A stretch of 64,000 nucleotides of DNA from an uncultured Candidatus Sumerlaeota bacterium (lineage in GTDB: Bacteria; Sumerlaeota; Sumerlaeia; SLMS01; JAHLLQ01), in the NCBI GenBank assembly GCA_964580585.1, contig CAZOKZ010000013.1, forward strand, positions 52-64,051, written 5' to 3'. This document shows, piece by piece, positions 1 through 64,000 of this stretch. The notes under the pieces were generated by a model that did not search any database, was not told where the DNA came from, and saw only the letters and a program-made list of their open reading frames with translations. The position numbers were made by a program, and so were the translations under genes. Positions within the stretch are counted from its first letter, which is position 1; every line of letters begins with the position of its first letter.

Positions 1-3000
1 ATGGTGGCAATGCCGGGATCGAACGCGCTCGAAATCGAAAACCGCGTCACGCGACCAATGGAAAAATTGCTCTATGAAATTCCCGGTGTCGAATATGTGT
101 ATTCCACGTCGCAGGAAGGCCAAAGTCTGGCCATCGTGCGTTTTTACGTTGGCGAGGACATCGAGGATTCCATCGTCAAGCTGAACCAGAAGTTGCAAAC
201 CAACTTCGACCGCATTCCGCACGGTGTTTCGGCGCCGCTCGTTAAGCCGCGTTCCATCGACGATGTGCCGATTCTGGCCGTCACGTTTCACAGCGACGCG
301 TACGATCACTACACGTTGCGGCAACTCGCCGTGCAGGTGCACGAAAGCATCGCGCAAGTCAAAGACGTGGCCGAAACGCAAATCATTGGCGGTGCGCATC
401 GCCAGGTGCGCGTGCTGCTCGATCCCTCGAAACTCGCCGCGCGCAACCTGAGCGTTGCGGGCATCGTGCCGATGCTCCAGCAGGCTAATCGCCAACTGGT
501 TTCCGGTGGCGTGACGACGGACGACCAGGAAGTGCTCGTCGAAACGGGCGCCTTTTTGCGCGACGAACAAGACGTGGCGAACGTTGTGGTTGGCGTGTTC
601 AACGGACGACCCGTGTACCTGCGCGATGTGGCTACCGTAACCGACGGGCCGGAAGAACCCACGCAATACGTCCTGTTTGGCCAAGGCGCGGCGACCGCGT
701 CCCTTGCGCACGAACAACCTGCCGTGACAATCACCGTTGCCAAGCGCCCCGGCACCAACGCCGTGGTGGTGGCCGACCGTGTGCTGGAAAAAAGCGAGAC
801 GTTACGGGGACGGAGCATTCCCTCCGATGTCGAAATGACCATCACACGTCATTATGGACGCACCGCAGCGGAAAAATCCGACGAACTGTTGCTGCACATG
901 GGCATTGCGGTGCTCAGCGTCGCGATCCTGATCATGCTGATGCTCGGTTGGCGTGAGGCAGGCATCGTTGCGCTGGCGATTCCCTCGACGCTTGCGCTGA
1001 CGTTGCTCACGTTTTACCTGACGGGCTACACGTTGAACCGTATCACGTTGTTCGCGTTGATTTTCTCGATCGGTATTCTTGTCGATGATGCGATCGTGGT
1101 TGTGGAGAACATTGTGCGGCACTATCATCTGCCGCATCATCGTGGGCGTTCCATGGCGAGTATGGCGATCGAGGCCGTTGCCGAAGTGGGCAACCCGACA
1201 GTGCTCGCGACGTGGGCTGTCATCGCAGCCATCGCGCCGATGGCCTTTGTTGGCGGGTTGATGGGGCCTTACATGCGTCCGATCCCCGTCGGCGCCAGCG
1301 CCGCGATGTTCTTCTCGCTCGTCATTGCGTTCATTGTTACGCCATGGGCCGCGATCCGGTTGCTCAAAGATAACAACGGCAATGTGCCCGGCGAGATCGA
1401 CGAATCGACTCCGTCCCCCCACGCGAACATCGAACACGACGAAGATTTTTTCACACGCCTTTATCGTCGAATCATGGGTCCGATTATTCATCATCCCCTC
1501 GTGCGTTGGTTGTTTCTGATTTCCATCACCGCGTTGTTTGGCGCGGCATGTTATTTGGTCGTCAACGGCGCAGTGAAAGTTAAAATGCTGCCCTTCGACA
1601 ACAAGAACGAATTCCAGATTATCCTCAATATGCCCGAGGGCAGTTCGCTCGAACGCACCACGCAAGCCGCGCGCGAAATCGCCGCCGCCGTGCGTGTTGA
1701 ACCCGAAGTCACGGACTACCAGGTTTACGCGGGAACCGCAGCGCCGTTTAATTTCAATGGCCTCGTGCGCCACTATTATATGCGGCAAGGTGCGCATGTC
1801 GCCGATTTGCAAATCAACTTGCTTGGCAAGCACGAACGCGTTGCACAGAGCCACGCTATCGCGTTGCGAGTCCGTCCCCGCGTGGCGAAAATTGCCGAAA
1901 AATACGGCGCGCGTGTTGCCGTTGCCGAAGTCCCTCCTGGCCCGCCTGTACTGCAAACGCTCGTCGCGGAAATTTACGGACCCACGCCCGAAGCCCGCAT
2001 GGCGCTCGCCGAAAAAGTGCGCGATATCTTCCGCAATACCGAAGGCGTCGTTGACATCGATTGGTACGTCGAAGCCGACCAGCCCAAAACGCGTTTCGTG
2101 ATCGACAAAGAAAAAGCCGCGCTGCACGGCATCAGCGCCTCGACCATTTCGCAAACGTTGCAAATCGCCGTCGCGGGGCAATCCATCGACCTTGTGCATA
2201 TGCCGCAACAACGCGAGGACGTGAACCTTGTGCTGGAAATGCCGCGCGAATTGCGCAACTCGCCCGAAGAACTGCTCGCCCTGCGCGTGCGGTCTGGCGA
2301 TGCGAACGCATTGCCGGAACCAGGACCCGTCTCCGTCCCTCCGCTCGTGCCGATGCGCGAACTCGTGCATCTCGAACGCGGCATTGCGGACAAAAGCATC
2401 TACCACAAAAACCTGATGCCGGTAACGTATGTTACTGCTGATGTGGCGGGCACTATTGAAAGTCCCGTTTACGCGATTCAACAAATCAACCACGAGTTTG
2501 CAAAATTGCGCGCCGCCGATTTCGGAGGGACGGAGGGCAACGTTGGGCTTTACAACCTCTTCATGCCGTTCACCGATCAGCAACCCGCCATCAAGTGGGA
2601 TGGCGAGTGGCAGATCACGCTCGAAGTATTCCGTGATCTTGGCATCGCGTTTGTCGCCGCGTTGATCCTGATTTACGTGCTCATGGTCGGGTGGTTTCGT
2701 TCGTTCGTCGTGCCGCTTGTCGTTATGGCCGCGATCCCGTTTTCGCTCGTCGGAATTTTGCCTGCGCACGCGGCGATGGGTGCGTTTTTCAGCGCCACGT
2801 CGATGATCGGTTTCATGGCGGGAGCGGGCATTGTCGTGCGCAATTCGATCATCCTCGTCGATTTCATCGAGTTGCGCCGCCGCGAAGGCATGCCGCTTGC
2901 CGAAGCCGTCATCGACGCGGGCGCCGTGCGTTTCCGGCCCATGCTGCTGACCGCGCTGGCCGTCGTCGTAGGCGCCGCCGTGATTTTATTCGACCCGATT

Positions 3001-3111
3001 TTCCAAGGCCTCGCGCTCTCGCTTATGGCGGGCGAAGTCGCCTCGCTGCTCATCAGCCGCATGGCCGTGCCGGTGCTGTACTCGATGGTGGGGACGGTGG
3101 AAAAACAATAA
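1..3111 (+). CDS. RND efflux transporter permease (AcrB/CzcA family), 5' partial
   Basis: 1036-aa ORF running in from the window edge. Twelve-TM architecture with two large periplasmic loops; typical HAE/HME-RND sequence (GxxxD, '[11 protein letters not shown]' TM4 motif). Stop TAA at 3109-3111. Confidence 0.85.
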
Positions 3112-3184
3112 CCGCGAAGCCACCAAGGCGCGAAGGAAGGCGAAGACAAAGTTCTTTGCGAATCTTTGCGTCTTTGCGGTGAAG
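3112..3184. repeat. structured octamer-arm repeat family, degenerate copy
   Basis: CGCGAAGGAAGGCGAAGACAAAG ... TTCTTTGCGAATCTTTGCGTCTTTGCGGTGAAG. Shares the CTTTGYGAATCTTTGCG linker with the copy at 4441. Confidence 0.5.
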
Positions 3185-3265
3185 TATTTATTTCTCTCTC
3201 GAAGCAACAACTCTTGCCGCCTCGGCGTTTACAAATGAAGACTCTTTTCTGGCCGAGGCCGCACG

Positions 3266-4264
3266 ATGTCCCTTTACTTGCTCGAGAAACCCGCCATGTC
3301 GCCCATTACGGTTCATGAAGCTACTTCCCGCTACGACGACGGCGTGCGCGCGCTCTTTCGCGCTGCGCATGTGCCGATTGATGGCGCGTTTTGGGCGCGG
3401 GCGTTTTCGCCCGATAACCCCGGCGGCACGGCCAGCCAACCGCTCGTTGCCGTGGACGAAGAAACCGGCGCGGTCGAAGGTTTTTTGTGCGCGCGACCGA
3501 TCAAACTTCATTTCGAGGGCGAGTTTGTCGATGCGCAGGTGCTGCACGATTTTGTTCTGCGTTCGGGTCCTGCCGATTTGGGGTCGGCGGGACATGCGAT
3601 GATTCGCGAAGCGCTCACTCGGGCGGAAATGACAATCGTTGCGGGGGCGGGGACGGCACTGACACCTGTGCTCGAGGCCGAAGGGTTTTTGCTCGCCGGT
3701 TTTTTTTCGCGCATGCGATTCGATCCCGTCGATGGCGATTCTGCGCGACCCGACATGACGTTGCCGTTTGTATTTTCACGCGCCGACGATTTTCCTCCAG
3801 CGCTCGAAAAACTCAACCAGGCGCATCTGACTGAAAAACGCATCTTTCGGATGCGCGATTTTTCTCAACGCACCTGGCTCTTTGCGGGACCTGCGCCGGA
3901 GTTTGAAATCCTGATCGCCGCGGAAGACAGTCCGATCGATGCTTACGTGGTGTTGCGCACCGTGACGGGGCGGTTTGGTCCGGAACTCCATGTCGTCGAT
4001 TTTGCGTGTCCGATTCATGCCGCCAAACGCCTGTCGCTCGCGTTGCGAGAACTAGCTCACGAACGCCAGCAAACGCTCTACGTCAGTTTTTTCGGCCGTG
4101 CCTGGAACGATGTCTTTATGAGCGCAGGTTTTCAACTCTTGCGCGCGCGATGGGCGCTGCAATTTCAGATGCGCGATCCCCGGCAACGCGCCATTTCCGG
4201 TGCGCTGATGCGTTCCGAGTCCTGGTTCTTCACGCCCGCAGACGGGGAAATCGATCACTGGTAA
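3266..4264 (+). CDS. hypothetical protein (possible acyl-CoA N-acyltransferase-like fold)
   Basis: 332-aa ORF, ATG at 3266 with GAGG 8 nt upstream; high-GC codon usage. Followed by a rho-independent terminator at 4369-4403. No motif I can name confidently. Confidence 0.5.
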   Translation: MSLYLLEKPAMSPITVHEATSRYDDGVRALFRAAHVPIDGAFWARAFSPDNPGGTASQPLVAVDEETGAVEGFLCARPIKLHFEGEFVDAQVLHDFVLRSGPADLGSAGHAMIREALTRAEMTIVAGAGTALTPVLEAEGFLLAGFFSRMRFDPVDGDSARPDMTLPFVFSRADDFPPALEKLNQAHLTEKRIFRMRDFSQRTWLFAGPAPEFEILIAAEDSPIDAYVVLRTVTGRFGPELHVVDFACPIHAAKRLSLALRELAHERQQTLYVSFFGRAWNDVFMSAGFQLLRARWALQFQMRDPRQRAISGALMRSESWFFTPADGEIDHW

Positions 4265-4275
4265 AAGGAAGAGCA

Positions 4276-4487
4276 AACCACAGAGGCACGGAGACACAGA
4301 GGAATCACGGAGGGAAAATATTTAACGCAGAGACGCAAAGACGCGGAGAATATTTTTAAACAATAAGCGGGACGGAGTCATTGTTTGCTCCGTCCCTTTT
4401 TTTAAACTCTGCGTCGCTGCGCCTCTGCGCGAGAAAAAAACTTTGTGAATCTTTGCGGTCCCTCTGTGTCTCCGTGCCTCTGTGGTT
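4276..4487. repeat. structured octamer-arm repeat family (CACAGAGG flavour) with nested inner arms (CGCAGAG flavour)
   Basis: Outer arms AACCACAGAGGCACGGAGACACAGAGG... / CCCTCTGTGTCTCCGTGCCTCTGTGGTT. Inner arms CGCAGAGACGCAAAGACGCGGAG / CTCTGCGTCGCTGCGCCTCTGCGCG. A terminator sits in the centre. Confidence 0.7.
4369..4403 (+). terminator. rho-independent terminator nested inside repeat element
   Basis: GGGACGGAG-TCATTGTTTG-CTCCGTCCC hairpin followed by T7. Confidence 0.75.
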
Positions 4488-4496
4488 AAATAATAC

Positions 4497-6422
4497 TCAC
4501 CACGCCGAGGCAGAGGCCGACGCGTTTTCGTCCGCTTCGTACAGGTCCTTGACATTGACCGCTTCGCCGAAGTTCGCCCACAGCAGGCACAGATTATACC
4601 GATGAAACTCGTCGTCCGAAGGAAACTTCTGCGGGCGCGGATCTTTGTCCTTCAGGAAATTTGTCACCGTGCGGGTGACGACGGCGCCGGGGCACTTTTT
4701 CGTCAGCTTTTCTAAAAACGCCCGTGCGGCTTCGTTGGCATCCGCATGTTTGTCTCCCATTGCTGCAACCCAGTCGATGGTCCCTTCGCGCAGGCGGAAC
4801 AACATTGTGGGTTCCTTGCAAAATAAATCCACCGTTGGCTCGCGGTCGATCCGTCCACAACTGATCAAACGGATATGTTCCCACTTGGCTTTTTTCACAC
4901 CGCGATTGGTGTGCATGCGTAATCCCGGATCGAGCACGTCGAATTTATGCACGTCGTGGCATGGATCGGGGCAGAGTGAGGGGTCCATGGCGACGAAGAG
5001 AAAATTCTGGCGAACCTTGCGCAGATGCGGGTACATCTCGATCAGGTCATCGTAACTCAATCCCTCGCGCAAAATGCCTTTTCGTTCAATGATGGCCTTG
5101 CGGGCTTCGCCTTCAGAGAGTTTTTCGGTCGCCTTTACCACTTCGACCACTTGATCCATGCTGATTTTCACGCCGCCCTGGGCCAGCAACATGGCGAATT
5201 CCAACGAGCGGAATCGTTCGTTCGGTCGGTCCGTGCGTCCGATGGTGGCGGGGGTTGGGTCTTGTTGATATTTTTCAATCGGTTGGCGATGTTTGTCGCG
5301 TGCCCATCCCGTGGTGCCACCGGGCAGATCGTCGCGCTGACCCGGCATCGGGAATTTTTTGATCACATCGCGCGAGCCGATGGAAAGCGGCGGGGTGTCT
5401 TCGTACATGTCGAAGTGACCCTTCAAATTCTCAGAGTCCTCGGCATATTCTTCCGGCAGCCCACCGGGATGTTCGAGTCCCAGAGGCGGGCCGAAAAAAT
5501 CATCCGAAATTTGATCGGCCGACAGCGGCTCGTCCTTGCGCGGAAGCGAAGACTTTACCGGTTCGGGTGCTTTACGCTCGGTTTTGATGGGCTCCGTCAC
5601 GCCCGGCAGATGCGAATCGAATGCGAGAGGCGGGTTGAAAAAGTCATCATCAACTTTTGGCGCCTCAAACGCATTGCTGGCGCGTGACGGCGCTTCGTTT
5701 AATTTCGGAGCCGCCATCGTTGCATCGTTGTCGGCATGGCCGAAATCGATTGCTAACGCCTCGTCTTCTTCCGCTTTGGCAGGTTTTTCTTCATCATCTG
5801 AAAGATACAAACCAGAGCCTAAATCAACAGCGGAACCACCCGAGCCGTCTTTGAAATTGTGGTCCGTCGAAATCAGTGCGCCGTAATCCGATTCCGTCGG
5901 CAGCGAATTAATATCTCGATGTTGTTCTGCCGCATCGGCGAACAAATTGACGGAGGAACCTTCGGGTTCCGTTGCGGGGGGTGGAGATTTTCGCCGCTCA
6001 AGAGTCTTGGCATCCGGCACACCCTTGCCGTCCGGCAATCGTTGCAAAATTCCACGGGCGTCCTGGGCATCGTTGGCCGAGGGGTTGGAGGCCAGGAAGT
6101 CCTCCAGATACGAACGGCATTTTTTATAATCTTTCACCCGGTAAGAAATATGTCCCGCGCCGCGCAAACTGACCTTATACGATTCGTGCTCGTCGCCCAC
6201 ATCGATAATGCTCTCGTACGCTTGCAGCGCCAGTCGCGGTTCATTTCCTAATTCGAGCAAACGGGCCAGATCGAACTGGAAATGACCATCGAGCATCAGA
6301 TCGGGGTCCACCCGAAGCGCATCCTCATAGGCGCGCGCCGCCTGCAGGCTTTCGCGCATGAAAATAGCACGATTCAGCTCTGCAATCAGTTCCTCTTTTC
6401 GGCTCGTTCCGCTCGACGACAT
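4497..6422 (-). CDS. TPR-repeat protein with acidic low-complexity linker and conserved C-terminal domain
   Basis: 641 aa. N-terminal TPR-like helices (AYEDALRVDP..., LALQAYESII), a long D/E/P-rich linker, and a Cys/His-containing C-terminal domain. Convergent with the upstream gene. Confidence 0.6.
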   Translation of the reverse strand: MSSSGTSRKEELIAELNRAIFMRESLQAARAYEDALRVDPDLMLDGHFQFDLARLLELGNEPRLALQAYESIIDVGDEHESYKVSLRGAGHISYRVKDYKKCRSYLEDFLASNPSANDAQDARGILQRLPDGKGVPDAKTLERRKSPPPATEPEGSSVNLFADAAEQHRDINSLPTESDYGALISTDHNFKDGSGGSAVDLGSGLYLSDDEEKPAKAEEDEALAIDFGHADNDATMAAPKLNEAPSRASNAFEAPKVDDDFFNPPLAFDSHLPGVTEPIKTERKAPEPVKSSLPRKDEPLSADQISDDFFGPPLGLEHPGGLPEEYAEDSENLKGHFDMYEDTPPLSIGSRDVIKKFPMPGQRDDLPGGTTGWARDKHRQPIEKYQQDPTPATIGRTDRPNERFRSLEFAMLLAQGGVKISMDQVVEVVKATEKLSEGEARKAIIERKGILREGLSYDDLIEMYPHLRKVRQNFLFVAMDPSLCPDPCHDVHKFDVLDPGLRMHTNRGVKKAKWEHIRLISCGRIDREPTVDLFCKEPTMLFRLREGTIDWVAAMGDKHADANEAARAFLEKLTKKCPGAVVTRTVTNFLKDKDPRPQKFPSDDEFHRYNLCLLWANFGEAVNVKDLYEADENASASASAW

Positions 6423-6594
6423 AAGATATTCCTGCTTTCCGAAACTAATACGTGGAAATGCTGCGCTCCCTATCTAACATATTTACGCGATCGAATGCGC
6501 CGATTCAAGTGCAAACCCCCTGGATTTTGCAAATGATTATTGAAATCAACCACCAGAATACGTGCCCGGACCGGCTCGGGTTTCCAATTAAGCA

Positions 6595-8484
6595 TCAAAA
6601 TCGTGGATTGTACAGGATAGCGATGCCATTGTTGTTGTATTGGAATTTCCAGTCTCGACCGAGCAAGTCCACGATATGCGAGTTGTCGGCATTCAGGATG
6701 AGCATGTCGAATTTCTCCTCCAACGTTGGATCGTCGAGTTGGAACGAGGACACCTTGTTTTTCAACGCCGGACGGTATAGCAGAGTCTCCATCAAATCCG
6801 GATGAATATTTCCTATGCGGACGTTTTCCGGAACCTCGGCCAGCGCCAACCCGCGATAGAAATCCCGCATGGTCGATTGGGGAAAGTGCGATTGGAAGAC
6901 ATCCTGAGCGATCAGGTAATTGCGTCCCCGGCGTTCGGCTTCCTGCCGGGCGGAAAAATGGAAAATATCGCGTTGGGCATCCAGGATGAAAAACGGCAGC
7001 ATCACCGTGCCAAAGATGAACCAAAAACTGACAAGCAGATTGCGGAGCTTACAACTGGGGAGCGCTTCGAGAAAGGCCCAATATGCCAAGGGAGACAACG
7101 CAATGGCGAACAACACATAACGTGCCCACCAATTGCTGGGCATCAGGAAAAATAATCCCAGACAAGCACTCAGAAGGAACGCACGCTGCCATTGACGTTT
7201 GAGCAAGGAAGCCACCAGCCCCAGACCCCATCCCGCCAATCCCAGCCAAAAAAACAGGTAACCGAACCCTCCCAGGCGGGAAGTAAACAGATACCCGCCG
7301 TTGTCCAGCACGCGAACACTTCCCCATAGTTGCCCCAACTTCGACTTTCCGGCGATCGATTCGGGAATGCCCACCGACATGATTTCCGTTGGCTTGTAAA
7401 CACCGGGAAATTCCAGCCCACCCACGTGAATTTCTATCGGGTAGAGAGGATTGCCTTTCGCTGCCCAGTTCCAGATCCACCAGTACGACGAAAGCGCCAG
7501 CCCCATCGCCGCCCAAAGGCTAACCATCCCAGCAACGCGTTTCCATCCAGGCCAGCGGTGGATCAACGTCCCGCTCCACAAGGCAAACAGGACGAATGCG
7601 TAGAGCATGCCGTTGCCTTTCAGGCCCAGGAGCATGGCCGCTGCCAATCCTGCAACAGCTCCGAGTCGCCCAGGTGTTTCCGACTCGCGGGATTGTACCA
7701 ACGCCGCCAATCCGGTCAAAAAAACCGAGGCCACATTGATGTCGATATCGCCGGTGTCGCGAATGAGGGTGATAACGAAAACGGGCGCCATCAGCGCACT
7801 GGCCGCCAATGCCGCTGCCGAACCGGAGGACGCCTTCCACGCGCGAAGCATGCTGTAAACCGATGCGACGATCACGATCGAGTGCATCCATGGCAGCATG
7901 CGTGCGGGTGTGTCCCAGCCAGAAACCGCCAACATCCACGCGGCAATGATTTCTCCGTTTTTCGGATAGTGAACCACCGCCCAGGATACCGAAGGCAAAT
8001 CCAATAATCGTCCTTCCTGGAGGAACATCAGGCTGATGGGGCGATGATATTGAAATGTGTCCCAGGCGCTGGCGGGGTAAAGAAACGTATAAAATCCCAG
8101 GTAAATCAGGCCACTTGCCAAAACGAAAACCGCGCTCCAAAACAACGGATCTTCCGGCCATCCGGGCCAGGTTTGTCGTAAACGTTCCCAGAAATTGGGA
8201 CGAATCGCGACAAAAAGGCTCGAAACCAGAACCGCGAGCAACGGCAAGGCGAAAAATAATCCCCGAGAGTACCAACCCGTCAGCGAAAGCACCTCGGCGC
8301 CCAGGATGATCGCCGTGTTCCAGGCCAAAAAGGCTACCGCGAAACAAAGGCTCCATCGCGAGTCAGGCAGCCATCGTCGAACAAGCAGGCTGGAACCAAA
8401 CCAGGCGGCAAGAAACAGGAATAGCGTCGCGCCGACGCTAGAAGCAACTTCCGGAGGAAACGGTTTCATCTGGAAAATCCTCAC
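6595..8484 (-). CDS. polytopic membrane protein, possible GT-C fold glycosyltransferase (ArnT/PMT-like)
   Basis: 629 aa with more than 12 predicted TM helices and large loops. Sequence composition resembles GT39/GT83 family membrane glycosyltransferases; the function is inferred only from architecture. Confidence 0.5.
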   Translation of the reverse strand: MRIFQMKPFPPEVASSVGATLFLFLAAWFGSSLLVRRWLPDSRWSLCFAVAFLAWNTAIILGAEVLSLTGWYSRGLFFALPLLAVLVSSLFVAIRPNFWERLRQTWPGWPEDPLFWSAVFVLASGLIYLGFYTFLYPASAWDTFQYHRPISLMFLQEGRLLDLPSVSWAVVHYPKNGEIIAAWMLAVSGWDTPARMLPWMHSIVIVASVYSMLRAWKASSGSAAALAASALMAPVFVITLIRDTGDIDINVASVFLTGLAALVQSRESETPGRLGAVAGLAAAMLLGLKGNGMLYAFVLFALWSGTLIHRWPGWKRVAGMVSLWAAMGLALSSYWWIWNWAAKGNPLYPIEIHVGGLEFPGVYKPTEIMSVGIPESIAGKSKLGQLWGSVRVLDNGGYLFTSRLGGFGYLFFWLGLAGWGLGLVASLLKRQWQRAFLLSACLGLFFLMPSNWWARYVLFAIALSPLAYWAFLEALPSCKLRNLLVSFWFIFGTVMLPFFILDAQRDIFHFSARQEAERRGRNYLIAQDVFQSHFPQSTMRDFYRGLALAEVPENVRIGNIHPDLMETLLYRPALKNKVSSFQLDDPTLEEKFDMLILNADNSHIVDLLGRDWKFQYNNNGIAILYNPRF

Positions 8485-8632
8485 TCACTCTATCCGTACC
8501 CAATGTGTTGAGTTCGCCCTGCCAGTCTGTGTGCGCAAGGTGGAAATTCCCGATTTCACCTTGCGGGAACGGATCATTCGTGACGCAATGAATCAGGTTT
8601 TCCACACCATTTCCATCTATTGAGTTGGTCCG

Positions 8633-10147
8633 ATGCTCGAACAGATCGATCCCAAGCTGAAAATCGAAAAAGAGCATTACCTTCAGGCATTGCCCAGTCT
8701 GAAAACCGGGTTGCGTGAATTGCAGCAGCGCGCCCGCGAAGCAGGAATTCCAATTATCATTCTGCTGGAAGGTTGGGATACCTCGGGCAAAGGCGACGCC
8801 ATCCAACATGTGACAGAAGTTCTCGATCCTCGTGGGTTTGAAGTGCATTATATCGCACTTCCCACGGAGGAGGAACTCGCTTTTCCATGGTTGCGGCGTT
8901 TCTGGGTTCGTTTGCCGCACAGAGGTCAGTTCGGAATTTTCGAGCGATCCTGGTACACACGCGTTCTCCAACGGCGTGTCGAGGGTCAGGTATCCACGCG
9001 CGATTGGAAACGAGCTTACCGTGAAATCAACGAAACCGAGCGTCAACTGACCGACGACGGGGCGTTGATCATCAAATTCTGGCTGCATATCTCGGAAAAA
9101 GAACAGCGTAAACGTTTGAAAGCCGCAGAGCGAAACCCTTTCCGCCGATTTACCGTCACAAGCGAGGAGTGGCGTCGTCACGCCCATTACAAGGACTACT
9201 TCCATGCCGCCGACGAAATGATCCGGCGCACTTCAACACCACAGGCGCCGTGGATTGTGATCGAAGCGGGAAGCAAACGGTTCCGCCGATTGAAAGTTTT
9301 GCAGGAAATCAGCCGTACGGTGACCGAACGGCTGGAAATCTACGAGGAGCAACAACGTCTGGAGCCACGCGAACCTCGGAAAAATGGCTCGTCTGACAAC
9401 GGAAACGGGGCCAACGCCCAATCGCCACTCGGCAGCGTGGACTTAACACTTTCGCTCGACCGTGAAACGTACCGCCAGCGAATGAAGGACGGCCAGGTGC
9501 GCTTGTCCCAGCTTCAACAACGCGCCCACCACAAAGGCGTTCCCATGGCGATTGTTTACGAAGGCTGGGACGCGGCGGGCAAAGGCGGCAATATTCGTCG
9601 AATGCTGGCAACCCTCGATCCGCGCGGCTATCGCGTGATTCCCATTGGCAAACCCACCGCCGAAGAACTGGCGCACCACTATCTCTGGCGGTTCTGGAAA
9701 CACGCCCCCCATGCGGGGAACATTATGATATTCGACCGCTCGTGGTACGGGCGAGTATTGGTCGAACGCATCGAAGGGTTTTGCACCGAGCGAGAGTGGC
9801 GTCGCGCGTTTCAGGAAATTCGCGAATTTGAACGACATTGGTTGAATTCCGGAGTCGTTGTCGTCAAATTCTGGCTTCATATTTCGCCCGAGGAACAACT
9901 GCGCCGTTTTACCGCGCGGGCAGAATCCCCCGACAAGAAATGGAAATTGACAGACGAAGACTGGCGAAATCGCGAAAAGTGGAATCGCTACGTGGTTGCC
10001 GTTGACGAAATGATCCGAAAAACATCGACCCAAAAAGCGCCCTGGACCGTAATTCCCGGCAACTGCAAGCTGTGGGCGCGGGTGCAAACGATCGAGACCG
10101 TGTGCGAGGCGTATGAAGCGGCGCTCGCTCGGCACGACAAAAAGTAA
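8633..10147 (+). CDS. ppk2: two-domain polyphosphate kinase 2 (polyphosphate:AMP/nucleotide phosphotransferase type)
   Basis: 504 aa with two tandem PPK2 domains. Each has a Walker-A-like GWDxxGKG (ILLEGWDTSGKGD and VYEGWDAAGKGG) and a lid motif (WLRRFW... / YLWRFW...). Confidence 0.85.
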   Translation: MLEQIDPKLKIEKEHYLQALPSLKTGLRELQQRAREAGIPIIILLEGWDTSGKGDAIQHVTEVLDPRGFEVHYIALPTEEELAFPWLRRFWVRLPHRGQFGIFERSWYTRVLQRRVEGQVSTRDWKRAYREINETERQLTDDGALIIKFWLHISEKEQRKRLKAAERNPFRRFTVTSEEWRRHAHYKDYFHAADEMIRRTSTPQAPWIVIEAGSKRFRRLKVLQEISRTVTERLEIYEEQQRLEPREPRKNGSSDNGNGANAQSPLGSVDLTLSLDRETYRQRMKDGQVRLSQLQQRAHHKGVPMAIVYEGWDAAGKGGNIRRMLATLDPRGYRVIPIGKPTAEELAHHYLWRFWKHAPHAGNIMIFDRSWYGRVLVERIEGFCTEREWRRAFQEIREFERHWLNSGVVVVKFWLHISPEEQLRRFTARAESPDKKWKLTDEDWRNREKWNRYVVAVDEMIRKTSTQKAPWTVIPGNCKLWARVQTIETVCEAYEAALARHDKK

Positions 10148-10283
10148 CCTGTTTCCCTATCCTTTCCAATTGGCATCGATATGGCTCTCCAGAATTTGGT
10201 GGGTATGGAAACCTCCGCGGACACGTCTGGTCGCAGGGATAGGGGGTTGGGAACTCAACGATTGTTCAGGACCTTGATATTGT

Positions 10284-11414
10284 ATGGATTCGATTCGTGC
10301 CTTTTTTGTACTGTTGGTGATGGCTGCGGGCTCCTGGGCTCCCGCCTCGAACTTAACGGTGAATTTCAGCACCCCCACAGGGGTGGAGCCGAAATTCAGC
10401 GAGGTTCGGTTCGTGTTGAACTATCAAAGCAGTCCTTATTCCCCGGCGGTCGAGCTGATGGAATACGCGCATGAGGGGATCAATTTCTCCAAAACCATGG
10501 AGGAACTCCCACGCGGTCGGTATTCTTTGTTCGTGCACACGGGCAAAGCCGGCGATGCCATGGATGCCAATCGACCGGGGGCTTTCAACTTTTATGACGA
10601 GTTCAATTTGGCCGGAGAGGATAGTAAAACTTTCGACCTGAAATGGGAGCCACTTGAGATTCCCAATGTGCACGGTTCAGCGGTGATGAACGGTCAGGTG
10701 CTCAAAAGCAGCGGCGATCCACATCCGGGTTCGATTATCCGACTGATGCTCTATATTCCGTCAGCGGGTTTTTTGACCGTGGCACAGGGGACCTCGAATA
10801 AAAACGGCGATTTCTCGCTCAAGGACATCAATCCCGATTATCTTTATGTTCTGAGAATGGACGATAATATTTTGGCCCAACGATTCCGCGTGATGGAGGA
10901 TCGAGCCATTACAATTCGTCTGGAACCGATGGCTGGAGAAATGGCGCCCGATATTAAACTGGTTTCACTCGAAGGCGGCGAGGAATCGATGCTCAGCGAA
11001 CGGCGTGGGAAAATCGTCGTTCTGGATTTTTGGGCAACCTGGTGCGGACCCTGTCAACGTCCAATGGCAAAACTGAATTCACTCTATGAAACATATCCCG
11101 AGTGGAAGGACAGAGTCGAACTGATTGCCATGAGCGTGGATTTCGACGCGGAAAAGATCACTCGGCACCTGGATAAAAATGGCTGGCACCAGGTAACCAA
11201 CGTTTGGACAGGCGCTCCCGACGGAATGAGCGCGGCCCAACCCCAGGCGTATTCGATTCGTGGCATTTTCATCGTTTTTGTGATCGACGCCGAAGGAAAA
11301 ATCGCCGCCACGGGCAATCCGAACGTCGTCGATATCGTCCCGGTTGTGGAACGTTTGCTCGGTGAGCTGAAAACCGAAGCGAACGAGATCGCCGAAACGG
11401 AAAACGAATCTTGA
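10284..11414 (+). CDS. secreted TlpA-like thiol-disulfide oxidoreductase with N-terminal beta-sandwich (carboxypeptidase-regulatory-like) domain
   Basis: Signal peptide. Redoxin domain with a WATWCGPCQ active site near the C-terminus. 376 aa. Confidence 0.75.
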   Translation: MDSIRAFFVLLVMAAGSWAPASNLTVNFSTPTGVEPKFSEVRFVLNYQSSPYSPAVELMEYAHEGINFSKTMEELPRGRYSLFVHTGKAGDAMDANRPGAFNFYDEFNLAGEDSKTFDLKWEPLEIPNVHGSAVMNGQVLKSSGDPHPGSIIRLMLYIPSAGFLTVAQGTSNKNGDFSLKDINPDYLYVLRMDDNILAQRFRVMEDRAITIRLEPMAGEMAPDIKLVSLEGGEESMLSERRGKIVVLDFWATWCGPCQRPMAKLNSLYETYPEWKDRVELIAMSVDFDAEKITRHLDKNGWHQVTNVWTGAPDGMSAAQPQAYSIRGIFIVFVIDAEGKIAATGNPNVVDIVPVVERLLGELKTEANEIAETENES

Positions 11415-11439
11415 TCCTGTGGGCAGTCACCTCAAGATT

Positions 11440-11530
11440 CGGATTGGCCTCGAATCTGACGGTGAACTTTGATCCGCCCAGCGATGTCCGCGAGAGCTTC
11501 GATCAATTCCGGGTCGTTTTCGGTTGTGCA
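11440..11530 (+). pseudogene. remnant duplicated 5' fragment of the TlpA-like gene (ASNLTVNF... segment)
   Basis: The translation 'LASNLTVNFDPPSDV' parallels N-terminal residues 'PASNLTVNFSTPTGV' of the 10284..11414 product. The nucleotides are similar too (gcctcgaacttaacggtgaatttc vs gcctcgaatctgacggtgaacttt). No complete ORF follows; the region overlaps the 3' end of moaC on the other strand. Confidence 0.35.
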
Positions 11531-11551
11531 AGACCTGCTTGCAAAAGGGCG

Positions 11552-12043
11552 TTAGGGAAACTCCACGTCGCCGCTTTTCCCCCCCGTTTTTTTCCGCAAC
11601 CGTACCGCTTCGATGCGCATGTCTTTTTGCAACGCCTTCGCCATGTCGTACAGCGTCAGCAGGGCGACGCTTGCCGCCGTCAACGCTTCCATTTCCGCCC
11701 CCGTGCGTTCACTGACGCGAATCGTCGAACGCACCACCGCGCAACAGCGTTCGGTGTCGTGTACGATCTCGATCCCCACGTGCGTTGTCGCAATCGGATG
11801 ACAGAGTGGAATCAAATCCGCCGTGCGTTTGGCGGCTTGAATACCTGCCACGCGTGCCACGGCCAAGGCATCGCCTTTCGCCAGTTGACCGCCAAACAAC
11901 GCTTCGAGCACCTCGGCTCGCGCGTGTAATTCACCTTCGGCGATGGCTTCGCGCGCCGTGATGTTTTTTGCTCCCACATCCACCATGCGAGCTTCGCCGC
12001 GTTCGTTCAGATGAGTCAGTTTGTTCGGATTGTTTTCTGACAT
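11552..12043 (-). CDS. moaC: cyclic pyranopterin monophosphate synthase MoaC
   Basis: 163 aa with clear MoaC family sequence (LTHLNERGEARMVDV...LIPLCHPI...VALLTLYDM). Confidence 0.9.
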   Translation of the reverse strand: MSENNPNKLTHLNERGEARMVDVGAKNITAREAIAEGELHARAEVLEALFGGQLAKGDALAVARVAGIQAAKRTADLIPLCHPIATTHVGIEIVHDTERCCAVVRSTIRVSERTGAEMEALTAASVALLTLYDMAKALQKDMRIEAVRLRKKTGGKSGDVEFP

Positions 12044-12106
12044 ATAAGGGGGGCTCGATATTGATAATTTAAGATAGAATGGAAAAGTGCGATTTCGCGA
12101 TGCTGT

Positions 12107-13456
12107 TCAATCCCCAGGTCGGATCATCCGTAACTTTCGCATCGGTTTTTTCTTTTCCTGCGTATCGTCTGGTGTTTGTTCCTCTTCCACAAACTCGATG
12201 CCTTCTTCGCTTGCGGACGTGCCATCTCCAAGGGGCGGCGCCGGAGTTTCAGGCTGTTCGATCGATTCTTCTTCGGTCATGCGTTCGAGAATATGCAGCA
12301 ACTCGACACGCAACGAATCCCAATCGGATTGCGAGGAGTGCACCGCGTTCGTCAGCAACACCACCGAGACACCGGTCTCTCGATTTAACCCCAAATACGT
12401 TCCCGTGTATCCCGTGTGCGAGAGATGATTGCGTCCTGCGTCGTCGATGGCGAATCCACGGGTGCGATGGGCATAGAGAAAAATCGCGCCGCTTTCGGGA
12501 TCGTCCGATTGAGGAAAGCGGATACTTGGATCGTCCATCATGAATTTCGACAGGCACGTCATTTCAGGCATATCGGGGAACAGCTCGGGATGCAGAATTG
12601 CCTGGGAGAAGCGATTGATATCGCCTGCCGTGGAAAACAACCCGCTGTGGCCGGGACAATGACCAAAAGTCAGCAAAATATAATCGGCCAACGGATCGAA
12701 TGGCCGTCCGGGCAGCACGGTTTTGCTGGTGCGGGCGATGGTGACATCTTTCATTTTATTCGGTTCATACGTCGTGTTTGTCATTCCGAGCGGTCCCCAC
12801 AGATTTGCTCGGTCGAACGCTTCGAGATTGCTGCCCGAAGTCTCTTCGACCAACGCGCCGATTAAAACGTATGCCACATTACTGTAGCGCGTCCGTCGGC
12901 GGGGGTGAGGATTGCGGTCGAAGTAATTTTGCACCGATTGTGTCAGGGAACTGTACTGCCGAACGGCTTCCAGATCGTGCCAATCGATATAAACCGGCAA
13001 AAACGTGTCGTGATGCAGCGCCTCGTTCAGCGTTACGGTATCCAGCGTTGTGGTGTCGGCCAGTTCGCCTCGGCAGGACAAAATTCCGGCAGCGGGGGCG
13101 GTGGCGAGAGGTTTGGTCAACGAGGCAACATCAAACAAGGTGTCTCGCATCATCGGTAACGGCGGGTCGGTCGTCAGGTCGCGCCAACCTGCCGCGCGTT
13201 CATAGACAATTTTACCATCGCGTGCCACCGACAGCACGGCGCCGGGGACGCGGCCCTCGGCAACCGCTTTGTTCAGCGCCGTGTCCAGCGCCGTAAACAT
13301 ATTGTTTTGAAATCCGGAATCGTATTCAAACGTGCGGATTTCCGGTTCGACCTCTGGCGTTTTCGTCCGTGCGCACGAAGCCGCGCCCCATCCCAATGCC
13401 AACAGGCAGGCGACATGAAGCGCGGCTCGAAGGGTCGATTTCCAGAAACAGGTCAT
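12107..13456 (-). CDS. serine hydrolase, beta-lactamase/transpeptidase-like family (lipoprotein)
   Basis: 449 aa. Lipoprotein-type signal peptide (LALGWGAASC) and an S-x-x-K motif (DVASLTKPLA). Its start lies 7 nt from the stop of the upstream gene, consistent with an operon. Confidence 0.8.
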   Translation of the reverse strand: MTCFWKSTLRAALHVACLLALGWGAASCARTKTPEVEPEIRTFEYDSGFQNNMFTALDTALNKAVAEGRVPGAVLSVARDGKIVYERAAGWRDLTTDPPLPMMRDTLFDVASLTKPLATAPAAGILSCRGELADTTTLDTVTLNEALHHDTFLPVYIDWHDLEAVRQYSSLTQSVQNYFDRNPHPRRRTRYSNVAYVLIGALVEETSGSNLEAFDRANLWGPLGMTNTTYEPNKMKDVTIARTSKTVLPGRPFDPLADYILLTFGHCPGHSGLFSTAGDINRFSQAILHPELFPDMPEMTCLSKFMMDDPSIRFPQSDDPESGAIFLYAHRTRGFAIDDAGRNHLSHTGYTGTYLGLNRETGVSVVLLTNAVHSSQSDWDSLRVELLHILERMTEEESIEQPETPAPPLGDGTSASEEGIEFVEEEQTPDDTQEKKKPMRKLRMIRPGD

Positions 13457-13463
13457 GCGCTTG

Positions 13464-14783
13464 TCAGAATCCGATCAATTCGCTGGGCCACATGCACAGA
13501 TGCGAGGGAGTGCGCCCGCTGGTGGCGACCAAGGCGGCTTTACCGGTGGCGCCTTCATCGACCAGAATGACGGAAAATTGCTCCAGCTCATCGGGCAACG
13601 GGTACAAATCGCCGTCTTCACGGGTGATCTGCACCGGTTCGGCGGACGGTTCAGTGGCAATGTTGCCCACAAAGAGCGTCGCCTTGTTGGTTTCCGCGTC
13701 CACAATCGGGAGGAACACGACCGGATCGCTGCCCGAGAAGGCAACTTCCGGACGGCAAATGTTGGTTTTGTCGGACGTGTTGCCGATCCAGTAGTTTACC
13801 GGACCGAGCGGACCGTTGCTGGAACGATACCGGGCGGCGTAACCAATGACCCGGAAACCGGTCGGGTTATCTGCATCACGGTGTCCAATAGCAGTGACGA
13901 CAGCAAGATTACCTTCAATATCATAGGCCGTTGCGCCGTAATCGAGGAAATAATCGGTTTCCTCTTCGCTCAATTCGGACAACGGGTCTTTGAGTATATC
14001 TAAGAAGGCCATCGAGTTGTCGGCAATATGATCGCCGTTTTGGAGATTAAAAAAATCAATGTGAGGGCCATTGGTGTTTACTCGCGCCACGGTTTCGGCA
14101 TCGAGCGCAATCTCTCCCAAGTAGATATTGGGTTTATTGATGAGGAGTTGGGGAGTGGGAATATCGCCCGAATAGGCGGAAGCTCGCAAAGTTTCCGGCT
14201 TGTATGTGTAGATTTCAAATTCGGATTCCCGGATATCTGGCCAACCAACAACGGCCAGTTGAGCTGTCGGATTGAATGCAATCACCGGTTCGATGGCCGA
14301 GGTTTCAGGCGTGACTTCCACGAGCGGAAAACTGAAAGGCGATTCCTGCGCATTGCGTTCCAGCACCGCGCCTCGAATGTGAAATCCTTTCCACCAATCG
14401 GTTTGGCTGGAGCCCGGCGGCAGATTCCGTCCGTCGGCCCAAACGACAAAGGCCTCATCTGGGTTCAGCAACACGACATGAGGACGCCACATGGGGAATT
14501 CTTCGTGTTCCGAGACGACGATTTCCGGGCCTTCAGGTGCAAAATCGGCATTCACCCACTGCGCCATAATCACCAGCGGTTCGCCTGGATGGCGTTGGCG
14601 CTCCCAAGTCACGAGCCCACCGAATCCATCGGCCAACGCCGCGTGACATGCCTGATCTCCATCCGTGCCCGATGCAGGCTCGGAGCTGCAAAACTCCGCT
14701 GCTTGAAGCGGTTGAAACAACGTGGCGGCGAGCACACCTGCCATCAATCCTATTTGGCGACACACCCCAAAGCGATAACCCAT
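13464..14783 (-). CDS. secreted hypothetical protein
   Basis: The track ORF is 13464..14831. The most plausible start is internal, ATG at 14783 (MGYRFGVCRQIGLMAGVLAATLFQPLQAAEF, signal peptide). Confidence 0.55.
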   Translation of the reverse strand: MGYRFGVCRQIGLMAGVLAATLFQPLQAAEFCSSEPASGTDGDQACHAALADGFGGLVTWERQRHPGEPLVIMAQWVNADFAPEGPEIVVSEHEEFPMWRPHVVLLNPDEAFVVWADGRNLPPGSSQTDWWKGFHIRGAVLERNAQESPFSFPLVEVTPETSAIEPVIAFNPTAQLAVVGWPDIRESEFEIYTYKPETLRASAYSGDIPTPQLLINKPNIYLGEIALDAETVARVNTNGPHIDFFNLQNGDHIADNSMAFLDILKDPLSELSEEETDYFLDYGATAYDIEGNLAVVTAIGHRDADNPTGFRVIGYAARYRSSNGPLGPVNYWIGNTSDKTNICRPEVAFSGSDPVVFLPIVDAETNKATLFVGNIATEPSAEPVQITREDGDLYPLPDELEQFSVILVDEGATGKAALVATSGRTPSHLCMWPSELIGF

Positions 14784-14873
14784 CGCTGTACCCCCTCGAT
14801 TTTGAAAATGGAAAAGCAGATTACCGTTCATTGAATCTACAAGACAAGGCTAGATTTATTCAAAGCCCCCCGA

Positions 14874-14998
14874 GGGCGCATCTTGAGTTTGTACCCAAAA
14901 CGAAGGAAAAACCAAACCGCAAAGGCACCCGCCATAGCCTTGGCGCAGGCGGGTGCCTTTGTGGTGAATCTTTTAATCATTGGCAACAAAGTTGAGAT
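14874..14998. repeat. MITE-like member of the repeat family (short copy) with terminal inverted repeats
   Basis: TIRs GGGCGCATCTTGAGTTTGT / ACAAAGTTGAGAT. Inner hairpin ACCGCAAAGGCACCCGCC / GGCGGGTGCCTTTGTGGT with a G-U wobble. Flanked by direct repeats AGCCCC(CT)CCCCGAGGG (14864-14876 and 14999-15015). Confidence 0.65.
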
Positions 14999-15142
14999 AA
15001 GCCCCTCCCCCGAGGGACCAGCGTTGGCAACTTGACAGAGTGTGATTCCAGATTGACGACTTGACCCCGCGAGTCAATTCTCGGAAAAGTTGTAACAAGG
15101 TATTTCGCCATATTTGGCCATTCCGTATGAAACTGGGAAGCG

Positions 15143-15967
15143 ATGAAGAACATTTTGGTCATCGATGACGAGCAGGACGTTTTGGAGATCGTCCGTTCGG
15201 TGTTGAAAACCAAAGGTTACACCGTTCGGTGTGCCGTTGGGGGCGAGGACGGTCTGCGCCAGGCCGAGGCGGAAACGCCCGATATGATTATCTGCGACCT
15301 GATGATGCCGAAAATTTCCGGCATGGAAGTGGTCAAACGGCTGAAGAAAAACCCCGCATTTGACGAAGTGCCCATTATTATTCTCTCCGCCGTGGCGGCC
15401 GAAAGCGACAAGCCCGAAGAGTATTGGGCGCGTGGCCTTGGCGTGGACGAGTATATTTGTAAACCATTCGATCCATTGGACTTAATCGGTCGTGTGGAGT
15501 ATTTGCTCCGTCGCAAACATTATGTTTCGGCCAACCGCGCCGGGGCGACACCGATGCCCCGTCGCGATACGCCCGAGCCGCCTCCGGCATCTCGTCTGGA
15601 GACAGCCGGGCCCTCGGATATTTGCGCCATGTATGTCGAAACGTGGAACAGTCGCGACTGGGTGACGGAATACAACCTGATGGGCGAGGAATTAGTTGGC
15701 AATTACCCGATCGACGATTACGTGGGCCGTCGCCAATATGCCTATGAACAGGAAGAGCAAGGCCGCAGTCAGTCGGTGGCGGGCTACATCGAGGAAAAAA
15801 TCTCGGGCGTCATCGCCAAGGTGGTTCTCGAGCGCAAAGACAACATGGCGAACGGACGAGTTTGGATGAAAAAGTGCACCTTTACGCTCAAGAAAACCAA
15901 CAAGGGATGGAAAATCGTCCGCGTTCGCGACTTGCCTTTGCGCAAGTGCGATACGCAGTTTGAGTAA
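15143..15967 (+). CDS. response regulator (CheY-like receiver) with C-terminal uncharacterised ~150-aa domain
   Basis: Receiver-domain motifs (VIDDEQD...DMIICDLMMPKISG...KPFD). No DNA-binding output domain is recognisable. Confidence 0.75.
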   Translation: MKNILVIDDEQDVLEIVRSVLKTKGYTVRCAVGGEDGLRQAEAETPDMIICDLMMPKISGMEVVKRLKKNPAFDEVPIIILSAVAAESDKPEEYWARGLGVDEYICKPFDPLDLIGRVEYLLRRKHYVSANRAGATPMPRRDTPEPPPASRLETAGPSDICAMYVETWNSRDWVTEYNLMGEELVGNYPIDDYVGRRQYAYEQEEQGRSQSVAGYIEEKISGVIAKVVLERKDNMANGRVWMKKCTFTLKKTNKGWKIVRVRDLPLRKCDTQFE

Positions 15968-15978
15968 GCAAGGATGAA

Positions 15979-16256
15979 GGGGCGTATCTTGAGTTTGTTA
16001 CCAAAACGATAAAAAAAGCAAACCACGAAGGCACGAAGACACAAAGAAAACACGAAGGGGCTGTTTGCCTGCTTGCAATTTTCTCGCTCTTCGATGGCGA
16101 GCGAGCGAAAAAATCCGTCAAAAAATGGCGATTTCAATTTTTGAAAAGGCCTTGATGGAAAATCAATGAATACAATTTTTTCTTCGTGTTCCTTTGTGAC
16201 CTTCGTGCCTTCGTGGTGAATCTTTTAATAATTGGCAACAAAGTTGAGATGCGCCC
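15979..16256. repeat. MITE-like member of the repeat family (long copy, CACGAAGG flavour)
   Basis: Homologous to 14874-14998 at both ends (GGGGCGTATCTTGAGTTTGTTACCAAAACGA... / ...GTGGTGAATCTTTTAATAATTGGCAACAAAGTTGAGATGCGCCC). Arms AACCACGAAGGCACGAAGACACAAAG / CTTTGTGACCTTCGTGCCTTCGTGGTG. ~120-nt loop with an internal hairpin. Confidence 0.7.
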
Positions 16257-16329
16257 AGGAAGAGAGATAAATAATAGGTAATCTTGACCGAGTTTATCCC
16301 TCAGCTTTTTCATCCCTCATCCTTTGAAT

Positions 16330-16932
16330 TTACTCCTCTTCATCTTCCTGAAACGCGTCGCTTCCCGATTGCGAAAGAATCAGGTCGCCGAAGGACAACG
16401 TGCCGTTAGTCGGATCGTATAATACGGTCAGACCAAACGTGTGTGTGTTGTCCGGGCCGGCGCTGGTGATTTTCCATGTGCTGTATCCAAAATGCGCCCG
16501 CCAGATTTCCGTCATCGCCACATCGTTCGGGATATCGTTCCAGTAGGAAGTCGAATAATCGAACGTGTGCTTTCCATTGCTCAGAAAATGCGTGTGTCCG
16601 GGCCGTGTTGGGTTTTGCAGCCCGGGGTATTGAAACGGGTCCACCGGCAGCGAGGTGATGTAGGCCACGGGCGTGGTGACCTGGCTGAGGGAGTTGACCC
16701 ATCCCCAGTACGTAAATCCGGGCTCGCCATCGAATGGCGGACGTCCGTTGTCGGTGGCATAAGACTCGATGGCATTTGCCAGAGCTTTCATATCGGCGCG
16801 AGCCCGGCTGACTTTCGAGCGCGCTTGCGCTTCCAGCATATTCGGCACCGCGATGGCCGATAGAATTCCGATCACTGCAACCACCACCATCAATTCAATC
16901 AGGGTAAATCCGTATTTTTCAGTTATTTTCAT
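16330..16932 (-). CDS. prepilin-type N-terminal cleavage/methylation domain protein (pseudopilin-like)
   Basis: N-terminal 'GFTLIELMVVVAVIGIL' class III signal / N-methylation motif. 200 aa. Confidence 0.8.
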   Translation of the reverse strand: MKITEKYGFTLIELMVVVAVIGILSAIAVPNMLEAQARSKVSRARADMKALANAIESYATDNGRPPFDGEPGFTYWGWVNSLSQVTTPVAYITSLPVDPFQYPGLQNPTRPGHTHFLSNGKHTFDYSTSYWNDIPNDVAMTEIWRAHFGYSTWKITSAGPDNTHTFGLTVLYDPTNGTLSFGDLILSQSGSDAFQEDEEE

Positions 16933-16982
16933 GGAGCTGCTCTCCTGGATGTTTCGTCAATTGTTCAATAGATAAGTAGAGG

Positions 16983-18458
16983 TCACTTCATTTCGGAGAT
17001 TCTACGGTGTAGCGCTTTTCTGAACAGTTCCTGTTCGGCGGCGTCTGGGGGAGTTATTCCGTAGCGATCGGCCATGGCCACGATATCGGTGGCGACATCC
17101 GACGAACGTTTTTCGCCGCGGCGGAAAGCCGAGATTACTTCCTCGGCGCTTTGTTTTAATTCGGGGGAAGACATCATTTGATAGTAAATGTGAATGCCCG
17201 TATCGACTTGCGTTGCGTGGATGTACTCGATTTTATCGCTTAACTCGGGTTCGTAATGAACAACTTCCATGCTTTTATCAAACGGCTCGTCCTGAGCGAC
17301 AAAGGTGTTTCCGTTTCGGTCGGTCATACAAAGAAGAACGCTCTTTCCGTCGGGCACAGGCTTAATAACGATTTCTTCCATGTCGAACAAGACATCGTTG
17401 ATAGAGCTGAAATCCAAAGCGACTGCCGATCCAAATTCCAGAGTGAATTGATTGCGTGTTTGAGGTGTGATTTTGAACTCATGGAAGTTCGCTGGAGGAA
17501 TATCCGCTAGGAATTGTTCTCGCGAGATTTTGTTTTCAACTCGCTGGCCCACGTTCGGCATGGATGCCGTAGCGTTGGCTTTCGAATGATTGTACATCAC
17601 GCCTCCGCCCACGGCGGCGGCCACGATAACCGTGGCAGCGACGATTTTTGTTGTTCCCATAATGCTGGCTCCCGCGGTCAGTGTGCCGCTGATGGATTGC
17701 AGCAAACCTGCCAGGGAAAACGACCCCGCCGCCACATCCGCCCCTGTTTTCACGGTCGCCGTTTTGGCCGCCGCCGTCACCAGGGCTGCTTTGGCCTCGG
17801 GCGTCAGGAGCATGACCCCTGCCACGACCGCTGCCGACTGGCGAGCCAAACGCGGGGTTGAACGCTGGGGTCGGAGCGACACCCTGACGGCGTCTTCCAC
17901 GTCTTCGCGCATGGCTTCAATGGCCTTGTCGATCTGACGTCCCACGTTGGACGGATGCAGCCCAACACGATTGGCGATCTCCTTCTTGCTCATCCCTTCC
18001 TGAAAGTGCATCAGCACCAGTTCGCGCTGCAGGGGGGTGAGCTTCCAAAGAGCCTCGCGCATCAAGCCTTTCTCTTGTTCGTCCATGATCGCGTCTCGCA
18101 CGTCCGGTTGAGATGGGTCGGGCACGGTGTCGGTATGATCGCCGAATGGCACCATCTGGATCAGGCTCGAACGCGTGATTCCGCGCCGTTGCCAATCGGT
18201 TGCCAGATTCCGTGTCATCCGCGAGACCCAGGCCATGTACCGTCCGCCGTCCTTGAGCGCTTTCAGGTTCAAGTACGTGCGCAGGAAGACTTCCTGCGTC
18301 AGGTCCTCGGCGGCTTCGACCTCTCGCAGGCGCGAGAGTGCAATCGCATAAACCATCGAATAATGGCGCGCGATCAGTTCGTCGAAAGCCGTCGCGTTGC
18401 CCGATTGGGCTTCGCGAACCAGGACGGCGTCGGTTTTGGCATGAGTCGGAGCAAGCAT
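16983..18458 (-). CDS. ECF sigma-70 family factor fused to transmembrane/periplasmic C-terminal extension (sigma/anti-sigma-like single chain)
   Basis: N-terminal sigma region 2 (DLTQEVFLRTY) and region 4 (SKKEIANRVGLHPSNVGRQI). Hydrophobic Ala/Val-rich TM segment around residues 205-285, then a ~200-aa extracytoplasmic domain. Confidence 0.75.
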   Translation of the reverse strand: MLAPTHAKTDAVLVREAQSGNATAFDELIARHYSMVYAIALSRLREVEAAEDLTQEVFLRTYLNLKALKDGGRYMAWVSRMTRNLATDWQRRGITRSSLIQMVPFGDHTDTVPDPSQPDVRDAIMDEQEKGLMREALWKLTPLQRELVLMHFQEGMSKKEIANRVGLHPSNVGRQIDKAIEAMREDVEDAVRVSLRPQRSTPRLARQSAAVVAGVMLLTPEAKAALVTAAAKTATVKTGADVAAGSFSLAGLLQSISGTLTAGASIMGTTKIVAATVIVAAAVGGGVMYNHSKANATASMPNVGQRVENKISREQFLADIPPANFHEFKITPQTRNQFTLEFGSAVALDFSSINDVLFDMEEIVIKPVPDGKSVLLCMTDRNGNTFVAQDEPFDKSMEVVHYEPELSDKIEYIHATQVDTGIHIYYQMMSSPELKQSAEEVISAFRRGEKRSSDVATDIVAMADRYGITPPDAAEQELFRKALHRRISEMK

Positions 18459-18675
18459 CCGCGTGTTCCCTTTTCAGTTTGCCGTGGCGCTCATTGCGCC
18501 ATTCATTAACACAAGACGCGGGGAGGTGGGGTTAATTGCGCGCGCAGTGTAATTTTTTTCACCTCGATATTTTATTGTGTATCAAACAGGGTGCTCAATC
18601 GAGCCAAATTGCCTGGAATTCTGTTGGACGCCGCCGGTTGTATAGCAGTAAATAATGTGGAGTAAGTTATCGCTC

Positions 18676-18691
18676 CCAATACGCGTATTGG
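18676..18691. promoter_or_regulatory. perfect 16-bp palindrome CCAATACGCGTATTGG, candidate operator
   Basis: Exact inverted repeat, 34 nt upstream of the ATG at 18725, inside the probable promoter of the low-GC ATPase/DUF4276 cassette. Confidence 0.4.
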
Positions 18692-18724
18692 ATTTTCCGG
18701 AACGGAAATCAAGGAATAACGACG

Positions 18725-19885
18725 ATGGAAAACGACCGTTTGACGCGATTTAGTAGCCTTAAAATAAAAGGTTTCCGGCGGCTAAACGATTTGGAACTCG
18801 ATCTGCGTCCATTTACCGTATTGATTGGGGCGAATGGTGTTGGGAAAACCAGTCTTTTGGATGCATGGACTCTTCTGGCTCGGTCTGCAAAAGGAGAGTT
18901 ATCTCAAACGATTTCGGAAATGCATGGTTTGACAGCGATGCGTTCGGGTGGTGTGGCGGAACGTATATCATTTCAAATCTCTATGCTAATTGAGAAAAAA
19001 AAACCAATCCTTTACGATCTAAATTTGGCGCCAGAAGGAACAGGTTATGTGATTGAAAGAGAAGATTTGCATGAATATCAGGATTCTACTCCCTTTAGCC
19101 TTCTCACGTCATACCTTCATTATGTTTATTACTCAGACCCCAAAACACAACAATTGACTGAAGCTGATTGGGAGACCAAAGCTGGCCAGACAGCTCTTTC
19201 CCAAGTGCCCCCCATGTATAAAGAGCCAGAGCGATTTCGAAAAGCTCTGGCATCTTCCACATTTTATCATACACTGGATGTTGGTCCGCGTTCTCCCGTT
19301 CGTCTTCCCCAGCAAATGCATCCAGCCGAATTACCAGGCGCGAATGGAGAGGATCTCGTTTCTTGTTTATTCTATCTGCGCGAGACCGATAGCGAACGAT
19401 TTGAGGCGGTGGAGGATGCCTTGCGAGCGGGATTTCCCGGATTCGAACGCTTAGAATTTCCTCCCGTTGCGGCGGGTACACTCGCGCTCGCTTGGCGCGA
19501 CCGAAATTTTTCGCGCCCCATGTACATGCATCAGCTCTCTGAGGGAACATTGAGATTCTTGTGGTTGGTAACGTTGCTTCAGTCACCTGGATTGACCGAG
19601 GTAACGCTGATCGACGAACCTGAGGTGAGCTTACACCCCGAGCTTCTCAACCTCTTAGTTCATTTATTTCGCGAAGCGAGCCAGCGAACCCAGATCATTG
19701 TCGCTACCCACGCCGACCGGTTTGTTCGATTTCTCAAGCCTGAAGAAGTCGTGATTATGGATATTAATGAAGAAGGCTATTCGACCGCTACATGGGGAGA
19801 CGATCTTGATTTGGATCGATGGCTTTCCGATTATACGCTCGATGAGTTATGGGGAATGGGCGAAATGGGGGGGCGATCACGGTGA
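18725..19885 (+). CDS. ABC/AAA_21-type ATPase (OLD/RecF-like P-loop NTPase)
   Basis: Walker A GANGVGKTS, signature-like LSEGTLRF, Walker B LIDEPEVSLHP, and an H-loop IIVATHA. AAGGAA RBS. GC content (~45%) is markedly lower than the flanks (~60%). Confidence 0.75.
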   Translation: MENDRLTRFSSLKIKGFRRLNDLELDLRPFTVLIGANGVGKTSLLDAWTLLARSAKGELSQTISEMHGLTAMRSGGVAERISFQISMLIEKKKPILYDLNLAPEGTGYVIEREDLHEYQDSTPFSLLTSYLHYVYYSDPKTQQLTEADWETKAGQTALSQVPPMYKEPERFRKALASSTFYHTLDVGPRSPVRLPQQMHPAELPGANGEDLVSCLFYLRETDSERFEAVEDALRAGFPGFERLEFPPVAAGTLALAWRDRNFSRPMYMHQLSEGTLRFLWLVTLLQSPGLTEVTLIDEPEVSLHPELLNLLVHLFREASQRTQIIVATHADRFVRFLKPEEVVIMDINEEGYSTATWGDDLDLDRWLSDYTLDELWGMGEMGGRSR

Positions 19886-20487
19886 AGATTATCATCATGG
19901 TCGAGGGAGAAACCGAAAAAGTGTTTCTTCCATTTTTACGGGGATTCCTACAAAATCGACTGAACAACATGCCCAAACTAAAGCCGAGTGTTTTTGATGG
20001 TGCCGTGCCGACGGGAGCAAAGTTAAAAAGGGCAGTTGAGAATTATTTTTCTGGCAAAGAGCCAGCGGATCACGTCATCTGGCTAACCGATGTTTACCCT
20101 GGGAAAGGCATTTGGACCACAGCCGAAGAAGCGAAGCAAAAAGCCCGCGAATGGGTTGGTCCAGAAGACAGATTTCATCCTCATGTTGCGCTTCATGATT
20201 TTGAAGCATGGCTTTTACCATATTGGGATCGAATCAAAAAGCTGGCAAAAACAGAACGGACTGCGCCTTCCGGCAAACCGGAATCCGTAAACCACATGAA
20301 ACCACCCGCTTATCACATCAAGGAAGCCTATCACGTAGGCAAATGTCGTAAGGATTACAAGAAGCCCATCGATGCTCCAAAGATTCTAAAAGACCAGGAC
20401 TTAATGATTTCCATCAACGCCTGTCCCGAGTTGAAAGCATTGGTAAATACCATCCTTGAAATTTCAGGTGGGGATAAAATTCTATAA
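19882..20487 (+). CDS. DUF4276-like small protein (putative TOPRIM-like nuclease partner of the ATPase)
   Basis: A GTG start at 19882 overlaps the upstream TGA (GTGA coupling) and has a G-rich RBS. The alternative ATG at 19897 lacks an RBS. Conserved 'IIMVEGETE' N-terminus plus D/E-rich motifs (WLTDVYPG, ALHDFEAWLL). ~201 aa, low GC. The family assignment is from memory, not a search. Confidence 0.6.
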   Translation: MKIIIMVEGETEKVFLPFLRGFLQNRLNNMPKLKPSVFDGAVPTGAKLKRAVENYFSGKEPADHVIWLTDVYPGKGIWTTAEEAKQKAREWVGPEDRFHPHVALHDFEAWLLPYWDRIKKLAKTERTAPSGKPESVNHMKPPAYHIKEAYHVGKCRKDYKKPIDAPKILKDQDLMISINACPELKALVNTILEISGGDKIL

Positions 20488-20738
20488 AACTATTCAGTTT
20501 AGAGAGTGAACGGTCTCAATCCTGCGAAATTCCCTTGGACCTCGCCCGTCGGGGTCGGTAAAAAGAATCTCAGAAACCTAAAACGCTTGCCCATCGTCTG
20601 AAGCTCCGTTCCAAATTTGGCTGGAATCCTGGCCCTTGGTGGGAAAGCATGACGAATACCCTTGATTTGTAACCCGCAGACCCACCGATACAGTTGAACA
20701 CCAGGGGATCTTTTCTCCGCAGAGAGGAAATATCGTTC

Positions 20739-22952
20739 ATGAACGCGATCACCACGAACGAATTAGACGCCCTCGCCGGTGTCGAACACGGCGACCCACA
20801 CCGCATTCTCGGGATTCACCCGGTTGGCGAATCCGCCAAGGCCAAGGAGTTGGCCTTCCGCGCATTTCACCCCGATGCCAGCAATGTCGAACTGCTGATC
20901 GAAGGGGTGTCGAAATCCTACATCATGAGTCGAATCCACGATGGCGGAATTTTCGAAGCCGTGGTGCCGGTCAAGGACCTGCCCAAGCACTATAAGTACC
21001 AGTACAAATTTCATTTTCACGATGGCAATGTGTGGATTCGCCGCGATCCGTATCGGTACCTGCCGACACTGGGCGAAATGGACCTCTATTACGTGGGCGA
21101 AGGCCGCCACTGGCGCCTTTATGAAAAACTCGGCGCCCAGGTTCAAACCATCGACGGCATCAAGGGTGTCAGCTTCGCCGTGTGGGCGCCAAACGCTCGT
21201 CGCGTCAGCGTGATCGGCGATTTTAACCGCTGGGACGGACGCCTTTGCCCGATGCGCCGTATGGGAGCAGCGGGAATCTGGGAAATATTCGTCCCCGGTC
21301 TGGACGAAGGCGAACTCTACAAATTTGAAATCAAGACCGCCCAGGGCCATATCATCACCAAACTCGATCCGTTTGCCTTCTACACGGAAAAACGCCCCAA
21401 AACAGCAGGTGTCGTCTGGAATCGTGGCAAGTACGAATGGGGCGATACCGAGTGGATTGCCAGCCGCAAGAAACGCAATTGGCTGCACGAGCCCGTGGCG
21501 GTTTACGAAGTCCATCTGGGGTCGTGGATGCGCAGTCCGGAAAACCCGGACGAGTTCCTCAGCTACCGCGAGATGGCGCCGATGCTGGTGGCGCACTGCA
21601 AAAAATATAACTTCAACTATGTCGAGTTCATGCCGCTGGCCGAGCACCCTTTTGACGGTTCATGGGGGTATCAGGTCACCGGATATTTTGCTCCGACCAG
21701 TCGATTTGGCAACCCGGACGAATTCAAATTCATGGTCGATGCCCTGCACGAAGCGGGTATCGGCGTGATCGTCGATTGGGTGCCCGCTCACTTTCCGAAA
21801 GACGAACACGGCCTTCGCCAGTTCGACGGCACGGCGCTCTACGAACATGCCGATCCGCGCCAGGGCGAGCACAAGGACTGGGGAACGTTGATCTTTAACT
21901 TTGGCCGCCACGAGGTGTCCAACTTCCTGATTACCAACGCGTTGTATTGGCTGGACGAATATCACATCGACGGTCTGCGCGTGGACGCCGTGGCCTCGAT
22001 GCTGTATCTGGATTACAGCCGCGAAGAAGGCGAATGGATTCCGAACGAATACGGTGGCCGCGAAAATATCGAGGCGATCGAGTTCCTGCGCCGTTTGAAT
22101 GAAGAAGTTCACGGCCAGTTCCCTGGCGCGTTTACGGTGGCGGAGGAATCGACCTCCTTCGCGGGCGTCAGCCGCCCAACCTATGCCGGTGGCCTTGGTT
22201 TCACGTTCAAGTGGAACATGGGTTGGATGAACGACACGCTTTCGTACTTCACGAAAGACCCGATTTACCGCAGCTACCACCACAACGACCTGACGTTCTC
22301 GATGATCTACGCGTACAGCGAGAACTTTGTCCTGCCGATTTCCCACGACGAAGTGGTGCACGGTAAAGGCTCGCTTCTGGGCAAAATGCCCGGCGACGAC
22401 TGGCAGAAATTCGCCAATTATCGCCTGTTTATGAGCTATATGTGGACGCACCCGGGCAAGAAGCTGATCTTCCAGGGCTGCGAATTTGCCCAGGGCCGCG
22501 AATGGAAACACAACCAGAGCCTGGATTGGCACGAATGCGGTCATGAAAGCCGCTTCAAGATCGAAAAACTCATTCAGGATCTCGGCGCGCTCTATCAGAA
22601 CGAAGAGTGCTTGTGGAAATACGACCATGAGCCGCGCGGCTTTACCTGGATCGATTGCAGCGACTGGCAATCGTCAGTGCTCTCGTACATTCGTTGGGGA
22701 GACAACGGCGACCATGTGATCGTGATTTGCAACTTTACGCCCACCACGCGGTATAACTACCGCATTGGCGTGCCGTGGCCGTGTTTCTACAAAGAAATCC
22801 TGAACACGGATTCAGCCATGTATGGCGGCAGCAACAATGGGAACGGTGGCGGCGTTTGGGCCGATCATTGGGCCATGCACAGCCATTATCATTCGGTAAA
22901 CCTGACGCTTCCGCCCCTTTCGGTGTTGGTGCTCAAACCGACGAAAGACTGA
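20739..22952 (+). CDS. glgB: 1,4-alpha-glucan branching enzyme GlgB
   Basis: GH13 catalytic motifs together with N-terminal CBM48. ATG at 20739 (MNAITTNELD...) with GAGAGGAAA RBS; the track ORF extends upstream to 20694. Confidence 0.9.
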   Translation: MNAITTNELDALAGVEHGDPHRILGIHPVGESAKAKELAFRAFHPDASNVELLIEGVSKSYIMSRIHDGGIFEAVVPVKDLPKHYKYQYKFHFHDGNVWIRRDPYRYLPTLGEMDLYYVGEGRHWRLYEKLGAQVQTIDGIKGVSFAVWAPNARRVSVIGDFNRWDGRLCPMRRMGAAGIWEIFVPGLDEGELYKFEIKTAQGHIITKLDPFAFYTEKRPKTAGVVWNRGKYEWGDTEWIASRKKRNWLHEPVAVYEVHLGSWMRSPENPDEFLSYREMAPMLVAHCKKYNFNYVEFMPLAEHPFDGSWGYQVTGYFAPTSRFGNPDEFKFMVDALHEAGIGVIVDWVPAHFPKDEHGLRQFDGTALYEHADPRQGEHKDWGTLIFNFGRHEVSNFLITNALYWLDEYHIDGLRVDAVASMLYLDYSREEGEWIPNEYGGRENIEAIEFLRRLNEEVHGQFPGAFTVAEESTSFAGVSRPTYAGGLGFTFKWNMGWMNDTLSYFTKDPIYRSYHHNDLTFSMIYAYSENFVLPISHDEVVHGKGSLLGKMPGDDWQKFANYRLFMSYMWTHPGKKLIFQGCEFAQGREWKHNQSLDWHECGHESRFKIEKLIQDLGALYQNEECLWKYDHEPRGFTWIDCSDWQSSVLSYIRWGDNGDHVIVICNFTPTTRYNYRIGVPWPCFYKEILNTDSAMYGGSNNGNGGGVWADHWAMHSHYHSVNLTLPPLSVLVLKPTKD

Positions 22953-22955
22953 ATC

Positions 22956-23066
22956 GGGAAAGGATGAGGGATGGGGGATCGGGATGATTTGAATCTCTGG
23001 CCGCCCTACTCCCCCCGAACCCCGAACCTCCGCTATTTTCATCCTTCATCCCTCCTGCCTCATCCC
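22956..23066. repeat. structured octamer-arm repeat family (GGATGAGG flavour)
   Basis: GGGAAAGGATGAGGGATGGGGGATCGGGATGA ... TTCATCCTTCATCCCTCCTGCCTCATCCC. Contains the TTTGAATCT linker. Confidence 0.6.
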
Positions 23067-23077
23067 TTGAAAATAAA

Positions 23078-23118
23078 CTCGCCCCGAAGGTGGAAGCCTT
23101 CGGGGCGAGTGTTGTTTT
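23078..23118. terminator. bidirectional rho-independent terminator (glgB / rny convergent)
   Basis: Perfect 13-bp stem CTCGCCCCGAAGG/CCTTCGGGGCGAG with a 6-nt loop, flanked by an A-run upstream and TGTTGTTTT downstream. Confidence 0.7.
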
Positions 23119-23140
23119 CCAGTTTAGTGCTTCGAGGATT

Positions 23141-24709
23141 TTATCGAGCGTACTCGGTGTTGCGTGTCTCGCGGACGACGACGACTTTGATTTGGCCCGG
23201 GTACTGGAGCTCTTCCTCGATTCGTTTGGTCACGTTGCGCGCGAGCAGGCTGCACTCGTTGTCGTTGAGTTTGTCGGGTTCCACGATGATGCGGATTTCC
23301 CGTCCGGCCTGAATCGCGTAGGACTTTTCTACTCCCTCGAAGGATTGAGCAATCGCTTCGAGGTTTTCCAGACGCTTGATGTAGCTTTCGAGCGTTTCGC
23401 GTCGCGCGCCTGGTCTTGCTGCCGATACCGAATCCGCGGTGATAACGATAATGGCAGTCAGGGTTCGGGGCTTGACCTCGTAGTGGTGGGCTTCAATGGC
23501 ATGAACCACTTCGGGGCGTTCACGGTACTTCTTGGCGAGTTCAGCACCAATGGCTGCGTGGGGACCTTCGATCTCGTGCGTGACGGCTTTTCCAATGTCG
23601 TGCAGCAGGGTCGCACGTTTTGCCAACTTGGCGTCGAGGCCAAGTTCGGCCGCCAGCATTTCGGCGATGTGCGCGCATTCCACGCTGTGCTTCAGGATAT
23701 TTTGCCCATAACTGGTGCGGAATTTCAACCGGCCGAGCAGTTTGATCAGCTCGGGGTGCAGGTCGTGAATTCCCAGTTCGATACAGGCATTTTCTCCTGC
23801 TTCCCGCGCTTGTTCGAGAACTTGTCGTTCGGTTTTCTCGACAATTTCTTCGATTCGCGTCGGGTGGATACGTCCGTCCGAGATCAGTTTCTCCAGCACA
23901 AGGCGGGCGATTTCTCGCCGCATGGGATCGAAACAGGAAAGAACGACGGCTTCCGGGGTATCGTCAACGATCAGGTTAACGCCCGTGGCCTGTTCCAGTG
24001 CGCGGATGTTGCGCCCTTCGCGCCCAATGATTCTTCCCTTCATTTCTTCGTTGGGAAGATTCACAACCGAGACGGTGGTTTCCGTCACGGAATCGGTAGC
24101 GCAACGCTGGACAGCAAGCGTGAGGATCTGGCGGGCCTTTTTATCGGCGATATCTTGCGTTTCGGCTTCCAGCCTCCGCACGAGAGCGGCGGCTTCCTGG
24201 TGGACTTCGGCTTCCAGGTTTTCCAGAAGAAGTTTTTTACCCTCCTCCTGGGTCATTCCCGAAACTTCCTCGGTTTTTCGGATCAACTCCTGACGAAGCT
24301 CGACCACCTTTTTGTTTTCGGCTTCGGTCCGTTTGATCCTTTCGTCGAGGTTTCGTTCCTTATCGCCAACGGATTGCTCGCGTCGGCCCAGCGTGTCCTC
24401 ACGTTTATCCAGTTGTTCTTCGCGCTTGCGCAGACGGCTTTCGTCCCGGTCGATGTCCGATTTCCGACGGCTAAGGTCGGTTTCCAGTTTTTTCGTCCGT
24501 TCGGTAACCTTCTGCTGTGCTTCGATCTCTGCCTTATTCAGAAGAAGCTCGGCCTCTTTTTTGGCGGTTTCCACCACCCGGTCGGCTTCTTCCTGTGCCT
24601 TTTGGTAGCTACCTTCGCTACTTTTCCGTAAATGAAGCCCCCAACCCCATGCGCCCAAGCCGACCCCAACAATCAGGGCGGCTATGGCTGCCAGTAGGAT
24701 TGGGTCCAT
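23141..24709 (-). CDS. rny: ribonuclease Y
   Basis: N-terminal TM helix, a coiled-coil region, a KH domain ([15 protein letters not shown]) and an HD domain (HSVECAHIA...LLHDIGK). 522 aa. Confidence 0.9.
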
Positions 24710-24886
24710 TAACGGTTTGTACCTCCTTGGTCTGAATTGAGATGAGTTGTTTCGCTATCTTTCGGAGCCCATAGGGGAACCGATTCATTGACCAAAATCA
24801 ACGATTGCTACAATTCGGATGGGGGGGCGAAGGTTGTCAATCCAGATTACGGTTGTCGTCGGGATCAAGCGAGCACTTTTGCCGAT

Positions 24887-25300
24887 TTATTGAGGACGGA
24901 AGTCGTAAACAGCAACACGGCGTGTCAAGGGCTTCAGCTTTTCAACGACGGCGCGCTCGTGCAGCGGATTTTCCAGGTAAGCTCGGTAGGCTCCCTCGTC
25001 GGTAAATCGCATCACCACCGCAAGATCGAAGGATGAATCCACTCCCGGTCGATCCGATTGATCGCTAATCAGTACCGGGCCGACATCGATGGATACCACG
25101 CCGGGCAACCGTTGAAAGGATTGAGAAGTCTCGATAAGGGCGGCAATTGCGCTCGGATCGCCTGGATTTTTCAGCCAGCAAACCACAACGTGCTCGACCG
25201 TTGCCCGTTCACGGGGCGAATTTGCGAGATTTTCAGGGCAACGAGCGCATCCGGCGAGGACCGACAGGCAGAGCAGGAGAGAAAACAGGTATCTGGTCAT
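24887..25300 (-). CDS. Dabb (stress-responsive alpha/beta-barrel) family lipoprotein
   Basis: Start chosen at ATG 25300 (MTRYLFSLLLCLSVLAGC, lipobox); the track ORF extends to 25345. The C-terminal ~100 aa resemble a Dabb domain. Confidence 0.55.
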   Translation of the reverse strand: MTRYLFSLLLCLSVLAGCARCPENLANSPRERATVEHVVVCWLKNPGDPSAIAALIETSQSFQRLPGVVSIDVGPVLISDQSDRPGVDSSFDLAVVMRFTDEGAYRAYLENPLHERAVVEKLKPLTRRVAVYDFRPQ

Positions 25301-25876
25301 GGGGCGAAAACCTCGTAACATAATAAGAATAAGCCATCTGCGCATTCAATCGTGGTTGGGTCAAGGCTACAGAAGGAGCAGTGTAAAAAGCCCGATGAAA
25401 TATGGCGCAACCCGTTGTTTTTTCACTCTGGCCAGACATGATCGGGCGGTTTTGGCGGATAAAAAGGATGGTTGTTGACCGAGTTTGGCGCGCGTTGCGT
25501 AAAATCGTGCCAAGAAAACGATTGATATTGTTAGATTTTAGCGGTCTTGCGTTATGAATTCTATGAGGAATTGAAATCGTTATTGACAGGGGTCGTTCGC
25601 CCTTGGTTTAACACGCGGAGCATAAAAAGGGAGAAGTCGTTTTTTAAAGCCGTTCGTAAGTCTTTGAGTTGACGAGCGCGGAAAAATGTCTCCTTACTCT
25701 CTTGGAGTGCAGCAGATCTTTATTAAGAACGGATGGGTATCCATGATCCCACACATTGACATGACCGAGGAGGGCTTGCGTTGGTTTGAAAACTATTTTG
25801 GTGAAGTGCACCCCCTGCTCTTCAAAACCCCCTTTGGGGAAATTACACCGAATGTAGTGAAAGGAGAACCAACCGC

Positions 25877-27982
25877 ATGCAATATGGGTTGACGAAAAAA
25901 ACCCTTGGCGTCCTGGTCGGCGCAGCTTTGCTCAGTGGTAGTGCCTTTGCCGCTGGCCCGACGCTTACGAATCTCCCGAACGTCGTTATCACGGATCGTA
26001 ATAATCCTGCGACGTCCGCTTCCGCGTATGACTTGGATACGTCGGTAACGGAAAACCGCTATCGTTTCACGGCAGCCTTTCGTCTGAAAGACTATGTGAA
26101 CTACGGTGACAACTCTGACAGTGCGAAGGGCACGGTAAACTATCTGTTCCGCGAATTGGACTTTAGCTTCCAGCCTGTTGGCACGCACACCATCGAAATC
26201 AATGGCGATTCTCCGGTATCGACCATTCCTACGTATGACGACCTGGTTAACAGCAGCTTCGGCGACGTTGTGTCCGCTGGCGCGCTTGATTTTATCAACG
26301 TTAATCAGTCCGTAAACAATGGTAACACTGCGGATTCGATACCTCGGGCTCCGTTTACGGACACGACGACGATCGAAATGTTCGTCGCCAGTACCGAAGT
26401 TCAGGACGAAATCGACTTCCAGACGTTCAGCGTCATCACGACGAACGACGTCGATCCGCTCGATGACCACATCGAGTTCTCGACGGGTGTTTCGATCCTG
26501 ACGCCGGAAATCTGCATCACCGATTTCGCTGGCTGGTATCCGATGACTGAAAACATCTACGTTGACTTCACTCAGGTTCCGCCTTTGACGCTGGCAACGT
26601 TCGATGTTCAGTATGAAGCTGCGGCTCCTCAGTATTCGCCGTCCGCTTCCGACACCGGCTCGACCAACGACTTCCTTGGCAATCCGTTTGGCGTCTTCCC
26701 GGCTGGCACGACCACGCTGACCGGTACGACCCAGGCTTCGCCGACGATCATCGAAGCATCGGGCGCCTTCGGCGACCTCCTTGCGCCGCAATTCGTTGGC
26801 TTCTTGTCATGGCGTCGTGACTTGTCCATCAAGACAACGATCAACACGACGGCTGGCCGCATCTACATGGCTCGCTGGACGATGTCCGACGACTCGGTTA
26901 CAACCGCTGCCAATGCACCGCAGGTTCCGCAGGTTCGCTTCCGTTTGGGTGAATCCACGGACTACGGCTCTGGCGTTGCTTACGACGGCTTCTCCTACAA
27001 TGGTGCCAACTCCATCGCGCTTGATAATGGAACACGTACGCATCGTTCCTACTACTACGCGCATGCGAACGGTGAAATCGGCTTCGGCTATGACATGGCT
27101 GACTATTTCAACGGTGCCAGCGCTAACATCGGCCTGATCTATCCGAACGGCCACCGTGACTACGGTCTGTCGCTCCACAGCGTTGAAGTCTTCAGCTTCG
27201 ATCGCGCTGACTTGACCGACGAACAAGTCGAGTTCAACCAGGGTGAATCGTCTGCGACGATAACACTTGCTGGTGGACAGCCGACTCCTCCAGGCGGCGC
27301 CGTAAACTACGACGCAACCGCTTGGGAAGGTCCGCTGCGTGTCTTCCAGGAATCGGGCACAACACGTCCGATTACGATGACGAATGGCGGCGACGTACTG
27401 AGTATCGATCTGAGCCAGGGCGACAGCGCTGTGACGGCTCAGTGGGATACCTACAAGTATGCTGCCAGCCCGCTCATCATCGCCGGTGGTTTGGATAACG
27501 GTACTGAAATCGTTAGCGCCGTTCCGAACGATCGCCTGATCATCATGGATACGTGGTTGAGTTCGCCTGACGCTGCTGTTAGCAGCAACACGTTGCCAGT
27601 CGTTCGTATCGGCTTGACCACGGACGTTTGGGGCGAATCCGGCTCGACCGCTCCGCAGATTCTGCAGGGACGTTTCTCGTTCTTCCAGTTCCGCGGCAGC
27701 AACTACATCAACGAACACGTTGGCGTTCAGGTTCCGGCCGACATCGCGCTCGAGACTGGCGCTCGCCGCTACTCGGTCATCATGGAACCCCAGATCCAGA
27801 ACTTCAACACGATCGATGTTCGCCCGCAGATCGACATCACAACCTACCCGCTGTTCGCTCGTACGGACTTCACCGCTACGAACCTGAACACGGCGTTTGA
27901 TGAAGGTCAGTTGGACATCAACCGCGTTGTCATCTCGACCTACCAGTTGCCTGCTGACTTCGAATCAGCGCCTTGCAACTAA
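25877..27982 (+). CDS. secreted Thr/Ser/Asn/Asp/Gly-rich protein, candidate abundant cell-surface (S-layer-like) protein
   Basis: 701 aa with a signal peptide (AALLSGSAFAAG). Strong RBS AAAGGAG. Strongly biased codon usage (cgt, ggt, gtt, gct, aac, ttc, atc) unlike its neighbours. ~530-nt AT-rich leader region and a strong terminator at 28012-28052. Confidence 0.7.
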   Translation: MQYGLTKKTLGVLVGAALLSGSAFAAGPTLTNLPNVVITDRNNPATSASAYDLDTSVTENRYRFTAAFRLKDYVNYGDNSDSAKGTVNYLFRELDFSFQPVGTHTIEINGDSPVSTIPTYDDLVNSSFGDVVSAGALDFINVNQSVNNGNTADSIPRAPFTDTTTIEMFVASTEVQDEIDFQTFSVITTNDVDPLDDHIEFSTGVSILTPEICITDFAGWYPMTENIYVDFTQVPPLTLATFDVQYEAAAPQYSPSASDTGSTNDFLGNPFGVFPAGTTTLTGTTQASPTIIEASGAFGDLLAPQFVGFLSWRRDLSIKTTINTTAGRIYMARWTMSDDSVTTAANAPQVPQVRFRLGESTDYGSGVAYDGFSYNGANSIALDNGTRTHRSYYYAHANGEIGFGYDMADYFNGASANIGLIYPNGHRDYGLSLHSVEVFSFDRADLTDEQVEFNQGESSATITLAGGQPTPPGGAVNYDATAWEGPLRVFQESGTTRPITMTNGGDVLSIDLSQGDSAVTAQWDTYKYAASPLIIAGGLDNGTEIVSAVPNDRLIIMDTWLSSPDAAVSSNTLPVVRIGLTTDVWGESGSTAPQILQGRFSFFQFRGSNYINEHVGVQVPADIALETGARRYSVIMEPQIQNFNTIDVRPQIDITTYPLFARTDFTATNLNTAFDEGQLDINRVVISTYQLPADFESAPCN

Positions 27983-28011
27983 TGGTTGAAAGTTAGACTG
28001 TGTCGATAAGA

Positions 28012-28052
28012 CACCGCCGGGCGGCTCGCAAGAGCCGCCCGGTGTTTTTTTA
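28012..28052 (+). terminator. rho-independent terminator
   Basis: CCGGGCGGCTC-GCAA-GAGCCGCCCGG stem-loop followed by T7. Confidence 0.8.
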
Positions 28053-28075
28053 TTCAAACGATAATTGGGAACCGA

Positions 28076-29023
28076 TCAGCGCCGAGCGTCTGATGCAACG
28101 CGCACAAAAGCGTCGCGCATTTGAGAGAAGAGATAATTTTTCCGAGCTACCTGCCGGGCTGCTTCTCCCAATGCAGGAAGCGCCTTCCAATCGAGTTCCC
28201 GAATGCCAGAAATCCAGGAGGATTGCTCGCGAGGAATCAGCAGACCGGTCTTGCCGTGTTCGATGACTTCGGGGATGCCTCCCACGGGTGTGGCGAGACA
28301 CGGGATACCACGAATCATGGCTTCCAGTAACACCGTTGGCATGCCTTCGGAAATGCTGGGAATGACAAGGAGGTCGAGGCTGCGGAGCAGCGGTCCGGCA
28401 GGGACAAAACCGGGGCAAATGACACCTTCTGCTTCTGCTTTTTCTTGAAGGTTTTTTCCCAGCCGTCCTGCAAATATCAAAGTACCGGGTTTGTCGAGTT
28501 TGTGCCAGACGTCCAAGAAAAAATCGTGGCCTTTTACCGCATGGCCGCTTGCCAAAACGCCGAATACAGGCTTGGGGAGATCGTTAAAAAGGGCCGTTTC
28601 GTTCGAATCTGGCAATTCGACTCCGTTCGGGATGACGACCCCTGGCTCACCGTACAAGGCGTGACGCGAGTTACTAACCCACTTTGAAAAACGCCAGCGA
28701 ATCAGTCGTCGAACGATTGCTTTCCGTCCAGCGAAATCAACGACACCTCGGATATTGCCCACGAGAGCTGGCCCACCCAGCGGCCACGCCAGGCAGGCTG
28801 CCAGATGCGCGTGCAGTCCGTAGCAAAACACCACTTCGGGTCGATAAGCGCGAACGGCGCGAAGCACGGCGGGCAGTCGAGAGTTGTTGGGAGGAAACCC
28901 CATGATTGTTTCGAGCGCCATCATTTCAAATTCCGGCACTGTGTCGCACAATCGACGAACGTTTGTTTCCGTTCCGCCACCGTGTTCGTGCATCAGAAGA
29001 TGGAGCGTGCGCGGGACGGTCAT
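28076..29023 (-). CDS. glycosyltransferase family 1 (GT4-like)
   Basis: C-terminal EX7E-type motif (EGMPTVLLEAMIRGIPCLATPVGGIPEVI). Start chosen at ATG 29023, which forms an ATGA overlap with the asnB stop (29020-29022); the track ORF extends to 29086. Confidence 0.75.
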   Translation of the reverse strand: MTVPRTLHLLMHEHGGGTETNVRRLCDTVPEFEMMALETIMGFPPNNSRLPAVLRAVRAYRPEVVFCYGLHAHLAACLAWPLGGPALVGNIRGVVDFAGRKAIVRRLIRWRFSKWVSNSRHALYGEPGVVIPNGVELPDSNETALFNDLPKPVFGVLASGHAVKGHDFFLDVWHKLDKPGTLIFAGRLGKNLQEKAEAEGVICPGFVPAGPLLRSLDLLVIPSISEGMPTVLLEAMIRGIPCLATPVGGIPEVIEHGKTGLLIPREQSSWISGIRELDWKALPALGEAARQVARKNYLFSQMRDAFVRVASDARR

Positions 29024-30888
29024 CGCTGGCTCCGGTACCAGAGTTGAAACACGAGCAAGGCCCACAATTGGCGCTCGAAATTCCACCGGCCTGTCTGGTG
29101 GCGTTCGATCATGGTTTGGATAAAACGTTCATTGAAAAATCCGTGCTGGCGAAGTTCCCACGGGGACAGCACGTCCTGCAAAAGTCCGCGTAATTCTCCT
29201 CGAAACCATGCACGAAGCGGCACGGCAAAGCCGCGTTTTGGCCGGTTGAGAAGTTCGCCGGGGATATGTCGCCCAAGCAGACGGCGTAGTAGGATTTTTT
29301 GCCGTGTGTCATTCATTTTCATCCAAGTGGGCAGGCTGGCGGCGAACTCGACCAGGCGATGGTCGAGCAGTGGCACGCGCGCTTCGAGCGAATAGTGCAT
29401 CGTGGCACGATCGACCTTGGTCAGAATGTCGCCCGGCAGATAATGAACCAAATCCAATCGTCCGGCACGTTCGGCGAGCGATTGTTCGGTGTTCTGGCGT
29501 TCGGCGAACCCGCAAATCGGATGACGGGCGAAATCATCGTGACGCGCCAGAAGCCGATTTACCCACTCGTGGTTCCAGCCGATAAAAATCCAAGGATATG
29601 CGGTGCGCGCATCGCGAAACCTCATCCCGCGTCCCATCATTTGCATCCGATAATGGGGCAGCGCGGCGGCTGTGTGGGCGCCTGCACGCCTTAGGATGTT
29701 GGGCATCCAATGCGTTCGGGCGACGGCTTGCTCTGCCCAGCGGTAGCGATCGTAGCCAAGAAAAAGTTCGTCACCGCCATCGCCAGATAGCGCTACCGTT
29801 ACGGATCGGCGCGTCATGCGTGAAAGCAATAACGTGGGCAGAATCGAAGCGTCGGCGAAAGGCTCGCCAGAGACGGAAGGCAGGTTTTCGATCAACGGCA
29901 GGCAATCGCGGGCGCTCAGGATTTCGCAATGATGTTCCGTGCCGAGGTGTTTGGCAATGCGTTGAGCGAATGGAGATTCGTCGTATTCGGGCTCCTCAAA
30001 TCCGATCGTGAATGTGCGGGCGCGCGATGTGGATCGAGCCAAGGCCCACGTGACGGCGGTGGAATCAAGGCCACCGCTGAGAAAGCTGCCCAGTGGAACG
30101 TCGGAGATTGTTTGCGCGCGAACGGCATCGAGCAAAAGCGTTTCGAGTCTGTCTGTTTTTTCAGAAAGAACGCGCTGGAGTGAAGTTCTGTTGGTTGGTT
30201 TTGTTGCCTGCGAACCGTGAGGCACACGCCAATACGCGCGCGTTTTCATCGCGCCGGTTTTTAAGTCGAATATCGCGTAGTGAGCGGGACGAAGTTGGTG
30301 AACCTGTCGATAAATCGAGGTGGGGGCAGAAATGTAGTTGCAAAGAAAATAGTCGCGCAACGCGAGTGGATCGATTTCGTTGTTGAATTTCGGATGAAGC
30401 CGAAAGGCCCGTGTGTCGGATGCGAACATCCAGTGGCCGTTGCCGAAATCCGCATGATACAGTGGTTTGATGCCGAGCCGGTCGCGTGCGAGCAATACGG
30501 TACCGCGCTGCGTGTCGTAAATCGCGAGCGCGAACATGCCATTCAGATCGGCTAAAAAACGGGGACCGCGTTCTTCGTATAACCGTAGCAACGTTTCCGT
30601 GTCGCAGTCCGTTTTCCAACGGTCGAATCGACACGAGGCGCGTAATTCGCGGTGATTGTAGCACTCGCCGTTATAAACGATGACAATCGAATCGTCTTCG
30701 TTTGCCATCGGTTGGTTGGCGGTGGGGGAGAGGTCGAGGATGCTGAGACGACGATGGCCGAGTGCAACGCGCTCATCACGAAACACACCGCGTGCGTCGG
30801 GTCCGCGCGCGGCCATCGAATCCACCATGCGGTCGAATGTTTCGGGAGAAACGTTTTTCGGCTGGGTCAGGCCAACGATTCCACACAT
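29020..30888 (-). CDS. asnB: asparagine synthase (glutamine-hydrolysing), AsnB family
   Basis: N-terminal MCGIVG Ntn-glutaminase start, and an SGGLDS PP-loop. 622 aa. Confidence 0.85.
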   Translation of the reverse strand: MCGIVGLTQPKNVSPETFDRMVDSMAARGPDARGVFRDERVALGHRRLSILDLSPTANQPMANEDDSIVIVYNGECYNHRELRASCRFDRWKTDCDTETLLRLYEERGPRFLADLNGMFALAIYDTQRGTVLLARDRLGIKPLYHADFGNGHWMFASDTRAFRLHPKFNNEIDPLALRDYFLCNYISAPTSIYRQVHQLRPAHYAIFDLKTGAMKTRAYWRVPHGSQATKPTNRTSLQRVLSEKTDRLETLLLDAVRAQTISDVPLGSFLSGGLDSTAVTWALARSTSRARTFTIGFEEPEYDESPFAQRIAKHLGTEHHCEILSARDCLPLIENLPSVSGEPFADASILPTLLLSRMTRRSVTVALSGDGGDELFLGYDRYRWAEQAVARTHWMPNILRRAGAHTAAALPHYRMQMMGRGMRFRDARTAYPWIFIGWNHEWVNRLLARHDDFARHPICGFAERQNTEQSLAERAGRLDLVHYLPGDILTKVDRATMHYSLEARVPLLDHRLVEFAASLPTWMKMNDTRQKILLRRLLGRHIPGELLNRPKRGFAVPLRAWFRGELRGLLQDVLSPWELRQHGFFNERFIQTMIERHQTGRWNFERQLWALLVFQLWYRSQR

Positions 30889-30922
30889 CGACGGAAACTC
30901 CTCAATATGTGGTAAAAAATAC

Positions 30923-31109
30923 TACCACGAAGGGCAGGAAGGCGCGAAAAACACAAAGGAACAAGAAGAAAAGAATTTAGCCACAGAGGACACAGAGTTC
31001 AAAGAGAGGTTCTGCGAATTTTGCAACACAGTTCGTAATCGAGTTTTGGGAAATTGAAAACGGCGAACTTTAGAAATCCCTTCTCGGTGATCTCTGTGTC
31101 CTCTGTGGC
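30923..31109. repeat. structured octamer-arm repeat family (CACGAAG arm fragment plus perfect 18-bp CACAGAGG-type IR)
   Basis: GCCACAGAGGACACAGAG (30980-30997) and CTCTGTGTCCTCTGTGGC (31092-31109) are exact reverse complements. Upstream is TACCACGAAGGGCAGGAAGGCGCGAAAAACACAAAGG. Confidence 0.7.
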
Positions 31110-31119
31110 AAAAAAGTTC

Positions 31120-32265
31120 TTATACCCCCGCTTCGGCGCCTGCGGGTTGGCGAAGATCCGCCAGCTTGATCGGCATCAGCACGCACAGGTGATCCGGTTC
31201 GTCGTCGCACGCCATGACGGTCGGCGATTGTTCCGATTTGATCTTCAACCGTACGTCCGCGTGGGCGAAACTGTTGAGCGTTTCGATCATCAACTGATAA
31301 TTATACGCGATCTCCAGCGCGTTGCCTTCGTATTCAACGCTGACTTTACCCGCGAAGGTACCGATGTCGGCGGCCATCGAGGTAAACTCGCATGTGTTGT
31401 CTTCAAATTTCAAAATGATCGACTTGTTTTTATCTTCGGAAACCACGCCTGCGCGGCGGGCGGCGTCCTTGAACTGATCGCGGTTCAGACGTACCTGGAA
31501 CGGAAAATCGCGTGGGATAACCGCATCGCAATCGGGGTATTTGCCTTCGATCACATTGGTGCGGTATTCGACGTTATCGACAAAAAACGCAACCTGGCGT
31601 TCGCCGACTTCGACGGTAACCGAGCCTTCGTCGCCGAGCACCTTGCGCAGGTCGGCGAGCAGTTTGCCCGAGACGACAACCTTGACCGTTGGGTCGCCTT
31701 CGATGTCGCCGAGGGCAACGCTCATGCGCGAGAGCTTCTTGCCATCGGTCGCTGTCAGACGCAGGTTCAAATCTTTGACTTCCATCAACGCGCCCATCAA
31801 AACGCGGCGATGGTCTTTAGCGGGAAGAGCATACAAAATCGCATCGATCAAGCGGCGCATTTGTTTTTGCGTCACGCTGAACTTGCTCACGAACGTATCG
31901 GGCGTCCATTTCGGGTATTCGTCGGCGGGCAATGTGACGAGACGATACTGGTTCGACGCGCAGGTGACCTTTACCTGGCCGCCTTCGTCGGCAAGCAGCA
32001 CCTGGCTGCCGGCGGGCAACAGGCTGACGAGTTCCGCAAGTTTGTCGGCAGGGAGCGTGAGCTGGCCCGCGCCGCCTTCGAGTTGCGCCGGAATGCGCAC
32101 GCGAACGTGAGATTCCAGATCGGTGCCCAGAAATACGGCCTGACCGTCTTCGGCATCGATCAGCAAATTTGAAAGCACGGGCAGAGTAGTCTGCGATCGT
32201 TTGAGAAGAGAAGCCACCACGAGGGCTGCTTGGGTCAGGTCCTTTTGCTCGATCGTCAGTTGCAC
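31120..32265 (-). CDS. dnaN: DNA polymerase III beta subunit (sliding clamp)
   Basis: Three-domain clamp. GTG start at 32265 gives (M)QLTIEQKDL, matching canonical DnaN N-termini; the track ORF extends to 32340 from a TTG. No dnaA adjacent. Confidence 0.85.
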   Translation of the reverse strand: MQLTIEQKDLTQAALVVASLLKRSQTTLPVLSNLLIDAEDGQAVFLGTDLESHVRVRIPAQLEGGAGQLTLPADKLAELVSLLPAGSQVLLADEGGQVKVTCASNQYRLVTLPADEYPKWTPDTFVSKFSVTQKQMRRLIDAILYALPAKDHRRVLMGALMEVKDLNLRLTATDGKKLSRMSVALGDIEGDPTVKVVVSGKLLADLRKVLGDEGSVTVEVGERQVAFFVDNVEYRTNVIEGKYPDCDAVIPRDFPFQVRLNRDQFKDAARRAGVVSEDKNKSIILKFEDNTCEFTSMAADIGTFAGKVSVEYEGNALEIAYNYQLMIETLNSFAHADVRLKIKSEQSPTVMACDDEPDHLCVLMPIKLADLRQPAGAEAGV

Positions 32266-32307
32266 GGCGTCGTTTTCCCTTGTTCGTATGGGTTGAAGTT
32301 GAATCCC

Positions 32308-32352
32308 ACAAATGAAAAACAGGCAGGCCGCTGAGTGCAAGCACGACCTGCC
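32308..32352 (-). terminator. rho-independent terminator downstream of 32394..33248
   Basis: Read on the minus strand: GGCAGG...CCTGCC hairpin with an internal GTGC/GCAC stem, followed by TGTTTTTCATTT. Confidence 0.5.
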
Positions 32353-32393
32353 GTTTTGAAAGGTTTATTGTGTTTTTCGAGAGCGAAACTCAG

Positions 32394-33248
32394 TTACTTG
32401 CTATCGTCCTCGGCGTCGGCGTCTTTCTTCTTCTTGCCGAACAGGCCGCCGACGCTGTCGCTCAGGCCTTTGGCGGCATCGCCGACCGAGTCCGCAGCGC
32501 CGGAAGCCGTGGATTCGAGACCTTTGGTCAACTCGCCCGCCTGATCGCTGACGCCCGAGGTGAGACCCTTAAGCTGGCCGCCGAAGTCTCCGCCAACGCT
32601 GGTGATTTTCGCCAGAATAGCGGCGATGAATTCTTTGATCGCTTCGGCGGGCGTGACTTTTTCCTTCTTACCGCCAAGGTCGGTCATTTCGATTTCTGGC
32701 ACTTCGACTTTGACCGTTTCGCCACCCGCGAGAGGTATGGCCACCTGGACCGTGGTGCCATCGACGAGGACCTTTTTGATCTTCATGGCTTTCTGCGAGG
32801 CCTCGGCGGGGGCTTCTTCTTCGGCGGCGGCTTCTCCGCTGGACAGGCGCTCGGCGTTTTTGATCAGGTCTTGGAGGTTCGAGGACTTGAGCGTTTTTTC
32901 CAACGTCATGTCGGCTTCCGATACCTGGATCAGGTTGATGACCGGCTCGTCGGTTTTGAAAGACTGGATGTCGGCTTCGACACGCACTTTGCCAAAGTAC
33001 ATGGCGTGGTCGGTTTTGTAACCTTCGGGGTTCGGGATGTTAAGGCCGCGCAGTTCGATGATGCCTTTGGTGGCTTCAACCGTCACGCCGTCAACGGTGA
33101 CGGGGACTTGAAGGGCGAACGAGAGGGATTTTTCCGTCCCTGTTTTGATGATTTTGTCCAGGTTCTGGAACAGCACCACCATGGCGATGCCAATCAACAA
33201 TACTAATACTCCGACGCCGAGGGCGGCGAATTTGAGCATTTTTTTCAT
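32394..33248 (-). CDS. membrane-anchored hypothetical protein (N-terminal TM, Gly/Ala/Lys-rich C-terminus)
   Basis: 284 aa. One N-terminal TM helix, a beta-rich periplasmic part, and a low-complexity charged tail. Confidence 0.5.
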   Translation of the reverse strand: MKKMLKFAALGVGVLVLLIGIAMVVLFQNLDKIIKTGTEKSLSFALQVPVTVDGVTVEATKGIIELRGLNIPNPEGYKTDHAMYFGKVRVEADIQSFKTDEPVINLIQVSEADMTLEKTLKSSNLQDLIKNAERLSSGEAAAEEEAPAEASQKAMKIKKVLVDGTTVQVAIPLAGGETVKVEVPEIEMTDLGGKKEKVTPAEAIKEFIAAILAKITSVGGDFGGQLKGLTSGVSDQAGELTKGLESTASGAADSVGDAAKGLSDSVGGLFGKKKKDADAEDDSK

Positions 33249-33441
33249 CTGTATCTCCTCGATGCAGGGTGACCTTAATCGCCCAGCGTTATTTCTTACC
33301 GTGGTGAAAATGGGCTTGTTTGATCGATGCCCGACAATACGCCGGGAGCCTTGGGCAGATGGAAGCAGGGATCAAGCCGATTTGCGCACCCTTGCCTGTC
33401 CGGCTTGCCCCGTCCGTCTGGGCTGTGCCCAATCGCGGGTA

Positions 33442-34170
33442 ATGAAACCAGAGTCCGAACAAACTTTCGAATCGCCTGTTGAGCCTTCTGCGTCCGCGCA
33501 ACCCGGTGCTTCCGGGCGTCGTGTGGTGTTATTGGTCCTGTTATTTGCCCCGTTGTTAATTATTCCCCTCTTGTTGACGGGTAAAGTCCACGAAACCCAA
33601 GTTTGCATGGAGACCTTGCAACGGCGCGAGGCCACCTATTGGGTGGTGGGGTCCTATCGTTTGACGCAGCCCGAATGGCAACCCGTGCCGGATTGGCCCA
33701 AGGCAATCGACCACGAGGGATTTTTCACCCTTCTGGGCGAGCCTCTCGTTGCCGACCCAGCCGATTTCCCTTGGCCTGCATTCGAGGAAGAGCATTGGGA
33801 AACGCTGTCCCGTTCACAACCGTTGACCGTTTTTATGTCGATTGAAAATAGCAAGGCGCTTCCGGAGAGACGTCGGAATTTACTGGAGTTACGACTTCTG
33901 ATGGCGACGGTGCTGGAGCCGGGAGATGCGTCGGCGATGAAGTGTCTGAGTGAAATCGAGCAAGTCCTTCGTCCGCGGGATGTGGTGGAGCCACTTGCTT
34001 CGGGACGAAAGCGCCGCCATCGCCCTCCGACCGAAGCGGAGAATATCGCCCATCAATGGATGACGGCTGCGCAACATGCTTTCAATGTGGAAGGGACACC
34101 CGAGGCGGTCGCGCAGTCGCTGTGCGATTTCGATCGAAATTTGATCGACCAGACCAATTTGGCTCAATAA
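33442..34170 (+). CDS. hypothetical membrane protein
   Basis: Start chosen at ATG 33442 (MKPESEQ...), placed to avoid overlap with the divergent gene. One TM helix (VVLLVLLFAPLLIIPLLL). Followed by a terminator at 34180-34207. Confidence 0.45.
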   Translation: MKPESEQTFESPVEPSASAQPGASGRRVVLLVLLFAPLLIIPLLLTGKVHETQVCMETLQRREATYWVVGSYRLTQPEWQPVPDWPKAIDHEGFFTLLGEPLVADPADFPWPAFEEEHWETLSRSQPLTVFMSIENSKALPERRRNLLELRLLMATVLEPGDASAMKCLSEIEQVLRPRDVVEPLASGRKRRHRPPTEAENIAHQWMTAAQHAFNVEGTPEAVAQSLCDFDRNLIDQTNLAQ

Positions 34171-34179
34171 TCTCGTGCT

Positions 34180-34207
34180 GGTATCGATAATCGATACCTT
34201 TTCGTTC
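34180..34207 (+). terminator. rho-independent terminator
   Basis: GGTATCG-ATAAT-CGATACC hairpin followed by TTTTCGTTC. Confidence 0.6.
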
Positions 34208-34292
34208 ATCTTGATGCTTGCCATCGCCGATTACAGGAGTTCAGACTGAGTAGTCTGCCATCTCTCGAATTGTTGGATACTTCCCAAGCGTA

Positions 34293-35027
34293 ATGAACCA
34301 TAACGCCGCCCCGTTTTTGTCGGTCATCATCCCAGCCTACAACGAAGAAGTCCGGTTACCGGACACGTTGCGTCTAATCCAGGAGTACCTGGACGGCGCG
34401 CCTTATACGTGGGAAATTGTGGTGATGGACGACGGCTCGACCGACCGCACGGTTACCGTTGCTCGCGAAGCGTGTGGCGAGCGTTCGAATTGCCGGGTGA
34501 TCAAGGCAGCCCGCAATCAAGGCAAGGGAGCGGCTATTCGCCGTGGTATGTTAGAGGCGCGTGGACGCTATCGGCTTTTTACCGATGCCGATAATTCGAC
34601 TCCGATTCAGGAAACCGCCAAATTATTGCGCCGAATGCGGCGGGCCAGGGCGGATGTCGCTATTGGCTCTCGCGCGGTTCGGGGGGCGCAACTCGAGGTT
34701 CGCCAGCCGTTGCACCGCGAAATGATGGGACGTTTTTTCAATGTCCTGGTTCAGCTATTGGTCTTACCGGGAATCCACGATACCCAATGCGGTTTCAAGA
34801 TTTTCACGGCGCGGGCGGCAAAGGCCATTTTCCCCCATCAGCGCCTGGATGGATTTTCTTTCGATGTGGAAATTCTGTGGTTGGCGCGCCAGCAAGGGTA
34901 TCGGATCATTGAAGTTCCGATTCGGTGGATAAACAGCCCTGCTTCACGCGTGTCCCCGATCCGGGATTCCGTCCATGTATTTGCCGATTTGATACGAATC
35001 CGATTCGGGTTGCTCGGTCATCGCTAA
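34293..35027 (+). CDS. GT2 family glycosyltransferase (polyprenol-phosphate sugar transferase, DPM1-like)
   Basis: SVIIPAYNEE...DDGSTD...TDADNS (DXD) motifs. 244 aa. Its stop lies 14 nt before the next gene. Confidence 0.8.
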   Translation: MNHNAAPFLSVIIPAYNEEVRLPDTLRLIQEYLDGAPYTWEIVVMDDGSTDRTVTVAREACGERSNCRVIKAARNQGKGAAIRRGMLEARGRYRLFTDADNSTPIQETAKLLRRMRRARADVAIGSRAVRGAQLEVRQPLHREMMGRFFNVLVQLLVLPGIHDTQCGFKIFTARAAKAIFPHQRLDGFSFDVEILWLARQQGYRIIEVPIRWINSPASRVSPIRDSVHVFADLIRIRFGLLGHR

Positions 35028-35041
35028 TCGAGGTCATAGGT

Positions 35042-36925
35042 ATGGCATCGCTTCTTGCCATTACAGGTCCCATCACGGGTGTGCGGCTCGAGCTGAATGA
35101 TGAAACGTGTTTGGGCCGTGCGGAAAACATGGATCTGACGTTGCCCGACGCGTCGGTGTCGCGTGCTCATGCGAAAATCTACCGAAAAAATTTAAGCTGG
35201 CTGATCGAAGATCTCGGCAGTCGCCATGGGACGTACCACAATCGTCGGAAAGTATTGGTTCCGACGCCGCTGCTGAAAAACGACGAGATTATGATCGGCG
35301 GTTCGCGGTTTTTGTTCGACTCGGACTTTGATCTGCAAACAGCCGATTATTCCGACCGGTCGGTTTATTTTACCTCGCCCCACGACGATACGATGGAGGC
35401 GCCCCCTGTCGCGGTGTTGGATCAGGCAGAGACGCCTTTGCCCATTCAAGACGCCGAGCTGAGTTTTATCGTCCAATTGGGCGAGCTGTTCGATTCCGTG
35501 AACGTCGATTTTGCCGAATCGCTTAGTTTTACCTGCCAACGATTGCGAAAACTGTTTCGTGCAGACCTGGTTTTGTTGATGTTATGGGACCACGCGGCTC
35601 AGCGCCTGCGCACGACGGTGGCGTTGTCGGACAACGATTCGATTCTGGCCGATTCGGCTATTATCCACAAAGCGTACTACGAGCGCAAAGCGCTGTTGAT
35701 CAGCGACCGCCCGAATACGTACTCGCATCCCGTGCCCGGAGCGCCAGAATCTCCGAGTAATCGTTCGGTGATCGCGACGCCGCTGGAAATCGGCGACTCG
35801 ATGTTGGGGATTATTTATCTCGAACGATTCGAGTTGGATGCGTACTCGCTGGTGGAATTGCGCAACGCGCGGGCCGTGGCGAAGTTGATGGCGGTGTTCA
35901 TTGAAATTCGCCAGACCGCTCAGGTTCAAATGCTTAAAGCCCGATTTGCTCTGGAAGATACCGAGATCATCGGTCACAGTCCCGCCATCCACGAGATGCT
36001 GAATCTGACCAGCCGGGTGGCGCCAACCAAGGCGTCCGTGCTGATTACGGGCGAGACAGGCACGGGGAAAGAAGTCCTGGCGCGTGAAATTCATCGGCAG
36101 GCCGTTTCGGCGGGGTTGCGCGGCCCGTTTGTGGCCATCAACTGCTCGGCGGTGCCGGAGACATTGTTCGAGTCCGCCCTTTTCGGACATGAAAAAGGCG
36201 CATTTACCGGGGCCTCGCGCATGCAAATTGGTTCCATCGAGCAGGCAAACGGTGGGACGTTGTTTCTCGACGAAATTGGCGAGTTGTCGCTGGCGATGCA
36301 GCCGAAGTTACTGCGATTTTTGCAGGAACGTGTCTTTACCCGCGTTGGCGGGGTGCGTCCTATTCGGGCCGATGTGCGCTTGATTTGCGCTACGAACCGG
36401 AATTTGGAAGAGGAAGTACGCGCCGGGCGATTCCGCGAGGACCTTTATCATCGGATTTCGGTTTTTCCTATCGGACTGCCGCCCCTGCGCCAGCGTCCGA
36501 CCGATATTGCCGCGTTGGCGGACCATTTTCTGCGGATACATGCCCGCGAGTCGAACCGCCCCGTTGTGGGTTTGAGCGCTGAATCGATCAAATTACTCGA
36601 AAAGTACCCTTGGCCGGGAAATATCCGCGAATTGTCGAATTGCATCGAGCGTGCGGTTCTCATTTGCGATCATAAAGTCTTGCTGCCACGGCACTTTCAA
36701 CTCAATATGCCGCCGATGGAGTCGCCCGTTGATGCGCCAGAGAAGTCGATAGAATCGCTCTCGGGCACTGGGGCGAGTTTGCTGAAAATGGCAGATGTGG
36801 AGAAGTCCCATATCGCCCGAGTGTTGGATATTTGTGGAAATAATCAAATCAAAGCAGCAGAAATGCTTGGCATCCACCGGAACACTTTGCGAAAAAAAAT
36901 CCAAGATTATCAATTGAAAGCTTGA
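35042..36925 (+). CDS. sigma-54-dependent transcriptional activator with N-terminal FHA and GAF-like domains
   Basis: ATG at 35042 with GAGG upstream. FHA domain (GRAENMDLTLPDASVSRAHAKI). AAA+ sigma-54 interaction domain (GETGTGKE...GAFTGA). C-terminal Fis-type HTH. Confidence 0.8.
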   Translation: MASLLAITGPITGVRLELNDETCLGRAENMDLTLPDASVSRAHAKIYRKNLSWLIEDLGSRHGTYHNRRKVLVPTPLLKNDEIMIGGSRFLFDSDFDLQTADYSDRSVYFTSPHDDTMEAPPVAVLDQAETPLPIQDAELSFIVQLGELFDSVNVDFAESLSFTCQRLRKLFRADLVLLMLWDHAAQRLRTTVALSDNDSILADSAIIHKAYYERKALLISDRPNTYSHPVPGAPESPSNRSVIATPLEIGDSMLGIIYLERFELDAYSLVELRNARAVAKLMAVFIEIRQTAQVQMLKARFALEDTEIIGHSPAIHEMLNLTSRVAPTKASVLITGETGTGKEVLAREIHRQAVSAGLRGPFVAINCSAVPETLFESALFGHEKGAFTGASRMQIGSIEQANGGTLFLDEIGELSLAMQPKLLRFLQERVFTRVGGVRPIRADVRLICATNRNLEEEVRAGRFREDLYHRISVFPIGLPPLRQRPTDIAALADHFLRIHARESNRPVVGLSAESIKLLEKYPWPGNIRELSNCIERAVLICDHKVLLPRHFQLNMPPMESPVDAPEKSIESLSGTGASLLKMADVEKSHIARVLDICGNNQIKAAEMLGIHRNTLRKKIQDYQLKA

Positions 36926-37074
36926 TACCAACCCGCTAGGATGTCTTGGATTCATCCATACGGTGGACTTGCAATAAGGCGTCCTTTTTGCTTCTCCATC
37001 ATTGACGACTGTAAGAATGTCCTCGTAGGAATGTGCTGACGACGATTCATCGAGCTTCGTGGAGCATGCTATAA

Positions 37075-38361
37075 ATGAATATACGGTTACCCTTCGGAGA
37101 AGGTACCGTGCCGGTCGATGTACCGGACAACTGGATCAACGGACGGTGCTATCGTTCATTCCGGTTCGAGCCAACTGACGATCTGTTGGGAACGTTCGAC
37201 TCGGCTATCGATAACCTGATCGGTCTGGAATCCCTCGACTCCGTATTGAAAAAACGTACGAACGCCGTGATCGCGGTCGATTCCACGCACTGGCGCATGC
37301 TGCGCGAGCTGCTGCCCCTGCTGCTGGAACGCATTTTGGACAGCTCGTCTTTGAAGCCTGCAGACATTCAGATCCTGTTCACGAATACGCTGTGGAACTC
37401 GCTTCCGTCTGGCTTTTTGAAGCAGCACGTTGCGCATTCGTTGATCGAAGAGTACCCGGTAACGCTTCACGACCCGCGGGAGCCCGCAGTCTGCACGGAC
37501 TGCGGCATGGTGGATGGCAACATTCCACTGCGAATCAATTCCCTGTATGCCGAAGCAGACTTGAAAATTGTTCTCAGTGTCGTCGAACCGAACATGCTGT
37601 TTGGATTCAATGGTGGACGAACGGCTGTTCTTCCGGGATTGGCTAACGAGACGACGTTGCGTCGTTTGTACGCGTATTCGTACCTCGACAACACGAACAT
37701 CGCCTATGGCGTGACGCGCGACAATCCGCTGCACCAGGCCTCGAACGAGGCATTGGAAAAAATCGGATGCGATTTGGGAATTTCCGTCATCAAAACGGAG
37801 CGCGAGCAGTCGGCGGAAATTTTTGCTGGCGATGCGGCCCAGGCAACGATGGCCGCGATCGGTCGTTTGCGTGAAAAGATCAGCGTCACGGTCAAGGAAC
37901 CCATGGATATTGTGGTGACTTGCGGTGGCGGAAACCCCCATGACCGGACATTGTTTCAGCTCTTCAGTGCACTGTCCACCACGTTGCCCGTTTTGAAACC
38001 CGATGGGACGATTGTGGTCACAGCGGAAATGGCCGAGGGCTTTGGCCCTCTGCCGTTGCGGGATATTCTGCTGAAGTCCAACAACCCACGCGGATTCAAG
38101 AAACGCTACAGCAACCCGGATAACTTCACTCCTGGTCAATGGTACGCCCAACGGTTTTTCGATATTCTGAAAAACCACGAGGTTATCATCTATACCGATG
38201 GCATTGGCGAACACGAATTGTGGAATGCGGGTCTGACGCCAACGACCGACTTGCAGGAAGCAATCGAGGTGGCAATGCAAGGACATGGTCAGCGGTGTAA
38301 AATCTGCGCTTTGCCCGACGGACCGTTCTCGCTGGCGCAACTGATGCCCATGGGGATGTAA
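37075..38361 (+). CDS. LarA-like (DUF2088 / lactate racemase N-terminal domain) protein
   Basis: 428 aa; length and sequence are consistent with the nickel-pincer-dependent racemase/epimerase family. No larB/larC/larE in the window. Confidence 0.65.
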   Translation: MNIRLPFGEGTVPVDVPDNWINGRCYRSFRFEPTDDLLGTFDSAIDNLIGLESLDSVLKKRTNAVIAVDSTHWRMLRELLPLLLERILDSSSLKPADIQILFTNTLWNSLPSGFLKQHVAHSLIEEYPVTLHDPREPAVCTDCGMVDGNIPLRINSLYAEADLKIVLSVVEPNMLFGFNGGRTAVLPGLANETTLRRLYAYSYLDNTNIAYGVTRDNPLHQASNEALEKIGCDLGISVIKTEREQSAEIFAGDAAQATMAAIGRLREKISVTVKEPMDIVVTCGGGNPHDRTLFQLFSALSTTLPVLKPDGTIVVTAEMAEGFGPLPLRDILLKSNNPRGFKKRYSNPDNFTPGQWYAQRFFDILKNHEVIIYTDGIGEHELWNAGLTPTTDLQEAIEVAMQGHGQRCKICALPDGPFSLAQLMPMGM

Positions 38362-38596
38362 CGCACGGCGGCAGGTACGGAATCGGTTACTTTTTGGGCA
38401 GAAGGCGCGGCGAAAGCGGCCTTCTGCTCTTTTGCTTTTCCGGAACTGCTTATTACCTCGCGGAAACGTTTATTGTGCGGGATTGCCGTTGCGGCTCAAA
38501 CCGGGAATGACTCGTTTTGTGACGGATCGTATTGATTGAGCGAATTCATGGCTGTTAGCAACACCGAGATAATATAAAAATCTCCCCAGAGGTTGT

Positions 38597-39454
38597 ATGG
38601 ACAAGTACACACAAATTCTCGAAAATTTGAATGTTCCCAAGGTCATTGCGTCGTCCGTATTTTTGCTCGTCGCGGTGGTGATTCGGGCCGTCATCGCCAC
38701 TCACATTCATCGAGCAAAGGTTTCTTCCCCCGAAGTGCGTCGTCGATGGATGGTAAACCTGCGCAATGGCATGTTGCTCTTTATCACGGGCGGCTTGATT
38801 TTGATTTGGGCGCGCGAGTTGCAAACGCTTGTCTTGTCGATTTTCGCCATTGCTGCCGCATTGGTTATTGCGACGAAGGAATTGATCCTCTGCATCAGCG
38901 GCAACGTGTTGCGTGCCACGTCGGATTCCTACACCGTCGGCGATCGGATCGAAATCAACGGGCTTCGCGGCGACGTGATCGACCATACGTTGCTGGCGAC
39001 GACATTGCTGGAAATTGGACCTGGAATGGCCAGCCACCAACACACCGGCAGAACGATCGTTGTTCCCAACAGCCTGATGGTGAGCACACCGGTCATCAAC
39101 GAAACATATACCGATGCCTATGTGCTGCATCACTTCTCCGTCCCGGTGGGACCGGACCGCGATTGGAAGCGCGCGGAAGAAATTTTGCTCAAAGCATCCC
39201 AGGCGGAATGCGCTTCGTACATGGATCAAGCGCGCCTGCATTTTGAGCACTTGCAGTCCAAGCACAGTATCGAGTCGCCGAATCTGGAACCTCGTGTCTC
39301 GATCCAGATTCCCGATCACGAGAAAATCATCTTGCTCGTGCGTCTGCCAACTCCCGCCCGGCGCAAAGGCCGCATCGAGCAATCCATTCTGCGCAAGTTC
39401 ATGGCGGATTTTTACGGCACACCCGATGCGCCAGACGCCGATTCGACGGAATGA
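38597..39454 (+). CDS. mechanosensitive ion channel, MscS family
   Basis: Three TM helices followed by the conserved MscS beta-domain. 285 aa. Confidence 0.75.
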   Translation: MDKYTQILENLNVPKVIASSVFLLVAVVIRAVIATHIHRAKVSSPEVRRRWMVNLRNGMLLFITGGLILIWARELQTLVLSIFAIAAALVIATKELILCISGNVLRATSDSYTVGDRIEINGLRGDVIDHTLLATTLLEIGPGMASHQHTGRTIVVPNSLMVSTPVINETYTDAYVLHHFSVPVGPDRDWKRAEEILLKASQAECASYMDQARLHFEHLQSKHSIESPNLEPRVSIQIPDHEKIILLVRLPTPARRKGRIEQSILRKFMADFYGTPDAPDADSTE

Positions 39455-39495
39455 AAAAACTCCCCGAGGTTTGGCCTCGGGGAGTTTCGTTTCGC

Positions 39496-40602
39496 TCATT
39501 CGTCCTGGTTGAAATTGCGATAGGGAACCGGCGGGGGGCCGGGAGGCATTCGAGGTTGCTGAGGCACCGGGCCCGGACCGAAGCCAGACATGCCGCCCAT
39601 CATGCTTGCCTGGGCACCCATCGCCAGTTGCTGGAACATTTCCGACGGCAATGGAATGGCCACGCGCATGGTATTGCCCGATTGCACGAATTTCAGGTTT
39701 TCGATGCGCTTGATTTGTTCCAGCATTTGCGGATCTTCGCCCGCTTGCATGCGCGCCATCATGGTGAATGAATAAACCAATTGGTTGAACGCGGACACGG
39801 CGCGGTTGGCGGAATCGTCGGCTTCGAACTGCATTGCCACGTGCACCTGGACTTCCTCGCCTTCCTGCTCGGTGGCCACTACTGCCATGGCGTCGAGGTA
39901 TTTGGCTTCGGCCATCACGGCGGGCATGCCCGACATCATTGCCATCTGGGGCGGTGGGTTTTCCGCCATGTCCGACAACTGTTGTTTCAGGTCGTTCGAA
40001 ACCGAAAAGCCGATAAACACCGGCCATTTTTCGGCGCCCTTCATCAGCGAAGCCAACTTGCCGCCTTCCTTGGCGATGCTGGGAGTCGATTCCTTCGCGG
40101 CGGCGATCATTTTTTCGCTCAAGTCTTGCTGGGGGGACATGGCAATCGCGCCATTGCTCAATGTCGAGTAATACGTCGATTGCTCGGCGTTGAAAAACAT
40201 CGGCACGTCTTCGATCGTCTCTTTTTCTTCCCAGCCGGTTTCATCCATGCCGGGTTTCAGTTTCGAGTTCGCAAACGCTCCGTAAAGCACAATGTACTTC
40301 ATGGCGCTGGAGGGATCGTTTTCATCGACTTCGGTATTTGCGCCGAACTCGATTGCGTCGATATCGCCCTGGGCAACTTCTCGAAATATCGAATAGTCGG
40401 GCGACGATTTGACCGTCGCGGCCAACGCGCTCAAATTGGGCAGCGCGCTCATTTTACGAAACTCGAACCGCCCGATCAAGTTCACGTCGTTGGGAATCGA
40501 CGCAAACGGCGGGGGAGTTTCCATGGCAGTGGCGCTGCTGGCGGCCAGGGTGACCGCGAGCGCGATTTGGAAAGTTTTTTTACACACTGGGAAGATCGAC
40601 AT
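39496..40602 (-). CDS. secreted hypothetical protein (Met/Gln/Pro-rich C-terminus)
   Basis: Start chosen at ATG 40602 (MSIFPVCKKTFQIALAVTLAASSATA, signal peptide); the track ORF extends to 40716. Confidence 0.5.
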   Translation of the reverse strand: MSIFPVCKKTFQIALAVTLAASSATAMETPPPFASIPNDVNLIGRFEFRKMSALPNLSALAATVKSSPDYSIFREVAQGDIDAIEFGANTEVDENDPSSAMKYIVLYGAFANSKLKPGMDETGWEEKETIEDVPMFFNAEQSTYYSTLSNGAIAMSPQQDLSEKMIAAAKESTPSIAKEGGKLASLMKGAEKWPVFIGFSVSNDLKQQLSDMAENPPPQMAMMSGMPAVMAEAKYLDAMAVVATEQEGEEVQVHVAMQFEADDSANRAVSAFNQLVYSFTMMARMQAGEDPQMLEQIKRIENLKFVQSGNTMRVAIPLPSEMFQQLAMGAQASMMGGMSGFGPGPVPQQPRMPPGPPPVPYRNFNQDE

Positions 40603-40697
40603 CTTGATGAATAACCTCGTGGAGCAAATTGATGAACTCGAAGACATTGGACAAACCGTGAAACCGTAGAGTTCCACAATTGGTTTTGCAATCCCAC

Positions 40698-41579
40698 TTA
40701 CACCTGTCCCACCCAATTATTGTCATGCTGCTTGAACAGTTCACGGGTGGTGTTGAACACGTCGTCGGGCAGGGGACCTTTGGCAATTTGCGCCGCCGCT
40801 TGTTCAAAATGTTTCAGCTTCGATGTGCCGACGATGCAGGAACTCACCGCGCGCACCGATGCGAGGAACCGCAGGGCGAATTCGCCCCAGTCCAGGTCGC
40901 CCGGCGTCAGCCCCATGGCCTGCGCGCGTTCCCAGTACGGTTCGCAATATTGGCCCGCCGGGCGTTCCGTGAATCTCCAGAACGCGTTTGCAATCGGGCG
41001 CTTGGCAATCACGCCCAGGCCGCGCGTCCGCGCCGTGGGCAGGGCTTCGTCGATTACGCGCTGCTCGCAAATATTGATGGATGTTTGAATGCTGTCGAAC
41101 TGGCCCGTTTCAATGGCATAGGCCCGATGTTCGTTCTCGCCCGAATACGCCGCCGCGCGGATTTTGCCCGCATCCTTGGCGGTAACCAACGCCTCGATCA
41201 CCTCGCCGCGTTCTAGCACTTCCTTCGGGCAAGAGTGCAGATGCATGATATCGATGCGGTCGGTGTTCATGGTTTTCAGGGCGCGTTCGATGCCCGCCGT
41301 GATGCACGGTCCCGTCCAGTCCTCGTGGCCTTCGACGCTGTAGCCGCACTTGCTCGAGAGCAGGAATTCGTCGCGGCGATGGCTGAGGAACTTGCCAATG
41401 CGTTCCTCGCTCAGGCCGTAGCCGCGCGCCGTGTCGATCAGCTCGCAGCCCGCGTCCAGCACGCCGTTGAGCAGGCGTTCGACTTCCGAGTCGTCCTGGT
41501 CCGGTCCGCCGACGTGCCCGGCGCCGAATCCGAGCAAGGTGACTTTCAGGCCCGTGCGGCCAAAATCTCGATGAAGCAT
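40698..41579 (-). CDS. aldo/keto reductase
   Basis: AKR motifs (LIDTARGYG, catalytic Tyr/Lys context). 293 aa. Confidence 0.85.
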   Translation of the reverse strand: MLHRDFGRTGLKVTLLGFGAGHVGGPDQDDSEVERLLNGVLDAGCELIDTARGYGLSEERIGKFLSHRRDEFLLSSKCGYSVEGHEDWTGPCITAGIERALKTMNTDRIDIMHLHSCPKEVLERGEVIEALVTAKDAGKIRAAAYSGENEHRAYAIETGQFDSIQTSINICEQRVIDEALPTARTRGLGVIAKRPIANAFWRFTERPAGQYCEPYWERAQAMGLTPGDLDWGEFALRFLASVRAVSSCIVGTSKLKHFEQAAAQIAKGPLPDDVFNTTRELFKQHDNNWVGQV

Positions 41580-41765
41580 GGGGACACTCCCTCCGGGTTT
41601 AAAGGTATTGAAATGAACGCGCCACTAAACCGACCCGCCCCCGCGAGCGCAACCCCCGAGACAGGCAGGGAAAGATTTTTTACGGAAAATTGAAAGTTAC
41701 TTTACCCGGGGCGATGATTTCGCCAACGCGACATGGTTTTGATCGCTCCGTTCGATGCCGGGAAA

Positions 41766-42167
41766 TCAATCCGTGGGCCAAAGTTCACGTAGCCACCAAT
41801 CGAATTCTTCTGGCGAAAGGTGATAAAGAATAAATTCGCGTAACCCCAGTAAATCGTCGCGAACCAAAATCTGGGGCAGTAGTTGGGCTTGGCGGGACGA
41901 AGACAACAAACCTTCGCAAAACCCTATCGCTGCCGCTGTGTGCACATCCCCGTTGGGGTGCTTTAAACACCACTTGGCGTACCACCAGATCCGTCGCAGC
42001 AGACCAAGTAGCGGCGGGTTTTGCTCGCATAAACGATCAAATTCGAGGCCGAGCAAAATCCACAGCATCATGGGGTTATCCACATCACGCGAGGCGATGA
42101 TCCGCTGAAATTCCGGTAATTGTTTGGATGCTTCCCGTCTCCACTGGCTCATTTTGTCCCTTCCCAT
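41766..42167 (-). CDS. hypothetical Trp-rich protein
   Basis: 133-aa ORF with plausible codon usage and no recognisable domain. Confidence 0.4.
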   Translation of the reverse strand: MGRDKMSQWRREASKQLPEFQRIIASRDVDNPMMLWILLGLEFDRLCEQNPPLLGLLRRIWWYAKWCLKHPNGDVHTAAAIGFCEGLLSSSRQAQLLPQILVRDDLLGLREFILYHLSPEEFDWWLRELWPTD

Positions 42168-42309
42168 GTGTCGCGCACTTTCAGCGCGCAGCCTCTTTAC
42201 CGTTCGTTTTCCCAGGGCGACGTGCTTCGCACTTTGCCCAGAGCTGCTATGTAGCGCGCCTTTGGCGCTGAACGATGCAGCAGTCTTCTGAACGATTCAT
42301 GTCTGAATG

Positions 42310-42410
42310 ACGAAAAACTCCATCCACTAAAAACCATCAACTATTGACTATAAACTATTAACCAACAACCCCACTAAAAACTGTCCACTGTAAACTGTGA
42401 ACTGATATCT
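42310..42410. repeat. AT-rich tract with direct repeats (CCACTAAAAAC x2, AACTATT x2, ACTGT x3)
   Basis: Seen directly in the sequence, 3' of yidD. GC content is far below that of the surrounding sequence. Confidence 0.6.
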
Positions 42411-42421
42411 GGTCACTTCTT

Positions 42422-42724
42422 TCACTCAATCCGATACCACTCATCGCTCGCCTCCGACTTCACGTCGTCGAATCCGCCCTTGCACAACGGCTGGCAGCGC
42501 ATGATGCGCCACGCAATCAGCCCCAGCGCTTTCCACGCGGGTTTGGTGCGCAGGGCGTCGAGCGCGTAGTTGCTGCACGTTGGATGAAATCGACATTGGC
42601 CGCCCAGAAACGGCCCGAGGACGATCTGGTAACCGCGAACGAGGGCGATCAACCCTCGGCGGACGAATCGCGAACCGGCGAGGACAATGGCGGAGGGGCG
42701 CTTTCCAGCAGTTTGGCGACGCAC
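42422..42724 (-). CDS. yidD: membrane protein insertion efficiency factor YidD
   Basis: '[36 protein letters not shown]' matches the YidD consensus. The true start is probably internal, since the 5' end overlaps rnpA. Confidence 0.75.
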   Translation of the reverse strand: MRRQTAGKRPSAIVLAGSRFVRRGLIALVRGYQIVLGPFLGGQCRFHPTCSNYALDALRTKPAWKALGLIAWRIMRCQPLCKGGFDDVKSEASDEWYRIE

Positions 42725-43062
42725 GCGCGGAAATCCTCCTCAAGCTGCCGGTACGACGCTCCGGCGGCAGCCACCCGGGCGTTCACCACCAGGTCCAGCC
42801 CCGGCGGGAGAGTCGCGTGCGTCCGGCGGAATATCTCGCGCAGACGTCGTTTGACCCGGTTGCGCGTGACGGCATTGCCCACGCGGCGCGAAACCGTCAA
42901 TCCCAACCGCGTCGGGCGATCCAGTCCGCGGTCCAGGGCATAGACAACAACAAAACGGCGGGCACATTTGCGTCCGCCGTCGTAGACTTTCTGAAATTCC
43001 GCCCGTTGCGTCAACCGCACCCAGCGGGGGAATCGTTCGCCCCGCGGAGTCAGTTCACTCAT
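42649..43062 (-). CDS. rnpA: ribonuclease P protein component
   Basis: Basic 137-aa protein with an RNR motif ([13 protein letters not shown]). Its start ATG overlaps the rpmH stop (ATGA). Confidence 0.85.
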
Positions 43063-43199
43063 CCGGAGACGGTCAAGCGATGGCGGCCCTTCGCGCGGCG
43101 ACGGGCCAGGACTTTACGACCGCTGGCCGATGCCATGCGTGTACGGAAACCGTGTTTGTTCACGCGGCGGCGGCGGCTGGGTTGATAGGTTCTTTTCAT
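43059..43199 (-). CDS. rpmH: 50S ribosomal protein L34
   Basis: Not in the ORF track (under 60 aa). Manual translation of the minus strand gives [46 protein letters not shown], canonical L34. GGAAGGTGAG RBS. Confidence 0.9.
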
Positions 43200-43378
43200 G
43201 TGTCTCACCTTCCAGTGTTCTTCAAGGGGGTGAAATTCCGCTCATCCGCCCCCCCCGCGTCAAGAGGGAAAATCGAGCGAGGGTGATTTCTAAGGTGTGG
43301 AATAGGCGAATTAAAAGTGAATATCTGTTGAATAACTTGATCGTGACTAAGTAGAAACAAGTTATGGAGGATGTGCCA

Positions 43379-44650
43379 ATGACCCAATTTCGTTTATACG
43401 CTCCCTTCGCACGTTGTACCAGCGATAGCGTTCTTGATTTTTATGGAGGAGATTTTTTAGAAGCTTTGCTTCTGTACGATCAAGTGTTCTTGGACTCCGC
43501 GCATTATCTGGAGTTTTTTCACTTAGCCAGACGATTTGGTTTAAAATCAGTCCTGGCGCTTCTTGATCAAGGAATTATTATTCCACATCTGGACGATGGG
43601 GCAGCGGGTCAGGTGGGTCAAACTGGACCCGCAAGATTACCTGCAAATAAAGTTATATTGCCCATTCTGCATTTTGAAATAGTGGAATTACTCGTCGTTG
43701 ATTATGAGAAATTTCTGCATCAAACTATTAAAAAGCAAATTGGGTTTAATGCCGCAGAAAAACGTGAGCTTGCTAATATGCTTCGTGGAAAGCAGCATCT
43801 CCGAAATCATGATGCAAGGCGCAAAACGATCGCAAATTGGAAAGAATTAGTCGAGCCAACTTCTGATACTTTTAGGGACGCGTTCTCCAGGTCATTAGAT
43901 TCTCTAGGGCTTCTTGCACCCAGGTATGAACAGATACAAGCTGAAGCGGTTTTCTACAATGAAACCGATTTACGAGTAGAATCAAACATTAGACAGTTGA
44001 TTCCAAATCTTACAATCGAAGAAGAGCATCGTGCAATCGAACGCGCACTTTTAAGTCTGAGAAAATCAGTTCAAGTAAAATGTACTGCGGATGAATTGAA
44101 AAGCATACCAGCTTGGCAAGAAGATTTGGGTCTACTGGGCTTAGAAGATAAAAGAACAAGCCGAAATCCTACATTACTGACTAACCGACTGCATCAAATT
44201 TTAGAGATTCGAGAATTTCCCAAACTCCAAATTTTGTATGATGATCCGGACTTCAAACTTGAAGAGATACTCAAAATTCGTAACACGCGTGAATGCCAAG
44301 AATTTAGGGCCTGCATAAGAAGTTTCGACCGGATTGACCAACAACAATGGTTGATAACTTCCGAAGACTTAAAGCAGAAAGTGTTCGAATTAAAAAGATC
44401 ATTAGTGGGGAAAACTGGATCGCTATTATTCTCTGTAGTTTCCAATCTTATCCCTCCTCTATTCTCGATGCCAATGGCGTTAGGAAACTCTGTTAAAGAG
44501 AATTTTTTTGAAAATCACGAACCTCCGATTCAGGGAGCTAATGCGTTTCTCAATACCAAATTATCAAAGCTTTACAATAAAGATTATGGGGATGAATTGT
44601 CGAAAAAAAGAGGAGGGAAAAACAGTAAGACCATTGATCTGGTCGGATAG
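43379..44650 (+). CDS. hypothetical protein, low-GC (~40%) probable horizontally acquired orphan
   Basis: Start chosen at ATG 43379, which has a GGAGGA RBS 9 nt upstream; the track ORF starts at 43364. 423 aa, no recognisable domain. Base composition is strikingly different from its neighbours. Confidence 0.55.
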   Translation: MTQFRLYAPFARCTSDSVLDFYGGDFLEALLLYDQVFLDSAHYLEFFHLARRFGLKSVLALLDQGIIIPHLDDGAAGQVGQTGPARLPANKVILPILHFEIVELLVVDYEKFLHQTIKKQIGFNAAEKRELANMLRGKQHLRNHDARRKTIANWKELVEPTSDTFRDAFSRSLDSLGLLAPRYEQIQAEAVFYNETDLRVESNIRQLIPNLTIEEEHRAIERALLSLRKSVQVKCTADELKSIPAWQEDLGLLGLEDKRTSRNPTLLTNRLHQILEIREFPKLQILYDDPDFKLEEILKIRNTRECQEFRACIRSFDRIDQQQWLITSEDLKQKVFELKRSLVGKTGSLLFSVVSNLIPPLFSMPMALGNSVKENFFENHEPPIQGANAFLNTKLSKLYNKDYGDELSKKRGGKNSKTIDLVG

Positions 44651-44767
44651 TTTTTTACCAAGCCTGAAAGGCTTCAAATCCTTCGCCTTGGGCAAAACGC
44701 GAAGCGCGTCGCCCTGGGTGGCGTGCGCCGTTTCATCCGCACGCTGAAAGTGTGCGACACATCATTC

Positions 44768-45337
44768 TCACCACCAATCGGTGTAAGGCTCTTTGGTTTC
44801 CCAATCCACGAATTTGCGGATTTCACGGGCGCTGTCGAGCACTTCGACGCGCAGGAAATCCGGCGATTCCGGCTCTGTGGGAAACCAGTCGATATCCACC
44901 AACACGTGGCCTTCGGCGTCGCGGGCGAAAATTCGGGCGATGAGGCCTTCGGTTATTTGAATTTCGTCCAAGATGCGGTCGAAAATGTGACTCAACCCGC
45001 ACAAATCGTCCGGTGCGACTAAATTCCACGTGTCCGGCTCGGCAAGCCCTTCCTGGTCGATGCCATCCTCGGGCAAATAATAGATATCATCCGTCGGCCA
45101 ACCGTTTTCGCGGCACGCCGCGTGGATCATTTCGGTGAAAACTGCTGGATCGGGAGCGGGACGCATGGGGATTTTAGGTTTGTGAGCGGGATTTGGTGCG
45201 GGTTTGGGCGGTTGAACCGTACGCCGAACCCGGGCAATATACCATTTTTGTACCCACACCATGAAAAAGTGGAACGCGATCCCGATGGGAATCAGGTAAA
45301 GCAACTGGTGTGGATTTTTGGCGAATTGTTCGAACAT
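44768..45337 (-). CDS. hypothetical protein with N-terminal TM helix
   Basis: 189 aa, GC ~54%. Confidence 0.45.
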   Translation of the reverse strand: MFEQFAKNPHQLLYLIPIGIAFHFFMVWVQKWYIARVRRTVQPPKPAPNPAHKPKIPMRPAPDPAVFTEMIHAACRENGWPTDDIYYLPEDGIDQEGLAEPDTWNLVAPDDLCGLSHIFDRILDEIQITEGLIARIFARDAEGHVLVDIDWFPTEPESPDFLRVEVLDSAREIRKFVDWETKEPYTDWW

Positions 45338-45384
45338 GTTGCGTGACCAATGGGAGTATTTCGTGGGCGAAATCCCTCGAACTT

Positions 45385-45795
45385 TCAGGTACCTTGGTTT
45401 CTACGGTTATTTTCCAACGACGTTTTGGCGATTTCGTGAATTTCAGACAGAACAGCCTCATAGTTTTCACGGCTGAATGTGAAGATGAGCTTTTCCCCCT
45501 GGGGTGAAAGGTTACCTCTCTGTGCCTGAAAATCTCTAAAAATCACCTGATCTTCTTCAAAAAGCACTCGGCAATGCACATGACTGCATCCCCACTCGCC
45601 ACACCCGCAGGTTGCAATAATCCGGTATTTTTCGTTCTCACAAAGACATGTCTCCAACTCCGGTTGTCGCCAAAAATGCATCAGGGGCAGGGTATTGTCT
45701 TCCGACTCGATCCAATCGCCGAGGAGTCGGTTGTCGATCGTGAGCGCGATGGATTCGCTGCCTTCGGCTCCAAATTGGAATCCTAAACGGTGCAT
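45385..45795 (-). CDS. hypothetical Cys/His-rich small protein (CxC...CGCGEWGCSHVHC)
   Basis: 136 aa with a possible metal-binding cluster. GC ~50%. Confidence 0.4.
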   Translation of the reverse strand: MHRLGFQFGAEGSESIALTIDNRLLGDWIESEDNTLPLMHFWRQPELETCLCENEKYRIIATCGCGEWGCSHVHCRVLFEEDQVIFRDFQAQRGNLSPQGEKLIFTFSRENYEAVLSEIHEIAKTSLENNRRNQGT

Positions 45796-45918
45796 TTTTT
45801 GTTTCCCCAGTCCAAGCGCGATTGACTTTTATCCCCGACTTTTATCGTTTATAGGGTTGCCGCATGCAATCGCAAGTCGTATAAGTACAGTGTTAGTATT
45901 CTCTTGGGACGGAAGTCG

Positions 45919-46287
45919 ATGGCCAATTACCCCGAACTCAGCCTCCTGGTTTTGCGCGTGTCCGACATCGAACACGCAGCGGTCTTTTACGGGGCGCTGG
46001 GGCTCAAATTCGTTCGTCACCGTCAAGGCAAGGGCCCCGAGCATTATGTGTGCACGATGGATGGTGGCTGGGTGCTGGTGCTGTATCCTGCCATGAGCAT
46101 CGACGAGGAGTCCCACAGCATCCGCCTCGGGTTCCATGTGGATTCGGTTGAAGACACTGTCGAGCGGTTGGCGGACTTGGGCGCGCGCATTGTCACCCCG
46201 CCCAAACGAAGCGATTGGGGCCGCCGCGCCGTGGTGCGCGATCCGTTCGGGCTGACGCTCGAACTGACCACCCCGGGCCATCGATGA
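45919..46287 (+). CDS. VOC (glyoxalase/bleomycin-resistance/dioxygenase) family protein
   Basis: Start at ATG 45919 (MANYPELSLLVLRVSDIEHA...). Paralogous to the C-terminal half of the next gene. Confidence 0.7.
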   Translation: MANYPELSLLVLRVSDIEHAAVFYGALGLKFVRHRQGKGPEHYVCTMDGGWVLVLYPAMSIDEESHSIRLGFHVDSVEDTVERLADLGARIVTPPKRSDWGRRAVVRDPFGLTLELTTPGHR

Positions 46288-46291
46288 TTCG

Positions 46292-47053
46292 ATGCCAGAC
46301 TGGGCGACGAGTCTTCTTCCGGGTTTCCTCTGTTGCGTGCTTCCATGCCTGCTTTTTTTTGGCGTTTTATTGATAATGCAACGCTCGGTCGAGCGCTCGG
46401 ACTGGGAAAGTGTCGAACGGTTGGGCGACACACCTTGCCCGACGTGTGGCGAGCCGTTTGGACGCGAATCGGTGGAAAAAGCCCGGTCGAAATGGCAAGC
46501 CTATGTCAAGAAACTCATAAAGGAGAAGTCCGCCGTTCGTTTTCGCCTTTCTCCGACATGGAAAATCCCGTGTCCCGGTTGCGGTAAAACCTGGGACTGT
46601 AAGCCTAAGAACGACCATGTTATTTGGAATGCACCCACCGTGGATAGGCGGGAACGAAAGGAAACCGACGACAACTCCATGGCTTCCGATACCCCTCTCA
46701 ACCTACTCGTATTGCGTGTCGCCGACATCGACCGGGCGGCGGAGTTTTACGCGACACTCGGACTTGAGTTCATCAAGCATCGACACGGCACGGGGCCCGA
46801 GCACTATGCCTGCGAACGGTCCGGTTTCGTGTTCGAGCTTTATCCCGCACGCGACGCTGGGGAAGAAGCACGTGGCGTGCGTCTGGGCTTTGTCGTCGAT
46901 AACGTCAAAGCTACCCTGGATATGCTGATCGAGCGCGGCGCCGAAGTCCTTTCGCCGCCCAAAGATAGTCCATGGGGCCGCCGCGCCGTGCTGCGCGACC
47001 CGTTCGGCGTGACGGTGGAGTTGAGCGACCCGGCTGGTGTCCAACCGGATTGA
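46292..47053 (+). CDS. membrane-anchored zinc-ribbon (CPTC...CPGC) N-terminal region in frame with a second VOC domain
   Basis: A single open frame. TM helix (LLPGFLCCVLPCLLFFGVLLI) and two CxxC pairs, then an internal ATG at 46679 (MASDTPLNLLVLRVADIDRA...) that begins a VOC domain ~55% identical to the preceding gene. This could be one fusion protein or two genes. Confidence 0.5.
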   Translation: MPDWATSLLPGFLCCVLPCLLFFGVLLIMQRSVERSDWESVERLGDTPCPTCGEPFGRESVEKARSKWQAYVKKLIKEKSAVRFRLSPTWKIPCPGCGKTWDCKPKNDHVIWNAPTVDRRERKETDDNSMASDTPLNLLVLRVADIDRAAEFYATLGLEFIKHRHGTGPEHYACERSGFVFELYPARDAGEEARGVRLGFVVDNVKATLDMLIERGAEVLSPPKDSPWGRRAVLRDPFGVTVELSDPAGVQPD

Positions 47054-47107
47054 CGAGGGAGCCGCTATGGATCATCCTAAATCGAGCGACAGATTTAGGA
47101 GCACGTA

Positions 47108-47296
47108 ATGCGTCGGTTTCAAGCTTCCACATGGCGAGAGGGCGAATTGTTCGTCGCCCAATGCCTCGAGATAGATATTGCCAGCCAGGGAGTTTCGACT
47201 ACCGACGCCTTGGCCAATCTGCGCGAGGCACTTGAATTGTTCTTCGAGACGGCCTCTCCGGCTGAAATCCAACAGCGGTTGCATACCTACAGATAA
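47108..47296 (+). CDS. HicB-like (UPF0150) small protein, orphan antitoxin-like
   Basis: 62 aa, 'WREGELFVAQCLEIDIASQGVSTTDALANLREALELFFE', with a TAGGAG RBS. No HicA-like partner within the window. Confidence 0.5.
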   Translation: MRRFQASTWREGELFVAQCLEIDIASQGVSTTDALANLREALELFFETASPAEIQQRLHTYR

Positions 47297-47543
47297 AATT
47301 CCAAAAATCGAGTTTTTTATTTATCCAGGACGAGTCTAAAAGTTGCAAGATCAAGGCGCGCGAGGCGAAGGCGATGGGAGCGTACACCAAGTACGTGACC
47401 GGAGTCCGAGTCCGATGCGCAACGTTGAGATTGCGACTTTGAGACCGTCCTGCCTCTTCCCGCTTGCGCTGCCAAGCCCTGCCCGGCACATTCCGGGCGT
47501 GTAGATTCTGCGCCCATTTCTCAACCTGGATGACACGCTCTCC

Positions 47544-48308
47544 ATGTGGACGATGATCGAAAGCGCCTTTGGCCGACTTTTCACCATCAGCGGTGGCGTG
47601 GTGCTGGTGTTTGGCCAGAGCCTGTTGGAATTCCGCCTCTCGCGTCATGATGTGCGTCGGTTGCTGACGCAAATGATGCGCATTGGCGTGCATACGTTAC
47701 CGCTGGCCGCCATGATTGGCCTGTTCACCGGGATGATTTTTGCCCTCAACATGGGGCTGCCGCTCAAGGATTTCGGCATCGAAGATCGCATCGGCTCGAT
47801 TCTGGGCGTGGCAATCATTCGCGAACTCGCGCCCGTCTTCACCGCGTTCATTATTGCCGCGCGCGTGGGCGCCGCCATGACCGCCGAACTCGGCACGATG
47901 GCCGTTTCCGACGAAATCGACTCGTTGCGCGTGTTGGGCATCCGCCCGATGCGCTACCTGGCCATGCCGCGCATTGTGGCGTCGATGATCATGAATCCAT
48001 TGCTGACGGTTTATTCGACGGCGACGGGCCTCGTCGGCGGGATGTTGCTATCGAAAACGTACCTCGGCGTGGCGCCGACGATTTTCTGGGACCGCGTGCT
48101 GTCGGCGACGGATTTCAAAGAAATTAACACAGGTTTGATGAAAGCGCTGGCGTTCGGCGCGTTATACTCGGCCATCTGCGTTTACCACGGCATGAACACG
48201 CGGGGCGGGGCCGAAGGCGTCGGGCGCTCGACCACCCGCGCTGTTGTTGTGTCGCTGACCATGATCCTCGTCGCGGACTTCCTGCTGACGCGCTGGATGT
48301 TCGGGTAA
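47544..48308 (+). CDS. mlaE: MlaE-like ABC transporter permease
   Basis: 254 aa with MlaE/YrbE family sequence. No ATPase (mlaF) or mlaD gene adjacent. Confidence 0.75.
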   Translation: MWTMIESAFGRLFTISGGVVLVFGQSLLEFRLSRHDVRRLLTQMMRIGVHTLPLAAMIGLFTGMIFALNMGLPLKDFGIEDRIGSILGVAIIRELAPVFTAFIIAARVGAAMTAELGTMAVSDEIDSLRVLGIRPMRYLAMPRIVASMIMNPLLTVYSTATGLVGGMLLSKTYLGVAPTIFWDRVLSATDFKEINTGLMKALAFGALYSAICVYHGMNTRGGAEGVGRSTTRAVVVSLTMILVADFLLTRWMFG

Positions 48309-48385
48309 AAAACCAGACAGGATTGACGAGATGAACAGGTTTTAGCCCCATCCTGTTGATCTTGTGAATCCAGTCCAATTTGCTT

Positions 48386-49558
48386 TTACCAAACGCGGAA
48401 CACGAAAAACTTCAAATAGTCCGTTTCCGGCGCGGCGGGCAGCACCGGGTGGTCGGTGTCGGCTCCGGCGGCGTTGAGAAGTTGCACGCGGCGTTTGGCG
48501 TCGGCTGCCGCACCGAGGGCAGTGGCATACAAGTCCTCGCGCCCGACATGGTACGAGCACGAACACGTTGCCAGGTATCCGCCAGGACGCACCAACTTCA
48601 TCCCGCGCAGGTTGATTTCCTTGTACCCGCGCAGAGCATTCTTCAAGCTGCCGCGGCTTTTCGCGAAGGCGGGCGGATCGAGCACCACAACATCGAACTG
48701 GCGACCCGCGTCGCTCCACTCGCGCAGCAAATCGAAGCAATTACCGCATTCGAACGCGCACCGGTCGGCGAGCCCGTTGCGCACGGCGTTCGCGCGGCAT
48801 TGCGCCACGGCTTCCTCCGAATAATCCACACCGAGCACCGATTTCGCGCCGCCAGCGCCTGCGTTCAGCGCGAACGAACCGATGTACGTAAAACAATCGA
48901 GCACTTCGGCACCTGGCGCCAGCCGCCGAATGAACGCGCGATTGGCGCGCTGGTCGAAAAAGTACCCAGTCTTCTGGCTTGCAGCCAAGTCGATGCCGAA
49001 CTCCAGACCGTTTTCGCGAATAACGATCCTTGTATCGAACGATTCGCCGATGCAGCCTTCGACGAGAGTCAGGCCTTCTTTTTCGCGCGTCGTGGCGAGG
49101 CTTTTTTCGTAAATTCCGCGCGGTGCGAGCAACTCGCGCAGCAGGCCACAGATCATGTCTCGGCGTTTGTCCATGCCGAGTGTCAGAAACTGCACCGAGA
49201 GCACATCGCCGAACCGGTCAACGATCAACCCGGGCAACCAATCGCTTTCGGAATACACCAAACGGCAATTCGTCGGGTCGTCAAGCAAGCGCGCGCGCAA
49301 GGAAATCGCCGCTTCAAGCCGCCGCCGGAAAAACGCCTCGTCGATCGGTTCGTCCTCAAACGTCAGAAGGCGCACGCGAATTGCCGAATGCGCGTTGTAG
49401 TACCCGCGCCCAACGAACTTGTTTTTCGTGTCGCGAACATCGACAATTCCGCCGTTCGTTGGCGAGCCGTCGATCGTGCCGACTTCGGAATCGAACACCC
49501 ATGGATGACCGTCGAGACAGCGATGGGTGACTTTGGGTTTCAGGTGAATCGTCGGCAT
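48386..49558 (-). CDS. rlmI: class I SAM-dependent rRNA methyltransferase (RlmI/RlmK-like, PUA + MTase)
   Basis: N-terminal PUA-like region, then a Rossmann SAM-binding region (VLDCFTYIGSFAL, DPPAF). Confidence 0.8.
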   Translation of the reverse strand: MPTIHLKPKVTHRCLDGHPWVFDSEVGTIDGSPTNGGIVDVRDTKNKFVGRGYYNAHSAIRVRLLTFEDEPIDEAFFRRRLEAAISLRARLLDDPTNCRLVYSESDWLPGLIVDRFGDVLSVQFLTLGMDKRRDMICGLLRELLAPRGIYEKSLATTREKEGLTLVEGCIGESFDTRIVIRENGLEFGIDLAASQKTGYFFDQRANRAFIRRLAPGAEVLDCFTYIGSFALNAGAGGAKSVLGVDYSEEAVAQCRANAVRNGLADRCAFECGNCFDLLREWSDAGRQFDVVVLDPPAFAKSRGSLKNALRGYKEINLRGMKLVRPGGYLATCSCSYHVGREDLYATALGAAADAKRRVQLLNAAGADTDHPVLPAAPETDYLKFFVFRVW

Positions 49559-49590
49559 GGGGACGGAGACCTCGGGGGTTTTTAGTTAAC

Positions 49591-50030
49591 TCGCGCAGAG
49601 GCGCAGAGACGCAGAGAGTTTAATCTTCCAATCCATTGACGGCACGCTTAATGCCGTCCTTCATCAAGGCTTCTCCGAAATTGAGAAGGTAGCCCAGTTT
49701 GCACCCGGTCAAGCGGAGATACGTTTGTAGTTGTTTAGAGTGTGCAGGTATCATTTTTTTAACGGATTTAAGTTCCAGGATCACTTAATTTTCGATCATA
49801 ATATCGGCCCGAAATCCTTCGTCGAAAGTAATGCCACGATATTGAATCGGAATAGGAAGTTGACGTTCTACCTTCAAACCATGGCCGCTCAAGGCACGTG
49901 CGAGGACAACCTCATAGACGGTTTCTAACAATCCCGGTCCCAATTCGCGATGAATTAAAATCGCTTCGGAAATAACAATACTTTCAATCTCATTTTCACT
50001 CATTCTCTGCGCCTCTGCGTCTCTGCGCGA
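49591..50030. repeat. structured octamer-arm repeat (CGCAGAGG flavour) whose arms exactly flank the GxxExxY gene
   Basis: Left arm TCGCGCAGAGGCGCAGAGACGCAGAGAGT ends at 49619, and the gene's stop is at 49620. Right arm TCTCTGCGCCTCTGCGTCTCTGCGCGA starts at 50004, and the gene's ATG is at 50003. 25 of 27 positions pair. Confidence 0.75.
49620..50003 (-). pseudogene. GxxExxY family protein (small PD-(D/E)xK-like) interrupted by in-frame TAA at 49785-49787
   Basis: The N-terminal 72 aa contain GPGLLETVY. Continuing in frame after the TAA gives VILELKSVKKMIPAHSKQLQTYLRLTGCKLGYLLNFGEALMKDGIKRAVNGLED, the canonical C-terminus. The full product would be 126 aa. The gene sits exactly between inverted-repeat arms. 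Confidence 0.65.
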
Positions 50031-50082
50031 AATAAATTAGCTCAACTGCAAACCTCGGGATTTTTTCTCTGCGCGAGATCGT

Positions 50083-50118
50083 TAATAAAAAGCGGAAGGC
50101 ACCGCAATGCCTTCCGCT
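50083..50118 (-). terminator. rho-independent terminator downstream of eno
   Basis: AGCGGAAGG...CCTTCCGCT hairpin followed on the minus strand by TTTTTATT. Confidence 0.6.
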
Positions 50119-50147
50119 TGGTTTGCTAACGTTATTTCGTCGTGCGA

Positions 50148-51599
<1,452 letters not shown>

Positions 51600-51735
51600 T
51601 CAGGAATTTCACGGCGCTTTATTGATAAAGGCAAAGGAGACGGGGCATAAGATACGGCTCAAATGCCAGATTTCAGTGTGGTCGCTGGTACCAGACGGCA
51701 AATGCGGAGGAACCGAACACCCGATTTCCGAAGGA

Positions 51736-53361
51736 CTACTGAATGCGCCACAACTCGAAAAGCCCCAGGTCTTCGATCATTTGCGCACGGGGATGGCCAA
51801 TGGTCGGGCCGTTGTCCTTTTTGCGGGCGATGACCGTGTCGCCCGCTTGGGCTTCCTCGATGTACAGGAACAAATCCCAGTCATTGTACACTTGATAGAT
51901 CGCTGTCGGTTCGGGCGTATGGGCTCGCGCCAGTAATTGCAGTGTTGGCGATTCAAAGTAAAAACACACGCGCCGTCCAGGCGGGTGCAGGTAGTTGAAT
52001 TGCAACGCCGCGCGGCTGGAATCGCGTTCGCGTTGCATGCGGGTGATGAGGGCCAGGAGTTCCGGGCGTTCGTTGAACCAATTGGGGTAGTACGCCACGG
52101 CTCGAACCAGGGAAAACCATCCCATCAGCGCCAGATAGGCAATAACGATTGCACGCGCTGCCCATCGCGCTCCCCGACGCTCGATGGTGTCCCACAAAAT
52201 GCCAAGCGTGCCGCTGCCCATGGCGATCAGCGGCACGATCAGGAACATGGTAAACCGCATGCGGGTGTTCGAGCCGATGCCGGCTTTGATCGAAACGATC
52301 ATGCCGCACAGCAACACGGCGACCCACGCCAGGACGACGGGCATGGATTTCGAACGCCAACGTTTGAGGGCCAGACCCGCACCGACGATCAGTGCCAGCG
52401 GAATCCACATTTTATTATCGTTCCACAAAATACGCGGGTAGTCGAAAAACGCCGACACGGGGTTGGCGTGATCGTAGAACATGTTCGTTTGTTCGTTCAT
52501 TCCGATGTGGTCTTTCAAGAAACCGAACGGTGAGCCATAACGAAGAGTGCTGGATGTGAACCACGCCGCGGGGAATGCCGCGATCAGCCCCATGCCAAGC
52601 GCAGGTTGCCATGCGCATCGTCGCATGGGAGGGATGAAGATCATCCAAACCGTTCGCAGGCCCAGGAACACGGCGAACACAATGCCCGCGTACCACATTT
52701 CATATCGAAAAGCGTTGCCGAGCCCGATCAGGAACGCCGCCATCAGGTAGTCGCGGTCGGTACTCCGATCGCCGGGTGGCCGTTGCATTCCGCGTACGAA
52801 GAAGTCTATCGCTCCGAGCAGCAGTGGCAGGAAAAACACCTCGGCCACGGGGTTGACTGCCGACCATAGGACCATGAAATGCGTTCCCGTCAGAATGGCT
52901 GCCGCCGTACCTGCAAAATGGCTGCGCCAGGTGCGGCGCGCCAGGTCGCCCGCGAAAAACACAAGGGCCAATGTTCCCGCCAGGCTCGTCAACGTCATGG
53001 AAAAGTGCGGCGCCCCGATCAGTTTGGTCATCAGGCCCAGGACGTAAAACTGTCCGGCGAGCCAGATATGATCCACCGGAGCGAAATAGGGATTTACCGA
53101 CCAGTCGATGGAATAATGGAGGCGAATGTACTCGTCGCCCGAGATGAAAAATGGAGCCGAGGGAGCAAAGGCGGCTCGAAACAGCAGGAAAATTATCATG
53201 GCGATCAGAATCGACATTTTCCAGGAGGCGAAGCCGTAGTCCTCGACCGTGGGTTCGGAGCGATGACGCCCGAAAATTGCTGCCGCTACGGCTGCAATGC
53301 CGAGTAAAAACCCGGCAAGCATCAACAAATATTCAATAGGAGACCACGGGAGCATCTTCAA
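51736..53361 (-). CDS. polytopic membrane protein, possible GT-C fold glycosyltransferase
   Basis: 541 aa with more than 10 TM helices. Architecture is similar to the product of 6595..8484. Confidence 0.5.
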   Translation of the reverse strand: MKMLPWSPIEYLLMLAGFLLGIAAVAAAIFGRHRSEPTVEDYGFASWKMSILIAMIIFLLFRAAFAPSAPFFISGDEYIRLHYSIDWSVNPYFAPVDHIWLAGQFYVLGLMTKLIGAPHFSMTLTSLAGTLALVFFAGDLARRTWRSHFAGTAAAILTGTHFMVLWSAVNPVAEVFFLPLLLGAIDFFVRGMQRPPGDRSTDRDYLMAAFLIGLGNAFRYEMWYAGIVFAVFLGLRTVWMIFIPPMRRCAWQPALGMGLIAAFPAAWFTSSTLRYGSPFGFLKDHIGMNEQTNMFYDHANPVSAFFDYPRILWNDNKMWIPLALIVGAGLALKRWRSKSMPVVLAWVAVLLCGMIVSIKAGIGSNTRMRFTMFLIVPLIAMGSGTLGILWDTIERRGARWAARAIVIAYLALMGWFSLVRAVAYYPNWFNERPELLALITRMQRERDSSRAALQFNYLHPPGRRVCFYFESPTLQLLARAHTPEPTAIYQVYNDWDLFLYIEEAQAGDTVIARKKDNGPTIGHPRAQMIEDLGLFELWRIQ

Positions 53362-53452
53362 TCCAACGCGGAGGGCGACGTTTGAACGAATCGTGCGTTA
53401 GCAAACGGTGAGGTGGTGAGAGGTGCAATGGGACTTTGGGAGTTCCAAATAC

Positions 53453-53878
53453 TCACTCCGGCAATTGCAAACTGCCGTCTTCAAGTAGCGGGAAAAACGG
53501 ATTCCATGCGACTTCCCACGGATGGCCGTCGGGGTCGGCAAAGTACCCGGAATACCCGCCCCAGAATTTGTCTTCGGCGGGAACTAAAATCCGCCCGCCC
53601 GCGCGTTCGGCTTCCGCGAGCAGCGCATCGACTTCGGTTTTGCTGCGTACATTGTGAGCGAGCGTGATGCCGCCGAATCCGCTGCCTTTGTCAGTCAGAC
53701 CGGCGTCCTTGGCCAGCGACTCGCGCCCGTAAAGCGCTAACGCCATCCCGCCTGCCTGGAAGAACGCCACGAATTCGTTGCCTGCCGACGATTCGCGCCA
53801 TCCGAGTCGATGGTAGAAGGCACGGCTGGTGGCCACGTCCGCCACGCCAAGGGTGATTAAACTCACGCGTTGTTCCAT
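53453..53878 (-). CDS. VOC (glyoxalase-fold) family protein
   Basis: Start at ATG 53878 (MEQRVSLITLGVADVATSRAFYHRLGW), 1 nt after the stop of the upstream gene. The track ORF extends upstream. Confidence 0.65.
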   Translation of the reverse strand: MEQRVSLITLGVADVATSRAFYHRLGWRESSAGNEFVAFFQAGGMALALYGRESLAKDAGLTDKGSGFGGITLAHNVRSKTEVDALLAEAERAGGRILVPAEDKFWGGYSGYFADPDGHPWEVAWNPFFPLLEDGSLQLPE

Positions 53879-53879
53879 A

Positions 53880-55580
53880 TCATGGTTCCTTTCCCCAGAC
53901 GACGATTTCGCCCAGGCGCACGGTCTGGCTTCCGGGCAGGAAGTTCGGTTCAATGATTTCCAATCGTATTTGGTCGAGCAACGGCGCGTTGGGCAGTTCC
54001 ACGCGCTCGCGGGCGGCGGATTCGGTGTGGCGAACGACGGCGAGTTCTCGCCACGATTCCGACGATTGTGCACGACCTAGCAAACGGAAGGCTTTCAGGT
54101 TGAACTGTCGTGAAAATCCGCATGTTTCCGCATGAAGAAAATCCAACGCTCCGACGCGTCCCGTCTTTCCGAGACGAAACTCAACCCATTGGCGCGGTGC
54201 GTCGTCGGGCAATTCCGCCGCCCAGAAATGATTCAACTCGTTTCGGAACCCAATGGCTCCGTCGAAGAGTTTGAGCGGCGCGTTGTCGATGCTGATGGTG
54301 GCATTCGATCCAGTTGCCGCGGCTACTGGCCATTTGACGAGATCATTTTCGCTCCCGGTGGCGAGCCTGACGGGCGTTGTCGCGGTGACGAGCGCCACCC
54401 GTGTTGGAATATCGGATCGCTGATGCGCGAGATTGATGTCGATCTCTCCGGGATGCAAACGCAGGTACTCGCGCGGCAATTCGACAGCGTCGTCGAAGCC
54501 CTTGTCGAGCAATTGAGTGGCGATGTCTTCCGAGGCCGGAGATGTTTGACCCGGCTGATCGCCGCCAAAGCTTCCCAGGTAAAGCAACCGTCGGGTTTGG
54601 TCCACTGCCAGAAACGAACGCACAATGTCCGGATTGGGATCGGTTGCATCGTTGTTTACGCGCTTGCCGTTGCGTAAAAACCACGTTCCGACTTCGACGG
54701 TAAACAGCGACAAGGCAGTTTCGGGATCGAGCGGAACGTGGATTTCCAATGAATTGGCGCTGGCAATGCCTGCGCGAGTGATGGGGTCCAGTGTTGGCGG
54801 CAACACGATTGCCCATTTATCGACGTCGAGCTGCAGATGCTTGAGGGGACGCGAAAATTCCGGTTCCCAACGGCGAGTTTCCACCGGGCGTGTTTCCCAA
54901 ATCGATGAATTGGGCGCTCGGTTTTTTGAAGCCGGATGAATGGGCACAGTGAGAGTGCCCTCTGGCCATAGCTCGACTTCACGTAAGCTGCTATTGAATT
55001 GTCCCGAGATTAACACGGCTCCATCCGGCGAAAAACCGTTGATCGCTGCCAACGTGATGGAGGTTCCGTTGTCGGCGCGAATGACAGCGGGTTGATTTTC
55101 CGTGTTCGACAGGTCGAGTAGCTCGAAGGTGCCTTCGGTGGCGGCGCGCAGGACAGGGCTTTTCGGAGGCCAGCCTAATAGGGCGCCTTGCGTGAAGAGG
55201 AAACCCTCGGGGGCTAACGGCTCGAGCGGTTCCGAACCGCGCCAGAGTGTCATGCCCGCGTTGGCCTGGGCAGTGGACAAAATGTCGCCCAGCTTGGCCG
55301 AATCCCAAACACCATGCGGCGAAACGGCGATTTCGACCCGCGCGTCGCCGATTTGGGAATCGATCGCGACCGACTGACCGGTATTCATGGTACGGTTTTT
55401 CAGACGGGAAAACTGAGCGGCCTTGATACCAGGGGCCAAATCGCGCCGTCCCCCGATCAGGTGGGGGTGGACTTCCTGTTGGGCGGCGGCAATTCCCGCC
55501 AGCAGGAGTATCGCTGCCAAAACCCGCCAAGGCAAGCGCCCCGCAGCGGTGTTGGTAGGCTTTCCGGGGCGCAGACGCAT
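53880..55580 (-). CDS. secreted hypothetical protein
   Basis: 566 aa with a signal peptide (VLAAILLLAGIAAAQQ). Confidence 0.5.
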   Translation of the reverse strand: MRLRPGKPTNTAAGRLPWRVLAAILLLAGIAAAQQEVHPHLIGGRRDLAPGIKAAQFSRLKNRTMNTGQSVAIDSQIGDARVEIAVSPHGVWDSAKLGDILSTAQANAGMTLWRGSEPLEPLAPEGFLFTQGALLGWPPKSPVLRAATEGTFELLDLSNTENQPAVIRADNGTSITLAAINGFSPDGAVLISGQFNSSLREVELWPEGTLTVPIHPASKNRAPNSSIWETRPVETRRWEPEFSRPLKHLQLDVDKWAIVLPPTLDPITRAGIASANSLEIHVPLDPETALSLFTVEVGTWFLRNGKRVNNDATDPNPDIVRSFLAVDQTRRLLYLGSFGGDQPGQTSPASEDIATQLLDKGFDDAVELPREYLRLHPGEIDINLAHQRSDIPTRVALVTATTPVRLATGSENDLVKWPVAAATGSNATISIDNAPLKLFDGAIGFRNELNHFWAAELPDDAPRQWVEFRLGKTGRVGALDFLHAETCGFSRQFNLKAFRLLGRAQSSESWRELAVVRHTESAARERVELPNAPLLDQIRLEIIEPNFLPGSQTVRLGEIVVWGKEP

Positions 55581-55596
55581 CGGGGGAAGTTCCTGG

Positions 55597-56001
55597 TTAT
55601 TTCTCGGCTTTGTTCAGCGCCTCCAATTGCTTGCGTAACGCATCGCGCTGCTGACGCAATTTGGCGACTTCGTCGGTGTCTTGCAAATTGTAGCCCGATT
55701 TTTTGTGCGAGAACTTATTCATGACCCAGCGAAAGACTCGCCAAATAGACAGGAGGAGAACAATGATCGCGAAGTAGAACGTGAAGGTACTTGTTTTCGA
55801 GTGGATTGCGGCGTGAAGAGAACCGCCCGCCAGCCACCAGCCGACCAGACAGAAAAACAGCACAAAGTACCCAATGGGAAACGATGCATCCTTGGTGTTC
55901 AGACGCGGCGCGCGACCTTTGTCCTTGTCGAGCAACTCACCCATTTTGCGGTCGATCTCGGTGATCTGCCGCTGAATTTCCATGCGTTTTTGGTTTTCCA
56001 T
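55597..56001 (-). CDS. small membrane protein with coiled-coil ends
   Basis: 134 aa; two TM helices flanked by charged helical segments. Lies 17 nt upstream of the next gene. Confidence 0.4.
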   Translation of the reverse strand: MENQKRMEIQRQITEIDRKMGELLDKDKGRAPRLNTKDASFPIGYFVLFFCLVGWWLAGGSLHAAIHSKTSTFTFYFAIIVLLLSIWRVFRWVMNKFSHKKSGYNLQDTDEVAKLRQQRDALRKQLEALNKAEK

Positions 56002-56325
56002 GAACCAGGCACCTCCGGTGCGATTTTCGGGTTTATTGCCCGCCTCGTTCCCCTTGCGACGGGGCCACCTAAGCTCGGCAATCGAAGGAACCGCAATCGA
56101 AGAATCAATGCGGATGTGTCCGGTTGGGATTGACGGGGTCGCAAGGCAACACTACGTTTTCGCCCGCGAACGGATGAAGTTCTGGTGTGATTTTTGCCTC
56201 CTTTTCGTCCGCGCGATTTTAATGATCCTCCCGGTACGTAGATTTTCGATTTGTCCAATTTGCCCCCAGATAACCCCTCTTCACCCGCGGAAGATTCCGC
56301 CCCGGTGTCCAAACTCGATAGTTGG

Positions 56326-58107
56326 ATGCTCAAGGGGTGGAAGACGTTCAAGTCCCTGAAGACGGGAATTTTTCTGCTTTCCATGATTGGCGTCGCGTGC
56401 ATTTACGGCACGACGCATTTCGCCGCGAACCAGGTCCTGGGCGACAACGCCATTCCTCTCGCCAAGTCCAAAGTCTTCAATGCCTGGTGGTTTTTTCTCC
56501 TGCTGGGAATCTTTTTCATTCAGTTTGTTGTTTCTACGTGGCACGTCACGGTCATGAGCCTGAAGCTTTGGTGGAAACGAGACTTTTCGCGCGGTTTCAC
56601 GTTCCTGACCACCGGGAATGGACGCGCGAGGGTTTCTGTTCCCGGGGGGCTGTCTCGTATCGAGCGAGTTTTGCAGCGAAAATTTACCCGTACCCATCGG
56701 GAAGGGGACCGATTCTTTGCCCACGCGGGGTTGCGCGCGCGCATTGGTCCCACCATTATTCACTTCGGAATTGTTGTGATTTTGATCGCTGGATTGGTGC
56801 GGATTGTTTTGGACCGACAGGGCAAAATCATGAGCGAAGGACGTTTTGCCGCCGCCGAAGGGGAAACTTCGAGTCTCATTTTTCATCCCGCTTTCAACGA
56901 CATGAGGATGGGTGAGCACAACTATGTGCCGCTCCATATTCCCTACGAGATCACGGTGTTGGATTTTGACGAAATCATGCACCCGAACTCGGATTCACCC
57001 GCGTATTATTCTTCACTTTTGAAGGTCAAGGACGTTGAGACCGGCGAAGTTACCATTGCGAAAGTGGATATGAACCATAGTATCAGCATTGGCGGATACG
57101 AATTTCATCAAGCCAGTTATTCGCCGCTGCCGCCGATTCAAACGCACCGAATGCAATTCGATGTGCGGGACGCGAAGACCGGCGAACGCATTGCGGTGAC
57201 GGACGCGAGCCCGGAAACACGCGTTCAAGTTGGCGACGAAGACCTTTTTCTCGAAGTCGATGGCGAATCAGTCGGTCAAGCATGGAGGCTTTACGCCTCG
57301 TCGAACCCGAACGAGCCGATTTCTTCGGGGAAATTGCTGGCGAAAGCGCGCGAGTCCGAGTTGAGCCTCAAGGTGGTGGCGTTTTTTCCGGACTTTGATT
57401 TCGACCCCGTTGAAGGACCGCATACGCGATCAAGCCAACCCGTGAACCCCGTGGTTCAAGTCGCGCTGATGCATGACGGTGTGCCTTCGAGCCAGACATT
57501 TTTGTCGTTGGATTCGGAATTCAACGAGGCTTTGCCCGAATACGATCCGCTATTTCTGCTGGAATTGGCGGATATCCAGGTCGCAGGCGGCGCGCCGGAA
57601 AATTATGAAGGTGTTGATTGGACGGACAAAGATTTTGCCCGTTTTGTGATCGATGTGAAGGATAAGTTCACGGGCGACAATGTTTCGCGACAGACGTTGG
57701 CGGTTGGCGCCACGAGTCACGACCCCGTGGTTTTCATGGCGCACGATGGAGATGAGCCGCCGCCATCGGGCGCGGAATTTGCCATCTATCCGGTTGGCCG
57801 CGACATTCGGTATGTCACGGTCCTGATGGTGGTGAACGAACCCGTCGTGCCCTATTACATTGCGGGTGTGGCGTTGATTTTCTTTGGCGCAATGTTGACG
57901 TTTACTGGCCGATACCGAGCGCTTTATGGGGAGTGGATTCCAGAATCGGAGGAATTTCTCTTCGCCTTGGTACCCCGGTTTGGAACTTCTCCGAATCCGC
58001 AGGAATTTGCCGAATTGGTGAGCGAACTATCCGGTACCCCAATGCCATCGGAGCCGGATTCCCTTTCCGTCACTCCCGAAAACGAACCCGCCACGGTGGG
58101 ATCGTGA
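56326..58107 (+). CDS. resB: cytochrome c biogenesis protein ResB/Ccs1 (system II)
   Basis: ATG at 56326 gives a canonical MLKGWKTFKSLKTGIFLL N-terminus; the track ORF starts at a TTG at 56251. TM helices plus a large periplasmic domain. Confidence 0.75.
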   Translation: MLKGWKTFKSLKTGIFLLSMIGVACIYGTTHFAANQVLGDNAIPLAKSKVFNAWWFFLLLGIFFIQFVVSTWHVTVMSLKLWWKRDFSRGFTFLTTGNGRARVSVPGGLSRIERVLQRKFTRTHREGDRFFAHAGLRARIGPTIIHFGIVVILIAGLVRIVLDRQGKIMSEGRFAAAEGETSSLIFHPAFNDMRMGEHNYVPLHIPYEITVLDFDEIMHPNSDSPAYYSSLLKVKDVETGEVTIAKVDMNHSISIGGYEFHQASYSPLPPIQTHRMQFDVRDAKTGERIAVTDASPETRVQVGDEDLFLEVDGESVGQAWRLYASSNPNEPISSGKLLAKARESELSLKVVAFFPDFDFDPVEGPHTRSSQPVNPVVQVALMHDGVPSSQTFLSLDSEFNEALPEYDPLFLLELADIQVAGGAPENYEGVDWTDKDFARFVIDVKDKFTGDNVSRQTLAVGATSHDPVVFMAHDGDEPPPSGAEFAIYPVGRDIRYVTVLMVVNEPVVPYYIAGVALIFFGAMLTFTGRYRALYGEWIPESEEFLFALVPRFGTSPNPQEFAELVSELSGTPMPSEPDSLSVTPENEPATVGS

Positions 58108-58133
58108 ACCGATTGATTTCTAAGGACTTAACC

Positions 58134-59993
58134 ATGACGGCTCGCGCCCGAGGCTTGTTTTGTAAGATGGCGATCTCTCTGATCATGCTGGTATTGGCGT
58201 TCATGGTTGCTCCCGTTTCGGCGGCGCAAACCAGCGGATTCCTCAGTGCGGACGCTTCGAGCCGCTTATCGACAATTCCTCACAATCCGGCGCTGGCAAA
58301 CGCCATTCGCGAGAGCGGTTTGACGAATATTGCCGTGCGCCATGAGGGATGGAACGAAACATTAGAGTCCTGGGCCAGGATCAAGCTTGATGGCTTGACG
58401 GGCAGAACGGGGATTCACGGTCAAGATCCCTCCTTTACCGTGCTCTCGATGATGTATGAAACCGAGCGTTGGCTCCCGGCGAAGTTTCTTCCAGTGGAAC
58501 ATCCGAAAATTGCGGAGATGCTTGGTTTCAAGGAAAAATGGGTCAGCCCGCGTCAAGTGATGGACAGCCCGGGGTTGCCTGCTCTGCGGGCCGAGTTGGA
58601 AGCCGCCGGGCAACGAAAGGCGGAACTTGAAACCAAGACAGCGCTGATGAACGCGGTGGAACAGGCCTATCAGGTTGGTCGGGACCGACCGGGGATTTTC
58701 GAGTCGTTGGCGAATGAGAAAGCTTCCGCGGAAGAAATCCGCCATCTGGGCGAGGATCAGTCGGCTTTGGATGCGTTCAATGCCGAACGCAAGGCTTTGA
58801 GTGCGCAGGTGAAGGGCGAGAAGGCTTTTTTTGAAGCGGCCAACAAGCTGCTTTCCCGCAGTATGATGGCGTTTTCGTTGAGCAATCAGTTTTTGATCTG
58901 CCCCGACCCGGATAGTATTACGGGCGAATGGTTGGCTCCTGGGCAGGCCGCCGCCGGAGTAAATCGTTCGGGGGCGGTGGTTAACCTGCGTCAAGCAGCC
59001 GTGGATTTGGATCGTCAGTTAGCAGGGCTGTTTACGGGCAGCGAGGCGTCGGAACTGGGGACAGATGTTGATAATTTTCTGCGGGTGATGGAGCAGTCGC
59101 GTGAATATCCGTCGGCAGGAGTGCGCGGACGGTGGAATTTCTACACGCGGCACAATCCATTTGGCAAAGCCGCCTGGGTTTACGCACTGGCGACGTTGAT
59201 GTTTTCCTTGTACGCGTTTTTCCGTTCGCCGTGGATGCGCATTGCGGGGACTGCGGTATTGTGCACGGGGCTGGGGGTTCACACGTTTGGCTGGGTCATG
59301 CGGCTTGTTTTGACTGGGCACATGCCGGTGTCGAATATGTATGAATCCATTACGTTTACGGCATGGGCAGCGCTGTTGGTGGGGACCATTTTCGAACTCT
59401 GGAAGCGCGAAGGCCTTGTGGGGTTGTTTTCATCGATTGTCGGAATGCTGATGCTGATGGGCGTCAGTTTGATGCCGTTGCACGATACGCGTATTCATCC
59501 GCTGCGGGCGGTGCTGAATAGCTATTGGCTGAATATTCACGTGACGGCGATGTTGATCAGTTACGGGACATTTGCCGTCGCGGCAATTGTGGCGATCAGT
59601 TACCTGATGAAACACGGAGTTCAAAAATTCACGGGTCGCGAGGCGCTGTTCGGAAAGAAACCGATCATGTCGCTCGACCAAACCGAAGAGTTGGCTTATC
59701 GCCTGATCCAGGTGGGGTGGCCAATTTTGACGGTGGGGATTTGCCTGGGCGCGGTGTGGGCCGACACGGCGTGGGGACGGTATTGGGGATGGGACCCGAA
59801 GGAAACCTGGGCGTTGATTACATGGATTGTGTACACGATTTATCTGCACTCGCGCATGGTCATGGGGTGGAAGGGCACTGTGTCTGCCGCCGCTTGCCTG
59901 ATTGGCTTTGTGATGGTGCTGATCACTTGGCTGGGAGTCAGCTACCTGCCGTGGTTTGCGGGCGGTCTGCATACGTACGCCTCACCGACATAA
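58134..59993 (+). CDS. ccsA: cytochrome c-type biogenesis protein CcsA/ResC with long N-terminal periplasmic extension
   Basis: Start at ATG 58134 with an AAGGA RBS. WWD motif (WGRYWGWDPKETW) and conserved His residues. Confidence 0.8.
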   Translation: MTARARGLFCKMAISLIMLVLAFMVAPVSAAQTSGFLSADASSRLSTIPHNPALANAIRESGLTNIAVRHEGWNETLESWARIKLDGLTGRTGIHGQDPSFTVLSMMYETERWLPAKFLPVEHPKIAEMLGFKEKWVSPRQVMDSPGLPALRAELEAAGQRKAELETKTALMNAVEQAYQVGRDRPGIFESLANEKASAEEIRHLGEDQSALDAFNAERKALSAQVKGEKAFFEAANKLLSRSMMAFSLSNQFLICPDPDSITGEWLAPGQAAAGVNRSGAVVNLRQAAVDLDRQLAGLFTGSEASELGTDVDNFLRVMEQSREYPSAGVRGRWNFYTRHNPFGKAAWVYALATLMFSLYAFFRSPWMRIAGTAVLCTGLGVHTFGWVMRLVLTGHMPVSNMYESITFTAWAALLVGTIFELWKREGLVGLFSSIVGMLMLMGVSLMPLHDTRIHPLRAVLNSYWLNIHVTAMLISYGTFAVAAIVAISYLMKHGVQKFTGREALFGKKPIMSLDQTEELAYRLIQVGWPILTVGICLGAVWADTAWGRYWGWDPKETWALITWIVYTIYLHSRMVMGWKGTVSAAACLIGFVMVLITWLGVSYLPWFAGGLHTYASPT

Positions 59994-60093
59994 TCCGCGT
60001 AACCGTCAATCCTGCCACGTTCCTGCTTGCGTTGGTGAAGGTGCTGCCCGAATGGTGCTGGAACGCTCAATTTGGGATGACGGAAGCCGTTCT

Positions 60094-60918
60094 ATGCGCC
60101 AGCGAATTATTACCGCCTCCATATTGCTCGCTGTGGTCGGGCTGGGTTTTGCTTTTCAACCCCTCGGTTGGATTCCCCTTCTGCTGTTGATCGTGTTTGG
60201 GGTGATTTGCGTAGGGGAACTGGCCAAGATGTATCGCCAGGAGGGGATGCATATTGCTCGGCGCGTGGCGATGGTATTGGTGGGTGTGATGGGTCTGGCG
60301 GCGTGGATGGGGCGCATGGATTTAGTGCCGCACCTGATTGGGGTGGGCGTGGGGCTGGCGTTTTTCTGGAGGATGCGCGCGGGCGAAATCGTGGGTTCGT
60401 GGCGCGACGTGGCCGCTACCATCGCGGCGGGCGTTTATGTGGGTTTGCCGGTGGCGATGATGATCGAATTGTTCACCGCCGGGCGAGCTGGCCGCGGGTG
60501 GTTGTTGATCATGCTGCTGATCATCTGGGCAACGGACAGCATGGCATTGTTCGCCGGGAAGAATTTTGGAACGGTGAAAATTTTCCCGCGGATCAGCCCC
60601 GGCAAAACATGGCAGGGCTCGATTGGCGGGGTGTTTGGGTCGATGTTGCCTGCGTTTGTGGCGCGTGGGTGTTTCCCTCGTATTTTCAACGAGGTCGGCG
60701 ATATTGAATTGGTGGCGGTTTGCCTTGTGACGGGTGTGTTGACGCAAACAGGCGACTTGGCCGAGTCGCTTCTCAAGCGCGATGCGGGCGTTAAAGACAG
60801 CGGCAATTGGCTGGCGGGACACGGTGGCGCGCTCGACCGCTTGGATTCCATTTTGTTCGTCACGGTCCCCTTTAGTTTATATTTGCGGGTGATGCACCCG
60901 GATGTGTTCGGCGGCTGA
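60094..60918 (+). CDS. cdsA: phosphatidate cytidylyltransferase (CDP-diglyceride synthase)
   Basis: MRQRIITASILLAVVGL N-terminus. C-terminal signature (KRDAGVKDSGNWLAGHGGALDRLDS). Confidence 0.8.
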   Translation: MRQRIITASILLAVVGLGFAFQPLGWIPLLLLIVFGVICVGELAKMYRQEGMHIARRVAMVLVGVMGLAAWMGRMDLVPHLIGVGVGLAFFWRMRAGEIVGSWRDVAATIAAGVYVGLPVAMMIELFTAGRAGRGWLLIMLLIIWATDSMALFAGKNFGTVKIFPRISPGKTWQGSIGGVFGSMLPAFVARGCFPRIFNEVGDIELVAVCLVTGVLTQTGDLAESLLKRDAGVKDSGNWLAGHGGALDRLDSILFVTVPFSLYLRVMHPDVFGG

Positions 60919-60946
60919 CTCGCTGCCATTTCTCCGAAGGTTTTGC

Positions 60947-62266
60947 ATGAAAACCAAAAAAACCATTTCGACGCTTGTTGCGATTTTGATCAGCCTGGTG
61001 TTTTTGTGGCTCGCGTTCAAGAACATCGATTTTAAGCAGTTGATGGAAATGTTCAAAACCATCAATTGGTTTTGGACAATTCCGTTTTGCGTGGTGACGT
61101 GGATAACGTTTGTCTGGCGCGCGTTGAGGTGGGAAGTTTTTCTGAAACCGATTCGTACCGTGCCGATGCGCGAATGTTTTGGCCCGATGATGGTGGGGTT
61201 TGCGTTCAATTCGATTTTCCCGGCGCGCGCGGGGGAATTCGCCCGGCCGCTGGCGCTGACCAAGCAAACGAAGATTCCCTACACGAGCGGATTTTCCACC
61301 GTGGTGCTCGAACGCGTGTGCGATATGCTGGCGTTGCTCGGGCTCTTTGCGTTGATGCCGTTGTTGATCGATTTCGAGGACGGTTTTTCGCGCCATTACA
61401 GCACGGTAAAACACGTCGAGGGCAGCGATCTGGCGGTTTATTTGAAAGCGGCGACGATCGTGATGGCGCTGGGAATTTTAATCGTCGGGGCGGTCTGGTA
61501 TCTGCGCCAGCGTCAACGTATGGAAGACGCGCCGTACTTGAATGCGGAACGCACACGTAAATTAACCATCATTGCTGCAACGGTGTTGGCGTTACTGACA
61601 GCGGCGGGGTATTTTTTGATTTATTCTCACGTTGATGTGGAAAAGACATACACGTTTGGCAAAGAATTCAACATCACGCCTTCGTTGTTGAACGAAATCA
61701 TGGGCAAGGTATCATTCTTTGTTTTGTTTTTGATCGCCGGATCGGTGGCGATGATTTCAAAACGCGTCCAGGACTTGTTCCTGAAGATTGTGCATTGGAT
61801 GCCGTTGATTCCCAGCGCCATTAAGCACAAAATCGATGCGTTGTTTCGTTCCTTCGCCGTGGGTTTCGTGGCATTGCGCGAACCGAAATTGCTGGTTCAA
61901 ATTGTTTTCCATACGATTGGTATTTGGGTGGGAACGGCGGCGACGTTCTGGATCATGTCTCTTGGCGTGCCGGGGATCGAGATGTCGTTGCCGATTTCGA
62001 TCGTATATTTGGTCATCACATGTGTGGTGATTACGATTCCCGCGGCTCCGGGGTATTGGGGGTTGTATGAAATTGGTGGACTGATGGGATTGGTTATTTG
62101 CCAAGTCGTGCCAGACGACGCGTCGGGCTATGCGTTGGCCGTGGGATACACGTTGCTGGTTCACTTCATGCAATGGGCGCTGGTGACAGTGATCGGGCTT
62201 TATTACGCGGGCAAAATCCACGTGTCGGTGAGCGAATCCGAAGCGGCGAAGGAATTGGTGGAGTAA
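60947..62266 (+). CDS. flippase-like (UPF0104 / lysyl-PG-synthase TM-region-like) membrane protein
   Basis: Start at ATG 60947 (MKTKKTISTLVAILISLVFLWLAF). Eight or more TM helices. Confidence 0.55.
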   Translation: MKTKKTISTLVAILISLVFLWLAFKNIDFKQLMEMFKTINWFWTIPFCVVTWITFVWRALRWEVFLKPIRTVPMRECFGPMMVGFAFNSIFPARAGEFARPLALTKQTKIPYTSGFSTVVLERVCDMLALLGLFALMPLLIDFEDGFSRHYSTVKHVEGSDLAVYLKAATIVMALGILIVGAVWYLRQRQRMEDAPYLNAERTRKLTIIAATVLALLTAAGYFLIYSHVDVEKTYTFGKEFNITPSLLNEIMGKVSFFVLFLIAGSVAMISKRVQDLFLKIVHWMPLIPSAIKHKIDALFRSFAVGFVALREPKLLVQIVFHTIGIWVGTAATFWIMSLGVPGIEMSLPISIVYLVITCVVITIPAAPGYWGLYEIGGLMGLVICQVVPDDASGYALAVGYTLLVHFMQWALVTVIGLYYAGKIHVSVSESEAAKELVE

Positions 62267-62443
62267 AAGTTAGAAAAGGATGAAGACGGAAGGATGATGG
62301 ATGACTCGTCCGCCGAAGCCTTTGGCGAAGATGGAAGTGGGGTTGACGCGTGTTCGACGTCTGCGGTTGGGTTTGCGCGTTCGTTGATAAACTTCTTTTG
62401 AATTATCCCGTTGGATTTTAAATAGCGAGAGAGAGACTGACCT

Positions 62444-62902
62444 ATGATTCACGACGTTAAAACCCGAAAACTTTCTGTGCACTGCGACGAGCGGGGGCGG
62501 TTGATGGAAATGCTGCGCCGCGACGACCCTGAAATGGACGTGACGTTCGGCCAGGTCTATATGACGACCGCTTACCCGGGTGTGACGAAAGCGTGGCACT
62601 ATCACAAACACCAGACCGATCACTTTGTTTGCGTGCGCGGCATGATGAAGGTCGTGCTCTACGACGCACGCGAGGATTCGCCGACCAAGGGCGAAATCAA
62701 TGTGTTCGTGATCGGCGAGCACAACCCGATGATCGTCGAAATTCCGGCGTTGGTGTACCATGGCTTCAAATGCGTGAGCGATTACGAGGCCACGGTGGTG
62801 AACATCACGACGAACACGTATGATTATAAAAACCCGGACGAGTACCGCGTGGACCCGCACAGCGGCGAAATCCCGTATGACTGGTCGCGCAAAGACGGGT
62901 GA
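62444..62902 (+). CDS. RmlC-like cupin (dTDP-sugar 3,5-epimerase / 3,4-ketoisomerase family)
   Basis: 152 aa with 'WHYHKHQTDHFVCVRGMMKVVLYD' cupin motifs. Confidence 0.6.
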   Translation: MIHDVKTRKLSVHCDERGRLMEMLRRDDPEMDVTFGQVYMTTAYPGVTKAWHYHKHQTDHFVCVRGMMKVVLYDAREDSPTKGEINVFVIGEHNPMIVEIPALVYHGFKCVSDYEATVVNITTNTYDYKNPDEYRVDPHSGEIPYDWSRKDG

Positions 62903-63081
62903 GGGAAGAAAGGCGAAATTCGAAAGGATGAAGGATGAAATGGCCGGAGAGTATTGGCTGGTTGATCGTGATCGTGATAAAAAAATGGTCGCTTTTCCGG
63001 TGTGCAGATTCTTTCGCCTTCATCCTTTCTCCTTTCGCTTTAAATTCATCCCTCCGCCTTCATCCCTCATCCTTCTTCGCC
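62903..63081. repeat. structured octamer-arm repeat family (GGATGAAG flavour)
   Basis: GGGAAGAAAGGCGAAATTCGAAAGGATGAAGGATGAAATGG ... TCTTTCGCCTTCATCCTTTCTCCTTTCGC ... TTCATCCCTCCGCCTTCATCCCTCATCCTTCTTCGCC. Contains the GCAGATTCTTTCGCC linker. Confidence 0.6.
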
Positions 63082-63166
63082 TGCTCTTTTCCTTGCCCTA
63101 ATGATTTGCACGGGCGTTTAATGACGGTGTGTTGACACCGTTTCCGGGAGCCGCGACGCCACCGTT

Positions 63167-64000
63167 ATGAGCCACCGTTTCGAGTCTTACCGTTTTCAGT
63201 TCGAGATGCTGATGGTCCTGGCCGAAGAAGGCCGCCAGGAAGAGTGCGACGAACTGTTCCACAAGCTGCTGCATCATAGCATCGAGGTGTTCGAGCCGTT
63301 GGTGGACTTTACCATCGAGCAGCCGAACCATCCGCGCATTGCGATTCTGCTCAAGCTGCTGGGCAAGATCGGCGATGTGCGTACGGCTCCGATTTTGCAG
63401 CGATTCCTGGAAATCGACGTGAAGGAACTGCGTGTGCAGGCGGCTATCGGGCTCGGGTGGTTGCGGGCGCGGGCGGGGCTGGAAATGCTCGACCAACTGG
63501 AGGGCAACGATCCCGAGGAAGAGGTGCGCAAGGAAGCGCGGATTGCGATCGAGGAGATTCTGCGCGATTTTCCGCTGTTGCGCCCGATGCTGAAGTATCA
63601 CGAACGGGTGGCGATCAAGCGCGAAACCATCAAGCCCGACAGTCAGACCGACATTGCACGCTCGACACCGGTCGGGGGCGAGGATCGCAAGCGATTGGTG
63701 GGGATGATGCCGCGGTTGCTGGCGATGAAACACCGTGCTGTGCCGCTTGGAATCGGGCCGGGTGGGGTGGTCAGCGTTGCGGTGCGCGCGGATCTGGAGG
63801 AAGACCCAACGGAACTGCTTCGGACGTTGCTGGGGCGCGAGGTACAGCTTCATGGGTGGCCATTGCCGAAAATTTACGAGCGTATTTTGACGTTTTACAA
63901 GTGGGGCGATGACGATTGGGTGCAGTTTGGCGAGTACATGACGGACCCGGCGCGCGAGGAAATCGCGTCGATTGTGCTGGGCAACATTGTGCCGAGCGAT
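63167..64000 (+). CDS. HEAT-repeat / T2SS-E N-terminal-like (MshEN-like) domain protein, 3' partial
   Basis: Absent from the supplied track because it has no stop before the window edge. Manual translation from ATG 63167 gives MSHRFESYRFQFEMLMVLAEEG... with HEAT-like repeats and a GspE_N-like segment (LAMKHRAVPLGIGPGGVVSVAVRADLEEDPTELLRTLLGREVQLHGWPL). Good high-GC codon usage. Confidence 0.55.
   Translation, partial: MSHRFESYRFQFEMLMVLAEEGRQEECDELFHKLLHHSIEVFEPLVDFTIEQPNHPRIAILLKLLGKIGDVRTAPILQRFLEIDVKELRVQAAIGLGWLRARAGLEMLDQLEGNDPEEEVRKEARIAIEEILRDFPLLRPMLKYHERVAIKRETIKPDSQTDIARSTPVGGEDRKRLVGMMPRLLAMKHRAVPLGIGPGGVVSVAVRADLEEDPTELLRTLLGREVQLHGWPLPKIYERILTFYKWGDDDWVQFGEYMTDPAREEIASIVLGNIVPSD

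Follow-up and report, generated by a model that had tools for sequence, protein, structure and literature searches.

The intergenic element at positions 4276-4487 raises the question of what kind of sequence can fill, with one long inverted repeat, the whole gap between two convergent genes (ending at 4264 on the + strand and at 4497 on the - strand), and whether it and its counterparts elsewhere in the same 64-kb stretch of Sumerlaeota DNA (hereafter, the window) are conserved RNA structures. An earlier note, made from the sequence alone, had favored the latter view for a set of dispersed inverted repeats. The repeats that it listed were all present, and their association with one family of nuclease genes, described below, led us to a different interpretation of what they are.

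A family of tandem-unit hairpins

The inverted repeats between genes proved genuine. They are members of a family of palindromic repeats that is widespread and, it appears, not described before; we surveyed it by pattern and inverted-repeat censuses. At no fewer than eight intergenic loci of the window the arms are built of tandem units of either 8 nt (CRCRRAGR) or 7 nt (GGATGRR); the 8-nt unit proposed previously therefore describes the CRCRRAGR arms but not the GGATGAR flavor (22956-23068, 62903-63083 and 16290-16335), which has a 7-nt period. The four longest local inverted repeats found in a search of the whole window all come from this family, three tandem CRCRRAGR units occur six times in the window versus not once in 100 dinucleotide-preserving shuffles, and all elements fold far better than their own mononucleotide-shuffled versions (z from -1.4 to about -17 across strands). 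A short-read contig (L001) with 100% identity to window positions 14990-16048 has both of its ends inside the repeat, as expected for multi-copy DNA. The purine arm precedes the pyrimidine arm in every element of the window, and the same polarity was apparent in independent contigs, where partner arms lay downstream in 49 cases and upstream in 4 (24 versus 1 in a second census). Loop lengths across the family range from 5 to >400 nt, and flavors differ. As a practical matter, the hairpin repeats break short-read assemblies.

Organization of the elements in the window

All but one of the eight window loci are inverted repeats without an ORF, and no GxxExxY gene remnants were found in the loops of these ORF-less hairpins. 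The element at 4276-4487 has outer CAC-type arms at 4276-4302 and 4461-4487 (AACCACAGAGGCACGGAGACACAGAGG and its exact complement), each of 27 nt and 100% complementary, and its fold has an energy of -120 kcal/mol (z of -13.8 on the + strand and -17.3 on the - strand). Exact complementarity of partner arms, which had been claimed across the loci, holds here, whereas elsewhere the arms are 78-88% complementary. The element is also an inverted repeat as described, but a nested one rather than a simple hairpin, since between the outer arms there is an inner CGC-type hairpin (4326-4430; arms 4326-4349, CGCAGAGACGCAAAGACGCGGAGA, and 4407-4430, CTCTGCGTCGCTGCGCCTCTGCGC) and at its center a canonical intrinsic terminator on the + strand (4369-4403), identified in a terminator scan, with a 10-bp GC-rich stem (4369-4396) plus T7. 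Both layers have counterparts around genes of the GxxExxY nuclease family: the outer flavor and the outer ACCAC...GTGGT ends are those of the arms around a Bacteroides finegoldii GxxExxY gene, and the CGC flavor of the inner hairpin also brackets GxxExxY genes, its arms pairing with window positions 49590-49616 at 96% and with 50002-50043 at 79%. The GCAAACC and GTGAATCTTT motifs that had been reported as shared between loci were seen; they form opposite sides of the stem segment that follows, which pairs imperfectly.

The loci at 14874-15004 and 15980-16256, which had been listed separately, proved to be two copies of one larger composite element, 1.1 kb apart and with ends that are 84% and 92% identical. 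Copy 1 consists of an outer stem (14874-14892/14986-15004) and an inner CAC-type stem (14916-14933/14948-14965), and an exact direct repeat of 10 nt, CCCCCGAGGG, borders it at 14867-14876 and 15007-15016. Copy 2 has longer CAC-type arms (16022-16057/16182-16217) with a GGTGAATC linker, sits in a convergent gap, the neighboring genes ending at 15967 (+) and 16330 (-), and has arms almost identical in sequence to those that bracket a GxxExxY gene of Sphingomicrobium (L349). Around it, at 15970-16335, we read from the sequence the remains of a 7-nt GGATGA-type hairpin, with purine unit(s) AAGGATGAAGGGG at 15970-15982 and a pyrimidine arm (CATCCCTCATCCTT) within 16290-16335; judging from the complementarity of these remains, copy 2 would be nested inside that hairpin.

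Two further hairpins have 7-nt units. The first, at 22956-23068 (GGATGAG GGATGGG GGATCGG / ...CCTCATCC), separates convergent GlgB and RNase Y genes and is followed by an ordinary terminator hairpin at 23070-23117, and the second, of GGATGAA type (62903-63083; arms 62910-62934/63017-63041, with additional pyrimidine units over 63043-63083), has convergent genes on either side, whose ends are at 62902 (+) and 63098 (-). At 30923-31113, between the 3' end of dnaN (31120, -) and the start of asnB (30888, -), an unpaired run of purine units (30923-30975) precedes a CAC-type hairpin whose arms (30976-31007/31082-31113) are 88% complementary. An ORF-less hairpin at 3112-3184, with irregular CGCGAAGG-type purine units and then CTTTGCG-type pyrimidine units, begins immediately after the stop codon (3109-3111) of a gene assigned to AcrB by Pfam. 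The remaining locus is a gene-bearing module on the - strand (49579-50088), with CGC-type arms at 49586-49617 and 50004-50035 and an outer inverted repeat at 49579-49600 and 50067-50088.

Arms bracket genes for GxxExxY nucleases

That module had been listed as a repeat locus at 49591-50030. Its arms were correctly recognized; what had been missed is the gene remnant that they enclose (49620-50003, - strand) and the association of such arms with the GxxExxY (PDDEXK_3) family. The remnant matched TIGR04256 (E = 1.2e-38, 132.1 bits against a cut-off of 35) and PF13366 (E = 4.4e-39, 133.9 bits against a cut-off of 22). The enclosed protein is a small PD-(D/E)XK nuclease with a Cas4/RecB-like fold, and the D, ExK and QxxxY catalytic motifs are present in the window copy, which we designate a pseudogene because it contains one in-frame stop. 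The ATG of the gene directly adjoins the purine arm, with the pyrimidine arm located after the stop codon, and the flanking enolase and methyltransferase genes have the same orientation. This one dead gene, of CGC flavor, is the only GxxExxY gene in the 64 kb; the window showed no gene cognate to the CAC or GGATGA flavors, and no GxxExxY gene was found near GGATGRR arms anywhere in the contigs searched.

To quantify the association, a locus was scored as two-sided if it had at least two purine units within 50 nt upstream plus at least two pyrimidine units within 65 nt downstream. By this strict definition arms were present at 40 of 73 non-redundant metagenomic GxxExxY loci (55%), versus 3 of 1,534 control windows. 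CAC-type arms bracketed a GxxExxY gene in all six independent contexts (L122, L213, L344, the L349 group, L356 and the L358 group), and the same arrangement was present in three of three cultured isolates (Sphingomonas, Bernardetia and Bacteroides finegoldii). A GAGG motif is located about 8 nt upstream of the GxxExxY ATG. In a Deltaproteobacteria metagenome-assembled genome the gene occurs alongside ORF-less hairpins, and GxxExxY proteins that are 70-78% identical carry names from different phyla.

The family is large (19,394 clusters at 50% identity), and the function of PDDEXK_3 is given as "Unknown" in the table of a survey of the PD-(D/E)XK superfamily (PMC3424549). Searches of PADLOC and PHROGs with the nuclease yielded weak similarity, to the Cas4 core, and a sequence search of the PDB identified no relative. 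A family-wide search of viral contigs identified 11 GxxExxY loci, among which the giant-virus-like loci had no arms, and two gapped pattern scans of viral contigs for CAC-type arms around a gene-sized loop gave 0 and 1 matches. Arms elsewhere bracket ordinary phage genes, namely those for the small terminase and a tail-completion protein, so the nuclease is not an obligatory cargo. Taken together, the association of the arms with GxxExxY genes suggests that these are selfish elements resembling the intervening sequences of rRNA, and not conserved regulatory RNAs.

Position, folding and base pairing

The principal alternative is that the hairpins are host-selected RNA elements of 3' UTRs and intercistronic regions (terminators, 3' exonuclease barriers or RNase III sites), in which pairing is under selection and which the GxxExxY gene merely exploits. 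Most copies do start within about 12 nt of a stop codon, four occupy convergent gaps, and the median distance from hairpin to gene 3' end is 24 nt, but of 48 ORF-less hairpins, 12 have divergent genes on either side. Core operons, too, contain insertions of the repeats, one example lying between fabD and fabG. The stems are very stable as RNA, and the AcrB-side hairpin (3108-3190) folds better on the AcrB-sense strand (-32.6 kcal/mol with five G-U pairs on the + strand, versus -19.1 on the - strand); the long stems, however, have no T-runs, and separate canonical terminators are present at 4369-4403 and 23070-23117. GxxExxY modules are co-oriented with both host neighbors in 20 cases versus 2 opposed, and the analogous stem of rRNA intervening sequences is an RNase III substrate (PMC4990558), as would suit an RNA element. 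Conversely, no family units were found across some 60 kb of DNA from related Sumerlaeota, where ordinary terminators serve instead, which indicates that the lineage does not conserve the family as a regulatory feature. Synteny with these relatives was not conserved at orthologous sites, and a DnaN genome scan for closer relatives returned matches of 24-27% identity from unrelated phyla and nothing closer.

The earlier case for selection on RNA structure was based on compensatory changes together with G-U wobble pairs, and neither observation sustained it. True covariation is scarce: among 22 aligned gene-bearing modules, double changes affect three pairs (six cells, in two sequences). The switches of flavor are concerted and follow the gene phylogeny, which argues for common descent plus concerted evolution and not for independent compensation. 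Counts of G-U versus A-C mispairs showed no strand bias, either over all stacked columns (31 versus 20, and 35 versus 30) or, in a set of 25 hairpins that lack an ORF and have co-directional neighbors, between the sense (22) and antisense (28) strands (sign test p = 1.0). A seeming asymmetry of 27 versus 7 in an RNAalifold table was discarded as an artefact, as RNAalifold omits A-C-rich columns. Overall, we consider it unlikely that the family consists of host-selected RNA elements.

Flavors, inheritance and spread

The observation that flavors differ between loci and that partner arms match was borne out, with the two arms concordant in flavor at 40 of 42 loci. The nearest protein neighbor likewise had the same flavor in 40 of 42 cases. 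The arms and the enclosed gene are inherited together, with flavor tracking the protein tree, and hence we regard the flavors as subfamily signatures kept by concerted evolution. When a flavor switches, all units of both arms change at once, and the number of units per arm varies (2, 3 or 4).

Both of these last features would also be consistent with hairpins that are in-place mutational by-products, for which slippage expands a unit and intrastrand template switching copies the arm, often around a terminator (such as that at the core of the 4276-4487 element), without any transposition. The creation and upkeep of hairpins by template switching is documented, and in the related process of quasipalindrome correction the second arm takes over a change or expansion of the first, producing apparent compensation without selection (PMC8794818). 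Some contigs, moreover, carry tandem-unit hairpins of the same general architecture and of unrelated sequence, with unrelated 7-nt units, which fits a generic generating process. Quasipalindrome correction fits the concerted flavor switches, but it is a process of maintenance, and dispersal, shared ends, polarity and gene association remain outside it. Copies in unrelated contexts and in several different phyla have near-identical arms and common outer terminal repeats, with similarity ending at those discrete repeats; two composite copies that are 84-92% identical lie 1.1 kb apart in the window; the association with one gene family is tight and oriented; and the consistent purine-first polarity is not predicted by slippage and template switching. 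For these reasons we judge an origin purely as mutational by-products to be quite improbable.

Least probable of all, and very doubtful in our view, is that the arms are attC-like recombination sites at which a recombinase acting on folded single-stranded DNA inserts and excises cassettes of an ORF plus imperfect palindrome: the palindromes precisely bracket single small ORFs (GxxExxY, small terminase, tail-completion protein), one locus (L204) has a hairpin-gene-hairpin order with an identical 9 nt, GAAGACTGA, before both hairpins, and solo arms and permutations exist, but no integrase (searched with one probe) or cassette array was found in the window or beside the modules examined, the enclosed genes are not arrayed, and the insertions occur singly, at dispersed sites among housekeeping genes.

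Target-site duplication was convincing at one copy, the composite element at 14874-15004, and unconvincing at composite copy 2; the flanks of the metagenomic modules contain suggestive short repeats, none of them convincing as a target-site duplication.

Comparison with known repeat classes

The earlier note did not recognize the repeats as a described class, and our searches agree. Rfam gave no matches at the gathering threshold over the whole window and none at E ≤ 1 over 3000-4600, blastn of the 4276-4487 element against plasmid and phage collections gave no match, and in the literature no paper describing the hairpin family was found, the family names returning unrelated mentions plus one superfamily table.

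Among described elements, the nearest analogue is the intervening sequence (IVS) of 23S rRNA, which has a stem of tandem heptamers, an ORF in its loop and excision by RNase III. Coxiella IVSs have terminal inverted repeats and a stem of about 28 bp, are sporadic and horizontally transferred, and are called selfish or parasitic, with an ORF that is often decaying (PMC4990558). The hairpin family is similar: tandem 7-8-nt purine units adjoin the ATG and are complemented after the stop codon, the loop holds a small ORF (a pseudogene in the window copy), the number of units varies, and the family has spread across phyla. A long terminal-inverted-repeat stem with a loop ORF was found at 49586-50035 and at many other loci. 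The ORF-bearing IVSs of Coxiella burnetii and Leptospira, however, encode an S23p/four-helix-bundle protein rather than a PD-(D/E)XK nuclease, and IVSs are located in rRNA helices 9, 25 or 45, whereas the hairpin family lies between protein-coding genes, with many copies ORF-less; no rRNA or other Rfam family was identified in the window.

REPs and REPINs are also dispersed extragenic palindromic doublets, with many copies in some lineages and none in relatives, and in the REP/RAYT system an enzyme gene is flanked by inverted repeats and far outnumbered by non-autonomous hairpins (PMC3116915, PMC3337134). Inverted arms with a spacer were likewise seen here in many copies, but the arms are tandem arrays of 7-8-nt units and not a single REP sequence of 20-40 nt, and the enclosed protein is a Cas4/RecB-like PD-(D/E)XK nuclease whereas RAYT is a Y1 HUH transposase. 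RAYTs are described as typically single copy per genome (PMC5581495), unlike the multi-copy, horizontally transferred GxxExxY family. No Y1 (HUH, PF01797) transposase was detected in the window or the GxxExxY loci by tblastn, a search of limited sensitivity. A classic REP-type example was noted separately in contig L210.

MITEs such as Correia and ERIC resemble the family in being short, ORF-less and dispersed, with terminal inverted repeats, hairpins in transcripts, positions near gene ends, and nesting. Terminal inverted repeats without coding capacity are indeed what most window loci show; the differences are the internally tandem-repetitive arms and a target-site duplication that is convincing at one copy only. 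No related IS or parent element with a recognized transposase was found among the scanned window ORFs, and the gene-bearing form encodes a nuclease. Intrinsic terminators are similarly stem-loops just past stop codons, often between convergent genes, but the stems here extend over 20-45 bp with roughly one interruption per unit and are followed by sequences (e.g., GGTTAAAT, GGTGAATC and GGCAAAAAAG) that are not U-tracts; only the innermost hairpin at 4369-4396 combines a short GC-rich stem with a U-tract. A CRISPR array was rejected given the inverted pairs of 7-8-nt tandem units and lack of regular spacers, versus direct repeats of 24-48 nt, and the repeat anatomy likewise ruled out protein-coding repeats and CsrA- or Hfq-type binding arrays.

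A proposed explanation

On balance, we favor as the probable explanation that the hairpins are ORF-less members of a widespread, nuclease-associated family of selfish palindromic elements. The stem of such an element would consist of short tandem units, purine-rich and of 7-8 nt in the 5' arm and complementary to these in the 3' arm, and in the full form would surround a small gene, most often that of a GxxExxY (PDDEXK_3) nuclease, with its ribosome-binding site in the purine arm. The family would have expanded in this Sumerlaeota lineage, landing mostly just past stop codons and at times inside one another, and the flavors would be subfamilies in which concerted evolution alters both arms and all units together. 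Supporting a selfish nature are the nested elements and the 10-nt direct repeat flanking one copy. We infer the mode of movement and any RNA role as follows. The nuclease may act on arm DNA, either as a hairpin or cruciform or via the repeated units, and would thereby either move the entire element or home into hairpins that share its flavor but lack an ORF. By analogy with IVSs, a long stem co-transcribed with host genes would be cut or processed in an RNase III-like manner, which would reduce the damage to the host operon and also govern translation of the gene in the loop.

More tentatively, we speculate that GxxExxY nucleases, tandem-unit hairpins and the ORF-bearing rRNA IVSs may form a single selfish class of "stem-wrapped ORFs", in which the nuclease would recognize units of its own flavor in hairpin or cruciform DNA, so as to move the element or home into empty hairpins, and RNase III-like excision of the stem from host transcripts would make insertion into operons and rRNA nearly harmless. 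If true, this possible unification would provide a family of >19,000 protein clusters with a function and would explain where IVSs come from; the Coxiella study described both the function and the origin of IVSs as unclear (PMC4990558). The systematic wrapping of GxxExxY genes by a tandem-unit stem gives these genes a biological context, that of a selfish hairpin element whose gene-less stem copies are able to colonize a genome, and gives their enzymes candidate substrates. An IVS-like architecture is common outside rRNA and occurs in cultured, tractable Bacteroides and Sphingomonas, so that mobility and RNA processing are directly testable there.

Intergenic hairpins with tandem-unit arms

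One family of hairpins accounts for each of the four longest local inverted repeats in the 64-kb window, and the intergenic inverted repeats described in the earlier note were confirmed at their positions. At the focal locus (4276-4487) the arms, at 4276-4302 and 4461-4487, are 27 nt long and 100% complementary. The tandem motif CRCRRAGR x3 occurs six times in the window versus 0 times in 100 shuffles, and every element folded much more stably than shuffled controls, whichever strand was taken. The arms had been described as 8-nt units exactly compensated in the partner arm, which is true of part of the family: the unit is 8 nt in the CRCRRAGR type but 7 nt in the GGATGAR type, and complementarity, complete at the focal locus, is 78-88% elsewhere. 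The loci 14874-14998 and 15979-16256, listed previously as separate, represent a single composite element present twice (14874-15004 and 15980-16256); the ends of the copies are 84% and 92% identical, and the second copy is enclosed by a GGATGA-type hairpin, as judged by direct reading. The focal locus is also nested, with outer arms of the CAC flavour (arm-unit sequence type), inner arms of the CGC flavour and a canonical terminator at its core. In all window elements the purine arm comes first and the pyrimidine arm second, and since a palindrome reads the same way on both strands, this order genuinely belongs to the element. One window copy lies between exact 10-nt direct repeats; flanking duplications were sought at the other copies and none was clear.

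A stop codon lies at most ~12 nt before the start of the element in seven of the eight cases; four elements fill a convergent gap, another three have co-directional neighbours and the last has apparently divergent ones. The Rfam comparison proposed in the earlier note returned no families, nor were there tRNAs, in the whole window, and a permissive search of 3000-4600 gave zero matches. The nearest named relatives of the window RNase Y are from Candidatus Sumerlaeota (formerly BRC1; 59-80% identical). Tandem units of either type, present at eight loci in the window, were absent from ~60 kb of four related Sumerlaeota contigs, where the RNase Y genes have ordinary terminators downstream.

Arms enclosing GxxExxY nuclease genes

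The key result is that these arms wrap genes of the GxxExxY/PDDEXK_3 nuclease family. The 386-nt loop of the window element at 49586-50035 is such a gene with one in-frame stop (TIGR04256, E=1e-38; PF13366, E=4e-39), and a metagenome scan with the repaired protein identified 80 loci, 65-76% identical, which were aligned on their start and stop codons. The canonical module reads TCTCGCG-CAGAGACG-CAGAGGCG-CAGAGA-ATG on the 5' side, with GAGG ~8 nt 5' of the ATG, and stop-(0-6 nt)-CTCTGCG-YCTCWGCG-CCTCTGCG-GGAGA on the 3' side. Under a strict count (at least two purine units upstream and at least two pyrimidine units downstream), two-sided arms were present at 40 of 73 non-redundant GxxExxY loci versus 3 of 1,534 control windows from the same loci.

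Wrapped genes were also found for proteins 55% (L122, CACAGAGG arms), 43% (L212, CGCAGAT arms) and 42% identical (L213, CACRAAG arms with a GGTGAAT linker, as in the window), and CAC-type arms were present in each of four additional contexts for the L213 subfamily (Alphaproteobacteria MAGs and a phage-like contig). Three cultured isolates carry a wrapped GxxExxY gene as well: Sphingomonas parapaucimobilis (between fabD and fabG), Bernardetia sp. (between ade and a guanylyltransferase gene) and Bacteroides finegoldii (after radA), whose arms, TTCACCACAGAGG...CCTCTGTGGTGAA, match the focal element in flavour and outer ends. Occasionally, on phage-like contigs, the same arms hold other single genes, namely a small terminase, a tail-completion protein and a 130-aa ORF.

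Three residues of the GxxExxY protein (D67, E77, K79) never vary and two more (Q91, Y95) hardly do. They make up the RecB/Cas4-type motif set, and their conservation makes the protein very probably an active nuclease. Some members of 275-295 aa (e.g., P0242-P0244 and P0247) have two tandem GxxExxY domains. A survey of PD-(D/E)XK proteins lists the function of the family as unknown and reports multiple transfers (PMC3424549).

Signs of a discrete and transferable element

Copies in unrelated contexts have in common the outer terminal repeats TAACTAYTCAGCATAT ... TATGCTGAATAGTTAC, with no similarity beyond them, and the unit is ~560 nt long. The flavours of the two arms agree in 40 of 42 loci, and the nearest protein neighbour is of the same flavour in 40/42, versus ~61% by chance alone, from which it follows that arms and gene have a shared descent. 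Proteins 70-78% identical carry names from Deltaproteobacteria, Bipolaricaulota and Sumerlaeaceae MAGs, and clustering at 50% identity divides the family into at least 19,394 clusters. Same-flavour ORF-less hairpins adjoin the GxxExxY gene in a Deltaproteobacteria MAG, and permuted layouts (hairpin-gene-hairpin, solo arms) were found too. In one contig, L204, near-identical complete hairpins (9890-9975 and 10376-10465) each follow GAAGACTGA, which ends both the host Wzy_C gene and the GxxExxY gene; the final codons of the host gene thus appear to derive from the element.

In viral contigs the pattern CRCRGAGR x3 occurs in at least 120 stretches. For 135 purine-arm seeds, an arm complementary at 20 or more of 24 positions and no more than 600 nt away lay downstream in 49 cases versus upstream in 4; the 7-nt flavour likewise gave at least 120 stretches, with partners downstream in 24 and upstream in 1. 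Tandem 7-nt units of unrelated sequence form hairpins in some contigs (L025 at 2493-2635, 4756-4843, 6502-6595 and 12194-12317; also L018, L030, L055 and L088), so the architecture is broader than any one sequence. These units include GATTTTG, GATTGNC, GTCCTTT and CGTTTCT, and because several such hairpins, not ordered purine-first, occur on each contig, the architecture is generic in some genomes.

Maintenance of the pairing

Covariation and G-U wobble had been taken as signs of RNA-level selection, an argument that fails given the absence of G-U bias and the scarcity of covariation. A G-U excess in an RNAalifold table was rejected, as the table is biased by not calling A-C-rich columns as pairs. 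When all stacked columns were counted there were 31 G-U versus 20 A-C, a cruder tally of all modules gave 35 versus 30, and 25 ORF-less hairpins with co-directional neighbours gave 22 sense versus 28 antisense (sign test p=1.0). True covariation was confined to 3 pairs and 6 cells. In the alignment of 22 gene-bearing modules, each 8-nt unit has one position at which mismatches recur (columns 12/74, 20/66, 24/62 and 32/54; G-G in 14 sequences, A-C in 9, A-A in 7), so that the stem consists of three 7-bp helices, regularly interrupted. Symmetric pairing and concerted flavour switches fit upkeep acting on the DNA itself, such as slippage combined with template switching between arms (PMC8794818). 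Indirect hints of an RNA role come from co-orientation of the gene-bearing modules with both neighbours (20, versus 2 opposed), from arms that adjoin the start and stop codons of the enclosed gene, and from a published analogue, the intervening sequence (IVS).

Relation to known systems

Among described architectures the closest is the ORF-bearing 23S rRNA IVS. In Coxiella its terminal repeats pair into a stem of 28 bp, GACAGAT heptamers in a tandem array, differing in number among strains, lie just 5' of the ATG of a small loop ORF, and it is excised by RNase III, with a cut at the first repeat; it has been termed selfish, and the origin of such elements called unclear (PMC4990558). The hairpin elements have the same layout, but sit between protein-coding genes, hold a different ORF and are often ORF-less. 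REPIN/RAYT systems are the closest functional analogy, with abundant hairpin doublets and repeats on both sides of an enzyme gene in common, but the enzyme of the present family is something other than a Y1 transposase. A textbook RAYT/REP-like layout is present in a relative without tandem-unit hairpins (L210, Sumerlaeia MAG JAHCAW010000011), in which a 149-aa Y1 transposase gene (PF01797; 17272-17899) is flanked by nested perfect inverted repeats of 31 and 23 nt. As MITEs the repeats lack a parent element with a recognised transposase among the window ORFs scanned, and the long arms have the defining features of neither CRISPR nor intrinsic terminators. Against an integron attC assignment, a single probe gave no integrase and the genes do not form arrays.

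Other features of the window

Long-range inverted repeats at 42166-42240 and 44689-44762 (30 nt at 90% and 24 nt at 92%) enclose a 2.5-kb low-GC segment that may be a foreign insertion or IS-like element; its main gene (43364-44650, GC3 0.34) had no Pfam match, and 14-nt units are repeated in tandem at 42310-42403. At 18725-20487 a pair of genes with low GC3 (0.44-0.46) codes for a DUF4276 protein and an AAA_21 ATPase, the latter matching a Pfam model annotated as a putative AbiEii toxin domain; the pair has the look of a module gained by horizontal transfer, possibly with a role in defence. Direct repeats ~760 nt apart (45937-46053/46697-46813 and 46198-46276/46955-47033; 71-77% identical) suggest a tandem pair of paralogues, one at 45904-46287 and the other within 46292-47053. 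GC skew climbs to 0.16-0.19 over the last 6 kb (58000-64000) versus ~0 to 0.07 in the rest of the window.

Significance of the hairpin family

The hairpin finding is real and its interest extends beyond what was originally proposed. We somewhat favor the view that the hairpins belong, as forms without an ORF, to a family of selfish hairpins associated with a nuclease, and that the family has undergone expansion in this lineage. Judging from the association, the nuclease might act on the arms and could drive mobilisation or homing of the elements, and the hairpin stem may be excised from transcripts. Cultured Bacteroides or Sphingomonas are hosts in which action of the nuclease on the arms, mobility and stem excision would be directly testable.

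Follow-up and report, generated by a model that had tools for sequence, protein, structure and literature searches.

Gene pairs encoding an AAA_21 ATPase and a DUF4276 protein, here called HEC-01-type pairs, are among the more abundant candidate defense systems of environmental bacteria. We know of no solved structure, no established trigger, and no established substrate for such a pair. The pairing itself has already been catalogued and tested, both as HEC-01 and as the Mad3/Mad4 components of MADS. HEC-01 (Hma-embedded candidate 01) was defined by Payne et al. (10.1101/2024.01.29.577857), who also noted a metal-binding site in common with BpOLD, and whose one tested representative left E. 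coli unprotected from every phage in the assay (10.1101/2024.01.29.577857). With an HEC-01 representative from a cold seep, E. coli B was protected from one or more of the phages T4, T5, and T7 (PMC12881386). The two published phage tests disagree, and neither tested representative is necessarily of the clade to which the cassette described here belongs. In Pseudomonas aeruginosa, MADS likewise contains an AAA_15/21-type ATPase (Mad3) followed by a DUF4276 protein (Mad4), and this pair is needed for MADS defense (10.1101/2023.03.30.534895); MADS3-4 has been counted among the ABC ATPase+TOPRIM systems (PMC11464382), and DUF4276 has been placed in the Toprim superfamily (PMC12065111).

Two Overlapping Genes of the HEC-01 Type

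Within the window, which is the whole 64,000-nucleotide stretch of DNA that was analyzed, two plus-strand ORFs follow the HEC-01 scheme, in which an ABC ATPase, HEC-01A, is paired with a TOPRIM-like partner, HEC-01B. ORF A (positions 18725 to 19885; 386 aa) encodes an ABC-type, SMC/Rad50-head-like ATPase of the HEC-01A type, and ORF B (19882 to 20487; 201 aa, GTG start) encodes a DUF4276 protein of the HEC-01B type, in line with the positions and lengths given in a preliminary description of this DNA. The GTGA overlap reported there was confirmed at 19882 to 19885 on the plus strand, the GTG opening gene B and the TGA closing gene A. Direct reading of the plus strand places a G-run (GGGGGGG, 19867 to 19873) in the 3′ end of gene A, 8 nt before the gene B GTG, which is likely to be the ribosome-binding site for coupled translation of gene B; when gene junctions were compared, related loci had GGGAGG- or GGGGG-type sequences at the equivalent position. 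A putative Shine-Dalgarno-like AAGGAA (18711 to 18716, plus strand) lies 8 to 9 nt ahead of the gene A ATG at 18725. A public protein collection gives gene B as a 212-aa form starting at ATG 19849, but aligned homologs begin at the position equivalent to the window GTG, and the product is therefore taken to be 201 aa.

Profile searches with Pfam and PADLOC, among the checks that the preliminary description had proposed, identified both proteins. ORF A matched AAA_21 (4.8e-35) and AAA_15 well above the curated cut-offs, and its best PADLOC family was HEC-01A (model PDLC04175, 5.2e-66), with residues 7 to 385 aligned to positions 4 to 362 of the 363-position profile. ORF B matched DUF4276 at 2.1e-28 (100.3 bits; cut-off, 30.2), and its best PADLOC family was HEC-01B (model PDLC04188, 1.7e-12) over residues 2 to 193. 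An HEC-01A match is thus directly adjacent to an HEC-01B match, with the genes overlapping by 4 nt, and judged by these profiles the cassette is a new member of the candidate anti-phage system HEC-01 already catalogued in PADLOC, in agreement with the earlier reading of the locus as a candidate defense module of an ATPase and a small, possibly TOPRIM-like protein.

The Encoded ATPase and TOPRIM Protein

The gene A product carries all of the motifs that the preliminary description had listed, each of them invariant in 53 homologs: Walker A GANGVGKTS (18827 to 18853), the signature LSEGT (19535 to 19549), Walker B LIDEPE (19607 to 19624), and the H-loop ATH (19703 to 19711), all encoded on the plus strand. 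Together with the Q-loop, the D-loop, and the ABC head fold, these place it in the SMC/Rad50/RecF clade of ABC ATPases, and it is a coiled-coil-less, SMC/Rad50-head-like ABC ATPase.

The predicted structure of the gene B product consists of a TOPRIM core (approximately residues 1 to 122, nucleotides 19882 to 20247, plus strand) and a helical C-terminal region, and its nearest structural relative is a class 2 OLD nuclease. The DUF4276- and TOPRIM-like character first read from its N terminus and acidic motifs was supported by profile and model alike. Homolog alignment identified as invariant E8-x3-E12, D70, D106-x-E108, and K161, and these are the candidate catalytic residues, encoded on the plus strand at 19903 to 19905 (E8), 19915 to 19917 (E12), 20089 to 20091 (D70), 20197 to 20199 (D106), 20203 to 20205 (E108), and 20362 to 20364 (K161). 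In the model, E8, D70, and D106/E108 sit at the ends of strands β1, β3, and β4. The order is that of BpOLD E400-x3-E404, D455xD457, T506-x-E508, and K562, and mutagenesis has assigned E400, E404, D455, D457, T506, E508, and K562 of BpOLD to a two-metal site (PMC6755086). The DxD expected after β3 is replaced by D-x-Y: the sequence reads L-T-D70-V-Y72, which retains only the first Asp, and both D70 and Y72 are unchanged throughout 50 homologs. The other catalytic feature of the TOPRIM superfamily examined in this protein is present. Since D-V-Y with an invariant Y72 takes the place of DxD, the metal A site differs from that of OLD, and D106/E108 after β4 may compensate for the missing second Asp.

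Differences from Other ATPase–TOPRIM Systems

MADS shares the gene order of the cassette and differs from it in its remaining genes. The PADLOC mad3 model aligns end to end with the window ATPase (2.8e-22), but the match to NCBIfam MAD3 stays at 87 bits, below the cut-off of 420, and the mad4 model gave no match to the small protein at E ≤ 1. MAD6, MAD7, and MAD8 are mandatory in the model of the MADS authors (10.1101/2023.03.30.534895); the neighbors of the window cassette are not MAD6 to MAD8, and no mad1, mad2, or mad5 to mad8 lies near it.

Of the systems with which the preliminary description had compared the cassette, membership in PARIS or Gabija did not hold, and membership in AbiL is doubtful. 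PARIS combines the ABC ATPase AriA with AriB, a DUF4435 TOPRIM protein of ∼300 aa ("class 4 OLD"), whereas the window effector is a DUF4276 protein of 201 aa without an AriB or DUF4435 match at E ≤ 1; the AriA model matches the window ATPase at 1.7e-30, far more weakly than HEC-01A does. PARIS is reported to be often virus-borne, whereas the window clade was not found on phage, satellite, or plasmid DNA in the viral-contig, PHROG, and plasmid collections searched. In class 2 OLD proteins and Gabija GajA (e.g., BpOLD, PDB 6NK8), ATPase and TOPRIM are fused and have a UvrD-like helicase partner (GajB), whereas the window genes are split, with no helicase gene within 5 kb. The GajA model (1.1e-17) covers ATPase motifs only, and assignment to OLD classes 1 to 3 is countered both by the separate ORFs and by an OLD-like_TOPRIM match of only 12.6 bits (E = 0.21; cut-off, 23.2 bits). 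AbiL also joins an ATPase (AbiLi) to a small TOPRIM-superfamily protein, the RloB-like AbiLii; AbiLi matched at 4.9e-23, AbiLii at only E = 0.0037 over a short stretch, and there was no Pfam RloB match. Septu and retron-associated PtuA have the HNH nuclease PtuB as partner rather than a TOPRIM protein, and neither a reverse transcriptase nor an msr-msd RNA is present at the window cassette, which has no Rfam match.

Foreign Composition of the Cassette

The two genes and both intergenic spacers form a low-GC segment (18460 to 20738) bounded by a native-looking ECF-type sigma gene (16983 to 18458, minus strand) and glgB (20739 to 22952). GC content over 18460 to 20740 is 47.2%, against 54 to 55% in the flanks; the cassette itself is at 47.0% compared with 54.9% for the window, a difference of ∼8 points that places it within the lowest 2% of equal-size stretches. 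The preliminary description was right about the direction of the difference but overstated its size, giving 45% against 60% where we measured 47% against 55%. GC3 is 44% in the cassette, 65% in the ECF sigma gene, and 71% in glgB. The best genome match of the window GlgB (73% identity) is in a Candidatus Sumerlaeia metagenome-assembled genome, and in the nearest relative found the cassette is missing from the interval that separates glgB from the response-regulator gene. This absence upstream of glgB and the atypical GC3 bear out the foreign origin first suggested, and the cassette is horizontally acquired and compositionally foreign. Cassette GC is likewise below that of the flanks at 34 of 51 related loci.

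An SMC-like ABC ATPase with a TOPRIM partner could also be a housekeeping DNA-repair or recombination pair, like RecF with RecR, or like SbcC/SbcD. The low GC3, the absence of the cassette from the syntenic site in the nearest relative, the variable context described below, and a distribution unlike that of a core gene make this highly improbable, as do the match to NCBIfam RecF of only 37 bits (cut-off, 172) and the best family matches, which are to defense models.

A perfect 16-bp palindrome (CCAATACGCGTATTGG, 18676 to 18691) lies 34 nt ahead of the gene A ATG, in the position first reported, but its proposed role as an operator was rejected. First-order Markov simulations predict ∼1.6 perfect palindromes of at least 16 bp per 64 kb and two were observed, so that its occurrence is at chance level at the scale of the window, where it has no second copy even with three mismatches allowed. 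Neither the palindrome nor an 8-nt-arm repeat was detected upstream of 64 related cassettes, several of which have an upstream spacer of <25 bp. A scan of the upstream spacer for sigma-70-type promoters was negative on the plus strand, with the caveat that the lineage may not follow this consensus. The palindrome is probably incidental. An extension of this judgment to the whole segment, with low GC and palindrome as chance or annotation artifacts and the ORFs as nonfunctional, is almost certainly wrong, and for the genes it is refuted: both match curated families far above thresholds, have thousands of homologs, keep all family-invariant residues, and yield confident structure models.

Pairing, Neighbors, and Distribution of Related Cassettes

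Pairing and coupling of the two genes are obligate among relatives. The ATPase gene is directly upstream of gene B at all 68 related loci with room for one, and a 4-nt NTGA overlap joins the genes at 77 of 80 (ATGA at 55, GTGA at 15, TTGA at 6, and CTGA at 1). The divergence of A is correlated with that of B (Mantel r 0.80, reached by 0 of 2,000 permutations). Relatives occur in many phyla at 55 to 75% identity; >2,200 clusters at 90% identity match gene B, whereas profile searching of representatives clustered at 50% identity yielded only 760, of which 99 had E ≤ 1e-30.

The wider neighbors of the window cassette encode a response regulator, a pseudopilin, the ECF sigma factor, GlgB, and RNase Y. 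No tRNA was detected in a tRNA search around the cassette and no integrase-like gene within ∼5 kb, which agrees with the housekeeping setting first described. Neighbors are unrelated from locus to locus, and clustering of 369 flanking ORFs gave no conserved third gene, barring BREX pglX and pglZ in a minority. An ECF sigma gene adjoins the cassette in the window and at two related loci (L085 and L086), but phmmer found this at only ∼4 of 80 loci, and the adjacency is treated as coincidence. Approximately 90% of related loci, the window included, lie among housekeeping genes and not in defense islands, the cassette often being wedged between them with spacers of 9 to 25 bp. HEC-01 was originally found embedded in Hma, whereas the window copy is solitary between the ECF sigma gene and glgB, and the embedding seen at related loci is in BREX: pglX directly precedes the cassette at 7 of the 85 loci of the clade, and pglZ directly follows it at 3.

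This embedding raises the alternative that the pair works only as the restriction or effector arm of BREX, MADS, or Hma, the window copy being an orphan that is inert or partly functional. Mad3 and Mad4 do act within the eight-gene MADS, where deletion of the mad5 methyltransferase is tolerated only with deletion of mad2 or mad3 (10.1101/2023.03.30.534895), and the occurrence of HEC-01 within Hma systems (10.1101/2024.01.29.577857), like that of the cassette among BREX genes at 7 of 85 loci, points the same way. We nevertheless consider dependence on a larger system unlikely, because the ∼90% of loci that are solitary keep both ORFs intact, together with the overlap and every invariant residue, which speaks for a function that is autonomous and maintained by selection. 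The window also has no methyltransferase, PglZ, or helicase gene within 5 kb of the cassette, the neighbors scanned with PADLOC gave no match, and the "embedded" systems of Payne et al. were autonomous in tests (10.1101/2024.01.29.577857).

No carrier of the clade was detected among viruses in an IMG/VR scan or among plasmids by tblastn against 72,556 of them, and PHROGs contain no family for gene B. No convincing direct repeats flank the window cassette; the repeats that bracket it, such as an 11-nt CTTTTCAGTTT/CTATTCAGTTT pair, are short and at chance level. Related cassettes are not bordered by conserved terminal DNA motifs, by target-site duplications, or by inverted repeats; their upstream and downstream sequences, compared across 65 to 81 loci, have no k-mers in common, hairpins are not enriched downstream, and no pair of an empty and a filled site was obtained. 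One alternative is a selfish element, of the addiction type or self-spreading, that makes no net contribution to defense. With the nuclease as toxin or homing activity and the ATPase as controller, it would account for insertion at tight intergenic spots without an integrase. The spread over many phyla, the >2,200 clusters set against only 760 matches among 50%-identity representatives, the short spacers, the lack of any integrase, tRNA, plasmid, or phage carrier detected, and the Pfam description of AAA_21 as a putative AbiEii toxin are all consistent with such an element. It is quite unlikely given the absence of conserved termini, duplications, inverted repeats, and empty/filled-site pairs, an architecture that fits sensor–effector defense systems, the BREX embedding of some loci, and the phage protection given by one HEC-01 (PMC12881386).

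Proposed Mechanism and Implications

The segment is probably a self-contained HEC-01-type module of two genes that arrived by horizontal transfer, with a mechanism proposed by analogy with PARIS AriA/AriB, OLD, and Gabija. On this analogy, the ATPase of the window copy would form a complex with the nuclease and hold it silent, sense a sign of infection, for instance a phage protein or aberrant nucleic acid, and free or activate the nuclease on ATP binding or hydrolysis. The nuclease would then cleave nucleic acid, either DNA or tRNA, with a two-metal mechanism, in which we tentatively assign E8/D70 to metal A and E12/D106/E108 to metal B and take K161 for the lysine of the helical domain; phage replication would be halted, perhaps at the expense of the cell. 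In favor of the explanation are the family matches, the folds, the conserved catalytic-type residues in the BpOLD order, the pairing and coupling of the genes, and the foreign composition, and a link to defense is supported by the BREX embedding of some loci, the cold-seep representative (PMC12881386), and the requirement for Mad3/Mad4 in MADS (10.1101/2023.03.30.534895). Several observations count against this explanation: D-V-Y in place of the TOPRIM DxD, the housekeeping setting of ∼90% of loci, the inactivity of one HEC-01 representative in E. coli (10.1101/2024.01.29.577857), and the lack of relatives in the viral and plasmid collections searched, unlike PARIS and OLD.

A more speculative possibility, which we regard as very unlikely, is that the clade is not primarily devoted to phage defense but is a self-propagating cassette, which inserts or maintains itself in a homing- or addiction-like manner by means of a TOPRIM nuclease under ATPase control. 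The observations behind it are the high conservation of the clade, its presence in many phyla, the almost always solitary position among housekeeping genes, in some cases with <25 bp of spacer on a flank, the failure to detect phage or plasmid carriers, and the absence of an adjoining integrase. If true, a self-propagating two-gene cassette would represent a new mode of gene mobility.

As an HEC-01-type module, the window cassette leaves existing knowledge of these systems unaltered; it is a clean, solitary, and intact example from a poorly studied lineage. The comparative data define testable traits of such modules, namely the obligate 4-nt coupling, a class 2 OLD-like catalytic layout with D-x-Y instead of DxD, and an occasional position between BREX pglX and pglZ, and a further trait for testing is that the viral-contig, PHROG, and plasmid collections searched contain no relatives.

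Identity of the two-gene cassette

The cassette consists of two plus-strand genes, ORF A (18725-19885), read as an ATPase of 386 aa, and ORF B (19882-20487), encoding a DUF4276 protein of 201 aa. In Pfam, ORF A matches AAA_21 (4.8e-35) and AAA_15 (3.7e-21) and ORF B matches DUF4276 (2.1e-28), with OLD-like_TOPRIM at E = 0.21 covering the β1-Glu motif only. Among PADLOC models, ORF A matches HEC-01A end to end (5.2e-66) and ORF B matches HEC-01B (1.7e-12), and the gene pair is therefore assigned to HEC-01 (Hma-embedded candidate 01), a PADLOC candidate anti-phage system. Much weaker PADLOC matches were obtained for ORF A with AriA (1.7e-30), AbiLi (4.9e-23), and mad3 (2.8e-22), and also with PtuA, GajA, and Old, and for ORF B with AbiLii (0.0037). 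The NCBIfam MAD3 model gave 87 bits for ORF A against a cut-off of 420, and no NCBIfam match was found for ORF B. Judged from these profile matches, the cassette is a HEC-01 member of an already catalogued kind, related to Mad3/Mad4 of MADS; it is neither PARIS nor Gabija, and probably not AbiL either. The preliminary description, which proposed an AAA_21-type ATPase with a DUF4276-like partner as a candidate defence module, is confirmed in its observation and supported in its main interpretation, with HEC-01 as the family; membership of PARIS or Gabija did not hold, and that of AbiL is unlikely.

Payne et al. described HEC-01 as a pair of proteins, one an ABC ATPase and the other a TOPRIM protein, encoded within Hma systems; the single representative assayed in E. 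coli gave no defence (10.1101/2024.01.29.577857). Protection of E. coli B by a HEC-01 representative from a cold-seep study has been reported for at least one of the phages T4, T5, and T7 (PMC12881386). In MADS, defence depends on Mad3, an ATPase, together with Mad4, a DUF4276 protein (10.1101/2023.03.30.534895); ABC ATPase plus TOPRIM systems include MADS3-4 and AbiL (PMC11464382), and DUF4276 itself has been placed in the Toprim superfamily (PMC12065111).

Gene starts and conserved motifs

Two starts are available to ORF B, ATG 19849 (212 aa) and GTG 19882 (201 aa). We chose the GTG because the equivalent residue is the first residue in most of 50 aligned homologues and a G-run (19867-19873) lies 8 nt 5′ of it; this start produces the GTGA start/stop overlap with ORF A noted from the sequence alone. 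The public protein record is the 212-aa form, with the extra stretch 19849-19881, and homologue alignment indicates that this annotated start probably precedes the true one by 11 codons. All four ATPase motifs quoted in the preliminary description, Walker A GANGVGKTS, signature LSEGT, Walker B LIDEPE, and H-loop ATH, occur in ORF A and show little or no variation among 53 homologues. That the cassette might be a RecF/RecR-like repair pair, or an artefact, was also considered.

The confident AlphaFold model of the ORF B protein (pLDDT 91.4, pTM 0.88) places a helical C-terminal region after four β-α units, with the family-invariant residues at strand ends, in keeping with the TOPRIM-like core suggested previously. 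These residues occur in the same order as the metal-site residues of the class 2 OLD nuclease BpOLD (PDB 6NK8), which bind two Mg ions and are required for processive cleavage (PMC6755086); a metal site common to HEC-01 and BpOLD has been reported (10.1101/2024.01.29.577857). E8 and E12 would correspond to BpOLD E400 and E404, D70 to D455, D106 and E108 to T506 and E508, and K161 to K562, a putative correspondence drawn from order, spacing, and secondary structure. The sole clear departure is at the BpOLD DxD motif, which is D-V-Y in ORF B, where the invariant Y72 would take the place of the second Asp, D457.

Abundance and coupling of the two genes

Homologs of gene B comprise more than 2,200 cluster representatives at 90% identity (~55-69% identity), from sources including Desulfobacterota, Chloroflexota, Nitrospirota, Cyanobacteria, Acidobacteriota, and Cloacimonadota, and those of gene A more than 3,600. 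When 1.84 billion representatives clustered at 50% identity were searched with a profile, only 760 matched, 99 of them at E ≤ 1e-30. By these sequence counts the clade is abundant yet tightly conserved. We compared 85 related loci (80 metagenome contigs and five annotated contigs). Coupling is obligate: the ATPase gene lies directly upstream of gene B on the same strand in all 68 loci with enough sequence, and in 77 of 80 junctions the two genes share an NTGA overlap of 4 nt. Pairwise divergences of A and B are correlated (Mantel r 0.80, a value reached by 0 of 2000 permutations), showing that the genes travel as one unit, a correlation that linkage alone would equal.

Composition, neighbours, and probable foreign origin

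Cassette GC is 47.0%, within the lowest 2% of equal-sized windows, compared with 54.9% for the whole window and 54-55% for the flanks; the direction of the previously claimed GC contrast was right and its size overstated. GC3 is 44%, against 65% in the ECF-type sigma gene (16983-18458, minus strand) and 71% in glgB (20739-22952). Both had been named as housekeeping neighbours, correctly, and pseudopilin, response-regulator, and RNase Y genes are also among the neighbours. As also described, integrase and tRNA genes are lacking: no integrase-like gene occurs within ~5 kb of the cassette, and neither a tRNA gene nor an Rfam family at gathering score was found anywhere in the 64 kb. Across related loci, cassette GC is below that of the flanks in 34 of 51 (mean difference 4.4 points).

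GlgB comparison pointed to a Candidatus Sumerlaeia MAG as the closest genome found (73% amino-acid identity). On its contig L005, 158 bp separate glgB from the orthologous response-regulator gene upstream (compared region 1052-4221), whereas in the window the distance between the two is 4.77 kb (15968-20738) and takes in the cassette as well as the pseudopilin and ECF sigma genes; the L005 pseudopilin homologue lies elsewhere, at 8508-9032. The cassette is also absent near glgB in a second Sumerlaeia contig. Its absence near glgB in the relative, together with the GC3 contrast, supports horizontal acquisition, as judged against one fairly distant relative and an inserted stretch larger than the cassette.

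The divergently transcribed sigma gene encodes sigma-70 regions 2 and 4 (residues 13-185) and a long C-terminal extension (~300 aa) that matches nothing in Pfam. An ECF sigma gene neighbours the cassette here and at two further loci, and was rejected as a general conserved neighbour. The lowest-GC stretch of the window (~43.5%) is 42850-45400, which may be a second foreign island; its ORFs (42580-43185 and 43364-44650, 428 aa, on the plus strand; 44768-45337, 45385-45795, and 45829-46431 on the minus strand) have no match in Pfam or PADLOC.

Upstream palindrome and bracketing repeat

The perfect 16-bp palindrome CCAATACGCGTATTGG (18676-18691), 34 nt before the ATPase ATG, had been proposed as an autoregulatory operator. 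Simulating the window with a first-order Markov model gave a mean of 1.6 perfect palindromes of at least 16 bp, with at least one in 81% of simulations, and two are observed, the other being CGTCGGCGCGCCGACG (50919-50934). No second copy of CCAATACGCGTATTGG occurs in the window with up to three mismatches allowed, and neither the palindrome nor an 8-nt-arm inverted repeat was found in the 150 nt upstream of any of 64 related cassettes. The upstream region of the closest homologous locus is unrelated to that of the window, and in several loci the ATPase start follows the gene before it by a spacer of just 9-25 bp. Given the chance-level count, single copy, absence from related cassettes, and short spacers, the operator role was rejected as unsupported; the palindrome is probably incidental and could conceivably be a host-specific site. 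An 11-nt near-repeat, CTTTTCAGTTT/CTATTCAGTTT (18470-18480 and 20490-20500), almost exactly brackets the low-GC segment, has no equivalent seen in other loci, and is probably due to chance.

Mobility, BREX embedding, and a possible mechanism

The cassette is mobile. Related copies are flanked by unrelated housekeeping genes, for example those encoding acetyltransferases, UDP-glucose dehydrogenase, and ribosomal proteins. One alternative considered is that the cassette is a selfish element of the addiction or homing type. The cassettes showed neither conserved end motifs nor flanking repeats. No relatives were found in IMG/VR or PLSDB plasmids, nor of gene B in PHROGs. An informative exception to the unrelated surroundings is BREX: among the 85 loci, BREX pglX is immediately upstream in seven (L116 4-1683, L111 7656-10196, and five further loci) and pglZ immediately downstream in three. 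In those loci the same ATPase plus DUF4276 clade sits within BREX, not Hma, a setting relevant to the further alternative that the cassette is a sub-module orphaned from a methylation-based system. A second HEC-01A-type ATPase lies within ~4 kb of the cassette in three loci, and HEC-01 variants may cluster; on contig L104 (404-1597) a different, second ATPase of this type (PDLC04178, 1.2e-160) is ~1.5 kb or less away.

For the preferred reading, a HEC-01-type defence cassette, analogy with PARIS, OLD, and Gabija suggests a sensor-effector model covering complex formation, trigger, substrate, and phenotype. Probably assembled into an ATP-engaged dimer or higher oligomer, the ATPase would hold the co-translated TOPRIM nuclease inactive until an infection cue alters the ATPase state. 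The nuclease, freed or activated, would then cleave DNA or tRNA by two-metal catalysis, and phage replication would stop, possibly abortively.

Follow-up and report, generated by a model that had tools for sequence, protein, structure and literature searches.

A GxxExxY gene between tandem-octamer hairpin arms in a Sumerlaeota genome, probably one copy of a compact cassette resembling an insertion sequence

When a small gene exactly fills the loop of an inverted repeat, does it belong to that repeat or have the two come together by chance? This question is raised by a locus of an uncultured Candidatus Sumerlaeota bacterium, in which a gene of the GxxExxY family is enclosed by two complementary arms. 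The stretch of DNA analysed here, 64,000 nucleotides in total, is referred to as the window. The neighbouring genes, both on the minus strand, encode enolase and an RlmI-like rRNA methyltransferase, and the arm-ORF-arm cassette (where ORF stands for open reading frame) is located between the enolase terminator and the start of the methyltransferase gene. The GC content of the ORF is 0.43-0.44, as against 0.57-0.64 in the flanks.

The arms of the inverted repeat are 32 nt long each and 88% complementary, with perfect 16-mers inside them; their core corresponds to positions 49591-49617 and 50004-50030 (the remaining coordinates are compiled in Table 1). According to TRF, each arm is made of three tandem octamers of the form CGCAGAGR, and a pattern of two such octamers has nine matches in the window against 0.22 expected. 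The GxxExxY frame consists of 127 sense codons plus the stop, that is, 384 nt. Its ATG (50001-50003) directly abuts the right arm and 2 nt separate its stop codon (49620-49622) from the paired stretch of the left arm, which confirms the initial annotation in placing the gene exactly in the loop of the repeat, adjoining both arms.

Table 1. Coordinates of the cassette, its immediate surroundings and the other hairpins of the window.
Feature	Coordinates	Strand	Remarks
Left copy of 15-nt direct repeat (ACCTCGGGGGTTTTT), candidate target-site duplication	49569..49583		13/15 identity
Left hairpin arm, 3x CGCAGAGR, outer end TTAACTCGCG; 3' of the gene on the gene's strand	49586..49617		pairs with 50004-50035 in RNA fold
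GxxExxY (PF13366 / TIGR04256) gene, predicted Cas4-like PD-(D/E)xK nuclease, 127 codons, TAA-interrupted	49620..50003	-	
In-frame TAA in place of consensus Lys73, between catalytic D67 and E77-x-K79	49785..49787	-	also in assembly L002
Right hairpin arm, abuts ATG; read on the gene's strand, it provides a GAGG that precedes the ATG by 8 nt	50004..50035		RNA fold pairing
Right copy of 15-nt direct repeat (ACCTCGGGATTTTTT)	50052..50066		13/15 identity
Solo arm stub CTCTGCGCGAG; also a possible pairing partner for the left arm's outer end	50066..50079		
Intrinsic terminator of the upstream enolase gene; context only	50090..50119	-	
ORF-less hairpins of the window	3113-3178, 4276-4487, 16022-16217, 30976-31113		all intergenic

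Both arms are flanked by a 15-nt direct repeat, whose left copy overlaps the leader and the ribosome-binding region of the downstream methyltransferase gene. In a test restricted to the flanks, this repeat scored 10, the 99th percentile of the shuffles being 9.0. Since the repeat, which is imperfect, is offset by 16 nt from the arm end on the enolase side, it is graded as a candidate target-site duplication only. As regards the flanking methyltransferase, its sole 100% match is itself, and its next relative (61% identical) is found on a non-syntenic 4.9-kb Sumerlaeia contig.

The protein encoded within the arms is a member of the GxxExxY / PD-(D/E)xK group, as had been claimed for it: PF13366 and TIGR04256 are the sole family matches of the cassette ORF, and in hmmsearch both halves of the interrupted frame match these two profiles collinearly, each half alone passing the profile cut-off. 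For PF13366, the halves cover profile positions 2-69 and 71-116 (E = 9e-18 and 1e-14, respectively). Once repaired, the protein reaches 135 bits with PF13366 (E = 1.7e-39; cut-off, 22 bits) and 133.5 bits with TIGR04256 (E = 4e-39; cut-off, 35 bits). The structure modelled for P0001, a homolog 76% identical to the window protein, is predicted to have the alpha-beta-beta-beta-alpha-beta core fold and the D...(D/E)xK catalytic residues of the PD-(D/E)xK superfamily; according to this model, the GxxExxY protein is a minimal Cas4 / RecB-type predicted nuclease core without the iron-sulfur module. A search of solved structures by sequence gave no match, and among defence-system models only weak Cas4 matches were obtained (E ~0.003). 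The family PF13366 has been described as one of unknown function with "multiple transfers" (PMC3424549).

The copy in the window does not hold an uninterrupted frame for the whole domain, as an in-frame TAA after residue N72 splits it into 72 + 54 codons. The presence of this single nonsense codon, already pointed out in the initial annotation, is confirmed; 53 aligned family members have Lys as the consensus at this position, and a single change (AAA to TAA) accounts for it. In the same alignment, 38 of the 38 invariant columns are kept across both halves, including D67 and E77-L-K79. Three readings of the TAA had been left side by side: (i) a pseudogene; (ii) a sequencing error; and (iii) read-through. 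A sequencing error is rejected, as the same codon recurs in a 1175-nt contig assembled from a second run (SRR13617030, L002) which is 100% identical to the window. Programmed read-through is rejected as well: because the enolase gene of the window ends in TAA, this codon is an ordinary stop in the source genome. The first reading remains and, since the TAA splits the D...ExK active site, the window copy is most likely a recent pseudogene, inactivated by one AAA-to-TAA change. In the annotation of the window, the gene should accordingly appear as a pseudogene, carried by a repeat-bounded insertion that separates eno from the rlmI-like gene. Single nonsense codons in otherwise intact GxxExxY genes are present in five of the 81 loci described below, at residues 19, 31, 48, 48 and 73.

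The generality of this arrangement was assessed by scanning one genome per species, which yielded 80 GxxExxY loci (81 with the window); these were chosen as the best full-length matches, a choice which is biased against decayed copies. The loci span more than 12 phyla, and their hosts include Verrucomicrobiota, Desulfobacterota (Geobacter among them), Planctomycetota, Acidobacteriota, Bipolaricaulota, Sumerlaeota, Nitrospinota and Gammaproteobacteria, among others. The generic arm unit can be written as CRCNNNGR, repeated in tandem every 8 nt (every 9 nt in Bacteroides finegoldii). A purine-type array of such tandem octamers within 60 nt upstream of the gene, together with its complement within 60 nt downstream, was found in 40 of the 81 loci, and in six further loci the ORF lies between two complete hairpins. 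Little space is left at either end: 0-25 nt separate the upstream arm from the ATG, and the downstream arm follows the last sense codon after 1-21 nt, the 3-nt stop included. The same layout is present in more distant members of the family (38-46% identity) and in cultured organisms. Cassettes are carried, among others, by S. parapaucimobilis YK209, B. finegoldii, Gemmatirosa kalamazoonensis KBS708, Cerasicoccus maritimus NBRC 105382 and Lamprocystis purpurea DSM 4197. An inverted-repeat score of at least 13 was reached at 38 of 77 loci, compared with none of 385 control sites of the same spacing in the same loci and none of the shuffles. As GxxExxY genes elsewhere do associate with octamer arms, the observation made in the window generalises; the initial annotation had named the opposite outcome, paralogs never associated with such arms, as the one that would speak against it. 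One result counts against the reading preferred below: in a tblastn search of the 64-kb window, no GxxExxY copy was detected besides this one, despite the presence of several hairpin flavours.

The arms differ in sequence from locus to locus, and both arms change together. Among the flavours recorded are CGCAGAG, CGCCAAG, CGCAAAG, CACAAAG and CACGGAG, as well as CGCRACG in Geobacter. In 24 aligned arm pairs, 94% of the cells are paired (26-56% in slid controls), with compensatory changes in 14 of 23 pairs and 68 double-change cells versus 22 +/- 4 in shuffles. The loci used for this analysis had been preselected for pairing, a selection of which the covariation of flavour is independent. Own arms match better than foreign arms (median score, 21.5 vs 9.75) and, for pairs of loci from different phyla, protein identity is correlated with arm-word similarity (Spearman 0.555, permutation p ~0.001). 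Co-evolution of the arms and the putative nuclease, with arm flavour tracking protein subclade across phyla, is established by these sequence comparisons.

The most trivial account of the locus would be a coincidence, either terminator-derived or of the kind found in rRNA intervening sequences, the arms being flanking terminators or chance inverted repeats. An intrinsic terminator does lie just upstream, and the other hairpins of the window are intergenic, one of them (the nested hairpin at 4276-4487) enclosing a terminator at its centre. In the window, however, the arms, 386 nt apart, pair with one another and are free of T-runs, a search against Rfam returned nothing at gathering score, and the architecture recurs in about half of the loci but at none of the control sites. 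The 23S rRNA intervening sequences carry small ORFs of the S23p / four-helix-bundle type, and they share with the cassette a small ORF located between complementary arms that form one long stem, co-directional in the host transcript. The cassette differs from them in that (i) it is not in rRNA, its flanking genes being those for enolase and the RlmI-like enzyme; (ii) its protein has another fold; and (iii) its arms are built of tandem octamers. Besides, rRNA signature motifs were found in none of approximately 200 loci, and the analogy with these sequences that had been drawn for the window falls with this result. The controls, the covariation and the absent rRNA motifs exclude both the terminator or chance reading and the rRNA-type reading, whose probability we consider negligible.

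If arms and gene belong together, the next question is whether they arrive together. In one Scalindua metagenome-assembled genome (MAG), two cassettes are 88% identical over exactly arm-ORF-arm (471-479 nt) and share nothing beyond. In Sphingomonas parapaucimobilis the cassette is placed exactly between fabD and fabG, whereas in S. paeninsulae these two genes are separated by only 36 nt, without arms, and the span is similarly short in other Alphaproteobacteria. Likewise, the cassette separates a DUF1295 gene from its cfa neighbour in four Verrucomicrobia (L018, L027, L063 and L066), whereas in four relatives (L210-L213; cfa 83-87% identical) no hairpin is present and the two genes share an ATGA overlap. 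An example of an empty target-site sequence is TTTCCAAAATCATGATCTC. The empty-site comparison that had been proposed for the window was thus carried out on homologous cassettes elsewhere, and at both sites (fabD/fabG and DUF1295/cfa) the whole arm-ORF-arm is either present or absent. The DUF1295/cfa overlap is spanned by TTTCCAAAATCATGAT(CTC), a sequence that flanks the cassette of L018 on both sides and of which the three orthologs keep diverged copies; since the overlap sequence is duplicated on both sides, both genes retain complete ends. Judging from these alignments, the L018 repeat is a target-site duplication of 16-19 nt. Comparison of all these loci shows arm-ORF-arm behaving as a discrete unit which is inserted, duplicated and inherited, and which can land at hairpin-free sites.

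Target-site duplication is, nevertheless, rejected as a general property, which counts against the preferred reading: significant flanking direct repeats are present in only five of 35 cassettes, and three of these five (L028, L030 and L042) are tandem-unit duplications, as the repeat includes arm sequence. Furthermore, two Geobacter MAGs (L017 and L022) seemed to carry the cassette in opposite orientations; this inversion was discarded, as the match between flanks corresponds to another repeated element of ~750 nt, in the same orientation.

On balance, the feature is probably one copy of a compact cassette similar to an insertion sequence (IS), that is, a repeat/enzyme partnership of the REPIN/RAYT or IS/MITE kind with a new class of enzyme. 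As its substrate, the predicted nuclease would have either a target site or the hairpin (or cruciform) into which its own arms fold; acting there, it would help the cassette to be inserted or copied and, in trans, do the same for hairpins devoid of the ORF. In read-through transcripts (see below), the stem of roughly 30 bp would close the ORF and sequester its ribosome-binding site.

Such ORF-less hairpins are abundant. From a metagenome scan for three CGCAGAGR octamers in tandem, 120 loci were obtained, and these contain 83 hairpins, in which the purine-type arm always comes first; the loop is shorter than 150 nt in 57 of the 83, and eight have loops of 350-550 nt, four of them with GxxExxY. 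Among these 83 hairpins, sampled by arm and not by gene, no recognisable loop cargo other than GxxExxY was detected. In the hairpin-selected sample, three of six GxxExxY copies are frameshifted or truncated, and in one hairpin (L191) the copy breaks off after "...DLIVEN", where the TAA of the window lies. Within a locus, the arms of the cassette are similar to the ORF-less arrays. The relationship between the cassette and a large population of ORF-less hairpins is in this way established, and the idea of a mobile repeat family linked to GxxExxY, advanced in the initial annotation, is largely supported. The relation of non-autonomous to autonomous elements that had been suggested is consistent with the data as well: cassettes and ORF-less hairpins that share a flavour are found together, and one such hairpin has a truncated GxxExxY remnant. 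Counting against the preferred reading, no ORF-less hairpin was found in the 50 kb around the Sphingomonas cassette. In the locus L043, a tandem array is made of 134-nt units with one hairpin each. The arm flavours of the other hairpins of the window are CACAGAGG, CACGAAGG and CGCAAAG.

The same population of hairpins could be read the other way round, the nuclease gene being a homing-type invader which, after cutting empty loops, is copied with minimal untranslated regions into the loops of independent, pre-existing REP-like octamer hairpins, with the arms serving as homology. The fit of the ORF against both arms, with 0-25 nt to spare, and the predominance of hairpins without ORF agree with such an invader, as does the frequency of decayed copies, which is expected from the life cycle of homing endonucleases. 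A loop is also a typical place for genes that parasitise structured elements, as the ORFs of group I introns do. Nonetheless, both empty sites lack any hairpin, so that the arms must have arrived with the ORF; arm flavour follows protein clade across host phyla; and the polarity of the gene is fixed relative to a recurrent asymmetry of the outer arm ends (TCG...GGA), 11 to 0. Long-term purifying selection at orthologous loci (see below) is likewise at odds with homing, and arms of 27-32 nt are short for homology-directed copying. We regard homing as quite improbable.

More serious is the possibility that the cassette is not, or never was, self-mobilising. In this case, the nuclease would be beneficial to the host or addictive (e.g., through a role in repair or defence) and the arms would constitute an RNA-level device: the stem closes the ORF, hides the ribosome-binding site and offers a site for RNase III, so that a promoterless gene can ride host operons with little polar effect, its spread being due to rare illegitimate insertion and horizontal transfer. 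Selection speaks in favour of this possibility. In 15 orthologous or paralogous pairs, including species pairs with dS >1, dN/dS ranges from 0.03 to 0.21, from which it follows that the protein remained functional for a long time once the cassette had inserted; in four species, cassettes have been kept at orthologous positions. That many cassettes are old and vertically inherited (dS >1) also counts against the reading preferred here. The upstream neighbour is co-directional at 58 of 67 loci and the downstream one at 42 of 55, and no sigma-70-like promoter was found ahead of the window gene; these two observations suggest that the GxxExxY gene is transcribed by read-through. In the predicted read-through RNA, a stem of ~30 bp closes the ORF (MFE -150 kcal/mol, z = -4.8) and includes a GAGG 8 nt before the ATG. 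Rarity on plasmids is also in line with an RNA device, the gene being present in eight of 72,556 plasmid records (mostly megaplasmids) and in none of 50,697 phage records.

On the other side, the mismatches within arms are of the G-U type in 14 cases and of the A-C type in 19, without any bias towards G-U on the sense strand. For this reason, the complementarity of the arms is not assignable specifically to RNA of the gene strand, and a strand-specific signal of RNA structure was not borne out. A Shine-Dalgarno role of the arm was rejected as a general explanation, as the spacing from GAGG to ATG fits here and not at other flavours or loci. An RNA-level device also leaves unexplained the abundance of ORF-less hairpins of matching flavour and the tandem-octamer build of the arms; a target duplication of 16-19 nt argues for insertion by an active mechanism; and a role in defence finds no match beyond the weak Cas4 similarity. 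All in all, a cassette devoid of mobility of its own seems rather unlikely.

The cassette, understood as a mobile repeat/enzyme partnership, can be compared with several known systems. To our knowledge, no autonomous IS is as small as this cassette of ~450 nt. With IS and their MITE derivatives it shares (i) terminal inverted repeats; (ii) one ORF occupying the whole interval between these; (iii) insertion as a unit, visible against empty sites; (iv) an apparent target-site duplication in at least one case; and (v) ORF-less and truncated derivatives. Unlike IS, it has no DDE, serine, tyrosine or HUH transposase, its target duplication is unusually long and its ORF is conserved over deep divergence. 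Casposons are self-synthesising transposons based on Cas1, with terminal inverted repeats and target duplications of 14-15 bp, and they often encode a Cas4-like nuclease. The cassette differs from them in having neither Cas1 nor a polymerase within the unit, a single ORF of 127 codons, and a length of ~0.45 kb instead of several kb. By eye, no integron attC cores (RYYYAAC / GTTRRRY) are evident in the arms.

The closest likeness is found with REPIN/RAYT systems (PMC3116915, PMC3337134), in which, as here, hairpin-forming intergenic repeats are accompanied by a single small gene flanked by inverted repeats, the flavour of the repeat co-varies with the gene lineage, and long vertical persistence goes along with purifying selection. 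As expected of a RAYT-like gene, GxxExxY is flanked by inverted copies of a dispersed repeat family. The differences are: (i) the enzyme is a Cas4-like PD-(D/E)xK protein of 127 aa and not an HUH / Y1 (IS200/IS605-like) transposase; (ii) the arms consist of tandem 8-nt (sometimes 9-nt) units and not of REP palindromes; (iii) one long hairpin harbours the gene in its loop; (iv) the cassette has spread horizontally over more than 12 phyla and can be present in several copies per genome; and (v) a target duplication of 16-19 nt is seen. Stand-alone PD-(D/E)xK genes of COG4636 / DUF820 (Uma2) have been proposed to be selfish elements (PMC551604); they belong to a different family, and the abstract of that work makes no mention of hairpin arms.

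A bolder version of the preferred reading, which we put forward tentatively and with some doubt, is that GxxExxY cassettes constitute an unrecognised class of minimal mobile elements of ~450 bp, whose nuclease, alone or with host repair factors, inserts them by means of staggered cuts ~16-19 bp apart and propagates ORF-less octamer hairpins in Verrucomicrobiota, Planctomycetota, Desulfobacterota, Sumerlaeota and others, as a nuclease-driven counterpart of REPIN/RAYT. We know of no PD-(D/E)xK nuclease that carries out strand transfer alone, and the autonomy of the cassette is doubtful for this reason. Were arm-ORF-arm indeed self-propagating, it would account for the widespread intergenic hairpins of tandem octamers, which also yield many spurious "hypothetical proteins" in genomes of the Verrucomicrobia and Planctomycetes type. 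It would also be a nuclease-based addition to the short list of bacterial partnerships between a repeat and an enzyme, and would provide experiments with a very small, defined cassette in cultured hosts, namely Sphingomonas parapaucimobilis, Bacteroides finegoldii, Cerasicoccus maritimus and Lamprocystis purpurea.

In the open-access papers and preprints searched, no description was found of the hairpin-bounded architecture, the octamer repeats or evidence of insertion. The name and fold of the GxxExxY family are already known; the arm-ORF-arm architecture may have been described outside the open-access papers and preprints. Public data contain at least thousands of GxxExxY / PF13366 proteins, nearly all of at least 8,000 scored candidates having matched; these proteins are annotated by the name of their motif alone.

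Nonsense codons recur in the GxxExxY nuclease gene. Four copies at the comparison loci, otherwise intact, carry one nonsense codon each, located at (i) residue 48 (L037 and L062); (ii) residue 19 (L021); and (iii) residue 31 (L028). In L037 and L062, which are unrelated loci, the change is the same, i.e., the CAG codon of the invariant Gln48 has become TAG. The presence of these single nonsense codons suggests that a conserved nuclease has been recurrently knocked out. Besides, the GxxExxY copy in a hairpin loop of another comparison locus (L191) is truncated to its first 72 residues, the last of which ('...DLIVEN') correspond to the point where the window copy stops ('...DIMIEN*'). This match between two end points (n = 2) may be a coincidence, or else the cell may tolerate an N-terminal fragment or make use of it.

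In other copies of the arm-ORF-arm cassette, the ORF runs into the downstream arm. In an orthologous group of four loci (L018, L027, L063, and L066), the GxxExxY frame lacks its usual stop and the ORFs extend into or past the downstream arm, ending at 3414-3435. In Sphingomonas parapaucimobilis (L205), where the cassette is inserted within the conserved fabD-fabG-acpP-fabF operon, the ORF continues across the downstream arm and stops shortly before fabG begins; no further octamer arrays were found in the 50 kb around this cassette.

Tandem-octamer hairpins also occur without the gene (see table below). Three of those in the window have loops of approximately 30-125 nt and are of other flavours (GCGAAGG / CTTTGCG, CACGAAGG, and CACAGAGG); tblastn detected no remnant of GxxExxY in any of the three. 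A fourth hairpin is nested: its 27-nt outer arms, composed of CACAGAGG / CACGGAGA octamers, are 100% complementary, its inner arms are made of CGCAGAGA / CGCAAAGA octamers, and its centre is a canonical intrinsic terminator (GGGACGGAG...CTCCGTCCC followed by a T-run). In a Verrucomicrobiota MAG (L043), an array adjoining a GxxExxY gene consists of at least five tandem units of approximately 134 nt. An ORF-less CGCAGAG hairpin occurs once in each unit, and both its loop (TTTCTGGTTCC) and the spacer are conserved.

Coordinates of the repeat, cassette and gene features
Feature	Location	Context
Nested hairpin	window 4276-4487	between convergent genes
ORF-less hairpin	window 3113-3178	intergenic
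ORF-less hairpin	window 16022-16217	intergenic
ORF-less hairpin	window 30976-31113	intergenic
L205 cassette	NZ_CP155749.1, 482837-483265	
L018, L027, L063, L066 frames	about 3385-3435	
L191 fragment	700-1000	hairpin loop
L043 array	3470-4240	
RlmI-like methyltransferase	window 48386-49558	
Purine-rich repeats	window 16290-16320, 62275-62295, 62910-63075	intergenic
AT-rich heptamers	window 42326-42404	

Regarding the source lineage, the nearest relative of the RlmI-like methyltransferase encoded downstream of the window cassette reaches 61% among 5.8 billion proteins searched, and it sits on a contig labelled Sumerlaeia (L083). In consequence, the window probably derives from a Sumerlaeota-like lineage that is poorly sampled.

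Between genes of the window, a purine-rich family distinct from the octamers (GGATGAAGG / CCTTCATCC, plus the 14-mer TTCATCCCTCAGCC) occurs as both inverted and tandem repeats. Finally, TRF identified AT-rich tandem heptamers, with approximately five copies of ACTATAA followed by approximately four of AAACTGT.
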